DNA of 64,000 nucleotides from Phoronis australis (taxonomy: Eukaryota > Animalia > Phoronida). Where the stretch lies: assembly GCA_002633005.1 (NCBI GenBank), contig NMRA01000024.1, positions 62,001 to 126,000 of the forward strand, given 5' to 3'. Within the stretch, counting starts at the first letter, position 1; every line of letters starts with the position of its first letter. Shown piece after piece: positions 1-64,000 of this stretch. The notes beneath the pieces are model-generated. The model had not been told where the DNA came from and made no database searches. It was given only the letters and a program-made list of their open reading frames with translations. A program made the translations under genes and the position numbers.

Positions 1-262
1 CGAATGGATGAAAAACCGGCAGGACAGCATCACGTCACTAATAGAAGCCTAACTGCCAAATCATATGAAAATCCGTTGAGGCCTTCAAAGATAAGGAGGC
101 AAGCATAAAAAGCTAAAACTGCAGCCACTAAAGGCACGCCACTAAGGGCACGCCACTAGTCAGAGAGGTCCGAACTTCGTTGTCATTTGTCGTCAATTTT
201 ATAGGAACACATCTAGAAAATCCCATCAAGATCTTTGAGGGGTTTAAGAGATGCAGACGCCA
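1..262. repeat. Fragment of Helentron-associated/DINE-like non-autonomous element (internal tandem core repeats)
   Basis: Shares core motifs (ccaaat..atgaaaatccgtt..gg.cttt..aagata, aaaa.tgccactag) with the copies at 29337-29802 and 38850-39187. Confidence 0.55.
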
Positions 263-719
263 GCACTGGATGCCTGGACAGAGCTGACAGCAATATCCAG
301 TGATGTCGAAGCAAATTTACTGATCAACCACTTTCAAGTCTCCACCTAGACGTATTCTTTGTTTAGGTTCTAGAACTGAACATGGTAATTTTGCAGCCTT
401 CACAGGAAAAAAAACATCTTCAGCAACCATAAGACATTCCAAATTGTATGTAGCTGTTAATACTATGACATTCTCCCTGTTCTCTAAGTGAAGAGGAGAA
501 AATATGTTATCACAGAATTGTGTTACGGTATTAACTTTTCACTGCCTACTTTCAGTGCACAAGAGACAGCGAAGGACCTGATACACCATTTTCCCAGTGA
601 ACTGTCAACGCCATACAGTTCATTTTCCCATGTGTGTGCACTTTCTAAAACAAAATTAAAAATGATAAACTGTAAAGCAGTGCGTGCAAAAAGTTTCCTG
701 TAATATGAGAACAAAACTA

Positions 720-1320
720 ATGCATGGGTAGAAGCTAATTGGATCATGGATGGAAAAGGTGGATCCCATATGGCATTTTCGTCAAATGAAAACACAAGGA
801 TCAGACAACCGTCTGGAAACTGCATGGTCATTGAGTTTCTGATATGCTATTCTGAAGGCTTACAATCTGCAGATTGAACTACAATGCCCATTATTGGCTG
901 AGGATATTGAGCTTGACATTGAAAAATGTCTGCCTCCAGAACTTAACCGAATTTCTTAGTGTGCTGATGACTAGGAAAAGGCGTGTCAGCTGAAGTGAAA
1001 ATTTCAAGTGATTGCTTTGCTGTATGTAAAGTCATCATAAATGAAAAGCCGAAATTACCGAAGTGAGCTATAGCTCCCGATGACACTGGCATTTTTGATA
1101 TTCTGCTGAATTATACCTATACATTTGTCACGTCAATAAATTTGATTACAAAGCTGTACACAGAGTGCGGAAAGCAACAAAGTCCTTAGGGAAAGGATGA
1201 TTATGAATATCTACATGTGTCCTATAAATACACAAGAGAAGTTTGCACCAGTGAGTTTAAAAGTAATGGAATCTTGGCATTGACAGCGGTGAGAGTTATC
1301 ACTGTTTGAAAGAGTTCATC
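720..1320 (+). pseudogene. Heavily decayed transposase-like ORF fragment (possibly Academ-type)
   Basis: Frameshifted fragments LQCPLLAEDIELDIEKCLPPELNR/FLSVLMT, NEKPKLPK, NKF and NGIL occur in the order I recall for WPP..P..L..FL / K.PKH / LN+FGH / NGI motifs of large invertebrate DNA-transposon ORFs. Many stops. Family assignment is from memory only. Confidence 0.3.
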
Positions 1321-1974
1321 TGCCTCATGTGCGGTAAAGGTCGAAGCCTGGGTACAACATGAGGAACCCTGTCCAGCTGAAAATTGACCGTCAGACGGCT
1401 CTCGTCCGACGGTTGGAGTTTGCTAATGCGAACACAATAGCCCATTCAATTCAGGCCAGCTGCTTGGGCTGCTTGGTCACGTACGTAATCTCTTAATGAC
1501 ACCTCATTATGTCATAAAACTACGTGCCTGTCCACTGTTAGCAAAAAAACGGTTATCTTAAAACCATACCTATCTGACCGGATTTCTCGCGCAAAACTAA
1601 GCAGTTTAGAACTTCGAAATTTCTTTCTAGGCCAGAAAATAAAGTTTTTATTAATATTAAAATGTACCGCGTTTTGTGAGAGCAGAGCGTAGGAATTTAC
1701 AAAGGTCATTGTGATTAGTCTACATGCCACAACTTTTATTTCTATCTAAAAGATCAAATATTCCATAATAAATTTGTTTCAATAAAAACTAAGATGTAAA
1801 TTACTTCTATGAATACAAGATGTTACTCAATAAGAGAAATAAATTGTTAAAATTGTAATGGCAATTGAGAACTCGTTTTTGTGCGTAGGTGTACACTCGT
1901 CATTTTCCGAAGTAAACATCTCCACGTGGTTCAGTTGCGGGTTCCATGTGTTGTGAGTAGGTAGTGAATATCCT

Positions 1975-2167
1975 ATGGCGGATTTTTTCAAAGTAGGCGA
2001 AAAGTGCCAAGCTGTAGATGAGTGTGGTCACTGGGCAGACGCCGTGGTTGAGCGTGTAAGCTCAGATATCTGTTTTGTTAAGTTTCCTGGCTGGCCTGGA
2101 CGTGAAAGAGAGGTGGACGCCAGTGAAATTCGGCATCGTCTACTACCCAAAGCGCAAGCTGTTAGAG
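1975..2167 (+). CDS. Transposon gene exon 1: Tudor/chromo-barrel (Royal family)-like domain
   Basis: MADFFKVGEKCQAVDECGHWADAVVERVSSDICFVKFPGWPGREREVDASEIR fits the F.VG..V.A.D..G.W..A.V......V.F.GW pattern. Ends at donor G|gtaagt (phase 1). Confidence 0.7.
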
Positions 2168-3135
2168 GTAAGTACGAGGCTTACTCTAGTAGACAGGAGC
2201 AGAATAAAATCAGAATAGTGTGCATTTTAATATATTATTGTTGCGAGTTTAGTCTACTGTTCTTGTTATGAATGTTACGAGTGGAAAATTCCCTGTTCAT
2301 GTTCATGGCATGTTGGCAAAGTGCTTCTCGCAATCCCGCTCCTAGTAGGCCTAATGTTTTTGAGAGTTCCATTTAATCTGAAATGTAGGGGCTTAACGTT
2401 CATTCACGCTGGGGTTGAGTTGCACTTGCAAATGGGGTTTCAGTAGAGGGAAAATTAGAGTGTTAAACGGAAGGATTTTCGGATATTTCAATAAGTGGTG
2501 AAACCATTAAAAATATACAATAACTGCTTTTAAACGATCACCAACAAATTTGGAGTAGAACATCTTGAGAAACCTTGGTTCTACACTCGTATATACTAGG
2601 ATATTAACAGATTTGCAATTGCTGAGAAACTGTTGTTTGTTAAGATTTGATCACGTGATCAAATCCTGCCATCTTGATTGGATACTGCAAAAGTATAGTG
2701 CTCCCTATTAACTTGCTTATTTACACCTAAACTCATTTTGTGGTAGTGCTGAGTCTTTCAGGTCTCGACATTACGTTTTGTATAATTGTCCAATCTGACA
2801 AATTAAAATAAAATTTACTTGTCCCGAACTATTGCTAAAGTGGCCACGGTCATTCTGAAGGCATTTGTTCTCCATCTATTATATTGATGGAGGATTTCAC
2901 TTTTTTTCATTTCATCTGTTTTGCTTAATTTTTTCAGTTCTGTTATTAGGTTATTAGGCTTTGTAGCATTTGAGCTACTATAAAACCATACACAAACAGA
3001 TAATTTTTCGGCATGTTGGCAGCAAGAGGATCAGTGGTGGATCTGCATTGCAGTCTGCAATATCATAATAGGTGCCAACATTTTGTCTCGTAGAGCTGAA
3101 TGGGGGAGGTCAGGAGGAGTGTTTCCCCCCTTTCT

Positions 3136-4172
3136 CACGGGTGACAAACAACATGACTGCCGGTCCTCTAAACAAGATCTACGGGTATTAAATGGGACCG
3201 GCCCACCAGAAAATGGGACCGCCGTGGACTGACCTTGACCGTTGGGGATTGAAACTGTAATGACAAACAGGCTCAGATTTTTTACCGTTAGGCCTACACA
3301 GATCATACAATGGGGCTATATACGTATGCATATGTAGGTCTTGTGCCGATTAGTCCACCGAAATCTTTTGTGTGCTACAGGACACTTCGCTTTGTAATAC
3401 GTGGCGCTTTTGAGTTCAACTTCACCAGGCTCTGCTACTTATAAACAGTCGAAAGGTCAAAATTTAATAAATTTAACCACAATCCAACCACGTATGTCTT
3501 TGAGCTAAATAATTATAACTTTATCCTCTGCATAAGTTTTAGAACAAAATGAAAATCATTTTCTCCAATTTGACGTCTTAGTCAAGTAAAAAAATGTTCT
3601 GCTTCCCGAGTGAAGCATCGTCATAACTAGCCTTTGCGCGGCAAAGCTTTATACTGAATATACAGCTTTGCGCCGATGTGGGTAAAAAAATACATGTTAG
3701 GTCTTCACCCGGTGAATTAGTGTTATTAACAACACTCTTCCTTGAGTAAACTAAATTATTTATCAGCGCTCGAAAAAACTTGTTATTCTGTCGTTATTCT
3801 GCTGCTAAAATTGAAATGCGTACCTTTAGGTTGGCTCACATTGGCCGGTTCCTTTTTTGTGAGCTCTATGTGTTGACGTAAGTTTCACGACGAGGTGACG
3901 AGCAGAACTACCCGGGCTGTGGGGAATTTCGGCGATGTAACATAGCTCAATAATGCAGTTCTGCCAAGCTTTATTTTGGCGATTGACGTAACCGCTCAGC
4001 TAGCTGTGTCCGCAGTATCATACAAAGGCCTTGATAACTACATTATTGTTCAGTCCCCGGCGGTCCCGTTTTTGTGGTGGGGCGGTCATGTTTTTTGTTG
4101 CATCAGTCCTGTTTTAGGTGATTCGGTCTGATTTAGAGGAATGGCACGCAGTCATGTTGTTTCTTACCCGTG
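3136..4172. mobile_element. Non-autonomous CAC-ended DNA transposon nested in intron 1 of the large element
   Basis: Left end CACGGGTgacaaacaacatgactgc; right end reverse complement CACGGGTaagaaacaacatgactgc, with further inner inverted blocks (ccacca.aaaa.gggaccgccg.ggactga). Flanks tttct/cttct give a 5-bp TSD with 1 mismatch, or a perfect 2-bp CT. Confidence 0.8.
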
Positions 4173-4555
4173 CTTCTGTCCATGCTTTCAACTACAATAC
4201 TTTGCTAAAAGCCTGTTCACTCAAGACCAAAGTTTGAGGCATTGTTGTGAAATTCCATTCTGCACTGGTTTATGGCCCACAGCGTTTGTGAGCGACCCTG
4301 ATTCTTTTCGAAATGTTTATTTCACACTTTATATTTTGTGCAAAAGTTAATTTTGTTTGAAACAGAGTCTTCAGTTGCCCAAAAGATCAACTTCATGTTT
4401 CTTGTTAGCATTAACCACACTCTAATCTGATTGTTTTACAAATAAAGTTATGACTGTCTGAGTGATTCACTAAGGCTCGGATCAAAGTAATTTTCTTCAT
4501 TGCACAGTGGAGCTGGGTATATGTTATGAGATCTGACATATATGGCTTTTTTCAG

Positions 4556-4759
4556 TCAGTGGAGTCGTTAAAGGAACACGACAAAGAGGTCGCAAAGTGA
4601 GAGTGTCTTCCCATTGGAGGGGATTGGTAGAAGGCGACGTGGTGAACTACTCAACAGAATGTGGAGTCCAAACAGGGATTGTAAAATATGTAGATGTATT
4701 TAAGCAAGAAGTCACAACAGAAGACTTAACAGTGGTGCAATGTGATGACATAATGCCAG
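4556..4759 (+). CDS. Transposon gene exon 2 (possible second SH3/Tudor/KOW-like barrel)
   Basis: Acceptor ttttttcag|, donor G|gtacaa, phase 1-1, open and in frame with exon 1: ...HWRGLVEGDVVNYSTECGVQTGIVKYVDVFKQEV... Confidence 0.6.
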
Positions 4760-5326
4760 GTACAAACATCAGTCCAAAGTTCTTGTATTGGCTTGTTGTC
4801 ATCCCCTTTTATATCATGCCTCATTTTGAGACCCAGTTTGATGCGTGTTGTTGAGTGAGGAAATTACATGTTCAGTAAAATGTTGGCATGGTGCATAGCA
4901 TTATTCCTGCCAGTTGCTGTAGTGTTTCGCTATTTGATTGGTGCTAATTTGAGCAGCGTGATGGAGTAGTGGCATGTGAACATTTTCTGGATAATCAGTA
5001 CTATCTGTTGTAGTTGCACTTTGTTGTTGTAGCTTTTTTAAATGAAAGCTGTTTTCATTCATTTACTTGAAGTTTAAGTCCAGACACGGATGACTCCAAG
5101 GTGTGGTTAAATTGTATAAGACTTAGTGTTCACCAAGACTACTTTAAATATTACACAGTTGCAACGCCAGTGAAAAACTCAAACATGGCGTCATCACCAA
5201 TGTCTTAATGAACTTGCCATTTGCCACATTCGTGTGTGACCAACATCTTAGGGGTTTTTTGTTTGCGAAGTACACAAGCTTTATTGCTAAACACAGTTTT
5301 TGCATCTGTACTTTATACTTACATAG

Positions 5327-5427
5327 ATCAAGATGCTCCTGTGCCTGAACCACAAACCAAGAAAAAACAGCGGACTATGCTGCCAAAGGCTCATCTGGAG
5401 CAGTCTACGCAAACTGAAGGCATTGAG
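5327..5427 (+). CDS. Transposon gene exon 3 (linker with basic NLS-like TKKKQR)
   Basis: Acceptor acttacatag|, donor GAG|gtaatg, phase 1-0, open in the continuing frame. Confidence 0.55.
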
Positions 5428-5946
5428 GTAATGGGTCTTTCAGCTCCGTTTACAATTAGAACTATACGTAAGTCTTCATATTAGGGATTTGGAGTCGTAA
5501 ACCGTTATAGTAGAAAACTTTACATTATGCTTCTCATGATTTAGTTCGGAATGCACCATTGATTTGGTTTTTATAATAAGTGAAATGCGAGAAACGCATA
5601 GTTAAACACTAGCAAAACCTAAAGTATGCAAACAGTGCAACAATTTCCTGCCAATGCATGAACAGCAGACACAATTTGATGACCAATAGGTCTTGAAAAT
5701 TAACAGACAGGTTTCAGGCTGTTTGGGTCTGTTGACCCATAGACATATTTTTCTTAAATGAACCCTTTAGTAAGACTTAACTACTGAAAAAACTATGGGT
5801 GAAATTTTAATTTAGTACATTAAACAGGGCAGACATGCGTTTTCTGGAATATTGCCTACTGTTTGGGTAGAACTTATGAATTGTTACTGTTCAAAGCATG
5901 TTAATATTTCGTGCTGTAATCTAGCAATATGTTATTCTTGTTGTAG

Positions 5947-6027
5947 GACCACGGGACTGCATGTGGTGCTGGAAGAGCTGTCTCAACATTTATTGCCCAA
6001 GGTGTTACTGTTGGGTCAGTTATGAAA
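5947..6027 (+). CDS. Transposon gene exon 4
   Basis: Acceptor ttcttgttgtag|, donor AAA|gtaagt, phase 0-0, open (DHGTACGAGRAVSTFIAQGVTVGSVMK). Further exons may lie in the gap at 6085-6774. Confidence 0.5.
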
Positions 6028-7323
6028 GTAAGTGAATATGGTAGTGTTTTCTGCTCTAAAAGTTTTAAATTTCGTGGAACAGAANNNNNNNNNNNNNNNN
6101 NNNNNNNNNNNNNNNNNNNNNNNNNNNNNNNNNNNNNNNNNNNNNNNNNNNNNNNNNNNNNNNNNNNNNNNNNNNNNNNNNNNNNNNNNNNNNNNNNNNN
6201 NNNNNNNNNNNNNNNNNNNNNNNNNNNNNNNNNNNNNNNNNNNNNNNNNNNNNNNNNNNNNNNNNNNNNNNNNNNNNNNNNNNNNNNNNNNNNNNNNNNN
6301 NNNNNNNNNNNNNNNNNNNNNNNNNNNNNNNNNNNNNNNNNNNNNNNNNNNNNNNNNNNNNNNNNNNNNNNNNNNNNNNNNNNNNNNNNNNNNNNNNNNN
6401 NNNNNNNNNNNNNNNNNNNNNNNNNNNNNNNNNNNNNNNNNNNNNNNNNNNNNNNNNNNNNNNNNNNNNNNNNNNNNNNNNNNNNNNNNNNNNNNNNNNN
6501 NNNNNNNNNNNNNNNNNNNNNNNNNNNNNNNNNNNNNNNNNNNNNNNNNNNNNNNNNNNNNNNNNNNNNNNNNNNNNNNNNNNNNNNNNNNNNNNNNNNN
6601 NNNNNNNNNNNNNNNNNNNNNNNNNNNNNNNNNNNNNNNNNNNNNNNNNNNNNNNNNNNNNNNNNNNNNNNNNNNNNNNNNNNNNNNNNNNNNNNNNNNN
6701 NNNNNNNNNNNNNNNNNNNNNNNNNNNNNNNNNNNNNNNNNNNNNNNNNNNNNNNNNNNNNNNNNNNNNNNNNNGGGGGCAGCTTCGCTATAAGGGTACA
6801 ACTTACTGCTGGTTTTTCACAAGAAGGAAATGTACCTCCACGGAAACAGTTCCAGTGTTACCATGGTAACCGATATTGCAGTGTCGGTGCCGTTTTTACT
6901 GACATTGGTCATGAACCTATCATGTGATATCAAAATTGTTCAGAAACGATTCTGTTTGAAGCAGAAACTGGAGTAGAAAATTTGATCAAAATTGACTCGT
7001 TCCACACCAAGAAATTGCCTCATTTTGTCCCCAAGAACACTTCCCTTGTATCTCCTAAACCACCAAACTTTGTGGTGTCATACTTCACCCAATTTCTCTC
7101 ATCCCTAATGTGATTTATCAGGCTAAACATGGATCTGAATGGCTGACCCCCCACCTTGCCGCTTGTTGGCTGTACAGTGGTCGGTGGATCCGTGGACTGA
7201 TACTTAATAAGAAGTAAATTTTGTTAAGTAGTGTGTTTTTGATGGCTTGGCCTTCTCGCCTACTTTTTAAAAATCTGCCATTTTTTATGAACCTATGACT
7301 GCTACAAATCTTCCTTTTTTAAG

Positions 7324-8180
7324 GAATGGTATTTTATGCCAAGAGCATAATCATTTTTACTCTTGCGCAGTGGATGTATCTTTGGAACTATTCCATTATG
7401 CAATATATAGAGTTAGTGACATATTAGATGATAATGGCTTTTTAAATGCCTTACAACGATGTTGCCGATCCCAAGTAATGGATTGAATTGTAATACCAGG
7501 GAAGAGGTCTGGGACTACCTCATTAGTCAATGTCCTGCTGCCTTATCCCCTATTAGGGTAGGGGTGATGCGGAACTTCTGAGTGTTTTTCAACATTTGGT
7601 GCACTCATCAAGTATGTCCATAACAAAGTTGAATGTCGACTTCTCTTGTTCCTCTTGTGAAAGCTCTACTGCTAGATCTTTTTGTCTGCCGGGCTATCAC
7701 TATTTTGAGCAGTCATTAGGGGAGAAGTTGATGGCAGTGTTGTGGGGGTTTTGGATAAAATAATCAATAGATTCAAGGTAAAGAGTGTGCTGCAGACATG
7801 CCCCAACTGTTCAACCACTCTTACTGTTAGTCACTGTGCCTTTGACATGGCTGACTTTTTGATGTGTGAGCTTGGGTTGGATTTCAACCAACGGAATATG
7901 AATGTCCCCAACCCAAAGGTATCAGAACATATAATAATTAATGGCCAGCAGTATGTGTTGAGTGGTGCTGTGCAGATGGTTCCTGGTCATTTTGTTGTCA
8001 TTTGTCGTGTGGGAGATGCAGGTTATGCAGTCATAGATGACTGTAAAAGTCATGCATACCTGTACCCCACATTTGCCTCGGCTGTGGAAGGAAATTTGTC
8101 CACATCCAATTCGGGTGTGAAGAGATTGTCGCAAATGGACAAAGGAGTCCCATTGCTGCTTTATTCTACTGCCAAGAAGC
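7324..8180 (+). pseudogene. USP/C19-fold (or USPL1-like) cysteine peptidase domain of the transposon protein, disrupted
   Basis: Cys-box-like NGIL..HNHFYSCAVDVSLELF (Cys 7364-7366), a QDAxE-like GRGDAELL, two CxxC pairs (CSSC, CPNC) and His-box-like YVLSGAVQMVPGHFVVICRVGDAGYAVIDD (His 7988-7990, DD 8036-8041). Stop at 7484-7486 and at least two frameshifts near 7555 and 7720. Confidence 0.6.
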
Positions 8181-8763
8181 AGCAGAGAGATATTGCATTT
8201 AGTAAGTTGAGTACTTACTCTGAGATGGTGAATAAGTCTAAAAACCCTTGCCAGGCACATAGTACAGTGTTTTCAAGCCCAATACGAAAAAAATCCAAAG
8301 TGACCTCTAGTTTAATATCCTCCCCAGGCTACAAAGTAGGGAATGTGAAAAGCAAATTAGACCAGGGAAGTACTTGGAAAAGCCCAAAGCGTAAAGTTGT
8401 CCGTAAAACAAATGTAGCCGAATCTAGTGTAAATGTGATTAGAACCACGAATAGATTTACTCCTCTTGATTCAGATTCTCATGACAACACCTGTTAGTCT
8501 TCCTGTGAGTCTTCTCAGGTTCCAAGACACAACACCTCAAAGGTGAAGGTTCCCGAGAAAAAATCAAAACAAACATGTTCGAAAAAACTGTTCAAGTGTG
8601 GCCCATCAAATTTGGAAACTGCTGATATGCCGCATGCTGACGAAAGTAATTCTAAAATGGACAAACCAAACTTGAATCTGAATCAAAACTTGGTCACAAA
8701 GCAATACTTAGATACAAAACAGTTGGCACTTCGACAGATTCTGTGGAATAACGAACAATTGAC

Positions 8764-11700
8764 TTGCATAGTTTGTCTGCAACAAAGCAAGTTGTAATTG
8801 TTCCACTGTCTTTGTTTCCTGCGTGCAAATCGCATGTGGCAAATAAAGGTTGGTCTGGGATTGTGGGTTTCTTCACCAAAAATGGATTTGTTATGAATGA
8901 AATTCTGTTGCGATACAATAACGCTCAGGTGTCACATTTGTCATTTCGAGCATTCATAGCTTTAGCAGAGCATGGTAGAATTGGTTCTAAAGACAGTAGA
9001 GGGAAACTGAAACAGGAATTACTTGGAGTGGTGGAAGCCATTTCTGTAGGCAACTTTCGCCCAAGCACTGCAACGAATGCAGCAACTAATCAGAAATATT
9101 TGACTAAGAAAAGAAAAATTACAAACGTAATCAACACTGAATTTCAGAGTGATGTTGATTTGTTTCTGGATGCATTTTCTCAGCTTGTTGGGCAGTGTAG
9201 TCTAGAGGATAAAGAGGAAGACCCCGATGAAAAATCAGTCAGTCTTGGCAAGCGTGACCTTGTGAAATTGTTTCAAATGGTTAGTAAGGCATCATCAAGA
9301 GAAAAAGTGTTGATCGGTACCATTACAGATTTTTGGAAGTCAAAACATCCCTTTTCAGTTCATGACTTGATTCATATGGAAGAAAATATGAGTGGTCTTA
9401 GGCTCACAAAGGCTTTCAGAACAAAATTCAAGGGTTTAATGCCATCTAAAAAAGAAGAAGAAACTGCCAAACACATGTATCGAGACTAGTTTGCTAGTGT
9501 ACTTTTACCTCGGCGCACTGCCTCTGGATGGTGCGTTGATCCTCAAAGGCTTGTGGAAGTGCTAAAATATAAATATCATTTTATTCCTGCAAATGAGGAC
9601 TTCCATTTACGTATTTGGGGAGATGGGCGCCAAATCGGTGGCCGACATAGCGTTGTCATTGGCATTTCATTTGTGAATCACGAGCTCAAGCTACGCAATA
9701 TATCCTACCATGACCCACGTTCTGTATTCCCAGTTTTGATTTGTTACGAGTCTGATTCCAGGGACAACTTAGAGGAAAATTTAACTAAGCCTCCTTTCCT
9801 GGAAAACTGGTTAAGGGAATTGCCTGACTCTTACAAGATTTATCTCTGTGGTGATCATATGTTTCTCCAGAGTGTGATTGCTGACACTAATGAAATGAGC
9901 CCTACTTCTGATGAAGGCTGGAATCTCTACTCACCGTCCAAAACTATTGAAAAGAGAAATGTAGCTACAAATGGACTGCGAACAGAATTACCTGTTCCTT
10001 TTGATAGAGATCTTCCAAATTCTCTTTTACCATCAATACCATTATCACGAATACTTTTTTGCATTCTGCATGGCATTATTCGTATTGTTGAGAAGTTGTT
10101 GAATTTAGAAGTTCAATTAATTTTTTCTGAGGCACAGAAATTGGAGCAAGCAAAAGATCAACTGAATGCTGAAGACCTCATTCAAAATTTGCAGTCTAAC
10201 ATTAATACGCGACATGTCAGACAGGGCAATTTTAGAATTTTGTTTGACAAAAGTGGGAAACCAGAATCGATTTCATTGAATAAAGATTCAGCTCTGGCAA
10301 TAATAGCTCCAGGTGCTGGTAATGCTGTTCCTCATGCTTTGCAGAATGTTGTATTAGATAGGCCTGTTGACTGCAGTTTAGAGGAGAATGTACGCAATTG
10401 CCTGAATCTGCCTGAAATCTTGAGCGAATTTGAAATTGTTGAATTGATTTTCACCAGTCTGCATCGCATGTGTGAAATACTTCAAAGAGATCCAGAACCT
10501 AGTAAGTTAATTGAGGGGAAACCAATTGGTTCTTTGAAAGTGTCTGACTATATGTTTGGCTTCTGCAATCAAGAAATAGAAGATTATAAATTTCATGCAG
10601 AGCGGTTTTACCATCTCGTATGTCTTCGTTACACTCATAAAAATCTTACTCCTTATATGTGCAAGTTCATAGACTATGGATCATTCTTCCTGAAGAATCT
10701 CTCCATTCCTTTGTCAAGGTTTCATGCTGAAGCTGGAGAGCACTTGAATTATGTTCATAATTGTTTTTATTTTGAGCATACAAACCGTCATGGGGGGAAA
10801 GCTAAACGTGACCCATTGACAGATATTTTATGTAACATGTGGAAACAACTATACTATGGAACATTATCTAGTGATTCTGGTGATGCATCTAAGGAGTTTC
10901 TTATTTATGTCAAGCAACACTTAGCGGCAACACAGATTCAAAAGGCTTGGCGTGGTTATATGACTCGCAAGAAATTGAATATTACCCAAGAAATGTTGCT
11001 TGATGCACCCTGACCATTAGATCTTTTGAGACATGCAGCTGCGAACATTTCTCATTTATCTGTTAGCGTGAAAACTTGTAATAACAATCTGTGCTTTAAA
11101 GGTTTGACCTTCATCATGGTTGGTTCTGTCAAACGTTATCATGGCAGAAAATACACTCATCAACAAATTCAAGAAATTGTTATTACCAATGGTGGCCGTA
11201 TTCGCAAGAACTTGCCCACTATATCTAAGGGAAGGTCAACTAAGAAATATTACGTTCTGTTTGAGCCTCCATCCAATTCGAAATATCCTGCTAGCATAAA
11301 ACTTGCAGTACGAGGTGGGCATCATGTTTTGGCTTATTCATTTGTTTTTGATTCTGTTGATAAGAAAAGTCTCGAAAATCTAGACAATCACAAGGTGGAC
11401 CTCAGTTGTTTGAAAAGACGCATAACCGAGGTGTATTCCATTAATAGACAGCATTTCAATAAAGGGAAAAGGTTCATAACGCTAATGAAACAAAAGAGGG
11501 TTACCAAAAGCAAACGTATTAAACGATTAAGGTTACCTAGAAATTTTGCTACTTTATATGCAACACTTATGATTCGTAGTCAGCCAAGTAACACTGAATT
11601 TTGTCAGGCAAGAGACAGGTTCAATACGTTGCTGAAACAGGTCAAGCACCTTCCTAGTCCTGAGAAACAATTATTTAATGCAAAATATGAGGAGATAAAA

Positions 11701-11808
11701 GAAAAGCAGCATTTGCAAAATAACACCATTATCACAACTTCAGCTTACAACAATTTTGACACTTTTGCTTTCAAGTGTGCATTGGCAGATTCATCTTTTA
11801 TAAACTAA
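8764..11808 (+). pseudogene. Transib/RAG1-like DDE transposase core + IQ + BRCT + HMG-box-like C-terminus; one frame broken by two nonsense codons
   Basis: ORFs 8764-9489, 9553-11013 and 11026-11808 share a frame and are separated only by TAG 9487-9489 and TGA 11011-11013. Motifs: IWGDG (D 9622), LCGDHMFL (D 9853), CILHGIIRIVEKLL (C(2)H, 10060-10071), TPYM..FHAEAGEHLN (E 10738), IQ motif AATQIQKAWRGYMTRKKL (10924-10977), BRCT-like CFKGLTFIMVG..IQEIVITNGG..FVFDSV and HMG-like LPRNFATLY..KHLPSPEKQLF. Confidence 0.75.
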
Positions 11809-11994
11809 GTTATGATTCTGGCTGTGGTTGTGTGGGTCTTAGAAAACTCTTGACATGTAGTCACTAATTGGTCCTGTTTTGCTACATTAGTGGCAGATTC
11901 CACTGGAATTTACTTTCCGAAAATATATGCTTTTGTCAGGTTTTGCTAAATGTACATACTTGTTTATATGGTCCTACATTAGGCTACATAACTG

Positions 11995-12250
11995 TTTTAT
12001 TGTCCCCTACTTCACAGTGTGGGAGACCTAGTATTCTTGACCATCTGTCTGCGTCACAATGTCATTGGCGTGACTTTTTGTCCACCACAGCGAGATGTGG
12101 AGGACATAGTATTCACAACGGTCGGTCTGTCTGTCTGTCTGTCTGTCTGAAAGTGACACAATGTCGTAGGCTTGATATCTCAAAAAGGGAAGCTGCAGAT
12201 TTTGTTCATATTTTGGTGTTGGTGGGGTATCTCCAGGCACTCTCGTATTA
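11995..12250. repeat. DINE/HINE-like fragment with (GTCT)n microsatellite
   Basis: Short hairpin (tccc..ggga) near 12002-12027 followed by ggtctgtctgtctgtctgtctgtctg at about 12124-12149. Confidence 0.45.
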
Positions 12251-12715
12251 GTACAAACATCAATAATTTAGTTTCGTGAAGCAGTTGCTAAACTTAATGG
12301 TTTTTGTATATCGTGATTTGCTGTCACTCCTGTAGCCTGATTTCTTTTTGGTGTGACCAGGCTGGGCTTCATTTCAGTGGCTTGGTGCCCTTTGTTTTAT
12401 AATTGACTTCAACTTAAACCAGTGTTACATAATATTAAAGTGGTTTCATAAAGCATGTTATTGTACATAGTTCATTGATATTTAGACTGATTATACAGTG
12501 TGCCAGGCTGACTGATGTTTAGCGTATCCTTTGTTTCGATGAGTATTAACTATGGTATTCTCATGTTGGTGCAATCTGTGGATTCACATTGTATTGAAAT
12601 AATTGTTGGTTCTACAGTGGGATTTACTGTAAAACCCATGGCATTGTATGGGTAATCTCATGATCTTGACATTTTAGCATAATAGAATAAGTTTTTATCC
12701 TGTTTACTCTGTTTA

Positions 12716-13143
12716 CTTACTGTAATTGGCATTTCGGTTGTGGCTTCTTTGCAAAAGTACAAGAAAAATGCGATAGGTTATATATCGGGAAAAGTATGAA
12801 TTATTTGAATACGAAAGAATATATGTGAGGTGAAAAATTGTATCATGTCTTGCATGACCTAAAGTCTCGGGCTTAAAGGTATGAATACATATATTTTTTC
12901 TGTTATTACAATTGTGTAGGTCTGTTTCTACACCACATCATACTAACTTATTAACTTACTGCAATTGGCATTTTGGTCATGGCTGGTTTACAAAAGCACA
13001 AGGAAAATGCAATAGGTTGTATATCAGGAAAAGCATGCATTAAAAATATGTATGAGGTGAAAAATTGTATTCAGTCTCACGTTTTAAGGAATGCATGATT
13101 TGTTATTTTTTCTGTTACTACAGTAGTGCAGGTATGTTTCTAC
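12716..13143 (+). repeat. Two diverged direct repeats of about 190-240 bp in the transposon 3' UTR
   Basis: cttactg.aattggcattt.ggt..tggc..caaaag.acaag.aaaatgc.ataggtt.tatatc.ggaaaag..gaggtgaaaaattgtat starts at both 12716 and 12955. Confidence 0.75.
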
Positions 13144-13404
13144 CAGTAATGAGTATTTTGTTGATCATATTTTTGTTAACCTGGAAACTCAATGCAAACT
13201 TGTGTATATTATGTAAGATATGTAGTATTTATATATTTTGATACGCAGCAGATTAAGTTAGTATTTATTTACCTACAGATCTCACTTTGTCCCTAGATTC
13301 TCAATATTTTTGATAAACTAGACCATTGTACAGCCATGCTTTTTTCTAAGGCAAAGCTGTTTGTTTTTACATACTGTATGTATTTCTTTGTATATATGTT
13401 ATAA

Positions 13405-13410
13405 AATAAA
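13405..13410 (+). terminator. Candidate polyadenylation signal of the transposon gene
   Basis: AATAAA followed by a GT/T-rich tract (about 13433-13460), just inside the right terminal repeat region. Confidence 0.4.
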
Positions 13411-14642
13411 CTGATTGATCAGATATATTGATAGTTTTGTTATTTCATTTTACCTTTTACTCTAGCTACAACAGTTGCAATCTAAACATAGCCCACCAAT
13501 TTGGATGAGTCATTTTGACAAAGTTCTTCCATGGCCAATGTAACTAGAAGGTTTATTGATTGTCCTCCACATGAAAATCCAGGTCAAAGGGCAGGTCACA
13601 AGTAGTACTATTCAGATGAATTTTATGATGCCTTCTTAACTGAGGCAGCCCAGCTAGCTGACTCTCTATTGTGTTGGCAGGGAATAGGGTAATTGAAACT
13701 TCCGCTTCAGTTATCAAATTTAATTGGGTTTTGGCTCGAATTTTCAGCAGGAATAGGTTCCTCATGAAAAACAGGCTCGATTTACCCCCAAACATCGAAA
13801 ATACTTGTAACCAAAAATCGTTTCAAAACAATTTCCTAGTATTTATACCTAGCTGGTGACTTAAGAAAACAAGTGGGTATTCTTTGCAAATTTACCCAAG
13901 CGCTTAAGAAAACTAAGATGTTCAAATTGCCAAAACCTCCGAAAATCGAAAGGCCTAAAAATGACCGATCAAGATTTGCCCCGTAGGCATACTGTACTGT
14001 AGTTGAAGTCGTCTCGATCGTAAACTCGCACATTTGGCACATAAAAATGCGAAGAATTGCCAAGGCTTAATAGTTATCACTTCATATAATAATCGCACTT
14101 TAAAAATTCAGGAAGGCTGACATTTACCTAAGTCTAAATACAATCAACAGAATTAAAGATTTGACGATTTTTAAAAACAAAGTCAGTTCAATTTATCAGA
14201 AACCCAAATACGTACTAGGCTTCTGTTAAAAATACGTATTGTTAAACTATCAGGCAGCAAGTCGGTTATAATGAGAGGATGGAAGTTTGATTGTTGGGGA
14301 AAGAGTCTCTATACCGGAAACTGCACCTGCAGACAGAGAATTATTCTGTCGCAGCAAATTAGTCAGTGAAAGGACGCACAATTTACGCAAAAACTTGAAC
14401 AAAGTAGAACGGTCATACATATTTTCACATATTTAAGGCAATAGGTCTAAAGTATAGCTTCTAAGAAAAACGTAATGCTTATAAGAGGCACAGTCATAAA
14501 ATCTCTTTATGATCCATTGGTGACTTGCAAATCTTACAGCTTAAAAGCCTTGCTATTCGGCGGCCTTGTACGTGCTTCACATGAAAAGCGGTGTTATCGC
14601 CAATGTTGTGATGCCTCCTTGGTTTGCATTTCTCATAAACTC

Positions 14643-14910
14643 CATGCGCGCACCCAGTCTAAAATACAGGGGTGCTCGAATTTTTCGTTATGCGAAAGAC
14701 ATCAACGAGGACTAAAAAAAAAACGGGGCCACTAGGTTCAGGCCCATGAACTCTGCATCTTCGCCGACTTCCCGTGGATTTTGTGGACTTGTCTCGTTTA
14801 CTCGGACTTTTCGTTTCACTGAGGCGGACCTTTTTGCCCAATTCGCCAAATTGGGGGGCTCGCTGCGTTCGAGCCCTCCCCCCGATCAAGCCCCCCTGGG
14901 TGCGCCCGTG
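14643..14910. mobile_element. MITE with CAYG ends and 5-bp TSD (family also at 20396-20632 and 28294-28408)
   Basis: TIR catgcgcgcacccag / ctgggtgcgcccgtg, flanks aactc/gactc. Shared internal motifs gggg.tcgaattt, ggacctttt and ttcgagccc. Confidence 0.75.
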
Positions 14911-15841
14911 GACTCACACACTTATTCAGTTATTGCGTGATAGTTGGCCTCGTGAGCGAGGATTATTTCGATCCTTGAGTCTCCGGGTGTCAAAAAGCTC
15001 AGAAAATAACTTAGTGAACTTAACTAATCAAACTATAAAGGGGGAGGGGGCTGACAGTGGAATTCATCAAGTTCCCGTACTTATAAATTAATGAATCCCT
15101 GTGTAGTAATTGAGTTTCTCCATGTCTATCTAATCCGAGTCGGGATCAATCGGAAGTCACTTTCGTGTTCTCATTACTCCAAAGAGCGCCAGTGTGAAAA
15201 GTTCGCTTTTCGGAAGAAATGTTTATGACTCAGTCCAAACCGAGGCATGCGCACACACGGAATTCCGCGGATCACTGGTGTCGGTCATCATCCTCTCACA
15301 CTCCACCGGAGACGGCGCTGTGGCAAAGGTAATTCTATCAAATGTACATTTCACAGATACATGAAAATAAAATATATTAGTGCCAACTCTCGGATGACGT
15401 GAATGCTTGTTTATTCGTCGCACGAAACAGAAGTCACTAAATAATTCATTGTATTGAAAAGAACTCTCAGATCCTTTGTTTTGCCCTGAATGGAACTTAT
15501 GAATAATAAATAGCCACCAATTGATCCCCCTCCGTGACATTACTAATCTTTCTGGGAGCTGTGTTTTCATAGAGGTAGGCAGTCTTCTAGTATTGAGAGA
15601 TCATTCACTATCGACCTTGATTAGGCACTCCTTGGAAATCGTCAACTGAGTGAAGCCGTCTTTAGTAGTTTACTAAAATCAGACACAAGAAGGCCAGTTC
15701 GAATTAAAAAGCCAACACTGACAGAGCAAGAATGATTACTTAAACTGAAGGAAAGGATGTACTGGCAACATCAGTAAAGTTTTCTTATTGTTTACAGTAT
15801 AGTGAAAATGACTGTTGCACGGTAATTCGAATCATTCAGTC

Positions 15842-16252
15842 ATGGGAACCAAGGTGATTTTTTCCCAGAGAAGAGGCGCCTCACGCTTATTGAAGAAGCG
15901 GCCTTTTCTAATAAAAAATTACCGATCATTGTGTATGATTCTGTCATTGATTGTGGTAGTGGGCGTTGCGTGTTCCATCTACGGATTGGTAATGTTGGCA
16001 GCCGTTGGCGATCAATGGAACCTCCAAGGACCACTAATAGCCGCGATCTGCTCTTCCATTTGCGTCGTATGCGTTATCGTTTGTTTGATCCTACGAGCAA
16101 AGTACGTGAAATATGTGAGGGAAGAGGAAATCCAAGATGAACGTATTGAAGAAACTACCGAAACCACTAGGCAATGGCGACACGGAGACTCGTACATTGA
16201 CAGGAACGCAATCGATAATTTCCCGGAAAATTTACCAAGTATTGATATATGA
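15842..16252 (+). CDS. Small orphan two-transmembrane protein (136 aa)
   Basis: ATG at 15842 lies downstream of a strong acceptor (ttttcttattgtttacag, about 15797). Basic N-terminus, two hydrophobic helices (LCMILSLIVVVGVACSIYGLVMLAAV; GPLIAAICSSICVVCVIVCLIL), acidic tail ending SIDI. AATAAA at 16574-16579. Family not recognised. Confidence 0.6.
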   Translation: MGTKVIFSQRRGASRLLKKRPFLIKNYRSLCMILSLIVVVGVACSIYGLVMLAAVGDQWNLQGPLIAAICSSICVVCVIVCLILRAKYVKYVREEEIQDERIEETTETTRQWRHGDSYIDRNAIDNFPENLPSIDI

Positions 16253-18566
16253 ACTTAAATAAAGAGCCGGCACGAGGACCACGATAGACAATGCTCAACT
16301 TTCATCGAGGATTTGTACACCATTCAGTTGGAATTTCATAATTAGTTGAGTTCTTGCACGCACTCCCGAAGTCACCGCGTCAGCAAAGGTGGTGCTGGTT
16401 CGAAGTCGCGCACGGTGGCGACAACTTCAAACAAGAATAGAAAAGATAACTTAGAGGAATCAAATTTATCACAGTGTCAAATGTAATTGTACAAGCAACA
16501 AATGTTAAGGTCTCTAGTGATCATTGCATTTAGCGCGACCTGATGTGCATGAGTAAAGTGGAATTTGCACGAAAATAAACAGTTCTTGTCGATTTGCATT
16601 TGATAAGGTTTCAAGAGAACAAACGTCAAATTAAAGGAAAATAGAATAAATAAGGAAATTATACCGATTTGTTAACACGTTCTGAAGACACTAACGTGAT
16701 TCACGTCGAGTTTTATTTTTCTACGGACATTAGTTCTCTACAGCTAAACCATCACCTGATGACGTTGTTTATACATCAGCGTCGATATCCATGGTATCAA
16801 TTTCTAACTTCAGGGGTACCTACCTAATTCAATGTAAAACTGAAATTTGTCTGATCACAGTTTCACAGATTTCCATTAAAAGTGTGTTTCAGTCTGAGAG
16901 CATGTCCATTAATCCCATTAATAAAACACACAATAGTTATGATGGTGTCATTTTTTCAAAATTACTGAGAAAAAAGTTGATAAAATTTTCAATGTCCGAA
17001 ATTTAGTCTCTTTACACCGTATATTCGATGTTAAAGAGGCTATAGGCATAATTCCGCGTTTCGTCAAAGAAATTTTAAATAAAATTTTGGGCATAAAGCT
17101 GATTTCAACTCGTTCCAACCCTGGGGTGCGTTTCGTAGACCACAGACATTAGCTTGCACTTGATTCAGTGCTGCCAAATATCAGCGAACGTATATGCAAC
17201 ATCCGACGCCGAAGTGAGAGTTCAGTGCCTGAATCCGTTTATCGCGTTCGTGAAGTTCAGTTGCCAACGTGTCTACCACAAGCTTCACCTCTCTGACGAT
17301 TTCATCGGTCACGGAAAGCTCCACGTCAGCTGCTTCCTCGTCAGGCATGTCTCGATATCGCCTCACTCGTCGCTCTGTGAAAGGTAAGTGCCCATTCGTC
17401 GATCCGCCATCCTAGGCCCTTCTTGAGGAAAACTCTCACACAGATCAGTCTGTTCATTAATGAAGTGTTGATGCAGTGAGTCCTGATCAGAAGCTGTTTC
17501 TCGGTGATTGTGACGTTTGGGGATTGCAACCGTTTTGAACAACATTGATATTGTGCAGTATTTGGCTCCAAAAGAACATAAAGCAAACAAAATCTAAAGT
17601 AAGAAAACAATTTAACAAGTTTCTAGATCTAGCATTTTTGACGATCAGCTGACTCAAACTCATCGTCATTCCTAGACTGGAGAAGTTCCAATTGATCACC
17701 AAATGAAGTCACAATGACCCGCATAGCCGCTTCTCTACCACTCCAACGCGTGCCTGATTCTTTACTTCCCGTTTTGATTTTTCAGACATCTTGTACCAGC
17801 GGTTTATAGACCCTGAGAAGAAGGTGTACACTGCCTGCACCGTTCAATGAAACGACGATGTGTGCATAGGGGCAGTGATGCGGCATGAACCATATCCACA
17901 CTGTACCGTACTTAGGGACTGTTTTCTACGTAAATCATCACGTTTTGTCGATTCCTGTTTTATACAAGTTTCTAAAACTGGACTCGCATTCGTCTACAGA
18001 TATAGATATGTGCATGCATTTTGGTAATTATTATACAAAAGTTTAAGAATGTTCGGCTTTGTGGTTTTCTCTGTTTACCTCGGCAAGTAACACATGTAAT
18101 TTTTAAATGTAAAATAGCAAAACAGTTGTACGAATAATTCCAGAGGCCTTGACGCGTAAGTTGTTTGATTCAAAACATATACGACTGCAACACAGGCGCA
18201 AACGATGTCTGCTTAAGTAAGCACAAGGCAAACATGGGCCTTTGGGAGACATGGAAAGGTACAAGAAATACACTTTGGAGCTTTTTAAAGATTCGTTTGT
18301 TGAGCACTTCTTCAAATAAACATTTTAAAAGAAATAATGTATAAAACTAGAAAAAAAAAAAACGCCCGTGGACAGTCTTTACGAAAGAGCCTCCATCGGT
18401 GGGTTGAATGGGAGTTGCCATTCAATTTCTCACGTTTGGCCTTCCTGTTGAATACTTCTGACTATACTGACAAAGGATAAAATGCGGTGGTATGTGGAAC
18501 ATTAACTTCACATGTTGTGGGACATAAATGCTTTAGGGCCGCGGCTGACTAATAACGACACTGCTT

Positions 18567-20124
18567 CAGCCGATTTAAAGTGGACTTAGACCAGGTTTAA
18601 AGATAATCTGGATTTCAAAACGTGGTTTAACTAGTAAAACCAGGTTTAACTCCAGTTTAGACCTTGTCTAAGTCAGTTTTCATTTCACCAAAGAGGTCTA
18701 TATTCCTTAGACTTGTATTAAGATTCTAAACCAGATTTAACTTTAGACTTGGTCAGACCCAGATTTAATACTGTTAAATATGGCAGACTTGTACGATATA
18801 GAAGTAAATGAATGATGCTGGAGTCTGCAGAGCGAGAATAGTCTATTTTCAATTTTCAGTTTTACAACAACACAAGATCGAACGTAGCAGGGGCAGATCC
18901 AGAATTTTTTAAAGGGGGGGTCGGATCAAGGATTTTTTTAAAAGCAGTCCAAATCAACAATTTGAATATTAAAGATTTGATATCATTAAAATCAAGGGAA
19001 AAGGAGGGGGGTCCGGACACCTTGAACCGCTGTTTCCACCTATTCATAGACTAGTACGTGCTGCAGTGTGTCCTTCGGATTCCTCAGAACGGAATACGAC
19101 TGGTCGAACAGGGCGTCATCGTCGTAAGTGCTGCGAGTTTTACTGAAGACGGAGTCTTCTGATTCTTCCGATTGAGTTCCACCTCCATCGGTTCCCGATT
19201 TGAGATTGCCGGGCAAGGGTCCTTCCCCTCTCCCCTCCCCCTTGGCCGCAAAAAATAAACACTAAAATGACACAGAATTAAATTTGGGTATTTATTATGT
19301 TGCGACTAATCGTGAGCATTTACTTTAATGTGTGTACCTGTGCTGGCCACACACATTAAAAAAATGAAAAACGTCCCTTCGTTATATCCTATATCTGCCA
19401 CTGGGTCCCTCACCGCTTTTCTTTGCAATTTTTTCACTGATTACATTTCTGGCCTTCATTTTTTAGTGATACCTTTTAAGTGTTTGTCGCTGCATTTCTC
19501 CGATTGTGGGAACTGTGCAGCCAGCCGTCTGCGGAACCAGTATCTCTCCAAGTCTGGTACTTACGTTGACTTAATTTGGCACCTGTTTTATTGTTTTCTA
19601 TACCATTGGCTTTTTCTCTGATCAGTTTTTCCTCATGAGAAAGGCTTTTAGACCTTTTTCGCAAATGTCTGTACTGATCGATTCTACTGCTGTGTGCTAT
19701 TCTGTACCCACATGATCAAGGTTTTCATTAACTCAGCACTTCAACAGTTTCTTTGTTGCCGGGGTTAACCCAGTTCAACACAGTAGGGAGGCTCGGATAC
19801 TTTAAACGTGGTTTGCGTTCAGAAACGCCAGGACCTACGTTAGGACCTAGCTAGAATCTAGCTAAAGTCAGGTGTTCTCATTTAAAATACACGGCAATAT
19901 CTCACGTAATCTCCCGAAGTCTTGCTTTTTAGCGCGGTCATAGCGTTACTGAACGGGAGACTGGTTTTACTAAACCCACTCCCTGGTCTAACAAAACTAG
20001 GCTTTCAGACATTTAAACCACGTTGGTGAAATGCTAGTTAGGTCTAAAATTAGACCAGGTTTAGAAAGGCCTGGTTGAAGTCTTAAACCTGGTTTTGTTA
20101 AACCATCTTTATGAAATCGGCTGC
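18567..20124 (-). mobile_element. Decayed PIF/Harbinger-derived element with Myb/SANT-like ORF remnant
   Basis: Ends cagccgattt.. and ..tttatgaaatcggctgc-tta, with arrays of aaaccaggttt/agaccaggttt subterminal repeats. The - strand remnant at about 19400-19664, RKRSKSLSHEEKL..IENNKTGAKLSQRKYQTW..KKSGEGP, resembles the Harbinger MSANTD DNA-binding protein. Confidence 0.6.
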
Positions 20125-20395
20125 TTATGTCGCCACGCCCTTGGTTGAGAGAAATGAGACTCTGGTGGCGAAGAAGGTGATTCAACCCTTAAAAACCACG
20201 ATGAGTAAGAAAGATATTCAATTCATACACAATTAATGTATAAACTTATCAAAACATCAAAAAAAAAAAAAAAAAAAACCCAAAGCCCATTGTTTAGTGC
20301 ATCCTGAATCCCTTATTGGACAGAGTGCAATCGTTTTATTGCATTTTCTCGAATCAACGCCAAGCACTGTACATAGCTACATAAGTTTTGGTTCG

Positions 20396-20632
20396 CAGGC
20401 TTGCATCCACCCTAAAAATGGGGGTTCGAATTTTTAAGAATGTAGAACTTTCACTAAGATTCACTGGGTACGTTCAGAGCTATGAATTGTGCATTTGCCG
20501 ATTTTGGTTGTTCCTGCCTTTTTGGTGGACTTTTGTTCGGTGTTTTTGTTTTTCCAAGGCAGACCTTTTTGCCCACTTCTCCAAATGAGGGAGGCTCGTT
20601 CGAGCCCCCGAGCCCCCTTTTGTGCGCACATG
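20396..20632. mobile_element. Degenerate copy of the CAYG-ended MITE family
   Basis: Internal similarity to 14643-14910 (ggggttcgaattttt, gacctttttgccca, gctcgttcgagcccc, tgtgcgcacatg). TSD not recognisable. Confidence 0.6.
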
Positions 20633-22386
20633 TAGAGTCTTTTATTTTGTTATGGTAATAGCTAAGGAGGCGTTTTCTGGAGTAAACTCAATACATGATA
20701 CAGACTGAGATCCCCCTTCTTTAGGTTTACAAAACAACACGTTAGCACTTCAAACGTTTCCGCACTGATGTTGCAATCTACAGTGAATTTCAAAGAAAAA
20801 ATTGATTTTAATCACCCAAGTTACCCTTGTGTAAAGCATTAAGCAGCTTGCAATCGACTAATTAGTTTTTTCCGCCATAGAACGGAATACTTGTACATGC
20901 AGTGTATCTCATTAGATTTTCAACAACACAGAAGTGAACGTGACGATCAGACATTGAACAACTATGCCCTGATTTTCATTTTGTGCGTGAAAGAAAGAGA
21001 ATTAGTATAAAATACAATTAATTCATTCCGACACGAACTACTTGAATCATAAAGTATAATTAAATACGTTCTGCGTCAAAATAATAATTAAAATGCAATT
21101 TAGTTACTTCACTGACGTAGTACTACACTATTAGTTTCGCATGGATAAATGGCATATTGATCGCAAGGAAGAGTTTAGGTCGTTATAGAGCATCTACAAC
21201 AGGATATTGGGAAGGGGGAGCCGCATCGTATAATTTCATCCATTATTAAAAGCTAATTTCTGATAATAAATATAAATTTTTTGAGATGAGGTTATGGCAA
21301 GTCCAAGAATCGAATGAAGTAAAACAATTAAGGCACACCTTTATTGCCCAGTACAAGAAAATTCAGTGCCTAAGGATCCACGCAGCGTTAATTGTAAACT
21401 AAAGCCGAAATGGCAACTTAAGACTAGGAATCAAACTAGCGACCGCAAATCTTCCCGCTAAACCAACCAATGAACTCGTTCGGTACATTTCCATCACGTG
21501 TAATAGGAGCACTAACTCAACGTATGACGAAACCACCACTGCCTCACTCTCGCCACTCCCCTTTGTCACCTCCCGACACCACTCCTCCAGCTCCCTGATC
21601 CCTACTCATCCCCCCCCCCCTTCTGTTTAGCTGTTCAAAATCTCACAAAATCAAATCCCTACAAAACCGATCTCAAGTTTCTGGCATTACGTGACGTAAT
21701 TTACAGTACTATCTTGAAGTACACCGAAATTATTTAAGACTAAAAAACGCAAGAAAAGTGTGCGGCTGGCTAGCTAATGAAAAACTTGACCGCTTCGGAT
21801 TCAGTTCAACGGCACATATATCTCAGAGCCAACTGAATTTTAAAGCCGACGAGCTATCAATAAAAGAAAAAGTCCAGTTTGAATCAAACTTCTTAACTTA
21901 GCACGCTTCTTGAATTCACGTTTCAAGCTACATTTTATTTCGTTTAGTTTTCTAAAAAACGAAAATCGAGTTTTATCCGCGTAAAAGCGGTCTCATGAAA
22001 TCCATTGAAGTGACAGGATTCTATTTCCATCATCTACAGAACATTGAAAATTTTCAGGCGTCAAGCTTAAACCGTGGCAACCGACATAGGCGTGGGGCCG
22101 GGGACAGTCGAGAAAAGAAAGATTGCTAAATATGGATAAGAGAGAGAAAATTCAAGAGAACATTTATCAACTCTGCAATCTGCATCAATGCATGGTTTAC
22201 CTTTTGAGGATCCTGGCCAGGACATTGTCGTTAGCGTCTCCGATTTTGCAGTGCAGGTCCTCTAAACGCACTTGAAAACGTGCACGAAATCAATCATACA
22301 TAAATTTTGAAAAAATCTAGAAAAATTTGTAAACTAATCTACTGGATTTTACGGATGCAAAACTACATTTTTCTATATGATCCTCT

Positions 22387-22623
22387 AGGAGGCAGTGGGG
22401 CCTGGTTGATAAGTGCCCGCTTTCTTTACTCGAGGTCGTGGGTTCGAGTCCCACCAGGTCACACTGCTAAACCCTTGAGCCAGGTTTCTAGCTCCACAGC
22501 TCGGTATTAACCATATATTAATAAAGCATAACAATATTTCCAGGTGATCAGTGCAATGGGCCCACATGCGAGGCCTGCGCACGTCTGGTACAACGTGTAT
22601 CAGACCGCCTGCAATTATTTTTT
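22387..22623 (+). mobile_element. tRNA-derived SINE, copy 1
   Basis: tRNA-like head with A-box-like gtggggcctggttg and B box ggttcgagtccc, T-rich tail, TSD tatatgatcctct/tatatgaccctct. Near-identical to 36746-36985 in reverse. Confidence 0.85.
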
Positions 22624-24577
22624 TATATGACCCTCTCTGGGAAGGGATAACGGAGACAACATTCGCTTTATTTTTTTCTAGAAATTGTATATTACTTGAG
22701 AAAAATTGATGATCTGACAGATAACATCAATTTTTACGTTTTTTGTGATTTCTTAAAATATAGATATTTTCATACTGAGGGGCCCCGCCCTTGATATGAA
22801 GGAGGCCATTGATTACATTCAAGTGGCCACCCTTTTTGTGTTTTCATTGCCAAATTCATAAAGGCCCCTCACGAAGAGAGGGTCCAATGTTGGAATCGAT
22901 TACCTCTATTTTCCTGCTTTTTGTGAAATCATGCAACCGGCTTTCATGTTGAAGGAAGTCACTCCCTGCATCGTTTTGGGACCACACGACAGTGGAATGC
23001 ACTGTCATTCTTTTTTCCAAGCTTAATGATGTTTAGCCTTACATCACAAGGTGTCCCAGATCAGACGGTACCGTCTCTCGGTGGAGCAGTTCGGGGGAAA
23101 TATCCCTTTGTCCCTCTATACATGTAAATCCGAAACTGCTAAGTATTCACATGGAAGTTGAGATTCCAAATTTATCAACAAGCACAAAACATTCGTGCAC
23201 AGCCCAGCCATTCGACCCAAACAACCAAAAATGTAAAAAATGCAGTAGGATTGCCGCCATCGAAAGGATGAAATTTTGAAGGTCGTGAAGACAACTATTT
23301 GTGAATTACACAGGAGGACTATTTCCGATGGTTACTGTTTCCCGCAGTAACACAAGATTAGTATCTCTTATGAAGATGGTTACTATGAGTTGTTTGTAAG
23401 GAATTTCCACATGTAGAAAACACTGCTGTCTAGGTTACTATTTAATATGATGTCCGTGTACACGTGGAAAGGGGATGCTCAAAGAACTCTCGCAATCATA
23501 AACAAAGATTTCATCGTTTTTTTGTCAGTGGATTTCAAGCTTACCTCGTGAACTGTTATAGGTACCTCTGAAATGAGCAACAATACACCTTAATGCCCCA
23601 TCTCCCATATTCCCCCGGTTACCCGTCAAAAGTCTGCAAGCATGCATGCGGAAATTGCTTAGAACATTCCGTTTTGATAAACAAATTCGTTGGTTTCTGA
23701 TTTACTTGTTTATGTAGCTACAAAAATCGATAGATTCATAGATAATTTTTGACAATTAGATGAAGCTAATCTTGTAAGAATTGATGATGTTTTAGTGAAT
23801 TTAATTGCAGCCTGAATTTGAAAAAACTGTATAATCCGATACCCAAGTAGTAAAGTACACTTATAGAAGGTTTTCGCATATCTAAAATAACTCTCAAAGA
23901 CACTTATGAAATTCGGACTCACAAAAAGTAGATTGAAAAACGTTTTAAAAATCCTTAAATAAATAAAATTGGAAAGTTTGTGTTTGCACTTCCTTGGTGT
24001 TTTTAGTTTCCAGTAGTATTGAGCAATGAATTTTTGCTCTTCAAAACTGAATTAATTGCTCGTCCTTATTTGCGTGCACGCAATGACTGACGTACCAACG
24101 TTAAATATAAGACGTAGCAATGCAGTTGGCCCGCGCAGAATCTCAGTGATCCACGGGAACTGAATTTGAACTCCAGGCATTCAGGAAGTGTCTACGCATT
24201 TTGAAACAGCCCCAAAGGCACTACACCAGGGACTTCGGGACCTCACCTTTTCAAAAAAAAAACTCCTTCAAAAATGACCATAATAGAATAAAATTTTCCC
24301 GAAACTGGATCACAATAAAAGGAATCTTGACCATAGAACGAGCGCAGACGACCGGTACGAGCTAAGGTGCCTGTCTCAAGTGAATCATAGTTGGGCTGAC
24401 CCGCAACTAGCTTTAGTTCATCGGGAATTTCGTATTTTCACACTGGTAGATCTCAGCTGTAGCTACTTGAGGCAGCTCCTCGCTACCGGTTCGCATACTG
24501 GTCCAAGGCCCATTCTTACTCTCCGTGTTGGTTCACGGTTACTCAACTCGTGATAGCTTCATTGCCGGGATTGTCCC

Positions 24578-24734
24578 AGGGGCGGATCCAGGATTTGAGT
24601 TGGGGGACAAAGCAAAAGTATTAGCCACGGCAGGGTTTTACCCGTCAGAAATTCGCACCGGCCCCGAACTGCCAAATGGAATGTGGGAGAACTTTAGGGG
24701 GGGTCATGACCCCTTGGCCACCCCTAAATCCGCC
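24578..24734. mobile_element. Short MITE-like element of the caggggcggatccag type
   Basis: Begins caggggcggatccagg and ends cctaaatccgcc at the gap. Related ends occur at about 18888 and 41105-41324. Confidence 0.5.
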
Positions 24735-27700
24735 NNNNNNNNNNNNNNNNNNGGGGGGGGGGGCGGTGGTCGGGGGTTGTTTGGTGAAGTAGAAATGGTT
24801 TGTGCCCTCCCAATAATTTTTGCCTTCCTACGGGCCTGTAAACTACCTAAGCTCATGAAATCGGCCTCTTCTTTTCCGTTAAAGGAATTGATTTCTGTTG
24901 TACCTTATCAGAGCATCGAAACCCTCAGGGCTTTAGAGTTTATTAGGGTTGTTCAACCTTGAAATCGCGAATTCCAAAGTAGCACATGTACATATTACCG
25001 TCTCATTCGGAACTGTTCAGGAGTCTGTGGAAATAGGTGTGGCAAATTTACAGCGGCAGAAAGACAGGGCATTATGTCGACACTTTGTGCATTTCATTTA
25101 AAAAAATACGCAGTGAAAGATTCATGTCATTTTCCTTAAAAATAGATGCGTTTCGCCCAAAATAAAACTGCTGGAGGAAACACAGAAACAATAGTCAATA
25201 CTGCCGGCAAAGTAGACTACAATCCCTCTCGCTAAAAGAAACACAAAACTGCATAAATACTGCGTTATTCATTTACTCAATGTAACCGTATTAAGTATGA
25301 AATCGATACAAACGGTAAAGATCGCTCGTCATTGTAAACATTCGTACCCAAGTCCAATTAAACTTTAAATTAGACAAAACTGGAAAAATCAATATTCGCA
25401 ACAAGAAAAAATATCTAAGTTGCACCAGTTATTTATTATACAATTCGCACTTTTTTGTTCCATTCAATACACTCAGCGTTAACGATTTTGTCAATGCGTT
25501 GTTTCAACAAACGACGTTAGGCCACGCCCACCATAGTTACTGTTGAGAAGTCTCACAACCGCAAAGCCACCATGGAAGAAGTCCTTTGCAACGGCAAAGG
25601 ATTATCTTAGGATGTGTTGTCATATACAGCCGCGTTGCTAAAATAGGTTCTGGATAAACTGTTGCACGCAGCGTTATGTACATTGTTCACGATTCTAAGA
25701 CCAGAGTTATAAAACAACAAAATCTGTTGTGTTTTGTGATTTTATTACAGATCGCCAGATCTCACCGTTGTTTGCCATTCGCTGAAATCAAGGCCGGGTC
25801 TGGCTTTAATATATAAAGCTACTTAACGCGCGGGATTTGGCTCAGCAAATCAGCGCGCGCGGCAGAGCGTTACCCGCTACCCACGCAGAGCTAGTCAAGT
25901 GGGTTCGATTCCGCGGTATAGCTGCTACTTTGTGCAACATTACGGCAGCCCCATTTTTCACATGTCATGATTAATTCATACGTTTGTCTGATCAATGACA
26001 GACACCGTACGGCCAGTCTCAAAAGTAACAACATTCTAACTTGAATGTGCACGAAAGTGGGCTGATAAATATTCATGACTAAAACGATATTTGAATTCCT
26101 CAAGTATCATTTCTTAGAATTGAAATACCTCCAAAACTGCTTAAAAACTGTTAAATCATATTTGTGTTAAATCTTATTTTGCTCGATATGCCCATCCCCA
26201 GCAGACCCTCACTGGGGATCACATTACATCGCCTTCCTCCCATGTCGTGTTCTGAGGGCATCGACTTCTCAAGCGTGTGATTTCTCAGTGACACTCAGGA
26301 GGATATGCCAGTAGGGTTTTTTAATCATTTACGCAAAATAAAGGTTATACAAACGCAGTTGCATGATAAACCGACGTACGCGAGCATTGGCCATCGCTTA
26401 TCCATAATGCGCACAGTTTTCCTAAAAAATACAGATATTGCAGCTTTGTATGTACTTATACTTTTTAAGAATTAATGCGTAAGAAATACTAAGGTTACCA
26501 GCCACTATCATGCGAATAGGTGTCCCCGATTTCAAAGTGCAAGCATTTAAATTGGATTGCCATCATACTTTTGGGACACCACTAAGTGCAGTGGTTGGTT
26601 TGCACTGCATTCGGCGTTCGGCGAGATCAGGGGGTTGTTCGTGGAAGAGTCTATCATAGTGGTCCACGGATGGTTTAGCCTGAGGATAAAATTGACAATC
26701 AAGGTTTTTAATTTTCCGCCATATGTTTTGCATGGTGTCTGTATTCATTCTCTTTATAATACGTCAGCTCAGTGGAAGCTGTGAAACGTCGAGTACTTGT
26801 AATAAAGATGGAATTTTCTAAAACCTTGATCATCAATTTTATCCTCTTGCTATGGTCAAAAACAAACATAAAGGCTTAACCTGTTACACTAAATCAGGCT
26901 AAGGCTCATCAACTCGAAGCCAGAAATCGCCGCAGCCTGCTCGGGAGGAGACTAAAAGCCGAAGCCAAATTAAATGCTAACTTTTTTGCTATTCTTAGTC
27001 AGATATCTGTCTACTGGTTACAAGACCGGATCACTTAGAGATTGAAACAGATCCGTTGTGCTCTGCAAAGCTATTTCAAGGCACACAGCTAAAGGGGAAA
27101 TTATGCTTCCATGCGTTCATAGTTCCAAGTTTAATTCCTTATTTACATTACATACTATTAAAGGAAATGAACTTTTTGAAATATTGCGAAACGCTATGAA
27201 AGTAAATTTCCTCCACTTCGCGCTTGTTTGTCCGTAAATAGGCTACTCAATGACAGTCCACGATTTATCCAGGCGTACACTCATTTAATCGTGAGGTCTA
27301 CACTATGCTTTTATAAGAGACAGCCAATTTTCCTAGATGTTGACCTGTATTGCCAAAGATACTTTGGTATTGCAAGTGCCCGCGAAGTGCATCGTAAAAC
27401 ACTTTCGTTCCCAAGCAACGTTTGTGGGACTAAGCCGGGTTGTGCTTACACTTTCTCGCCACCTGATTGGCTAAAAATAATCGGCATGATTGACTTGTCG
27501 AAAGTGTCCATTTTCGTGGTTTGAACTTTCGCGCCCGTCAACGGCTTCAGACATGGATCTATTCAAGCTACTGCAGCAAAGGATAAAGTAAAAATCAATA
27601 TTTTCACCCTCTTCATAATTCAGTTTGTTTTGGCGACAGAGACAAACATTCGAAACTGTGTAATTTTAAACAGCTTGCTTCGGAATTCCAAGCGAAAAGC

Positions 27701-28293
27701 AAATACAGCCACTCATCTGAATACACCAACAGTCAACGCTTCAATGCAACAATCACAGTAGATCTGTATAAAATCAACAAACAAGAAAGAGAACACTTCA
27801 AGCGATGAAGGAAACGTAGCCACGCAAACTTCATGGATACAAGGTATTTTCAAAATAACGTCACAAAATATATAATATAACGCGGGATTTCATACATTTG
27901 AGACAAGAATACCCAAGACAGCAAAATGATTGCTGAGGCGAAAAAAATTAACGATCATTATCCTCACGTAAAACCCCCAATATTTTTCGTGACGACGGAT
28001 GAGCCGTGACCGCGTGTTCTGTACAAACTAGTTGCATTAACAAGAAATTTAACCAAGCGTATTTCATCTTGACAATATTTTCCCAGCATTTCAGCGACTA
28101 CAAGGCTAGTAATCAGATATCGAATGTAAGTGCAAACTGTTTTACTATGCAGATTTGAAATAATGCATTTTCCTAAAGAATTATCACCTGTATTTATCCA
28201 AACACTGCCTACACTGCAGTGTTCAAACCGTCCATTGCTTGCCAAAAGAGGTCGCCACAAATATTCCTCTTGAAAATAGATTGCACGTGACTT

Positions 28294-28408
28294 CATGCGC
28301 GCACCAGCGTTTAATATGGGGGGCTCGAATTTCTAGTGATGTGGACCTTTTGCTGACAAAAAAGCGGGACGACTACCATTCGAGCCCCCCCCCCTGGGTG
28401 CGCGCATG
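28294..28408. mobile_element. 115-bp MITE with CATG ends and perfect 5-bp TSD GACTT
   Basis: gactt|catgcgcgcacc..gggtgcgcgcatg|gactt (28289-28293 and 28409-28413). Confidence 0.85.
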
Positions 28409-28660
28409 GACTTGCGTTGCGTGGAAGACGAATACCACTTGGTCTTAGTGTGCAGTGCGTATGACCAAGATCTTCGGGTACGCTTTTGTCGTTCTCCCAC
28501 ATTATTTAAATTTGAATTTCGCACGAAAACCGATGTTCACTTCTAAAATTCGACCATGCCCACAAGCGTCACAATTTGCTGTCTAGTTTGTAGCGCATCC
28601 GAAAATTTACTATCTCATATTCGTTATACATATGTATATATTCCAATAAACTTCAACAAG

Positions 28661-29802
28661 ACAAGAGCAACGCAGAGCGTTGAAATGCGCCCACAATATT
28701 GCACCGCATACGGTATCCTTCTAGGGTTGTTTATTGGTACCATAAAGTGGCCAGTAGAGGGCATATATGTAGTATGTTGTACTTTGCAAAATGGAAAGGC
28801 ATGGTCATTGTCTCCTCAATAGGCTAGGGGCAAAATGTGAGTAATCTTCATAATACAAGCACATCCTATACACCAGTTGCTTAAAGCACCACAGAAANNN
28901 NNNNNNNNNNNNNNNNNNNNNNNNNNNNNNNNNNNNNNNNNNNNNNNNNNNNNNNNNNNNNNNNNNNNNNNNNNNNNNNNNNNNNNNNNNNNNNNNNNNN
29001 NNNNNNNNNNNNNNNNNNNNNNNNNNNNNNNNNNNNNNNNNNNNNNNNNNNNNNNNNNNNNNNNNNNNNNNNNNNNNNNNNNNNNNNNNNNNNNNNNNNN
29101 NNNNNNNNNNNNNNNNNNNNNNNNNNNNNNNNNNNNNNNNNNNNNNNNNNNNNNNNNNNNNNNNNNNNNNNNNNNNNNNNNNNNNNNNNNNNNNNNNNNN
29201 NNNNNNNNNNNNNNNNNNNNNNNNNNNNNNNNNNNNNNNNNNNNNNNNNNNNNNNNNNNNNNNNNNNNNNNNNNNNNNNNNNNNNNNNNNNNNNNNNNNN
29301 NNNNNNNNNNNNNNNNNNNNNNNNNNNNNNNNNNNNTCAGAAAATCATCGTCAACCGTCCTCTACATAGTAAGCATATACATGCCAATTTTCACAATCAT
29401 CCTTTGAGCGGTTTGGTTGATAGAGGGGTGGACGCACAAAAAAACACTAAAAATGGCCACTAGGTGGCGCAAACTACGTCGAATCCATCTGAAAACAGCA
29501 GGATAGCGTCATCTCACTAATACGTGCCTACATACCAAATTTCATGAAAATCCGTTCAGGACTTTAGAAGATACAAAGGTAAGTGTAAAAAACTAAAATT
29601 GCCACTAGGGGGCACACCGGTAGTCGGATCCGTCCAAAAGTTCGCACATGCCGTCCCATTCATGAATGGAACATATGTGCCAAATTTCATGAACGTATGT
29701 CAAAGGGTTTTGGAGATAGAGCAGCGGACGCCGCCCGGACGGACGGACGGACAGAGATGACAGCATAATGCGTCCACATATAAATATGTGGGCGCATAAA
29801 AA
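28661..29802 (+). mobile_element. Helentron-associated (HINE/DINE-1/pearl-like) non-autonomous element, spanning a gap
   Basis: 5' acaagagc.. with subterminal atgcgcccaca (28685-28695) complementary to tgtgggcgcat (29787-29797). Internal tandem cores of about 150 bp, a (GGAC)n microsatellite at about 29735-29752 and a terminal hairpin followed by an A-run. Confidence 0.75.
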
Positions 29803-31634
29803 TGGGGCGCGGCAATCGCGGGATATTGGTATGGAGAATTCAATGGAAATAATCGGACGTAACATGGTAAAACGCGAGGTCCACTTGCAGTGGTGAATTA
29901 AGGTTCCTCGGGACCCCCCTCAAACTATAATCTGACCCCTATAGTGCTTGGAGCTGCAACCGGTCATCACGACAGGATTTCCACCCCTTCCCCCGTCTCG
30001 CAACAATTTTCACCTCCCCCCAGTCGACACACCTTTCGAGGGGACACCGAAGCTACGCCCCAGCTCCAACTTAGGGGTTATGTAGTCCGTGTATTTAGCC
30101 ATATATATACAAAATATAGATTTTAACTTAGTAAAAGTAAACAGGTTGTGAAAGAAGAGAGCCTGTGGATAATGATTGTTAACGTTATACCAATTTCCCA
30201 TCAATTGGGTCATGCGACCCACTTCTTTGTAAAATTTGGTAAAAAAAGAAAGGCACATTCATAGCAAAACTGTAGTAACAAAAACATGTCCAAATTTCAT
30301 TCGATATAAATGTTCAGGATGAAATCTCGACAACAATGCTACAGTTTTCTAGATTATAATTCTGTTTTCATTTCACACAATTTTTGATAAGTCCCATTCT
30401 TGATAGCTACTCATGCAAGAGTGGAACATTTTAAAAACAGTTTCTAAGTAAGTTATGGTGAACAGCTCATACAGAATGCTATCTGAAAGTCTCATACCAA
30501 TCCATGTGCCATTTTTGAGATATGAAGTTCCAAAGTGAGCCATATTTGGATAATTTTCTAAGGCTCTACACAACCTTAATGCATAATCTGACACTATCAA
30601 AGTTGTGGCATTTGAGTGCCAAACAAAGTGGATATTTCATAAGCAATTCAGTCAGAAGTCTGATTTCATAACCAAGGGTATCGCACAATCATACAAAGAA
30701 CTTCAAATCATACACCCAAACAATGGAACCAGTGGTTCGAGCGCATGATTTGAAGTCCCTGTGCATGACTGTCTGCTACCCAAGATATACACTTTATTAG
30801 GAAGTCTGTGTAAAATTAACAAACAACAAAACAATACAAACGGCACAAGATCAAGACAGATTTCAGAGTTCAAATGACTTAAGCTAGAAATAACCTGGAA
30901 CAGACTTTAAATTAGCACCAGATTTAAGTCCAGTGCCTAAACAAAAATTAAACCAAACAAATACCAACAGCTTTGTCCATCCCTAGCAACTGAGGAAAAT
31001 TTCGGAAACCCCTAATATAGCACTGATCCGAGACAGGAGACTTGCACTGACGAGACAAGACTTGTGGCAAACTATTAAATACCCATGATCTGAAAGTATG
31101 ACTCAATGAATTACTTCAGCGCCACCTAGTTTCAGTATTCACAAACAGTTGAACAAGGTTACAACCAACCCTCAAGGGCCCTTTCTAAAGCATTCGTTGT
31201 AAATTTGTTGTATTTTTAAGCACATGAATTCACATACAGTATAGTTGGTTTGAGATTTGTGTAATGGTATGTAATACGGAGTCAAATTTCAAAAGCAGGT
31301 CCCCTTTTATCGAAGGTCTAAACACTTGTTGTCCCGATACAACAGAGTTCGACACACGGAAAACCTTTCTATTAAGTATTTTCAATGTTTTGCAACAAAG
31401 TTTCCTCACGCACAGATGCTGATCCCAAAGAAAAAGAATCTAATTAGGAAGGGTATACAGAAAAACAAATGTACAAAATCCTAAACCAGCCAATCATCTG
31501 CTGCTATCAATTAAACATACAATTCCCTTCTTGCTAACCCAGTTAAGCAATGTAATTGAACAGCATGATTGGCAGATACACTTACTACTGCTAACAATAA
31601 CTTCTGTGCAAATACAGCAATAATTTGATAACAC

Positions 31635-31996
31635 CAGGGTAAAGGGTCTAAACTTTTTACTCAAAGTCAAACTCGAAATTATTTTTGCATTTTCTATTCC
31701 ACTTTTGTGCGAGTTTGAGTTCATAATGGCCTGCATGAATACCTTTCTAATCCTAGTTTGCGCTTGATGACTCTGGTATTGAGGCTACAAGTTTAAGACT
31801 GAACTCCAAATTTCGAGTTTTTACTCGAGTTTGTGGATCGAATATAGAAATCATCAAGTGTGAACTAGAAATTAATGTGCACAAATCATAATGCACACAG
31901 GGACAGAGTAATAGACATTTGCCTTGAGTTAGCACAAAAGCAAATGCCAAAGAAAATTCGAGTTCGATTTAGAGTAAAAAGTTTATACTGAGCCCA
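31635..31996. mobile_element. MITE with imperfect TIRs
   Basis: Left taaactttttactcaaagtcaaactcgaa matches the right-end reverse complement taaactttttactctaaatcgaactcgaa. Confidence 0.6.
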
Positions 31997-34721
31997 GAAA
32001 GATTTGAATTTAGATGAATAAATACACTACTTGGTACTGTATCTCAATAAATACACTACTTGGTACTGTATCTCAAAAGCGGACTCTCATTAAGTTTACA
32101 TCTCCATATACACTCACATTTAGCAGAAGATTTGGCACTAGTCACTTACGAGGGTCCCCATTTTTAAGAGCCAGTTTGATGCTCATTCATCAGTGGAGGC
32201 AACTCGTTCTCACAATGCTGGGTCCCTGAAAGTGACTATTACCGAAGATTTTATACAAAAGAACAATCGCCTGGCAATGCATGTGCAGTACATTTCAATC
32301 ATTTGATGTTTCATGATTATCATATATATTTAACATAAAAATGAAAGAACTGATCACAGTCAATAGTAACGGGGGTCAAGAAATGCTCCTGCAAATATCC
32401 TCTAGGTGCCTTTAAGTAAAGCCCTTGAAGTTATAGCACTAACGACTATAGATCGACATGATACACTGGCAATCACAGACAGCCACAAAGCAATCAAATT
32501 GAGAGTACAATCTAATCATTTAAATGGACATTAAAACATGATTATCTGCATTTCCAACAAATTACAATTTTGAAAACCATTTCAAGCTTGAGAATCTCAA
32601 TTCATTACCTAGCACATAACATGTCAGCAAATGATGAAAAATTGTTAAATAACATAAGTTGCAACGTTCAGGGCTTGGAATGACCAATAACAAAAAGAAA
32701 GGAAAATTTTCCAGGTGATGTATCGTTCCACAAATAAATAGGTATAATTATGTAATACAAATATTTTTTGTGCTGTAAAATTTAACTGAAATATACGATG
32801 ATGCATGAATAAAATCAAAATAATGACGAAAAAGAGATGAAAGAGGAAACTGGAAACCATATAAGGGGAAACCGAAACCAAAACTGAGGAAATCCTCTTA
32901 AAAGAGGAAAATTCCAAGCCCTGAACATTTTCGCAAAAGTGTGTCCCCAGCCATCTTTGCTAAGACAGAGCAGCTGACTTTTGACAAAACGGGGATCAGA
33001 CAAATACTTAATTATTTGTTTTCTCAAAAGAAGTCTGCCACTGAATATCACTACTGATGCTTTAGAAAAAAATAATCTTTAACATTAAAACCCTAATGTA
33101 TGTAACCAAAAAAAACATTTCCATAAAATTATAACAGTATCATCAATCAGGGATTACCCCACCTGCATTTTAAATGCCCGTGGCTTATTGCAAAGCGTGA
33201 CTGTTCAATAGCATATAAAATATATATCAAGTACTTTCATCTGTTTGATAAAATTTATCAGTAGACTGCCAGTAAAAAAATGCCTGTCACTACATTAGCA
33301 AAAGATAAATCTCCTTTTAAGACATAATGTACAAATTAATTCCTCACATGACAGCCAGTAAAATACATTGGAAAATATGACATATATGCCAATCAATACT
33401 TACTGCATTTCAATAAATAAGACACAAACATGTTGAGTAACTTGTGCATTTGCTTGAGAACCAAGTGCGGGTCTTCCATTAAATTTGTCGCATCAATAGC
33501 AGTCAAAACGACAGAACATCCTTTAGACAAGACTGGTAGCCTAACTCACAATCACCAGTGTAAGTTTATCTTCAAAACACTAGCACTTGTCTTTAGTCCG
33601 ACAAAGACTGACGGTCAACGCTGCAGTAAAATCTCTCACCAATTTTGGTAACTATAATCGCCAAAAGCGATCCCTTTCATTTTCAAAAGGCTACCGACAT
33701 TGTGGAGGTCCAGTTTCGTAAAACATGACCCGATTATAACTGTAACATAAACCTTCAGAAGACAAAGTATCTATTTAATGCTACTTATCTTTTATGAAGA
33801 AAATGAAGACACAAAATTTCATCATTTGCACACAATATCGTGTCCTCAATTGGTCAGACTTTACTGCAGTTTTATTCGTCTAGAATTCAGCATGGGTGGC
33901 ATACATTGTAATTCTCAGCAACAACAAACCCTAGAGTGCAATCACAAGTTAACCGAAACCATGCATTAGTCTCTGCCAGATACTGTCAAGAATTTCCAGC
34001 AGAAAATGCGAATTTCACTGTAGAGGTCACTGTAGTTGATGCAAGCAAATCTGTGAGAAAGGTTCCAGTGTGAGCAAGAGAGTGGGCTACACTTGCTGAA
34101 AGACAAAACACAAGATGGCGCTACAGGCACATTGTCGCCTCTTCAAACAGTTGCCACTTCCCCTATGTCCCTTTGGGTTACCTTTCTCATTAGGTACCTA
34201 GAGTTAACACTCTCGCTCACTTTAAATAACAATCAGGGGTGCATGCATGACACAACGCAAGGCTCTCGCGAAACGCTTGCAGTGAGAAAACTTTACTTAT
34301 GGAGCGGAAACCATGAAATTCCCTGACATAATTCATTATTCCAAAGCAGCCTCGATGACTTATCGTTCAGCAGCAGCGACTTCACAAGTTTACATTAGTA
34401 AGATATTGAGCTTACTCGTGGAACACATGCCTTTTGATTGCGTGATCTAGTTTTTCTCACAAGCAATTTGCTCTACTGAATGCGGCCCAGTTATATTACA
34501 TACAAGGGACACAATTTCCAAAGAAATGCCAGCCGCACACTGCTAGAGCTGTCGGGTCTTCAATGTGTTCAGAAGGGTCACGTGTTGGTCGTAAAACACA
34601 ACCAAAGATACAGCAATGCAACGTTTCCACTCCATTGGTCAAGATTTTAGTCGAGTCTCGAGTACTGTTTGCTGGTTTCAGGACCTGAACTCGTTGATAC
34701 GCTTTTTAAAACTAGTTCTCA

Positions 34722-34832
34722 TTATAATACCCTCACACTTACCGTTGTGTGCTGCACCACACCACCCAGAGGCCTTCTTCGAGGCTCACTGGCGACAGCA
34801 TGTCGTTCAACAGTAGGGAAATGGAAACCAGC
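34722..34832 (-). CDS. ADAM17: Probable ADAM17 cytoplasmic/terminal exon
   Basis: atttacag|[30 protein letters not shown], then either the donor ACG|gtaagt at 34743 or read-through VSVRVL* (TAA 34724-34722). No homology support. Confidence 0.5.
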   Translation of the reverse strand, partial: AGFHFPTVERHAVASEPRRRPLGGVVQHTTVSVRVL

Positions 34833-37800
34833 CTGTAAATACATGTTAAGTGACCGTCAATTTTAGCTACATTATAATGAAAGCTGAGCGACTCGATCTT
34901 AGTAACGTTATAATGAAAGCTAAGTAACTCAATTTCTGCTACATTATAAAGAAAACAGAGTGACTCAATAATAGCAACACTATAGCAAAAGTTCAGCTAC
35001 ATTATACTGAACGTAAGTTTTTAATAATTTTGAAAAACTCATGGAAGACCGCATCATTCTAAAAGTGACAGCACAATAGAGTGTGCAAAGGAACAAGTAT
35101 ACATCGCATACTCGCATTCACAATGCCTCCTAGTGGTTTATTTTAGTGCAACAAGCCACCAATGCACCGAGGAACCACATAGTAACCAGATACTCAACAC
35201 TGATAACATTATGAACCAAATGATAACCAGATACTCAACACTGATAACATTATGAACCACATGGTAACCAGATACTCAACACTGATAACATTAGCCTTAT
35301 TAGACAGGGTGAAAAACAAAACAACAAAAACAACATTCTACAAGTATAGTACACGCCAAAGGTAAACAGATGAAATACCATTTCAGCGTCATAACAGGTC
35401 ATTCTAGCTATCCTGACAGTGAATTCAAATTGCACTCAGCTGTTACGATATGCCATTTTGTCCAAATTATTCTTGGCGTGTACTAAAGCCTGTGTCTCGG
35501 AGCAACGACAGTAGCTTCTGAGTTGTTATTCTTACCTCAGGTTTGAAGAAATCCTGTTTCCTTTCTTCCTTTTGTCGCCTCTTACGGTCCTAGATAAAGT
35601 GAAATGAATTAACGAGCATTTAACGAATGAGGAGACACAACGATTATGCCGTAGAGAAAACAGGAAAATGAAATACTCTTAGGGTCCTCACTTTCTTGAG
35701 GGAAAAGGTGGTTGTAAACCTGACAGGGAATTTTTTCATCACAAGGACAATTTCCCCTGGTCACCACCTCTCAATGGCATTGCCTTATGTAGCCAAAATA
35801 ACAGGATTTTGTTCGTACGTGATTCTAACCTTGAGGGGAATTTTTTAATCATTGGAGGTGGCTTTTTGTGAATGATGAGGGGAATTTTGCATGACTTTTA
35901 TGTATTTTTTCATACATGAGGATGAATTTTGCCACCCAAATCAATGAATCGAGGGACCTGCCCTTGCAAACAGCGTCACCCACTGACTCCTGATTAGCTG
36001 GCACTAAAACACACTTTTATTTCACGACATCCACCTTAAGTTTGTGGTGAGTAGGGTCTTAACTGTTTAGGTATTCTAATTACAATCAAAGTAAAGTACC
36101 TCAGCAGGAATGAATTACAAGCAAGTAGCACCAGCTACAGGCAATTGTAGGAACATATGCGACAGTTTGCACAGATCTTGTAAAGCCCCCAACTAGCAAA
36201 CTCACGAAGAGTGAAACTTAGAATTTCCCCGAGTTATATTACAAACCTCAATGAACACACATCGAGGAGCATCAAAGACACTCTGGTTCTCCACTTAACA
36301 ACCATGGAAACGGGTGCAAAGGTCAGCAAGTTTAACTTGGTTTACAGGTAGGTCAACTTACCACGTGACTGACCACACAAGCAGCAGGTATCCAGATGAT
36401 GAGAGAAAAGATGATGATAGTCCCCACGATGTTAGCTCGCATGAAAGCGACTGTAAATTTAAAATGAGACAATGAAATGAGGTTCCCATTTAAAAGAACA
36501 ACAATTTTGAGCCTCCTGTCAAAAACAACTTTTGAATAAGATCACAAGGTCACCTACTGCAATGTCGGTCTCAGCTTGGTCTTTACTCAAATACAAACAG
36601 ATTCACAGGCTTGAGAAAGGCCACGAGTTAGTTTCAGTAGCCAAAGCAGTATGGCCAGCAGACATTATGACCTTTCTTTGTAAAGCAAATACAATTAAGA
36701 TTGAACACAGTAGTTGAAGATGGCTCAGTGCAGCTTTAAGAGGAAAAAAAATAATTGCAGGCGGTCTGATACATGTTGTACAAGACGTGCGCAGGCCTCG
36801 CATGTGGGCCCATTGCACTGATCACCTGGAAATATTTTTATGCTTTATTAATATATAGCTAAAACCGAGCTGAGGAGCTAGAAACCTGGCTCAAGGGTTT
36901 AGCAGTGTGACCTGGTGGGACTTGAACCCACCACCTCGAGTAAAGAAAGCGGGCACTTATCAACCAGGCCACACTGCCTCCTCCTGCTTTAAGAGGAACT
37001 CAACACTGTTTTGTTGAGCAAGAGAATCTCTGGAACTGCAGTTGAAAATATCGAAGAAATCAAAAGCTATTATTGGATAAAATTCATTAGCATGACACTG
37101 ATGGTGGCAATGAACCCAGCTATGAATCTCGGAGATGAACCCCAGTGGCCACAGAGGGATGACACTAATCCTAGCTATGAATCTCGGGGACAACCCCCCA
37201 GTGGCCACAGATGGATGACACTAATCCTAGATATGAATCTCGGGGACGACCCCCAGTGGTCACAGATGAATGACTTTATATTAATCCTCACTTTCAGTTC
37301 TGTCAACAGCTCAGGCATTTAAACTGACCTATGTCTGAAAAACTGAGATCAGTGATGATATCCCACAAACGGTTGACAAGGTCCACCGACTGTTTCATGC
37401 ACACACCCTGTAGACGAAACAAGAAATTAGTAAGCAATTACTAACAAATTGTGCTTAAAACAGATCCTGGTAAAAACTTGGGTTTTTTGGAAGTTAGGAT
37501 CGTAAAGCAGTTGTTTGGCAAGAATCATAAATAAAGGACAATGGTCATCAAATCTTTAGGACTGATCCAAGTGTAAAGCGGCCCACAGTTCAAAGTTCAA
37601 AGTATACGGCTGGTGAAAACAAACTGTCTGTGGACTTACTAAGACTCACAGCTGACTGGCTAGGACATTTCCAGTCTGGACACTGCACTAATTCTTAAGG
37701 TGTTGCATGTGTTAAATTACATCCAAACAGTTCGATACGGCCGAATATTTGTGCAACGCAGACAAACAAACTTCAACATCATTATCACTTTCGGAGTCAA

Positions 37801-40800
37801 CAATGCTCTGGGTAAATAATTTCATGTAATTCATAACAAAAGCTACATGTGAGCCGCACTCAAAAGATGGGTTCTTATGACTCAAATCTATTACATTGAG
37901 GCCTTCCGTTAACTGATCATCACTTTTCAAGCTTGGCACCAAGATTGCACGTACGCCATCACACAAGCACAAAAGACAATTCACAGTCATACAGTGAACA
38001 TTGAAGGAAAGTTTATAGTTTATGAAACAAGTTCTCATAATAATAATAATCCTAAAAACAAAAATAGTATTTGAGAAATGGGCTAAACAACGGGCTGATA
38101 CAGGAATGCTAAGGCCCAACTCTTCTACATTTCTACGAATAAAACTGAACACAAGGGGGCATGGCACTACGCACCGTATTGTTACAAAATCCTTGTAGAC
38201 AGGGTTTGCCATCAGGCAGGAAATGGGTGCGTGGCGGGTTGCCGGATAAATATGGCTTGCATGGTTTACCGACAGCATCTCGGCAGCAGTACAGACACGA
38301 TAGTGTCACTGTGATAGGAGAAAAGAAATGGAGTAATTAGGCAAAATACGTAAAACTGAATCAGAAATCAATACAGTTCCTTAAGGATGATAAACCAAGG
38401 GAATTCTTAAAAAATTGGAACACACACAGAGTCTATTTTAATATGATATAATGCATTATGACAGAGAAAATAATGTCCATAGTCTTCTTATGATGGTCAA
38501 TTTAAACAAGAGCAACGCAGAGCGTTGAAATGCGCCCACAATTGCACCGCATACGGTATCCTTCTAGGGTTGTTTATTGGTACCATAAAGTGGCCAGTAG
38601 AGGGCAGTAGTATGTTGTACTTTGCAAAATGGAAAGGCATGGTCATTGTCTCCTCAATAGGCTAGGGGCAAAATGTGAGTAATCTTCATAATACAAGCAC
38701 ATCCTATACACCAGTTGCTTAAAGCACCACAGAAAGAATTAAAAACAAATTTACCAACATACGAGCACAGCATTAGAATGCCAGAAACAAATTTCTACTT
38801 GGAACTTTTCCTTCATAGTCACGAAGTAACACAAAGTATACACCTGAAGACCTATGAAAATACAGAGGTCAATGTAAAATACCAAAATTGCCACTAGAGG
38901 CAAATACTAAAATTGCCACTAGAGACATACCGGTAGTCAGAATCATCCTAAAGTCGTCATCGTCCGTTGTCAACATCACATAAATACACTTGCTAAATTT
39001 AGTAAAGATCCTGCAAACGGTTTGGGAGATACAGCCATGGGTGCAAAAAAACAAAACTGCCACTAGGAGGCGCCACAGAAGTCCAAATCGTCTGAAAATC
39101 ATTGTCAGCTGTCTTCCATATAGTAAGCACATACACACCAATTTTCACAATCATCCTTTGAGCGGTTTGGTTGATAGAGGAGTGGACNNNNNNNNNNNNN
39201 NNNNNNNNNNNNNNNNNNNNNNNNNNNNNNNNNNNNNNNNNNNNNNNNNNNNNNNNNNNNNNNNNNNNNNNNNNNNNNNNNNNNNNNNNNNNNNNNNNNN
39301 NNNNNNNNNNNNNNNNNNNNNNNNNNNNNNNNNNNNNNNNNNNNNNNNNNNNNNNNNNNNNNNNNNNNNNNNNNNNNNNNNNNNNNNNNNNNNNNNNNNN
39401 NNNNNNNNNNNNNNNNNNNNNNNNNNNNNNNNNNNNNNNNNNNNNNNNNNNNNNNNNNNNNNNNNNNNNNNNNNNNNNNNNNNNNNNNNNNNNNNNNNNN
39501 NNNNNNNNNNNNNNNNNNNNNNNNNNNNNNNNNNNNNNNNNNNNNNNNNNNNNNNNNNNNNNNNNNNNNNNNNNNNNNNNNNNNNNNNNNNNNNNNNNNN
39601 NNNNNNNNNNNNNNNNNNNNNNNNNNNNNNNNNNNNNNNNNNNNNNNNNNNNNNNNNNNNNNNNNNNNNNNNNNNNNNNNNNNNNNNNNNNNNNNNNNNN
39701 NNNNNNNNNNNNNNNNNNNNNNNNNNNNNNNNNNNNNNNNNNNTTGGTCATGGAAATTTCTCAACAATACATTACCATTTTAGAGAAAATATACAGATTG
39801 AAATGTGTTTGCAAGCCTGTAGCAAATGGAATATCCTCGAAATCTTTCGAGACCTCAAGGAGGTTACAAACAAGGAGATACTTTCACTCATTAAACTGAA
39901 ATCTTGCAGTATGCAGATGACAGTTTGATGATTCTGGATGGGTCAAAATACTCAATTAGATGCATTTTAAAAACAATGCAAAATTTTAAGGTCTTAAACC
40001 AAACATCAAAAAAAACCCCAAAAAACTCAGTGTGTATGGATTTCATTTGGTTCCAGGAACCATTCGTGAGATCACTTTAGGATTGGAGTTAAATAAGAAG
40101 AGACACATCTACTGAACTGGGTAGACCTAGAAAGTAGTCAAAAGTACATTGAATAAAGAAAGGAAATGAAAGCGTAATTGTATGGCCACTTGGGATGGTC
40201 ACAGTAATTGTGAACAATATTACCAACCTTACCCATTTGTTGATCACACTCCCATCTCTATCCCAAGCTAACATTAGAAATTTTAAAAACCTTTTTTAAA
40301 TTTATTTGGGTCAAAAATGATAGAATAGCTAGAAAAGTTACGATCCAGGATTATGGCAATGGAGGACGTAGAATGGTCCACTTGACTTCTTACATAAAAG
40401 CACTGAAACTTACATGGATCCATAGAAAAGTAAATGCGAAACATATCTGCGGTCTAATAAGCATTTCGGAAAAAACTCAGAAATATTTTACTAATATTAC
40501 GCAACTGCACAAGACAGTTTAATTCTTCATCTTTAGTACAACAATGGCAACCACTATGCACCACAAATACAACAATGGCCACCACCATGTACCACAAATA
40601 CAACAATGGCCACCACTATGCACCACAAATACAACAATGGCCACCACTATGCACCACAAATACAACAATGGCCACCACTATGTACCACAAATACAACAAT
40701 GGCCACCACTATGCACCACATGTGGCAATTGCGGAGGAGTCTCACCGTTATCACATATACATGGCATCTTGTTGTGTTTTTCACAGAACGGCCTACACAC

Positions 40801-43800
40801 GCCTCCACGACACTCGCCCCTGTAATGGAAATTGACACATTTGCAACGTATTGTACACTCAAACTTTTAACAAATAATCAATCAAAATGAACTTGAAAAA
40901 CTATTCCTCAGAAATAAAATGTGCAAGTTTGCAACTGGTACGAGTCCGCCTTTTTAAACCACTTATCTTAACAAGAATGGCCTTATACTGTTAATCTATC
41001 CTACTAGGGGAGAACTCTGATAACTCAGTATTGCTTGAGACCAGGATAAAAAAGTTGGCCTGCGCTCGCGTTTTTTATAAATAAATGAAGTATGGTCCCA
41101 AGCGATAGGCAGATTTAGGGAGGGCAGGGCCCCCCATGGAAATAAGGAAAAATACCATCACGATGACATTTTCATTCACTAACCAGTTTCCCCTTAGAGT
41201 TAGACCCCTCCCTACGGAAATGACAAAAAAAAAAACATCATGATGACGTTTTTAATCATTACCCGGAGTTTTCTTTCAAAAATTTCGATTGAGTTCCCCC
41301 TTACGACATTCTAGATCTGCCAGTGCAAGCAAAAAAGAGCTGTCAGTTCTTTTGAAAACCGACAAATCAGAATGCAAGTTCACAACACCATTAAACTGAC
41401 GTAAAAAGTTATTATAGATCTAAAAAATTCAGCGGCTGTGCAACTTAACTCACAATCTTAACACCTTTGGCAAGTGTTGCCGGAACCGAGTTCTATAAAC
41501 GAGTCATCTAAAATCCAAATTAATCCAATTTTTGGTAGCTGTACATTGAAACAAATGAATGTTGATCAGTTGATCTGGCTACAAGAAACCCCCAACGTCA
41601 CATTCCTGCATTCTCTAACAATAACCAAGCATAAGATTTTTCAAGGGAACCCTGATTAAATTTGAATTTTATCTCTCTCATTTGCCAAACTCGGGGCCAG
41701 TAACTTTAACGGATTACTGCCTCTTCATGCACAACAACTGGTCAAAGCAAATACAAATTTGAATGATGTTAAATAAAAACAAAAAAAAACAAGTGCCTAA
41801 CTCACTCTTCAAAACACGCAGAGCCATCTGACTTCGGTTTCGGTGTTGGGCAATCAGGACCATCTCCACTGATGTGTAGTTAAGGAATTGAAAGCCTGAT
41901 CACTTCATGACTATCATTCTTATTGCATGAAACACGTCACCAGGGGTCTGTTGCATGAAAAGTGACTCAAAGAACTCAGGCAGAAATTTGGTCTGATGCT
42001 CCACATAACCATTTCAGAAGCTGTGAATTGCACACAGTTGCAGTTCTCTTGGCTCAGTGCAGCTGAAGAGCTTCGAGCTCCGCTGGCGGTTTCCAGTGGA
42101 AGTGAGCCAAGTGCATAGCTCACGAAAACGCACGAAAATGTGACTGAATGAACCAGCCAGAAGTTCATTCAATTGTCAATGTCTTAACAAGAGTTTTGTG
42201 CTCAGCTAACGTCACTAGATACAGACAGCTGAGCACCTAACTGTTTGTGTTGCGCTTAAGTGGCAATGACATGCCACAATGGATAATGGTTGTGATCGGA
42301 ACTTAGGGACTTCAGGGACTACAAACTGGACATGCTATGGTCACTGATTTGAGTTGACTGGTCCATCAAAGAAGTGAAAAAGTGAAAACAAACATCTCGA
42401 TTTGTTAGGCCACTTTTATCTAAATACCATTAGCTTAGTAATGTGTATGAGTGAAAAATTGGATGTCATCCGCTGAACAAAGACTTTCGGCTTGCTCAGG
42501 CATTTCGACCGCCTCGAGAATACGAGCTGGCTGCTCAGGATAGTCTACCACAACGAAATTGCTTTAAGCGCAAAACCTCCTGTGTATGTGCACTATCTAG
42601 AAACTAGTTTGGTAACTCATGGCACCACAAAGGATACGAGCAGGTGGAGTTGCCCTCACAGGCTAGATCATCCTCCATGGCCAAGTAGCAGATCTCTGTG
42701 GCCGGGGCAAACTGGCACTCATGACAACACCTGTGATTGACATCACTGAAACAAGAGTACAAAACATGTGAACAAATAAATATTAAGGCAACAGAAAACC
42801 TTTGATTCATCAAATAGCTTTTCGATTGTCGATTTTTAAACCAAGAAAGATTTTTTCTGAATGTTCAACTGTCTGAAAGATCTTAATTGATGCTTAAAAC
42901 ATTAAACAATTGTCGTTTCTAATCATGTGACCATCATTTTTTCTGTCTCAGTTTACAGATGCTTTACAGCAGGGTCTGACCACGGCTGTGTACACTCACA
43001 CACTAACAGCAGACTTTCAACATACAGATCGACTTACAACAGGCACTAACTATGGCCGTGTAAACTCACATACAAACTAATAATACAATTGCAGGCAGTC
43101 TTGTCAGTTCACGTTGAACCAGTAGTGCATGTGGCCCCATTGCACTGATCACCTGGAACCATATTTATGCTTTATCAATATTTAGTTAAAACCGAGCTGA
43201 GCAGCTGGAAACCCGACTCAAGGGTTTAGCAGGGTGGCCCAGTGGGACTTGGAACGCACGACCTCAAGTAAAGAAAGCGGATACCTATCACACTAGGCCA
43301 CACTGTCTCCTGTCGCCTACTAACAGCACACTGTTACAATGTACACGCCATCTTACATCAGGGTCTGACCACGGCTGTGTACACTCACCTACAAACAGCA
43401 GACTGCCTCAGTGTACAGTCTGATGTACAACATTTATCTGTGTTGGTCTGTCCTTCCAATCCACCGTCACATTCCTCCCCGGCCTCAATTTTGGCGTTCC
43501 CACAGTATGCCGTCTCGGGAGAAGCTTCTATTAATCAAAAACAATTATACAAATGAAATATCACAGGGAACAAACAAGTTTCAGATATGAAATGAACATC
43601 GAGACCAAACCAACTTTTGGAGATGATATGCCAACAGTGTGTTCCGTAAAAATAGCGACAATAGTAAAAAGTTTCTTTTAAGATGTATGTGCACGCTCCT
43701 ACGTAATGTACAACATGATGCAAACAGTAACAGGGTTTCAATCTAGTGACGTAACTTGCTGGCTCACATGGCCCGCATCATACAGTGCTATTTCCCAGCA

Positions 43801-46800
43801 CCATGTCATGGTACTTACTAGTTACAGTTGAGTGATTTGCAGCAGACTGTTTTCGCCACAAAACTTCTGCTTAAAAAGATTTAGCAACTTTCAGGCCACT
43901 ACATATTCACATCGTCGCTATATGTTTTGTTTCTAAGTCATTTGACCAAATAATCACCCACATGTTAAGTAGATAGCCTGCAAATCCCACTTCAAATTTA
44001 CCATCTTGTCTAATCAAAATAACACTAAGCGAATACTTTTTTCATCTGAAAGGAAACCTTGCTGTCTTTCCATTATTTCCAATCTCACTTCAAATTTACC
44101 TTCTTGTCTACTCAAAATAACACTAAGCACATAATTTTCAACTTTTACACTTGATTGTAAATAATGGAAAGACAGCAAGGTTTACTTTCTGATGAAAAAC
44201 TTCAGAAGGTGAACAAGTGTCGACTGATGACACGGTACCAATGACCTCTGCTGCCACCTGGCAGCATTAGGAGGAACTTCTAATGAAAAGAACCAGTAAC
44301 AGTGTATTGAGGCTCATTTCAGATGCTGTGAACCAAAGTGAAGAAGCCACCTCAACCAGTCTTCATTTTATCCTGAATCTCTCACATTACTCAAACAAAA
44401 TAAGTAGCACAGTATAATTATAAATTCCAAATGACATTTTGTACCAAAAACACAAGTCAAATGCTTTTAACAGAAATGTGTTCAGAGACAAAATAAGCCA
44501 ATTAATTTTGAACATTTGAGATATAAGTATTGTAAATAAACATAAAAGATAAAACAGTCTGATTTAACATATTCAAAAAATCAAAGTTAACAAATTTGAA
44601 AAATAATTTTGCATATCCTAACCTTTGAAGCATTTGGATGACTTTGCCTTCAACACTTGAGCAATGGACCTCCGGCTGCACTTCGAAAATATCTGTTAAA
44701 ATAGAACATTTTCCTTTCAACCATTTGATGACAGTTCAGAAAATACTTCATATACGACAAAGGTGCGAGCAATCACAGCGCTTTGTAGCGAGACGTGTAA
44801 ATAGTCCTTGAGAAAGGCAGACCACCATGCTAATGTAACTGATATAATCATCATTACCATCACCATCATCACCATCATCACTATATCTAGTGTTTTATGA
44901 AGCCCGCCAACCAGTGTGCACTATGTTGTAAAGATATTCCTATTGTGAATCATCACCATCACTATATCTAGTGTTCTATGAAGCCTGCCAACCAGTGTGC
45001 ACTATGTTGTAGCCATAATTGTGAATCATCAAAACAGCACTTCACCCTGTTAAGCTGGCTAAAAAATTAATGAAAATTGAATTCAAACTTTCACTCTCAC
45101 AAAATTGGCGTTATTGTGATAAGATTTCATTTGAATGCGTTAACGAGGTCAGTCAAATCCCACGTGTCATTTTTGAATTCACAAATTTAGGGCTGGTTAA
45201 CCTTAAAAAAGTCTGAAGCATTTGCTATCTTTGATGGTTTCAATGTTCTTGTTGGACAAGAATATAAATCGGTAAATAAAACAACAAGAATGGATCAACT
45301 GAAATTTGAAATTTTCGGATGTAACAACTTCCTTTATCAACAAAAACAGAAATAAAGTAAAATCAAACACAAAATGACAATCACAAACACAAATAAAGTA
45401 AAATCAAACACAAAATGACAATCACATTTTGTGTTTGATTTTACTTTATTTCTGTTTTTGTTGATAAAGGAAGTTGTTACATCCGAAAATTTCAAATTTC
45501 AGTTGATCCATTCTTGTTGTTTTATATACCTATTTATATTCTACATTTCTTGAAACAATAGTATCCTTGGGAGGATCTGGATCGCCTTATTTAGTTTCAG
45601 ATATATATTTTCTATGTTGGACAAGAAAATACAACCCAATGCCGCAAAGGGATATGACACAACCAATTTCATGTCAGAGAGGAAAAGGACTAAATTAAAA
45701 TTTGATTTTCGTTTTAGAGTCAACTAAACCATGTGAAATACAGCTTTGAAGAATTATGTGGGGCACCTGATTCCAACAGAGGTCAGCACTTACCTTATTG
45801 TTAGTTTCGTAGCCAGACACAGAGTATGTATACATGATGAACTTTCCTCCTTTGAAGGACGAGGGCGAACACTCGTCTGTGTCAGGGTCATGTTCACTGC
45901 CCCAGTTGTGACCTGCGTTATGAAGAACGATGAATTACACCACGGTGTGTGTAATGGGCACGAAACAGTACACGATTATGACCTGTGTACTGGAAAGGAG
46001 AAACTGCACAATGCTCTGTCTACACATATTGTTTTTTCTTATTCGTCTTTCGGATCATTGACTAGACCCTTGATTGTCGCACACGGCTTTGGTATGGCTT
46101 TTGGATTGCCTGTCTACACACCTCTAGTAATCATATGCAAAAAACTGGGGTTGTACAGTCAGGGCTCATTGGAAGCATAAAAATTGCATTTGAGCCGTGT
46201 GCAAGAAAAATGAAGAAATTGCACAATGGCCTGTGTAAGGATAAAGCTGTTAGTAATGGAAATGTAGAAATTACACATTGGCTTGCCTCATTGAAACATC
46301 AAATGACTCGTTATATATATGACCTGCATAAAGTTAATGGAGAAATTTCGCAGTGGACAGTGCTATTGACACAGTATGATAAAGTATTGACCTGTGTATT
46401 GGAAACCTGGAAACTAAATAATGAACAGTATATCTAAAGCATGTGAGTTATGTAGTTATGGACTTAAAACTTTCAAACTTAGAAAAACTAAGAACAAGAC
46501 TCACCAAATTCTGATGTCCGCAAAACATGAAATGAAAACAAAATAAACATTAGTTTTGGTGATGCAAACACAAATGACAATGATCCTCATCCTGAGACAG
46601 TACTGAACATCCTCAAACATGATTAATTATTTTGAGTTATTAGCAAAAACAACTCGGTATTGAAAACTTGAAAATAATCTTCCTCAGAGGCACACTAGCT
46701 CTAGTTTTCCAACTAAAGCATTTTTTTCTTTTGCTGGCTTGAATGGAAACTGGTTAAAATAAATGGCCTGGAATTCCCCCGATGGCCATATTTCTTTGGT

Positions 46801-49800
46801 ATCCAAAACTAAACCGCCGAGTCAAGGCACTTAATGGGCGTGGTCTGAAATAACAATGACCCATCAGTTCTTCCTCAGACTAAAAGCCATTTCTTACCTG
46901 AGTAACAAGCAAGACAAGACTTGGTAAGGAGACCGAAATAAAAAGTTGGTTTTTGACACAATGTGAAAGTTGACTGTAATTTTCAAACGTAAGAGACAGA
47001 ATATTTGGACATAAGATGTAAACGCATAGAGTATAAAACTACAATGCTTTCACAGGGAAATTGCCTCTCTCAGAAACTAAAAAACGTGACAAATTCCAAC
47101 ATTTCACCAAAAGAACTGACCACGCTTGGTCAATCTTAGTGATACATCATCAATATTTTCTCCCAGCTGGAATTTCCTTGTTCTCTTACTGACTATTGCG
47201 TGATTAAGCTTGAAAAAGCTATTGACGATAATCGCAAATCAGGGCAGTCAAGAAATCTTAAAAAGCTTGTTGGGCCAGCAACTTTGATCAACATTGAAAT
47301 CCATGCTTGAAAAATGTTGCTTCTTGGAAACCATTGTTGCATAAGCTTGGATAAAATTTTTGGTCCATAAAAATTCAAAATGACTGTCTTTAGTGAATTA
47401 TATCATTTAGCAAAACTTGTTTTATTACAGTATGGTTACCAAACTAAACATAACCATGTCTCTGGGTATACTAAATTACTCTAAAATAAAGACGTCGACC
47501 ACATTGCTAAGCAAATTATACGAGCTTAGAGTAGAATTTGAAGTAATGTAGACACAAAATGCTTGAAGAAGTATTGCCAAGCTTAAATAATGTTGGCTGA
47601 ACTTGAACAATATTGTCCAAGCTTGAATATTGGATAAGCTTGAATACTGTCCAAGCTGAAAAAATATTGGCAGAGTTGGAATAATATTGGCCGAACTTTA
47701 ATAATATTATCAGTCTGAGCTTAAATAATATTGGCCAAGCTTGAATGTTGGCTGAGCTTGAGTAATATTGACTGAGCTTGAATATTGACCACGCTTGAAT
47801 AATATTGGCTGAGCTTGAATAAAATTGTCCAAGCTTGGATAGTGACTGAGCTTGAATAACATTGGCCAAGGTTGAAAAATATTGGCCAAGCTTGAATAAC
47901 ATTGGCCGAGCTTGAATAGTATTGGCTTGATTGAAGTTACCAGTGAGGATAATTCTACTTCCATGAATTTAGTGTCATACCACAAAAGAGTGTAGTAACT
48001 CAAATACTATACCATGGGTTGTGACAAGATCTGCCTCAGACGTCAGAATGCGTCTCTTAGCTCGATTCAATGAGCTACTCCAGCCAGTGTTCAAATACAT
48101 GGGCGTGGAACCCTGGTAGTAAACTAAATAACAAAATGAACTCTCATTAGGGGCATGGTCTAAATCAAAACAACCAATTTAATATTAAAAAATGCATTTG
48201 CAAGATGCTACGAAATTCTTCAATTTCAGACAAAAATAATTATTTATATTGCCATTTCCCCATCCTTCAAACGCATATCACATGGCTGCGATGGTGCAAA
48301 TATCAATAAACAATGATAGCTGTCAAGTACAAACCATTTTTACAATGATGGAGACCATTTTAATTTTCTTCATAAATCTGATAAATCAAAATTCAACTTT
48401 CCTGTCACATAGCGTCCAAAATTAAAGAATTCTTACCCAGTAAATACTGAGATCATACTCTAAAAACAAATTATGCTTAGTTTACATGCTTCACGTTAAA
48501 TGTGAACAAATCGTGCGTTGTTTAAAAACTCTATGACACATGTTAAGTAACCATTCCCATAATGCAATTCTAAACAACCCATAATGCATTTCTAAACAAT
48601 AAGAAAAAGCAGCATGCAACGTGCAGTTAACACAACAACAACAGGCAACACAATCATTAGTACGCTTTGAAAATGAAACCATCGTCAAATGAACATCAGT
48701 TTAAGCTCTAGAGCTGCCACATTCTAGAGCCAAGCTAAGAGGAATGTTGACCGCACAGTTCATAAGAAGAGCTTTCACAAATGGCAAGCGAACAGGTAAG
48801 CTTGGTGAGGCTATTGCTTAACTGTTCTTTCACAAGACTGAATATTACTTTGAATGAGGGCAAAGAAATGCACTAGGCACACGCATTCCTCAACTTCAAA
48901 AAGAGACACCTAGTGGAAATTTCTGTGTATCACATTGAGTGAACGATTTGTTAGTGACGCTCATAAGCGTAGCCTCTAACCCAAGACACCTGAAGACGGT
49001 GCCAACATGGCCTGGTGAGGGAAAGATGCTGTAAGTATGAGATATTTGCATCATGCCTTCGCGAGGCCAATATCGTGTAGATTATGGTCGCACACAATTG
49101 CTAATTGCTGAGCATTCGCAGACAGATGTCTGCTTGCTCAGCACAAAGCACTAGTGTACAACACTTAATTCACGCCTCAGCAAATCAACATCAACAATAT
49201 GTTAGCAGGAATTGTAGATTTTCAATATCAAACTCAAGTCAACTATGGAATCTTCAAGTTTGTACCTTTCCCTCTCTATTGACAAATCACAATTCAAAAT
49301 GTTTATTTCCAAAAAAACAGAGGGGACTTAGTTATCTCGTATCATATTTCAGCAAATTTGGAACCTATTAACTGGTACAAGAGGCACACCGCTGTGAAAA
49401 TTGGTCGCAGTGACATGACTTATTCCACATAAAAATGAAGAGGTACAAAACTGAAAATTTCAAGCAAATGTAAAAAGTAAACTATGCATTTCACATAGCA
49501 AAAGAAATCAAAATTTTTTGAACTAAACAAATAAATTTAATACTTAACATTGCGGCTCAATGTTTAACAGGCTTCAGTAGTAGAAAAGTCTGTTATTGAA
49601 AATATAACTTATTTAATGAACTTCATCACTTATGCTCTTTGAACAACAAAATGTATTTCCAAAGTTTATAATAAAAATAACAATCAAATGATACAGGTGG
49701 GTGAACATTAGTTATTTTTCAGCCATAGCTTTTCAACGACATTATTAGGGACATCAGCAAAACTTTTAGTATAAACGAAACTCAAGGTAAGCATAGTTCC

Positions 49801-52800
49801 AAATATACAAAAACAATGAATAAACAAAGTAACCCTACGTCAAACACACAGGGCTAAGGTTAAGGTAACAACTTTCAATTGGGCAGGAATTCTCCCACCA
49901 TGCAACAAACAAGATCTGACAACTTGTACATGCTTCAAACAAATTTGGATCGCTTCAATCAGTAGGGAACTGGACTTTTAGTTCTGGCTTCAACCATCGT
50001 CCTCGCATTACCCGGCCAATCTGTAACTCGGAAACCTACCTGAGCCCACTGTGTTTATGGTACGAAGCATTAGCAAAAATGCCACTGTCAAACCCTTACA
50101 ATATTTCACATAACAGATACCTCTGTAACAGAAAAAAAAGGCTTCCCTGGTTTACATGGGCTCCATTTTAAATGCAGTCAAAGCTCATAATCTGCTGTTA
50201 TACAGCTGGCCATTTGAGATCATATTTACGACAAAGATCCCAAAAATAATGGGCTTTCCCTTGATGGTGATTTGGTATATGTTATGTGAAATATCTCAAA
50301 AAGCTAATCATAACTCTCGTAGACATCTGGCACCACCTCCCCCTGTTGATTGCTCAGTTCTGATTGGCCAGAATTTATTCTCCCTCATTGGTCCACCTCC
50401 TGACTGACAGACAACAAAGTACAGTGTGCAGGTCAGTAAAAATAAAAACATACAGTGTGATAGGTGGAACTATATAATGGATATGAAGCATTCCAACAAC
50501 ACTGCATTCAAACAATTGTTTTATTAAAACAATTGCCGACAGACAGACAAATATGTACACGATTCCGATATCAAAATTAGTACCTAATGGTGTTTGTCGG
50601 GCGAATCAGAACATGGATAGCTTAGAGATAGAAGAACAGGCAATATTTTTCTTCAAATCTAAGTAGAAAACACAGTCACCTGGAGAACAGATCCCGCCTA
50701 CGGTATGTTGCATTGGCGAGGCAATCCACGCTAAGCCCAGCACACCGCGGCTGAATGACCAATGAGTGAATAAATGGGCCAAGCAAAACCTTCGCAAATA
50801 AGGATTGCTACTAAACGTCTGCAAATAAAATCAGAGCCATTACTCGTCAGAATTGACAAAGACAAGTGAGGGAAGCAGCGTGTCGCGTGTTGTGGCTTGT
50901 GAGTGGTGCCATCTGACGTCAGTCACTTCCAGGCTTGCCTGAATGATGAGAATTGTCATAGTCTGTCCTTCCTAATTTTTGGGCCACCTGGTTGTTGGAG
51001 GAAAGCTGAGAAACTGGTGCAGAGGTTAGGACATAGGTGGCACTCCAGTAACAAGCACTGGGTGATTGACACCAAGTAGAGTAGGAGCTTATTTTCAAGT
51101 TAAAGTTTGCCCAGAAAAAATGTTTTTTTGGCAAATAGTTCATAGGTAAAGTAGTTTGCATAAACAACGCTGCAATAAAAAGATATGTCTTTGAAATTGG
51201 GAGAATTGTCAACCAGACGTGCTTGTCTACTAAAGGCCACTGAACTAACACGAAAGTCACAGTACCAAAACGAAACAAGTTAAACTACATTGAAAGCACA
51301 ACACATGAATTAACATTCATAACTACAGACAAACAGGAAGCTTAGCATAGCAAGCGAGAAAAGCTTTGAACAAAAACAAAACTATAACACTCCACGCAGA
51401 CGACACAGATAAAATATGAGTCACCTTCAGAGCAAATACCACCAATGCCAAACTCAAACTTGGAAGCAATATATGCCAAGCCTAGAGTGCCGCTGCTGAA
51501 CGACCATGCCGTGAACAAGTGAGCTAAACAGAAAGTTCGATGAGGGTGGTAATAGGGCGCACTCTGAAATGCCTACAAAAAACAGACAAGGCTCTGAGTA
51601 GTATACAACAAAGCCATGCGCAGCAGACATCTATGCTGGTTTCAAGAAGCTGAAGCCAATTTTTATGAGCTCAGAGCTAGCTTCTAGCTAATGAGGGCGC
51701 TTTGAATGACAGAATGAATAGAAAAGATGGTTAATAGGTTTTGTTTGTGCATATTGAATTGTTTGCAACCAATTTCACGACTTTACAATATGAAAAACCC
51801 AAGAGCCTGAAAGAAAAGGAAGACCATCCTGTCAATGTCGTTTCCGTGGTGTAACGTCTGAAAATAAAGTTAGAGAACGTCAGTAGTTATAATCCCATGG
51901 TCAGTACAAGAAACGAACCTTTGAAGTTGACTACTTACTGCTATGAAGTTGGTCTCAGCTTGTTCCTTACTAGGACCAGAAGTGAGTTCTGGATTTGCAA
52001 AGAATTGATAGTTCGGTACTCCATTAGACCATGCTAGGTGTATAAAATTACTCGCCGTGAAAAGTAAACTTTTAGACCCTTATCTCAACCAATAACAAAC
52101 TGGCTCAGATAAGAAGGATTTCTGAACTAACAATTCGTTACTTTTTCGAGACCACGCGTAAAATGACACGCCTTGACAAGCCAACTTTTTGAGCCTACTC
52201 TCAAACAATAGAGAACCGTCACTTCTTTCAAAGCTCATAAATCTACTCCAATTTGGCTAAGCGACAATTTGAGAACAATTTCAAAACAGTAAATAGCCTA
52301 AATCAAAAGTTGGTTTCTGTGATGGAAGGTATGTTTATAACCACTTTAAAGAAACACATGCTTCTCACTACCTAAAACACAAATTATAAAGCAGGTTAGT
52401 CTAACACACACCATGTCTGGAATACTTCCACACTACCGATGGAAAACGAGTTCCATCTCCTAACTCAACAGGGCAACAGCTAATAAAACCGCTGTCAAAA
52501 TTCAATTAATTTTGGCATGGTTGGCCAATCTTTCCAAGACATGCTTCATATCAATTGTAGGCAAAAATGCAGGTAATCTCTTTATTTGTTTCGATGGCAC
52601 GGAACTGACAATTTTGAGACCAGTATTTTCAAGTTAATTTATTTCACAACTTCATAATTAGTCAGTCAGTTAGATGGAAATGTCCCGTTAACGAGTTGCA
52701 AAACATGCGGTTAAAGTTGAAAACTACTCGAGGTCAGGTTGGGAAAACAGAAAATATGAATTTGTCTTAAGCTGCTCTAAATAAATCTAGTTTTCAGCTT

Positions 52801-55800
52801 GATACAAATTCATAATCATGCAACTTGTCAGTGGCATTTGCAGGAGCTGGTACTACGTCGTTTTGGCTTAATTCACACATGTCTACCTACAAGACACATG
52901 TTTCGCTGAACCGCATAAAATCTTAGAACGAAGGTTTCCTTTCCACAAAAACTTGTCCATTTTTCAGAGAATTACACGAATCAAAATTTAAGACCCAGGA
53001 AGGACAAAAAATTATGGCAAAAATATCAGTCTACGCAAAAAATGTCAGAGTGGCCTGGCAAAAGTTCACAAAAAGATCTCAGTGTCCAGGCTGAAACATG
53101 TGATGCAGAAACAAAACACGGCAAAAAATGGCGTGCCACGTAACAAATCCAATATGTCAATACAGAGTGAATCAAACATCCAACACGCATGCAGTGTTAA
53201 TAAAAGACAAACAGATTTGGATTCACCCCCTATTAACCAGTTAACCATTTTGTATAGTTGTTAAAGCCAAAATGGACAACTGCAAACTTAAGATGCCACT
53301 GTAATACTTTCCATTGAAAGTGATTAGTACACGATTAGGTGATGAACACAAGAAGAACAAATGAGCGTTAGAAGGGAATACAGCATAACTTAGCAAAAGC
53401 ACTGTAGGTGGCGCCGTGTACCTCGACTACAGATCCCTCCGGCGACGTCTTGTCTGATGGAGGCAATGTAGGACAGACCGAGAGCGCTGGTCTCGGGTGA
53501 TTCGCCGACTGCCTGCGCCGTGAACAAGTGGGCCAGACAGACCTCAGTGCGATCAATGTCAGAGAACGCCTGCGACACACAGACAAACATCAATGGAATT
53601 AGGATGATTTCCAATCACACGAAGTATCAAAAACCAACCATCTACTTTCAAAATACATGTGTGTGGAGATATACACATCTGGGACGGTTATATGCTACAT
53701 TCACACTGATCAAGTTATAAGCGTCTTTTGCACTAATAAATTTCCGCCTACAATGCATGCAATTTAATCAGGAAATGAAATGTGTCAATTAAGAATTTCA
53801 CCATCACATTTAGATAGTTTTGTATTCTTGGATGAGTATACAGTAATACCACATTTTGCATGATACTAAAATGAAATTTTAATCTTGGAGATTACCAAAA
53901 TTATCAGTCAGAAAGAGCGGTACTAAAAACATAGGGTTTTGAATAAGATTTTGTATCGATGTTCATCTCCTTGTACTTTTAAAATTGCCAAAAACAATGC
54001 ATAGCTTAATGATTTTATTGCAGTCTCTGACAAAGCACTGAAGGTCTTCTGCTAAAATAATTAGCCAACTTCAACGAGCCTTTATCACTGAAAACTGCAA
54101 AAATGGTTAAATACACGATTAATGCAAAGCTGCATTAACACACTGTTAGCAGAGCCACCTAGTGGCAGGGACAAGAACTGAGAAATGCAAACGTAAGCAA
54201 AGTAATTACACAGCAGGATGCAAACCAAACGCAAGATATGTCTTACAGCCAACAGCAACTTAATCAGTTGATTTCATAATGACTAGCACTTAACATAACC
54301 ACTAACATTTTTAAGATTAAGGCAGTTTAACACAATTTGTCAGTTTTACAATAACCTGTCTTCATCTTGGGGCACTCGGTACCACACCTTGTGCTGCGTC
54401 TTTCGTCTTCCATTTTGGTAATACAGTAATTGTTGCATATTGCCAACCGCAGTTTCCCAACACACTGCATGCACTGCCCATGTTCCCCCTAATGCCAATG
54501 AAACTTTCCAAAGTCCATGTTCATCTAAATGCCCACCCCTAATCTCCACGATCCAGACTTCCATAAAAGTGCTTGCGTATGAAATTTGTTAAGGTCAATT
54601 GTACCCCAAATTAAAATAATGTCTTTTTCTCGAAATATCTATCTAGCCATAAGAATATAATTTCTGGAAAAAGGAATCGACACAAATCTATTTATGTCAT
54701 TCTGTGTCAGTCTCGTGGTCCGTGACCCCGCGATTTGGGCAAAAGGGCCGTTTTTTTAAAAGGTACAAGACGGGGAAAAAGATCTTACACCAGCATTCAC
54801 CAAAATTTCTGTATTAAAAAAACTGCTCAAAAATGTGTACGGGATTTCCCATAGTTAATGCCAAAGTTAGAGTTAAAGGAAACCTGCACACAACTTGAAT
54901 TTAATCAGTCATTTATATATTTTTAAACTTTTTAGTTAATTTTAAGGATGAAATGTGGCAAATGTATTGACAAGTCTTTGCAAAGATTTAATTTCGTAAC
55001 AGCTTAGATCTTTTAAAAGCAGAAGGGGTAAAGCGGCGACGTTCTGTTATTAAAAATTAGGAATTAAGATAAACTTCATTGATAGCAAAACAAAGCCACC
55101 TATAACAAGACAAAATTTCGCTGAAATCTCAAAAACAACACTTCAGTATTCTAAAGATCCATTTTATTCTTTTAATTTAGTAAACTTTAAGTGTTACAAA
55201 GACAAACAGCCCCCATGCAAAATGGAAACATTTGGAGCTTTGGAGAACAGAGCCAAATCAGCCATTTTTGACGACACATGGTGTTCCACACTTCGGCATA
55301 TTTGGGCATATTATACAAAATTTTCAACATTCAGGGTCTTTTAAACATTGGGCATTGCATGTGACTGAGCAGGCTAGAAAAAGACAGTGCTTTTAACAGA
55401 ACTGTCAGTAAGCCGAAATGATTTTTGACGGTTAAATATAGCAATAGTGATTGACACATGACCAGAAATCAAGGGAATGAGAAAAAAATTCAACACTGAA
55501 GTTTTATCAATCAAATTTCCGCTGGTGACAGCAATTCTGTGAGGTAGTTTGTTAATAAATTATAGTTTGAATGACCAGGGGCTGGCGTCTAATCTCCATA
55601 CTAGAAATTAAACTTGAGATTATTTTTTGGTATTTTCTGTTCTAGTTTTGTACGACTGTAGTCCGCGCTAGAGTCCATTATGGTTTAAATATGTATTTGA
55701 GTTTCTAGACTAAGTTTGCACTAGACGACACATAAATTCCTGCTACAAACTTGAGCAGAAATTCAGAAAAAAATTGACATTTCGAGTTCCGACTTGAAAT

Positions 55801-58800
55801 TTCAGCTTTAATGCTGGGGTCATCAAGTGCAGACTAGGTTTAAAAAGTTATCCACGTAAGTCAGCAAGTACTTGAGCACAGAATAAGAGACATTTTTCTT
55901 GAGTTCGAACAAAAGTAGAACAGAAAATGTGAAGAAAAATTTCAAATAAAAAAATTAGACCACGGGCCCAGGATTTTGAGAAATATCTATGAATTGAAAT
56001 ACAGATTACATACTTTCTGGCCAAGGCTTACTGACGTTTGTCAAGCAGTGAAGCATGATCAGATTGAGAAAGCAAACACAAATTAAGCACTTATCACAGA
56101 CAAGCATAGATATTGATAATGGCCAAACACCAGAGGCCAACAAACAAAATGTCGCAAACAATTAAATATGCACATTGAATTGGTAACTGAAACACATTCA
56201 AAACAAAATAATTTAAAACAGGGCTACACACAAGGACACTAAATTTGTAAAGAAAGAGTCAAGAACGTTTTGCCAAACAATGCACAAAACTACACAAAAG
56301 GTTTAGTAGAGCACACTATATTATATAACTTTATGTAGACCAGCAAGGTAACATAACATCATGTGTAAAGATAGACAGCACATGGATGCATATGAATGCA
56401 TGCAAACGATACAATATTTTGTAACTAAACATGCATAGTTATTGTGTTAGAAAACACCCAAATCTATTTTAATCCACGTCTTCCACTCCGCTCAGTGAAA
56501 GTAAGATAAAAAACTGGTTTAAAAACTCTTCACAGCACAGAGAATTTTTAGTTCTCAGTAAATCTTTTAAACACAGTGAAATTTTAAAAACTAATTCAAA
56601 GCTACCGCACAGGCCTAAATTATAAATGGACATCTGAATATTGGAAATTGATTCATGAATGTTTATGCCTTAACCCAACGTAAGACTGTCCAGCTGCTGA
56701 CAACAATATCTATTAGTCATTCACAGCTCTGAAATCGTAGTGCAAGGTGGGAAAATAGACACCATTGTGAGGCAGGTGATATTAACGCTTTACCAATATG
56801 TCAGAGTATACAAGTTGATTTCGGGTTATAGGGACCGACAAGGACCAATATTCTCCCAAGGTCCATATGACCTGATAATCCATGGAGATCAGTCTTTATT
56901 TGACTTGTATTATTACACGACCCGCGACCCATTTTTTCCTCCGACTTCTCGTCTCTCATTCGATAACTCTTTTCTCTCCTGCTTTCATGCACTAGCATTG
57001 TCTTTTTGCTTTGTTGTCAAGGATTTATGGTTTGAGTACTTTGGTCAAATCGTGAATAGTGACATCTGATGAGATTTATTCACAGCCTAGTCAGTCCGCA
57101 TTACCTCATGACACAAATTATCACACAGCATTTTAGCCAATCAGAGGATGGAAGTATCAGTGGCCATGTACTTGACCCGCGGATGAGTTTTGGAGACCCA
57201 TGGCTGATCACGAACGAGTACGATACGCCACCAGTTTCGTCACAGTAGGCCCATTTGCATCGACGCATCTCACCGGAGCTATAAACCATCACAACATGCA
57301 TGCAATTCAGTGTTTATGCCAATCTTAGATTCTATAAAACCGAGACCTCATCATGCTCAAAACATATGCAAATGTCGTGAAACACTTACCTCCAACAAAT
57401 CCTTTGTCTGCCAGCCTGTGTTTTCCATGTTATAATGGACGTCTCCTTTTTTCGCCACTTTCGTCCAATCAGTATGAACCTTTATCTACAAGCAAAGAAA
57501 GAACTGTTACTGTGAACAAAACAGTAAAATGTTTATCACATTTTTAGTCTGATCAGCATGCCACCTATGGGCACATCACTTGATCTAACGAATGTAAGCG
57601 ACCACTACTAAGTCTGATTGGATTTCTGTATTCCTCCGGCTCAGTGGACTAGAGCGTCTACACAGTTAGCAGAAGGTCCCGGGTTCGAGTCCCAGAAATC
57701 TTTTCACATGATGTGACCACAGGTGGCGTGCAGACCAGATTTAAAAGTATTAACGATATTCATTAATTTTCCAAAGTGTTGCATAGTATTCCCATTAAAG
57801 TACTTAAAACTACCGATTTCATACAAAACACCATAAAATAACCCTACCTGTCAATCAGGTGTCAAATAAGAGCACCTGCAAACACTGTCCGATGATATGT
57901 TAACGAGCTGATATCGAGTCACAAGGATTTATTGGTTGTTACATACTATGTAGAACTGGGGCAACCAATCAAAGCAGTAGTCATCCTGCGCTGTGTTTAG
58001 TGTGAAAATGTGTTAGATATTGCAGCTTGTTTACCCGTGGTGTTATATATTTAATGTCTTATTGTTGTTAATATGAATTTGTTCATGAGAGAAAATTTCA
58101 TGCCTGTTTATTTGCTCGCCAAATTTACTGCGTTTCTTATTATTTGTTTACAAATATTTGTTAGTCAAATTTACTGTGTTTCTTATTATTTGTTTACAAT
58201 TACCTTAATTTATGGTCAGCGTTGACTCGGGCGTCGATCTGAATGATCGATTTAGACAAATGCACCAGACTTGCATGGAGTAGTCAGATAAATGCACCAG
58301 ACTTGCATGGAGTAGTCAGATAAATGCACCAGACTTGCATGGAGTAGTCAGATAAATGCACCAGACTTGCATGGAGTAGTCAGATAAATGCACCAGACTT
58401 GCATGCAGTAGTCAGACAAATGCACCAGACTTGCATGGAGTAGTCAGATAAAACATAGCAGGAGACAAGTGGCAAGGTGCCGCTGAAAGTCTGACTGCCT
58501 ATAACTCAATTATGATTAACCCAGTTTCATGTTTTGGGAGTTATTAATTCACATAAAACAAGATGTTCACAAAGACACGGGTCCTTTCAAGGATCTTTCA
58601 ATCATGTAAATTGGGGGTGAGCGTTAAGCCAAGCAAAGGTGCTATAAAAAAGAAAGCATGCAAATTTCATGGGTGGGCATTAAATCGAACATGGGCGCTT
58701 GAAAAATGAAACTATTCAAATTTTATGGACTGGCGTTAAATCAAACATGGGCACTTGAAAAGTGAAAGTATGCAAATTTCACAGGTGGTCCTTAAATAGA

Positions 58801-61800
58801 ACAAGCGCATTAACCCGGACAAGCATAATAACTAAGATTTAGCTTTAAAACACGTATGTGTTCTCACATAATAGTCACATTGGCTGTATGGCTGAATGTG
58901 CATGCTTAATCTCACTTCACTCGCTTTAAGAGAAAATGACAAATGGGATGCATTAAACGAAATAATTCACCTCCTTTATTTCAAATCCAAAGTTTGTGAT
59001 GCCGGGTTCAAACTCAGTCCTCCTGTACAAGGCATCTACCCTCCCTATCAAGGCTATCTGAAACAGAAAGAAACTCTTGGTTACAAGTACGGTCAATATT
59101 AATTTCATTTAAAAATGCTCAAGNNNNNNNNNNNNNNNNNNNNNNNNNNNNNNNNNNNNNNNNNNNNNNNNNNNNNNNNNNNNNNNNNNNNNNNNNNNNN
59201 NNNNNNNNNNNNNNNNNNNNNNNNNNNNNNNNNNNNNNNNNNNNNNNNNNNNNNNNNNNNNNNNNNNNNNNNNNNNNNNNNNNNNNNNNNNNNNNNNNNN
59301 NNNNNNNNNNNNNNNNNNNNNNNNNNNNNNNNNNNNNNNNNNNNNNNNNNNNNNNNNNNNNNNNNNNNNNNNNNNNNNNNNNNNNNNNNNNNNNNNNNNN
59401 NNNNNNNNNNNNNNNNNNNNNNNNNNNNNNNNNNNNNNNNNNNNNNNNNNNNNNNNNNNNNNNNNNNNNNNNNNNNNNNNNNNNNNNNNNNNNNNNNNNN
59501 NNNNNNNNNNNNNNNNNNNNNNNNNNNNNNNNNNNNNNNNNNNNNNNNNNNNNNNNNNNNNNNNNNNNNNNNNNNNNNNNNNNNNNNNNNNNNNNNNNNN
59601 NNNNNNNNNNNNNNNNNNNNNNNNNNNNNNNNNNNNNNNNNNNNNNNNNNNNNNNNNNNNNNNNNNNNNNNNNNNNNNNNNNNNNNNNNNNNNNAGGAGA
59701 AGGCGAGGGAGGGAGGGGAAGGCGAGGGAGGGGAAGGCGAGGGAGGGAGGGGAAGGCGGGGGAGGTAGGGGAAGGCAGGGGAGGGAGGGAGGGAGGGAGT
59801 GACACTTTTATTTACATTAGGACATTCAGCAGCTAAACTTATTTAAGTTTTTACCAAAATGTCACATATTATACAGACGCCTTTCTAAATCAAAGCTAAA
59901 AATACTATGAAACAGAAAGTAACATTAACTGTACACTTAGTGAATACTCAGAACCAAATGATTGCCCTAATGTTTTACGCCAATATACCAATGATTCTAA
60001 ACAAAATGTCCCTCACACTTTTATTATGGTAAATAGTGACAGTGTTATGGTAAACAGTGACTTGTGTTTTGGTAAACAGTGACTTGTGTTTTGGTAAACA
60101 GTGACTTGTGTTTTGGTAAACAGTGACTTGTGTTATGCTAAAAAGCCACTTGTGTTATGGTAGTGATTTGTGCAATAGTGACAAGTGTAATTGGCATGTG
60201 TACAAGTTTACCTAGAAAGCAACTTTTGTGGGATTATTTTACATGGGCCATTCTAGATAAAAAATCTATCAACTCTAAACAAAGTGACTCACCAAATAGG
60301 CTGTTGCACTGGCCAGTTTATTCTGGCCCATTTCAGTAAAGAACCGATAATCAGCAACCAGCAGTAGGGGACATGCATTCTTCTTGGCGTCAAAAGCAGC
60401 ACGCTTCACTCGTTCCCCTGAAGACAGGAAGCAAATCATTACAGATAAAAGTTTATGCCACAGACAATAGGCCGAAATATGGAAAAACGTATCCAGCAAT
60501 CTGAACATGGACACCACTTTTGTATAAATAACTTCTGAAATGCAGTTTAGACCATGACCCAATTAGTTAAAAAGTGTCCCCAGGAGGTCTCCAAAACCTG
60601 CGTTTATCGAAGCTGTGTTATACAGAGGCTGACATAAAACATGATCTGAAATAGTAAATATGACAATTTCATTTAAATGTTCCTCCTTCACATCAACTAT
60701 TGAACTTTAAAAAGAGAACGTCTCTTTACATGCATAGGCTTTGCAGTTAACAACGACTAGCATGAATAAAGTTGGAATAGGACGTTCAACTTGTAAGAAA
60801 TTTATCACTTGATTATTTGATAATTGTATTATATTGTGTGCTTTCAAAAAAAGACTATTTTTTACTCAATAAATAAACAAATCAACCAATCAAACAGTCC
60901 ATCAACCAATCAATCAAATCAATTCCAAAGAACGGAAACAATGTTTAGTCCTGGTTAGACCAAATGCAAGTTGTAGTACAAGACAAAAGTAAACACTTCT
61001 GTCATCACTAATGCAGATCTGTTTACAGCAAAAATCAAAGGTAATAAATATTAGGACAGCAAAATTCTAATTGCAGCGTGGCTTAGCCATCTCCCTAACT
61101 CCTGTTAATTCCCTTAGCATTCTTGACCATTAGGTAAGGCTACTCTGACAATAAATTCGACTTCCGACCTGTCACGACAGGGAATTCCTCGTCATCTGTC
61201 TGAATACTTTTACCTTGTACTGTAGGTTAAATCGAAGACACAAACTTCAAACTTGGAAGACATTAACCATAAACAATTTTTCACACTGAGGTAACCAAGA
61301 ACTTCCTACTGCCCATGGCTTAACTGAATGTAATTAGGAAAACTCAAGAGTAGTAAGTCACCGAAAGAAACTATATTCCACACCAAACCATTATCAAAAA
61401 CAACGGTTTTCAAAGATGGGCCTTTAAGGGTAAAGGTGAAACGCATTTGCTGAACAAAAAGTCTTTCCACTCTTACGGTCCGTGAAGTGCCAAAAGTGTC
61501 ATCGCTTAATCACTAACAATAATTAAGATGTCAAAACTTACCTTGTGTTTCATTAGGTACGCTTTTGTCATATGATGTTCTTGGCTGCATGCTGTCTACA
61601 GGATTAGGAGGATTGACTGCGCCGCATACGCTTGGTCTAAGAACATTCACAAGAATTCTTCTATTTATTCATTTATTCATTACAAACTTCTTTAAAAGAC
61701 TGGGTGACCACTTCAGTGAATACACTGATTTTCAAGTGATACCAGTCGGAAATAATTACATGAAGTAAAATACAGACACCTATGTAGAATTAGATTGAAA

Positions 61801-63400
61801 AGATTAATAAATAAAATAAATTGGTTATAAAAATTAGTTAATATGTACAATTAGATGAATAACTAAGACAAAATAGAGTAAAATAATGATGAGCTGAAGC
61901 CTACAGTCCCTAAGTGTGCGCAAAGTCCCAGTATTTCTGTTTGAAGACGTGGACATTGGGCACATTCGTGACAACAGTCCCAGCCATTGTCAGCAACAGC
62001 ACCTCTGTAGGCAAAAGTTCTTTTGCAGCAGTTGTTTTCAGGTTTATCTAATGAGACAAACACTCGGTTGAAAGGACAAAACCACATTAAAAGAAGATAA
62101 ATATAATGAACACTGTAGATGTAAATATAATGAAATAAACAAAAAGTAATCACAGGCAACTATGAAGACAAAAAAAGTACCAGAGCAACTACAAATTCTG
62201 GATTGAATGCCTAGCCGAAGCTCAAATATATACAACAGCTCGTAACGATAGCTACAGCTAATTGAACAAACTAAGAGGTCTGTTTGACAATACATCATAC
62301 TTATTATTTGTTTGTCAACATGACACGACTTGGCTTACCCTTCGTGATTTGGATGGTTCTTATCGAAAGCCTCCTTGACATCTGAGCCCTTGTAAGCGAT
62401 CATAGTATAGTTATTGGAGGCTGGCAGGTGGCGCCATGAGGGCTCAACCACAAAGACGTCCGTGGGGGTGCGGATCGTTGCCGACAACGCATCGTCTTCC
62501 CAATATGCTTGCACAGAGGAGTGAGATTCATCTACAAAAGGTGTCACTACTGCAGTGGTATCCAAGGAACATAACTGATATGCTAATTACGGTGTTCAAA
62601 CATTCAATAAACTTAACTTACCCCCATATTTCCAGCTCCATTAAGAGCAAATTAATTCACAGCAGTTTTTTTTTTCTTAAATGAACCTTGAGCGTTTTAC
62701 AATATGCAAAAAGATGTTTTGATTTGGTTACAAAACGAGCATAGTTGTTTTGTGTATGCCCACAGCACATTTATGAATTCATAGCAATGAAAATAAGAAC
62801 AAAACAGAGCACAGAAGTTGAAACCAAACAGGTTTAAAATTCAATTGTATTTCATCACAATTCACAAGAATTCATGATGCTGGGCAACAAATGATATTTT
62901 AGGTCAACAGAAATTTTATCAAGAACCGTCGCACAAGATATCAAGAGTCTGTGGCGAGATAACAGTTGAGGTTTACTGGATTTACCTCCCCTGACACATT
63001 ATCCCTAAAGCCTTTTCTGAGCCAGAGGCATTCATTAATGGCAAGTCCTGCACAGTCTCTCATTGGTCATTGGAAAAACTATGACATCACAGGATGCAAA
63101 TTTTTGACTGGTCAATTTCTGGGAAACCAATAATGTTTTAAAAAACTTCAAACCCTTCATGTCATAAATTTCTGGTGTCATGGCATAGACATTTGCAGTG
63201 TCACTCTGGTCACATGAGGGCACTGCAAAGGAACTAACTGCTCTAGCTATGTAATCAATTCCATACCTTCATCGTAGCCCGTGTAAAACGAGCTCTCGTC
63301 TACTGCAAAGCGCTTTTCATTGCCGTGGCCATCGACAGCAACTGCTCTGAATGATGAGGACAATAACCCTTTTTGAGATTTAAGGAAGAGGTTGAAGTTC
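34722..63400 (-). CDS. ADAM17: ADAM17 (TACE) disintegrin-metalloproteinase; multi-exon, 5' exon(s) outside the window
   Basis: Exons chain with consistent phases and GT-AG ends: 63400-63267, 62531-62339, 61636-61542, 60417-60293, 59057-58971, 57485-57390, one of [53569-53422 | 51572-51425 | 50818-50680], 48123-48013, 46510-46505, 45912-45794, 44692-44623, 43527-43389, 42745-42638, 41868-41806, 40819-40746, 38308-38175, 37407-37329, 36450-36362, 35589-35536, 34832-(34743/34722). Motifs: cysteine switch PSVCG, furin site [25 protein letters not shown], Met-turn GGKFIMY, disintegrin CGN..EAGEECD, CxxC (CLYCCRD), CANDIS-like [33 protein letters not shown]. Confidence 0.95.
35180..35293. repeat. 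Tandem repeat, about 40-bp unit x3
   Basis: taaccagatactcaacactgataacatta repeated three times. Confidence 0.85.
35536..35589 (-). CDS. ADAM17: ADAM17 juxtamembrane cytoplasmic exon
   Basis: [18 protein letters not shown]; phase 0-0; donor gtaaga. Confidence 0.85.
36362..36450 (-). CDS. ADAM17: ADAM17 transmembrane exon
   Basis: [30 protein letters not shown]; donor gtaagt. Confidence 0.92.
36746..36985 (-). mobile_element. tRNA-derived SINE, copy 2
   Basis: Reverse complement of 22387-22623; perfect 13-bp TSD gctttaagaggaa (36733-36745 and 36986-36998). Confidence 0.88.
37115..37275. repeat. Tandem repeat, about 56-bp unit x3
   Basis: tatgaatctcgg.ga..a.ccccagtgg.cacaga.g.atgac repeated. 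Confidence 0.8.
37329..37407 (-). CDS. ADAM17: ADAM17 stalk (CANDIS-like) exon
   Basis: [26 protein letters not shown]. Confidence 0.88.
38175..38308 (-). CDS. ADAM17: ADAM17 membrane-proximal (CxxC) exon
   Basis: [45 protein letters not shown]. Confidence 0.9.
38505..39187 (+). mobile_element. Second HINE/DINE-like element copy (runs into gap)
   Basis: First 230 bp or so are nearly identical to 28661-28897, followed by the same tandem core repeats. Confidence 0.8.
40538..40719. repeat. Minisatellite, 31-bp unit, about x6
   Basis: acaacaatggccaccactatgcaccacaaat repeated; it explains the three overlapping repetitive ORFs here. Confidence 0.92.
40746..40819 (-). CDS. ADAM17: ADAM17 membrane-proximal exon
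   Basis: [24 protein letters not shown]. Confidence 0.9.
41806..41868 (-). CDS. ADAM17: ADAM17 disintegrin/membrane-proximal exon
   Basis: [20 protein letters not shown]; donor gtgagt. Confidence 0.88.
41869..42637 (-). other. U12-type (minor spliceosome) GT-AG intron in ADAM17
   Basis: Donor GTATCCTTT; branch site TTCCTTAAC (41887-41879) ends 10 nt before the exon start; no long polypyrimidine tract. Confidence 0.92.
42638..42745 (-). CDS. ADAM17: ADAM17 disintegrin exon
   Basis: [36 protein letters not shown]; followed by a U12-type donor. Confidence 0.9.
43085..43311 (-). mobile_element. tRNA-derived SINE, copy 3 (older)
   Basis: Diverged match: aattgcaggc..cattgcactgatcacctggaa..tcaagggtttagcag..gtaaagaaagcgg..ggccacactg.ctcct. 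Confidence 0.8.
43389..43527 (-). CDS. ADAM17: ADAM17 disintegrin exon
   Basis: [47 protein letters not shown]. Confidence 0.92.
44623..44692 (-). CDS. ADAM17: ADAM17 end of catalytic domain
   Basis: [23 protein letters not shown]; phase 0-1. Confidence 0.9.
45259..45542. repeat. Near-perfect foldback inverted repeat (arms about 118 bp)
   Basis: 45259-45376 is the reverse complement of 45425-45542. A related single copy lies at about 63460-63670. Confidence 0.9.
45794..45912 (-). CDS. ADAM17: ADAM17 zinc-binding/Met-turn exon
   Basis: [40 protein letters not shown]; donor gtaagt. Confidence 0.94.
46505..46510 (-). CDS. ADAM17: ADAM17 6-nt microexon (AATTTG) completing the catalytic Glu and Phe of HEFGH
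   Basis: actaat..polypyrimidine..ttttgcggacatcag|AATTTG|gtgagtc. It is required to turn CAT G|GT CAC (HGH) into CAT GAA TTT GGT CAC (HEFGH). Confidence 0.85.
47560..47930. repeat. Degenerate tandem array, about 22-bp unit
   Basis: (g/a)agcttgaataatattggc(c/t) repeated about 17 times. Confidence 0.85.
48013..48123 (-). CDS. ADAM17: ADAM17 exon ending at the first zinc-ligand His
   Basis: [37 protein letters not shown] + G; phase 1-1. Confidence 0.93.
50680..50818 (-). CDS. ADAM17: ADAM17 alternative exon C
   Basis: 139 nt, phase 0-1: [46 protein letters not shown]; ttatttgcag| and G|gtgact. Confidence 0.88.
51425..51572 (-). CDS. ADAM17: ADAM17 alternative exon B
   Basis: 148 nt, phase 0-1: [49 protein letters not shown]; ttttttgtag| and G|gtgact. 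Not in the supplied ORF track. Confidence 0.88.
53422..53569 (-). CDS. ADAM17: ADAM17 alternative exon A (CLAHLFT..LGL..GGIC)
   Basis: 148 nt, phase 0-1: [49 protein letters not shown]; tcgcag| and G|gtacac. Confidence 0.85.
57390..57485 (-). CDS. ADAM17: ADAM17 catalytic-domain exon
   Basis: [32 protein letters not shown]; phase 0-0; donor gtaagt. Confidence 0.9.
57545..57743. mobile_element. Palindromic MITE containing a tRNA-like Pol III head
   Basis: Arm tctgatcagcatgccacctatgggcacatca pairs with reverse complement tctggtctgcacgccacctgtggtcacatca; TTA on both flanks; internal ggctcagtggactagagcg..cccgggttcgagtccc (57638-57693). Confidence 0.65.
58254..58452. repeat. Minisatellite, 32-bp unit, about x6
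   Basis: agataaatgcaccagacttgcatggagtagtc repeated. Confidence 0.92.
58971..59057 (-). CDS. ADAM17: ADAM17 catalytic-domain exon
   Basis: [29 protein letters not shown]; phase 0-0. Confidence 0.9.
59695..59799. repeat. Polypurine G/A-rich simple repeat at gap edge
   Basis: gggagggagggggaaggcga-type units. Confidence 0.85.
60035..60160. repeat. Tandem repeat, 21-22-bp unit
   Basis: tggtaaacagtgacttgtgttt repeated about 4-5 times. Confidence 0.85.
60293..60417 (-). CDS. ADAM17: ADAM17 furin site and start of catalytic domain
   Basis: [41 protein letters not shown]; donor gtgagt. Confidence 0.93.
61542..61636 (-). CDS. ADAM17: ADAM17 cysteine-switch exon
   Basis: [31 protein letters not shown]; phase 2-1; donor gtaagt. 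Confidence 0.85.
62339..62531 (-). CDS. ADAM17: ADAM17 prodomain exon
   Basis: [44 protein letters not shown]; ttttgtag| and GG|gtaagc. Confidence 0.92.
63267..63400 (-). CDS. ADAM17: ADAM17 prodomain exon
   Basis: [44 protein letters not shown]; ttttacag| and G|gtatgg. Confidence 0.9.
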
Positions 63401-64000
63401 CTGTAAAAAACAAGAGGGATGAAGTGCAAAATACGGGCATTACATACAATGTCCATTTTGTCCAAAACATAGTGACTAACGTAGAAAATAAATCTGAAAC
63501 TAAATAAGGCAATCCAGATCCTCTCAAGGATACTATTGTTTCACGAAATGTAGAATATATATGTAAATGAAACAACAAGAATGGATCAACTGAAATTTTT
63601 GGATATAATGAAATCCTTCATCAAGAGAAACAGAAATAAAGTAAAATCAAATACTACATGACAATTGACATTTAAGATGTGGCGTATTTATTCATACCGC
63701 AAATATCTCACCAATTTAGGAGACAGCAACATGTCAGACAAGTGAAATTCTATTTTACGAATTTGGTCGCCCGATAGGCCCGAGTGTACCATGAATTTTG
63801 CACCCGTTGTAATAACATTGCACAAACGTCGCAAAGATGTAGTTTGACACAAAATCAGAATTCTCCACCAGTTGTAGTAAGAGGGCGCTGCATAGCTGTT
63901 TACTATGCACCCTGGTAGAATTCCCAAGACCTCTGTTAATTTGTTTAGCTAAGAAATGTTTGCCTGCACTCTTTTCAGCCAACTTACATATGGCTTAGAC

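Follow-up and report, generated by a model that had tools for sequence, protein, structure and literature searches.

The locus studied here raised the question of whether the catalytic glutamate of an ADAM17 protease can be supplied by an exon of six bases and, if so, whether that exon acts as a splicing switch or is spliced constitutively. Ligands of the TNF and EGF types are shed mainly by ADAM17. In its zinc-binding motif, HExxHxxGxxH, the glutamate serves as the general base and the exact spacing of the histidines is needed. The product of skipping such an exon would stay in frame and lack the general base.

Results

The ADAM17 gene

The window, a stretch of 64,000 nucleotides from Phoronis australis, contained the body of an ADAM17 gene on the minus strand (34743..63400). 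The model of 20 exons from 63400 to 34743, with the microexon and the alternative exon C included, was a single frame open throughout and carried the 13-residue catalytic stretch; its 5′ end lay past the window edge and the last exon was unmapped. The encoded protein had the HExxHxxGxxH zinc motif with the catalytic Glu, as in ADAM17/TACE. Searches with tblastn and blastp revealed the ADAM17 domain order in alignment to named ADAM17 proteins, and the pro, catalytic, disintegrin, membrane-proximal and transmembrane regions could all be aligned. Among the PDB matches, the protein was nearer to ADAM17 (E about 1e-9) than to ADAM10 (E 0.01). The best full-length match of the model was the Lingula protein (51%), with which it grouped in a quick IQ-TREE tree (98% SH-aLRT), a placement that points to a probable relative of brachiopods; a second tree did not resolve its position among four spiralians. 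The gene was unlike ADAM17/TACE of the metzincins (M12B) in that the catalytic motif was spread over three exons and one exon of the catalytic domain was present in three mutually exclusive versions. A U12-type intron was also observed at window 42637-41869 (minus strand), with the donor GTATCCTTT and, some 10 nt upstream of the AG, the branch site TTCCTTAAC; at this site an old Ixodes model has the read-through YPLLF, a hint of conservation.

A six-base exon carrying the catalytic glutamate

The microexon at 46510-46505 is real, and the catalytic Glu of ADAM17 is carried on these six bases. This had been claimed in an earlier note on the DNA, and the claim was borne out by junction reads, the open frame and a unique splice-site match. 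The upstream exon (48013..48123, minus strand) ended with the His codon and the first base, G, of the Glu codon. It was followed by a GT-AG intron of 1502 nt (46511..48012, minus strand) with the donor GTATAG at 48012, and then by the microexon (46505..46510, minus strand), which had phase 1 on both sides, was flanked on that strand by cag and gtgagt, and completed Glu, encoded Phe and started the Gly of HEFGH. A second GT-AG intron, of 592 nt (45913..46504, minus strand), led to the downstream exon (45794..45912, minus strand; GHNWGSEH...NNK), which started with the last two bases of the Gly codon. Because the downstream exon aligned to residues 408-448 of human ADAM17, the E-F of the microexon corresponded to human residues 406-407, and the catalytic Glu was the equivalent of E406 in the alignment. 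The substitution E406A is the standard inactivating change of ADAM17 (PMC12184519). Direct joining of the two large exons gave an in-frame stretch of 11 residues, and inclusion of the microexon gave one of 13 residues with the complete motif.

That the six bases of the mRNA come from elsewhere than 46510-46505, from another site or through an assembly error at an exon end, was considered extremely improbable. No read joining 46505 or 46510 to one neighbour as a splicing intermediate was listed, with a depth there under 1, so that the six bases are assigned to this place in the genome by the unique splice-site match. In the 2100-nt interval between the flanking exons, the microexon was the sole site with the pattern AG/A[AG]NNNG/GT, and it had consensus signals on both sides. 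In 2000 dinucleotide shuffles, this loose pattern appeared in 14.4%, YAG with E(F/L)G and GT in 1.6%, and E-F with GTRAG in none (0/2000). The flanking exons (48123-48013 and 45912-45794) each had canonical splice sites of their own, and the same gap of two residues was found in many independently assembled genomes.

Inclusion of the microexon in RNA

The RNA data comprised four runs under one species label, of which X2, X3 and X4 were raw reads of one study and X1 was a contig set. About 18-19% of each raw-read run was read, the samples carried no tissue identity, and joints were listed from 3 reads upward. The microexon bases stood between the flanking exons in 41 of the 41 listed junction reads (X2, 11; X3, 6; X4, 9+15), and in run X1 the one contig included the microexon. 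Fifteen of the 24 X4 junction reads had a synonymous allele at 45911, in the Gly codon directly after the microexon. When the downstream exon was omitted from the target, 51 reads with loose ends at 48013 (15+7+29) yielded the inclusion consensus, with agreements of 1, 1 and 0.98, respectively. A skip read would mismatch this consensus at 21 of 30 letters. The agreement of 0.98 in X4 fits the known allele alone, one long skip read together with the allele would give about 0.96, and the figure leaves room for one skip read with a very short overhang. No skip joint between 48013 and 45912 was listed in the four runs at the threshold of 3 reads. The 95% upper bound on skipping was 7.0% (n=41) or 5.7% (n=51), and about 8% for 35 distinct read starts (hand arithmetic). 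With all 41 joints and the 51 loose-end reads showing inclusion, the microexon lay within the PSI of at least 90% that marks a constitutive coding microexon in the three samples.

The earlier note had proposed that the exon is a potential on/off switch and that raw RNA be searched for inclusion and skipping. The search returned inclusion throughout in the three samples without tissue identity, and the switch found no support in the four runs. A regulated switch, in which the exon would be skipped in some tissue, stage, stress or lineage (for example, one without eMIC) to give an in-frame ADAM17 without Glu, was considered unlikely. Inclusion held across samples that differed in other splicing of the same gene, and an exon included in neural tissue only would mean a dead ADAM17 everywhere else.

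Alternative exons of the catalytic domain

The three alternative exons that had been proposed together with the microexon proved real, as each was joined by reads to the same downstream exon at 48123. Exon A (148 nt; 53422..53569, minus strand) was joined to it in 5 reads of X3 and 1 of X4, and its 5′ joint was not seen. Exon B (148 nt; 51425..51572, minus strand) was joined to it in 5 reads of X4, and 4 reads ran from its 5′ side into the exon that ends at 57390. Exon C (139 nt; 50680..50818, minus strand) was joined to 48123 in 5, 4 and 19 reads of X2, X3 and X4, respectively, and 3+8 reads linked its 5′ side to the exon that ends at 57390. All three had a length of 3n+1, and no A-B, A-C or B-C joint was listed in the RNA runs. 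Up to six forms of the transcript had been envisaged; three were supported by reads. The use of A and C differed between samples (A:C of 5:4 in X3 and 1:19 in X4, Fisher p=0.005; X3 vs X2, p=0.086), and the samples therefore differ in the splicing of the ADAM17 gene, yet all of them included the microexon.

Exons A, B and C encode the edge strand of the substrate cleft, and the three forms may therefore prefer different substrates. Alternative versions at this position were seen in Lingula (X1/X2) and in the Ixodes isoforms X1/X2, and run-together copies were seen in the Paralvinella and Owenia models; the exon A type had TAQAV in common with Owenia. In Capitella, two ADAM17 models (P0030 and P0042), whose longest contigs were equally long, each had a different version of the alternative exon and may represent either tandem genes or one split gene. 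Mutually exclusive exons of the catalytic domain, common to the Lingula, Owenia, Paralvinella and Ixodes models, form a separate lead.

Splice signals of the microexon

The 3′ splice-site region of the microexon (46511..46585, minus strand) contained a 73-nt zone free of AG, a CTAAT at -43 as a putative branch site, a U-rich tract, a TGC at -12 (46522-46520) and the CAG, and the 5′ splice site (46499..46504, minus strand) was the consensus GTGAGT. The U-rich tract was set back from the AG and the last 10 nt before the AG were purine-rich. The eMIC-dependent exons described earlier have a long AG-free zone, a CUAAY branch site and a UGC by the AG (10.1101/2021.02.24.432780). The microexon was also well below 27 nt in length and preserved the frame, as is first expected of an exon of the eMIC type. 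Among the 22 acceptors of the gene, UGC at -25 to -5 was present in 5, CUAAY in 5 and an AG-free zone of at least 68 nt in 7, and the acceptor of the microexon was the sole one with all three marks. This layout, together with the preserved frame, favours a regulated switch. UGC by itself is weak evidence because 5 of the 22 acceptors had it, and it aids the action of SRRM4 and is not required for it (10.1101/2024.09.17.613571). The branch-like site, the pyrimidine tract and the TGC to which attention had been drawn were all present, but their layout was not specific to eMIC exons. A distant branch point is plausibly a general solution for any tiny exon. No RBFOX-type TGCATG was found in the two introns flanking the microexon.

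The intron after the microexon contained decayed repeats about 70 nt apart (window 46430-45909, minus strand). Three of them ended in CAG/GTCA like the true acceptor (46394, 46326 and 45985), an arrangement found in 0 of 5000 shuffles for a pattern that was chosen post hoc. No use of these sites was found in the RNA reads of the runs. The repeats may stem from old duplications of the acceptor, or they may be decoys or sites of recursive splicing.

Predicted effect of skipping

The AlphaFold models of Ixodes X2, which has E-F, and X4, which lacks it, were compared. The active-site helix spanned residues 403-417 in X2 and 403-411 in X4, and the pLDDT over 411-420 was 91 in X2 vs 44 in X4, where the confidence was lowered partly by construction, since all other rows of the alignment have both residues. 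In the prediction for the skip form, the zinc helix lacks its C-terminal half and the protein is locally unfolded, and a damaged domain would fit this prediction better than a tidy dominant negative. A predicted loss of this kind would speak against a regulated switch.

ADAM17 models of other animals

Gene predictors had been expected to miss the microexon, and an exact gap of E-x was indeed found in 7 of 131 long homologs and in 23 of 150 representatives clustered at 50% identity. The long homologs had HExG in 123 cases, exactly two residues missing in 7 (Capitella, Paralvinella, Haemaphysalis, Rhipicephalus microplus, Ixodes X4, Nymphon and Argiope) and another arrangement in 1. Among the representatives, the motif was intact in 104, had the E-x gap in 23 (21 by pattern, plus P0389 and P0441), was otherwise broken in 2 and was not matched in 21. 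The gapped representatives included Trichoplax, Capitella, Haliotis cracherodii, Argonauta (two), Pinctada, Sinanodonta, Littorina and Bulinus, and a coral was the intact control among those looked up; H. asinina, I. persulcatus, I. pacificus and Amblyomma americanum were additional members of gapped clusters. Overall, the gap occurred in annelids, molluscs, ticks, a spider, a sea spider and Trichoplax. For Capitella, Ixodes, Argiope, Rhipicephalus microplus, Haemaphysalis and Haliotis, a further model from the species itself or from a congener had E-F.

An analysis of 102 short ORFs, mostly read-through, showed that 12 started at Gly, 6 started at E(F/L) and 84, mostly insect-like, were contiguous. 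Each of the two intron positions is therefore found, separately, in other genomes, and there are lineages with one or no intron. Where the second residue is Phe, two introns would be implied, since a slipped donor or acceptor of a single intron cannot remove six bases; judging from the protein models, other species thus appear to have both introns. The cases of Trichoplax and H. asinina are uncertain because a second codon for Leu, Ile or Val that ends in A permits one intron with a slipped acceptor. The Trichoplax gap, considered as proof that the microexon predates eMIC, was downgraded for the same reason. In the second tree, many divergent mollusc-like ADAM17 paralogs of the P0351 clade and its neighbours kept the same two-residue gap, which suggests, from the sequences, that the microexon was copied along in mollusc-like gene expansions.

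Annotated isoforms offered a further argument for a switch. The RefSeq isoforms X1, X2 and X5 of Ixodes had E-F and X3 and X4 lacked it, so that all four combinations with two alternative exons were represented; in Argiope, one annotated model had E-F and another did not, and the one RefSeq model of Amblyomma americanum that was seen lacked it. These models may reflect real skip junctions or aligners that dropped the 6-nt exon, and the latter would produce the same skip intron in annotations. The UniRef Ixodes entry P0244, which lacks E-F, was rejected as transcript evidence of skipping, since it has four errors in common with the old genome model EEC01386 and is not independent of it.

The E-F-less isoforms of Ixodes and Argiope would also be expected if inclusion were leaky, with modest, unregulated skip transcripts in some lineages and the protein cleared or inert. 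The reads were compatible with skipping of up to about 6-8%, very short exons are skip-prone (PMC4317164), and a protein that is locally unfolded, as predicted, would tend to be cleared. However, the reads showed no skipping, and E-F was present in 11 of the 11 tick and scorpion sequences from Logan that spanned the motif, assemblies of a kind that drop rare forms. Leaky inclusion was accordingly held to be highly unlikely.

Discussion

The six-base exon is probably old and constitutively spliced, two introns having come to lie six bases apart in an older HExxH stretch. An older coding stretch would have been cut by two phase-1 introns at this distance. The distant branch point, the long AG-free U-rich tract and the consensus donor would permit the introns to be removed one after the other, and for this reason the microexon is likely not skipped. 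Both introns would be at least as old as the ancestor shared by spiralians and chelicerates, with losses of one or both in many lineages. Since skipping preserves the frame, predictors would join the large exons directly and produce false ADAM17 models without Glu, and many animal models lacking E-x likely look catalytically dead by mistake. Some observations weigh against constitutive splicing: the three samples came without tissue identity from one study, and neural-only samples would likewise show full inclusion of an eMIC exon; and the full eMIC-type acceptor layout, the purine-rich last 10 nt and the E-F-less Ixodes, Argiope and Amblyomma models all remain to its debit.

The microexon was like the constitutive animal micro-exons (Li et al. 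2015, PMC4317164) in its full inclusion in the samples seen, its consensus donor and its moderately short introns (1502 and 592 nt), and unlike those that are typical of them in its extreme shortness, in the U-rich tract set back from the AG and in the purine-rich last 10 nt. In that survey, constitutive splicing applies to about 81% of the human micro-exons that are ≤51 nt long, the share falls sharply with shorter size, and a U-rich tract at a distance from the AG is found more typically with alternative ones. With the neural microexons regulated by Srrm3/4 (eMIC) it had in common a length of ≤27 nt in a multiple of three, the AG exclusion zone, CUAAY and UGC near the AG. It differed from them in that it encoded an invariant core catalytic residue, contiguous in insect-like genes, rather than an added loop, and in that no skipping was seen in three samples.

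The DPN mini-exon of plant GH32 enzymes (invertase and fructan exohydrolase) is likewise a tiny, frame-preserving phase-1 exon with a catalytic acidic residue. A branchpoint and a pyrimidine tract are reportedly required for its constitutive splicing. This exon has 9 nt and carries the catalytic Asp, and its loss gives an in-frame, presumably dead enzyme (PMC4477480); it is often missed by annotation (PMC8831610). In contrast, the ADAM17 exon belongs to an animal zinc metalloprotease and has 6 nt, and its loss removes two residues in the middle of a helix and breaks the His spacing. Cold-induced exon skipping is reported for a potato invertase transcript, which favours a switch; the ADAM17 joints listed here all showed inclusion. 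By analogy, the microexon would work like the plant DPN mini-exon, and it cannot be filed as an eMIC exon.

If constitutive inclusion is correct, many of the invertebrate ADAM17 entries in public databases that lack the catalytic Glu, RefSeq models included, are annotation errors and not pseudo-proteases; the groups concerned would be ticks, a spider, a sea spider, abalones, bivalves, snails, a cephalopod and annelids. The microexon would then be a natural, very short and apparently old exon strongly selected for inclusion despite an eMIC-like layout, and it would directly test whether such a layout marks neural regulation or the general need of splicing a tiny exon. A bolder proposal is that the exon is ancient, possibly pre-bilaterian in view of the Trichoplax model, and serves to switch ADAM17 off in certain tissues, under certain stresses or in lineages such as ticks; together with protostome-wide mutually exclusive exons of the catalytic domain, it would yield active and dead sheddase forms from one gene. 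We regard this as unlikely, and return to constitutive splicing as the preferred reading. A literature search for an ADAM17 microexon or mutually exclusive exons found no description among the entries listed, and supplements or VastDB catalogues could list the microexon.

Additionally, a long inverted repeat and three tandem arrays were noticed by eye in the introns (about 45640-45240; 47920-47580; 58440-58250; 40710-40540), and short repeat pieces at 51929-52347 attracted many reads from elsewhere.

Follow-up and report, generated by a model that had tools for sequence, protein, structure and literature searches.

The single ADAM17 gene found in this stretch of the Phoronis australis genome probably uses three tandem copies of one catalytic-domain exon one at a time, and the resulting enzymes are likely to differ in their fit at the rim of the cleft. 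ADAM17 is a membrane-bound protease that releases signalling proteins from the cell surface. How it selects its substrates is still debated, with most explanations invoking iRhoms and exosites, outside the catalytic cleft.

The ADAM17 gene and its three-exon cluster

One ADAM17 gene was found on the minus strand of the window, the 64-kb stretch of P. australis contig NMRA01000024.1 that was analysed. Its features, in positions of the window, are as follows.

36360..63411, minus strand: ADAM17 gene span by homology (tblastn of eight full-length ADAM17 proteins); the true 5' end lies beyond the matched part
57390..57485, minus strand: constitutive exon, 96 nt, phase 0-0, that precedes the cluster; all four RNA runs join it to the exon ending at 58971, and reads also link it to C and A
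53422..53569, minus strand: alternative exon A, 148 nt; loop four residues longer, Ser at the position of human A351
51425..51572, minus strand: alternative exon B, 148 nt; three added residues near the start, standard loop length
50680..50818, minus strand: alternative exon C, 139 nt; nearest to single-copy ADAM17s, Trp at the position of human Y352
48013..48123, minus strand: constitutive exon, 111 nt, that follows the cluster, with RNA joints; the first His of the zinc motif falls at its end
46505..46510, minus strand: micro-exon, 6 nt; codes for the catalytic Glu and for Phe in HEFGH

The best tblastn matches of the gene were ADAM17-like proteins (53-59% identity); across query residues 64-743 the matches ran collinearly through the prodomain, the disintegrin and membrane-proximal parts and the membrane segment. 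In the alignment search the catalytic domain was nearer to ADAM17 than to ADAM10 or other reprolysins, with 18 ADAM17 sequences outranking ADAM10, and the cluster exons aligned to human ADAM17 residues 332-366 with E-values of 5e-6 to 6e-5, against 2e-3 for ADAM10. The HEXXHXXGXXH zinc motif is intact and is assembled from exon 48013, the 6-nt micro-exon and the exon at 45794-45912. The micro-exon was recognized from extra letters between 48013 and 45913 in all four RNA runs and from an AG/GT-bounded hexamer in the DNA. Judged by its sequence, the gene encodes ADAM17, with a predicted function as a sheddase. RNA joints within it ran from 60293 to 40818. A tree of the constitutive part placed the window sequence among annelid, nemertean and brachiopod rows without resolving its position, and an Rfam search of the window gave no match.

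A profile built from 61 distinct homologous segments detected exactly three copies of the exon in the window, with E-values from 5.5e-16 to 3.8e-23. A, B and C are adjacent homologous exons of equal phase encoding the same protein region, and 19 of 53 alignment columns are invariant among them. Each is bounded by AG and GT, has phase 0-1 and a length of 1 modulo 3, and is translated without stops. In transcript order, from the upstream exon through A, B and C to the downstream exon, the introns are 3820, 1849, 606 and 2556 nt long. The first-pass annotation had described three intact exons of 148, 148 and 139 nt with canonical splice sites; their coordinates, boundaries and translations were confirmed, and the intervening introns of 1849 and 606 nt came out at the same values when recomputed.

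Probable single use of the exons

The RNA data comprised three same-species raw-read runs (X1, X2 and X3) and one contig run, each read to about 19%. Joints were listed from a threshold of three reads, and at this low depth a rare double inclusion could escape. In the three raw-read runs, 39 reads joined the cluster to the downstream exon at 48123, with 28 coming from C (5, 4 and 19 in X1, X2 and X3), six from A (five in X2 and one in X3) and five, with four starts, from B (X3 alone among the three runs). The upstream exon was joined to C by 12 reads (2, 3 and 7 in X1, X2 and X3) and to A by five reads in X3, and no upstream join to B was listed in these runs at the three-read threshold. Neither were A-B, A-C, B-C or skip-all joins, at the same threshold and low depth. 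Junction reads to both flanking exons, by which the first-pass annotation had proposed to judge each variant, were obtained for A and C, whereas B was seen with its downstream join and the upstream one was absent from the listing. Two read variants were listed in exon 48013..48123, both silent.

C was the common form, and A and B were minor in the three runs. Counted at the downstream join, X2 and X3 had different A:C ratios (p = 0.005); with both joins summed the difference was not significant (p = 0.14), so that sample-to-sample differences in exon use are weak. Intronic reads were abundant, with heavy depth around B and C, and the B junction reads may therefore stem from partly spliced RNA.

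The reading frame gave a second line of evidence. When A, B and C were tested in all eight combinations, the frame stayed open through HEFGH in three, which are the single-exon ones; with none, any two or all three exons (five of eight) a stop was met before HEFGH. The earlier claim that directly joining two variants breaks the frame was thus borne out, and the proposed mutually exclusive use was supported by the RNA junctions, by the frame test and by the same swap in public isoform pairs. As each of the three exons is joined on its own to the downstream exon in the reads, the gene probably gives rise to three ADAM17 enzymes, and the three tandem copies would give three full-length proteins, each with one copy. 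Exclusivity is likely to arise through splice-site competition, with C as the default, and probably also through nonsense-mediated decay of frameshifted products.

That the threefold exon reflects faulty assembly, allelic variants or pieces of different paralogues is very improbable. Paralogy does occur in the group, since Capitella has two adjacent ADAM17 genes with different exon types. In the P. australis window, however, every ADAM17 exon outside the cluster, from 63411 to about 36360, was single-copy by tblastn with the eight full-length proteins, and there were no N gaps between 48123 and 57390. The copies share only 55-59% DNA identity over aligned codons, a divergence far beyond the allelic, and the reads show a common downstream exon for all three and a common upstream exon for A and C. 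Mis-assembly or a mixture of paralogues was ruled out for A and C by these joins to common flanking exons.

Differences at the rim of the cleft

Aligned with human ADAM17 structures, the segment falls on the lining of the cleft; it covers strand III of the catalytic domain together with the bulge loop and the edge strand. Human ADAM17 (reprolysin family M12B; structures e.g. 1BKC, 3CKI and 8SNL) differs in having one version of it. Outside the 46-49 residues at the cleft rim, the three P. australis enzymes would have the same sequence. CLAHLFT, GGIC and the Leu-Gly-Leu core of the edge strand (human L348-G349-L350) are the same in A, B and C. The changes fall at the equivalents of human residues 340-347, where A has a four-residue insert and Thr347 is replaced by Ala, retained as Thr or replaced by Val, at 351 (Ser in A) and 352 (Trp in C), and at 355-361. 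The insert of A immediately precedes the edge strand, and A lacks the Phe and Gly that the standard loop carries. The first-pass annotation had the variants differing at the bulge and edge strand; this held for the loop before the strand and the residues after it, but the Leu-Gly-Leu core is invariant.

A model of Lingula anatina isoform X1 matched TACE catalytic-domain structures at about 2.2 Å (Foldseek), and in it the insert (337-341) is predicted to lie in the loop between strands 325-330 and 346-349, at a pLDDT under 50. In excerpts of the published work, Gly346, Thr347, Leu348, Gly349 and Leu350 are among the inhibitor contacts and Thr347 lines the non-prime site (PMC12491190), and TIMP-3 contacts the sIV bulge-edge strand (PMC5098442). 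The human structures, the Lingula model and these contacts agreed with the earlier placement of the segment at the active-site cleft. From its sequence differences we infer that the three enzymes differ in substrate or inhibitor fit. The invariant Leu-Gly-Leu would preserve backbone pairing and catalysis, and changes at 340-347, 351, 352 and 355-361 would retune side-chain contacts, altering the fit to substrates, the prodomain or TIMP-type inhibitors.

It is less likely, though a reading to be taken seriously, that the exons are exclusive and kept while the same substrates are cut, the swap tuning folding, stability, maturation, prodomain release or the level of ADAM17 through splicing and decay. 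Such a role would accord with the invariant CLAHLFT, Leu-Gly-Leu and GGIC, and the heavy intronic depth near B and C hints that splicing there is slow or under regulation. It would also agree with the excerpted text of PMC5098442, in which ADAM17 substrate choice depends much on contacts outside the cleft and cleavage-site recognition seems less critical for TACE than contacts outside the active site; this text and the unchanged edge-strand core weigh against altered specificity. The variable positions, however, include Thr347 of the non-prime site, and the alternative copies of Lingula, Owenia and beetles lengthen the same loop, in beetles by three residues and in many species. The same beetle insert bears on whether form A, with its long loop, has little or no protease activity and serves as a decoy that binds, for example, iRhom or TIMP without shedding. 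The insert of A, the lost Phe and Gly and the low-confidence prediction for the matching Lingula insert would suit such a form, yet the zinc motif lies intact in shared exons, A retains both cysteines and the edge strand, and beetles keep an insert at this very place, so a decoy appears improbable. The preferred reading remains that of three active enzymes with different cleft rims.

A candidate RNA duplex

The first-pass annotation had proposed a search for docking and selector sites, and it yielded one candidate pair.

56148..56179, minus strand: candidate docking site in the upstream intron (predicted pairing)
51746..51769, minus strand: candidate selector (predicted pairing), some 175 nt ahead of the acceptor of exon B

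The predicted duplex has 24 bp, 22 of them Watson-Crick, and a free energy of -31.4 kcal/mol, and it was the strongest long-range duplex of the cluster. Its score was reached by none of 200 resampled controls and by one of 171 other real windows of equal geometry. The second-best partner of 56148-56179 lies across the exon A acceptor (53552-53579, -23.3 kcal/mol). The site might thus pair before B, in which case the candidate duplex would loop out exon A, or over the A acceptor. In six tests overall, nothing rose above background for A or C under the upstream docking model, nor for A, B or C under a downstream one.

Dscam-type docking/selector control, as described in part of PMC6071210, is similar in that a single site in the upstream intron finds, here by prediction, a strong partner ahead of one alternative exon. 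It differs in that a selector at each alternative exon was not found here: pairing was strong for B and moderate at the A acceptor, which the second partner covers, and stayed at background for C, where no matching selector was found. The proposal therefore gained a candidate for B, but no selector for C and no significant equivalent in the four loci compared (L010, L011, L012 and L014), all distant relatives. L012 does contain a duplex that scores about as well, but its partner lies several exons upstream and it was rejected as a counterpart; such pairs can evidently arise without a docking role.

Comparison with known mutually exclusive exons

Tandem homologous exons of the same phase, with lengths that are not multiples of three, single use and variation near a functional site are described in the consulted portions of PMC5740500, PMC7954323 and PMC9741552. 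The ADAM17 cluster shares the tandem arrangement, phase, lengths and site of variation of such tandem-duplicated systems (e.g. PKM, ion channels, Dscam and Mhc), and its joins point to single use, with both flanking joins seen for A and C and the downstream one for B; it differs from them in targeting the substrate-binding rim of a sheddase. An excerpt of PMC7954323 gives nine events touching catalytic residues in its whole set. ADAM or Tace is not named in the text or in six supplements of that paper, and ADAM17 and fly Tace are absent from the supplementary tables of PMC9741552, in which the control "para" was found. A literature search by titles and abstract openings returned no description of this ADAM17 exon swap. 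It is a known kind of splicing at an unreported, testable place, the new elements being the three copies, the RNA support, the lophotrochozoan spread and the candidate RNA duplex.

Age of the copies and their occurrence in other animals

Between the copies, pS was 0.67-0.81 and pN 0.28-0.40, a pattern indicative of purifying selection on every copy. With silent sites near saturation, the copies appear old and kept. These values bear on whether A and C are the only working alternatives and B is rarely spliced or fading. The missing upstream join, the five downstream reads in one of three runs and a weak grouping of B with C in one tree (89/13) could be taken that way. B is intact, however, its divergence from C (pS 0.81, pN 0.28) is unlike neutral decay, and the strongest long-range duplex of the cluster lies directly before it, which leaves a fading B with little probability beside three working copies.

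The exon swap is not peculiar to Phoronis, as the same ADAM17 exon was found swapped or duplicated in the brachiopod Lingula, in four annelids and in many insects. The L. anatina ADAM 17-like isoforms X1 and X3 (XP_013383110.1 and XP_013383126.1) differ from X2 (XP_013383117.1) by exactly this segment. X1 resembles Phoronis exon A in its longer loop and Ser variant, and its sequence suggests orthology with A; Lingula differs in having two annotated forms, from automatic annotation, instead of three. Two of 16 metagenome loci carried two genomic copies with phase 0-1. Both exon forms are present in eight beetle species, and the insect Tace pairs (Diabrotica, Diorhabda, Psylliodes, Gonioctena and Rhynchophorus) share the exon and its boundaries, the longer-loop copy preceding the standard one. 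The insect alternative differs in keeping Ala at 351 and stood apart from the lophotrochozoan Ser type in the free tree.

In the exon tree, 12 Ser-type exons grouped at 98/91, and A, Owenia, Lingula X1 and P0333 at 96/89. The Ser-type clade was rejected, as it had been defined by that Ser and dissolved when the column was removed. Under the AU test a common origin with the arthropod alternative stood unrejected (p = 0.40), as did the emergence of A, B and C inside their own lineage (p = 0.29). Exon age and orthology are therefore left unsettled by the tree, and a common origin of the insect and lophotrochozoan alternatives is neither shown nor rejected.

A broader proposal, which we put forward tentatively, is that the ADAM17 rim is an ancient, protostome-wide interchangeable module, duplicated before the annelid, brachiopod and arthropod split or repeatedly at one hotspot. 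Most invertebrates would then use splicing to alter the substrate range of their sole ADAM17 and its sensitivity to inhibitors; in Phoronis the choice would lie among three versions and be set by an RNA structure. The module would have been overlooked because human and Drosophila have a single version. The natural cleft-rim variants kept in annelids, a brachiopod and insects offer a ready-made experiment on how the bulge loop and edge strand contribute to recognizing substrates, the prodomain and TIMPs, and they point to a stretch of the protein where insertions are tolerated. Gene models of these animals are often wrong at this exon; in those of Paralvinella, Lamellibrachia, Owenia and Kerria, two copies stand in tandem, fused.

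The ADAM17 Exon Cluster

The window's ADAM17 gene carries a real cluster of apparently mutually exclusive exons, transcribed and conserved, which encodes the rim of the catalytic cleft. Three homologous exons were identified with the positions, lengths, phases and splice sites proposed in the first-pass annotation, and the translation of all three was open, as it had also claimed:

Exon A, 53569-53422, minus strand, 148 nt, AG-GT bounded, phase 0-1
Exon B, 51572-51425, minus strand, 148 nt, AG-GT bounded, phase 0-1
Exon C, 50818-50680, minus strand, 139 nt, AG-GT bounded, phase 0-1

The introns around and between these exons are 3820, 1849, 606 and 2556 nt long, and the cluster contains no N gap. 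The encoded segment corresponds to residues 332-366 of human ADAM17, the ADAM17 match ranking over ADAM10. When the 64-kb window was scanned with a profile made from 61 different homologous segments, these three exons were the only matches, and tblastn with eight ADAM17 proteins revealed a single ordered exon set from 63411 to about 36360, in which this exon alone is tripled. The top whole-domain matches were to Capitella (59%) and to one further transcript, Tubulanus, Lingula and Owenia (53-56%); a 23-row tree left the gene unresolved among non-mollusc lophotrochozoans, and an annelid source is considered likeliest.

The copies have 19 invariant columns in common and a pairwise amino-acid identity of 21/45 to 30/46. 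Their strong nucleotide divergence, noted previously, was evident from a DNA identity of 53-59% over aligned codons. Silent sites were near saturation (pS 0.67-0.81) and pN was lower (0.28-0.40), which indicates old copies under purifying selection. The acceptor region of exon C (50814-50836) has a 23-nt counterpart, 87% identical, at 51853-51875 in the A-B intron, followed by no exon-like frame as judged by eye; it is either a duplication relic or a chance match.

RNA Junctions and Reading Frame

The RNA data comprised three raw-read runs with the same species label (X1, X2 and X3), of each of which ~19% was used, and one run of contigs. Joints were reported only when represented by at least three reads at two starts. 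The downstream exon (48123) was joined to C by 5, 4 and 19 reads (X1, X2 and X3, respectively), to B by 0, 0 and 5 and to A by 0, 5 and 1. The upstream exon (57390) was joined to C by 2, 3 and 7 reads, with six loose ends in X3 running into C, and to A by 0, 0 and 5. The expected junctions were thus confirmed downstream for all three exons and upstream for A and C but not for B, for which no upstream join was found at the three-read threshold in the raw runs. Neither were A-B, A-C, B-C or skip-all joins found in these runs with at least three reads from two starts. The orientation of reads agreed with a minus-strand transcript. Since intronic reads were common, the B joins could stem from unfinished RNA.

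C supplied 28 of the 39 downstream joins and is the default exon. The A versus C difference between X2 and X3 gave a Fisher p of 0.005 at the downstream join and 0.14 with both joins summed, so it does not establish tissue regulation. Within 48300-51800, the sense-strand intronic depth around B and C was several-fold above that of the intron before A (in X3, up to 13 versus 1-2); slow splicing, retention and priming on A-rich stretches are candidate causes of this unexplained signal.

Only three of the eight exon combinations, those with a single exon, were in frame to the zinc motif, in accordance with the claimed frameshift on joining two copies. The motif itself involves a further small exon:

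Micro-exon, 46505-46510, minus strand, 6 nt, coding for the catalytic Glu in the zinc motif (HEFGH)

It was covered by reads in all four runs, and no skipping reads were reported in them. At other loci a single intron adjoins this 6-nt stretch, on one side or the other; the window's gene has introns on both sides. Being in frame, its skipping would yield a catalytically dead ADAM17. Three gene models (Paralvinella, Sinanodonta and one from Capitella) lack its two residues, the micro-exon perhaps having been overlooked.

Maintenance of Exclusivity

The introns of 1849 and 606 nt gave no sign of steric exclusion, as anticipated, and the GT-AG sites gave none of spliceosome-type exclusion. Frameshift followed by decay would be available against each wrong combination of A, B and C. 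PMC5740500 reports this for 60% of human clusters, but joining reads turned up for only 22% of that subset, so a further layer is usual.

The proposed RNA-duplex search produced a candidate partner before B and a second over the A acceptor, but no selector for C. The first is a 24-nt inverted repeat pairing 56151-56174 with 51746-51769, the latter 175 nt before the B acceptor (-31.4 kcal/mol). Its score was reached by 0 of 200 resampled controls and, among 171 other real windows with matching geometry, by one (about p 0.035 over six tests), and its arms are not repeated elsewhere in the window. The second-best partner of 56151-56174 among 423 gene windows lies across the A acceptor (-23.3; mean -12.7, sd 2.9). 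Paired either way, 56151-56174 would disfavour A. No support for the duplex was found in distant loci, and it is regarded as a candidate only. The intron after the first copy contains blocks 75-81% identical in three related loci (L012 5374-6026, L011 4308-4527 and L014 2379-2525). These blocks may control splicing, but no conserved duplex with the upstream intron reached significance.

The Swapped Segment

Human T339-S355 (TYQDFDMGTLGLAYVGS) aligned with 17 residues in C, 18 in B and 21 in A. Variation had been placed exactly at the edge strand; its core, Leu348-Gly349-Leu350, is invariant, while the preceding loop and positions 347, 351-352 and 355-361 vary. In the TACE structure these elements are called strand III, the bulge and the edge strand. 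For Lingula isoform X1, an AlphaFold2 model (33-sequence alignment, mean pLDDT 75.7) agreed with structures of the TACE catalytic domain to about 2.2 A and placed that isoform's insert (337-341, pLDDT <50) in a loop between strands 325-330 and 346-349. According to PMC12491190, inhibitors are hydrogen-bonded by the backbone of Gly346, Leu348 and Gly349, while the non-prime hydrophobic site includes Thr347 and Leu350. PMC5098442 describes TIMP-3 contacting the sIV bulge-edge strand and, for TACE, cleavage-site recognition as seemingly less critical than other contacts. The A, B and C enzymes likely differ in function.

Distribution and History of the Copies

What distinguishes the Lingula RefSeq isoforms X1/X3 from X2 is exactly this exon segment, and X1 resembles exon A in its longer loop and LGLSY. 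One exon of the Owenia model contains TAQAV, an insert and LGLSY and is followed by half a standard copy (the form resembling single-copy ADAM17s). In the Paralvinella and Lamellibrachia models, a standard and a Ser-type copy (Ser at the human A351 position) are fused. Capitella has two adjoining ADAM17 genes, ELU11170.1 and ELU11171.1 (P0034 and P0046), with one exon type each, which may be two splice forms divided between paralogues. Both forms occur in eight beetle species and are fused in the Kerria model. Two genomic copies in phase 0-1 were found in 2 of 16 metagenome loci (L010 and L012), most others being too short to judge; the 16-kb L003 has one. A single form was seen in the entries inspected for mollusc, nemertean, bryozoan, priapulid, dipteran, barnacle and fish, which were annotations rather than genome searches.

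In a tree of 48 exon segments (46 columns), 12 Ser-type exons grouped together (98/91), and inside this group A joined Owenia, Lingula X1 and one further exon (96/89). The group takes its name from one of the columns used for the tree, and its support was gone once that column was dropped. Orthology of A and the Owenia exon within annelids is favoured by the TAQAV, insert and Ser common to both. Beyond that, the copies may be of ancient origin or may stem from repeated duplication. Neither a single origin for every alternative exon (p 0.40) nor a local emergence of A, B and C (p 0.29) was rejected by AU tests. Copy order varies among annelids and the first copy of L012 is of another type, so turnover occurred.

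In line with the claimed lack of a description, a search with thin coverage of subscription literature turned up nothing that describes exclusive exons for ADAM17 or Tace. Neither name came up when the main texts of PMC7954323, PMC9013439 and PMC9741552 were searched for these terms, nor were they in the supplements checked for PMC9741552 and PMC7954323; ADAM17 was not found in the PMC5740500 text. Mechanisms of this class are well known, and public annotations already contain the isoforms without comment; what appears undescribed is the gene concerned, the three-way form and the protostome breadth.

Other Elements in the Window

On the plus strand, 7709-11805 contains long intronless frames of 262, 245, 507 and 264 aa; the final three share a frame and are separated by single stops. 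Pfam detected nothing beyond one BRCT domain and one IQ motif, and the region has the look of a mobile or viral-type element that has decayed. A near-perfect palindromic element at 45260-45620, within an ADAM17 intron, has heavy reads on both strands and a related piece, recognized by eye, near 63450-63650; it is probably a MITE-like repeat.
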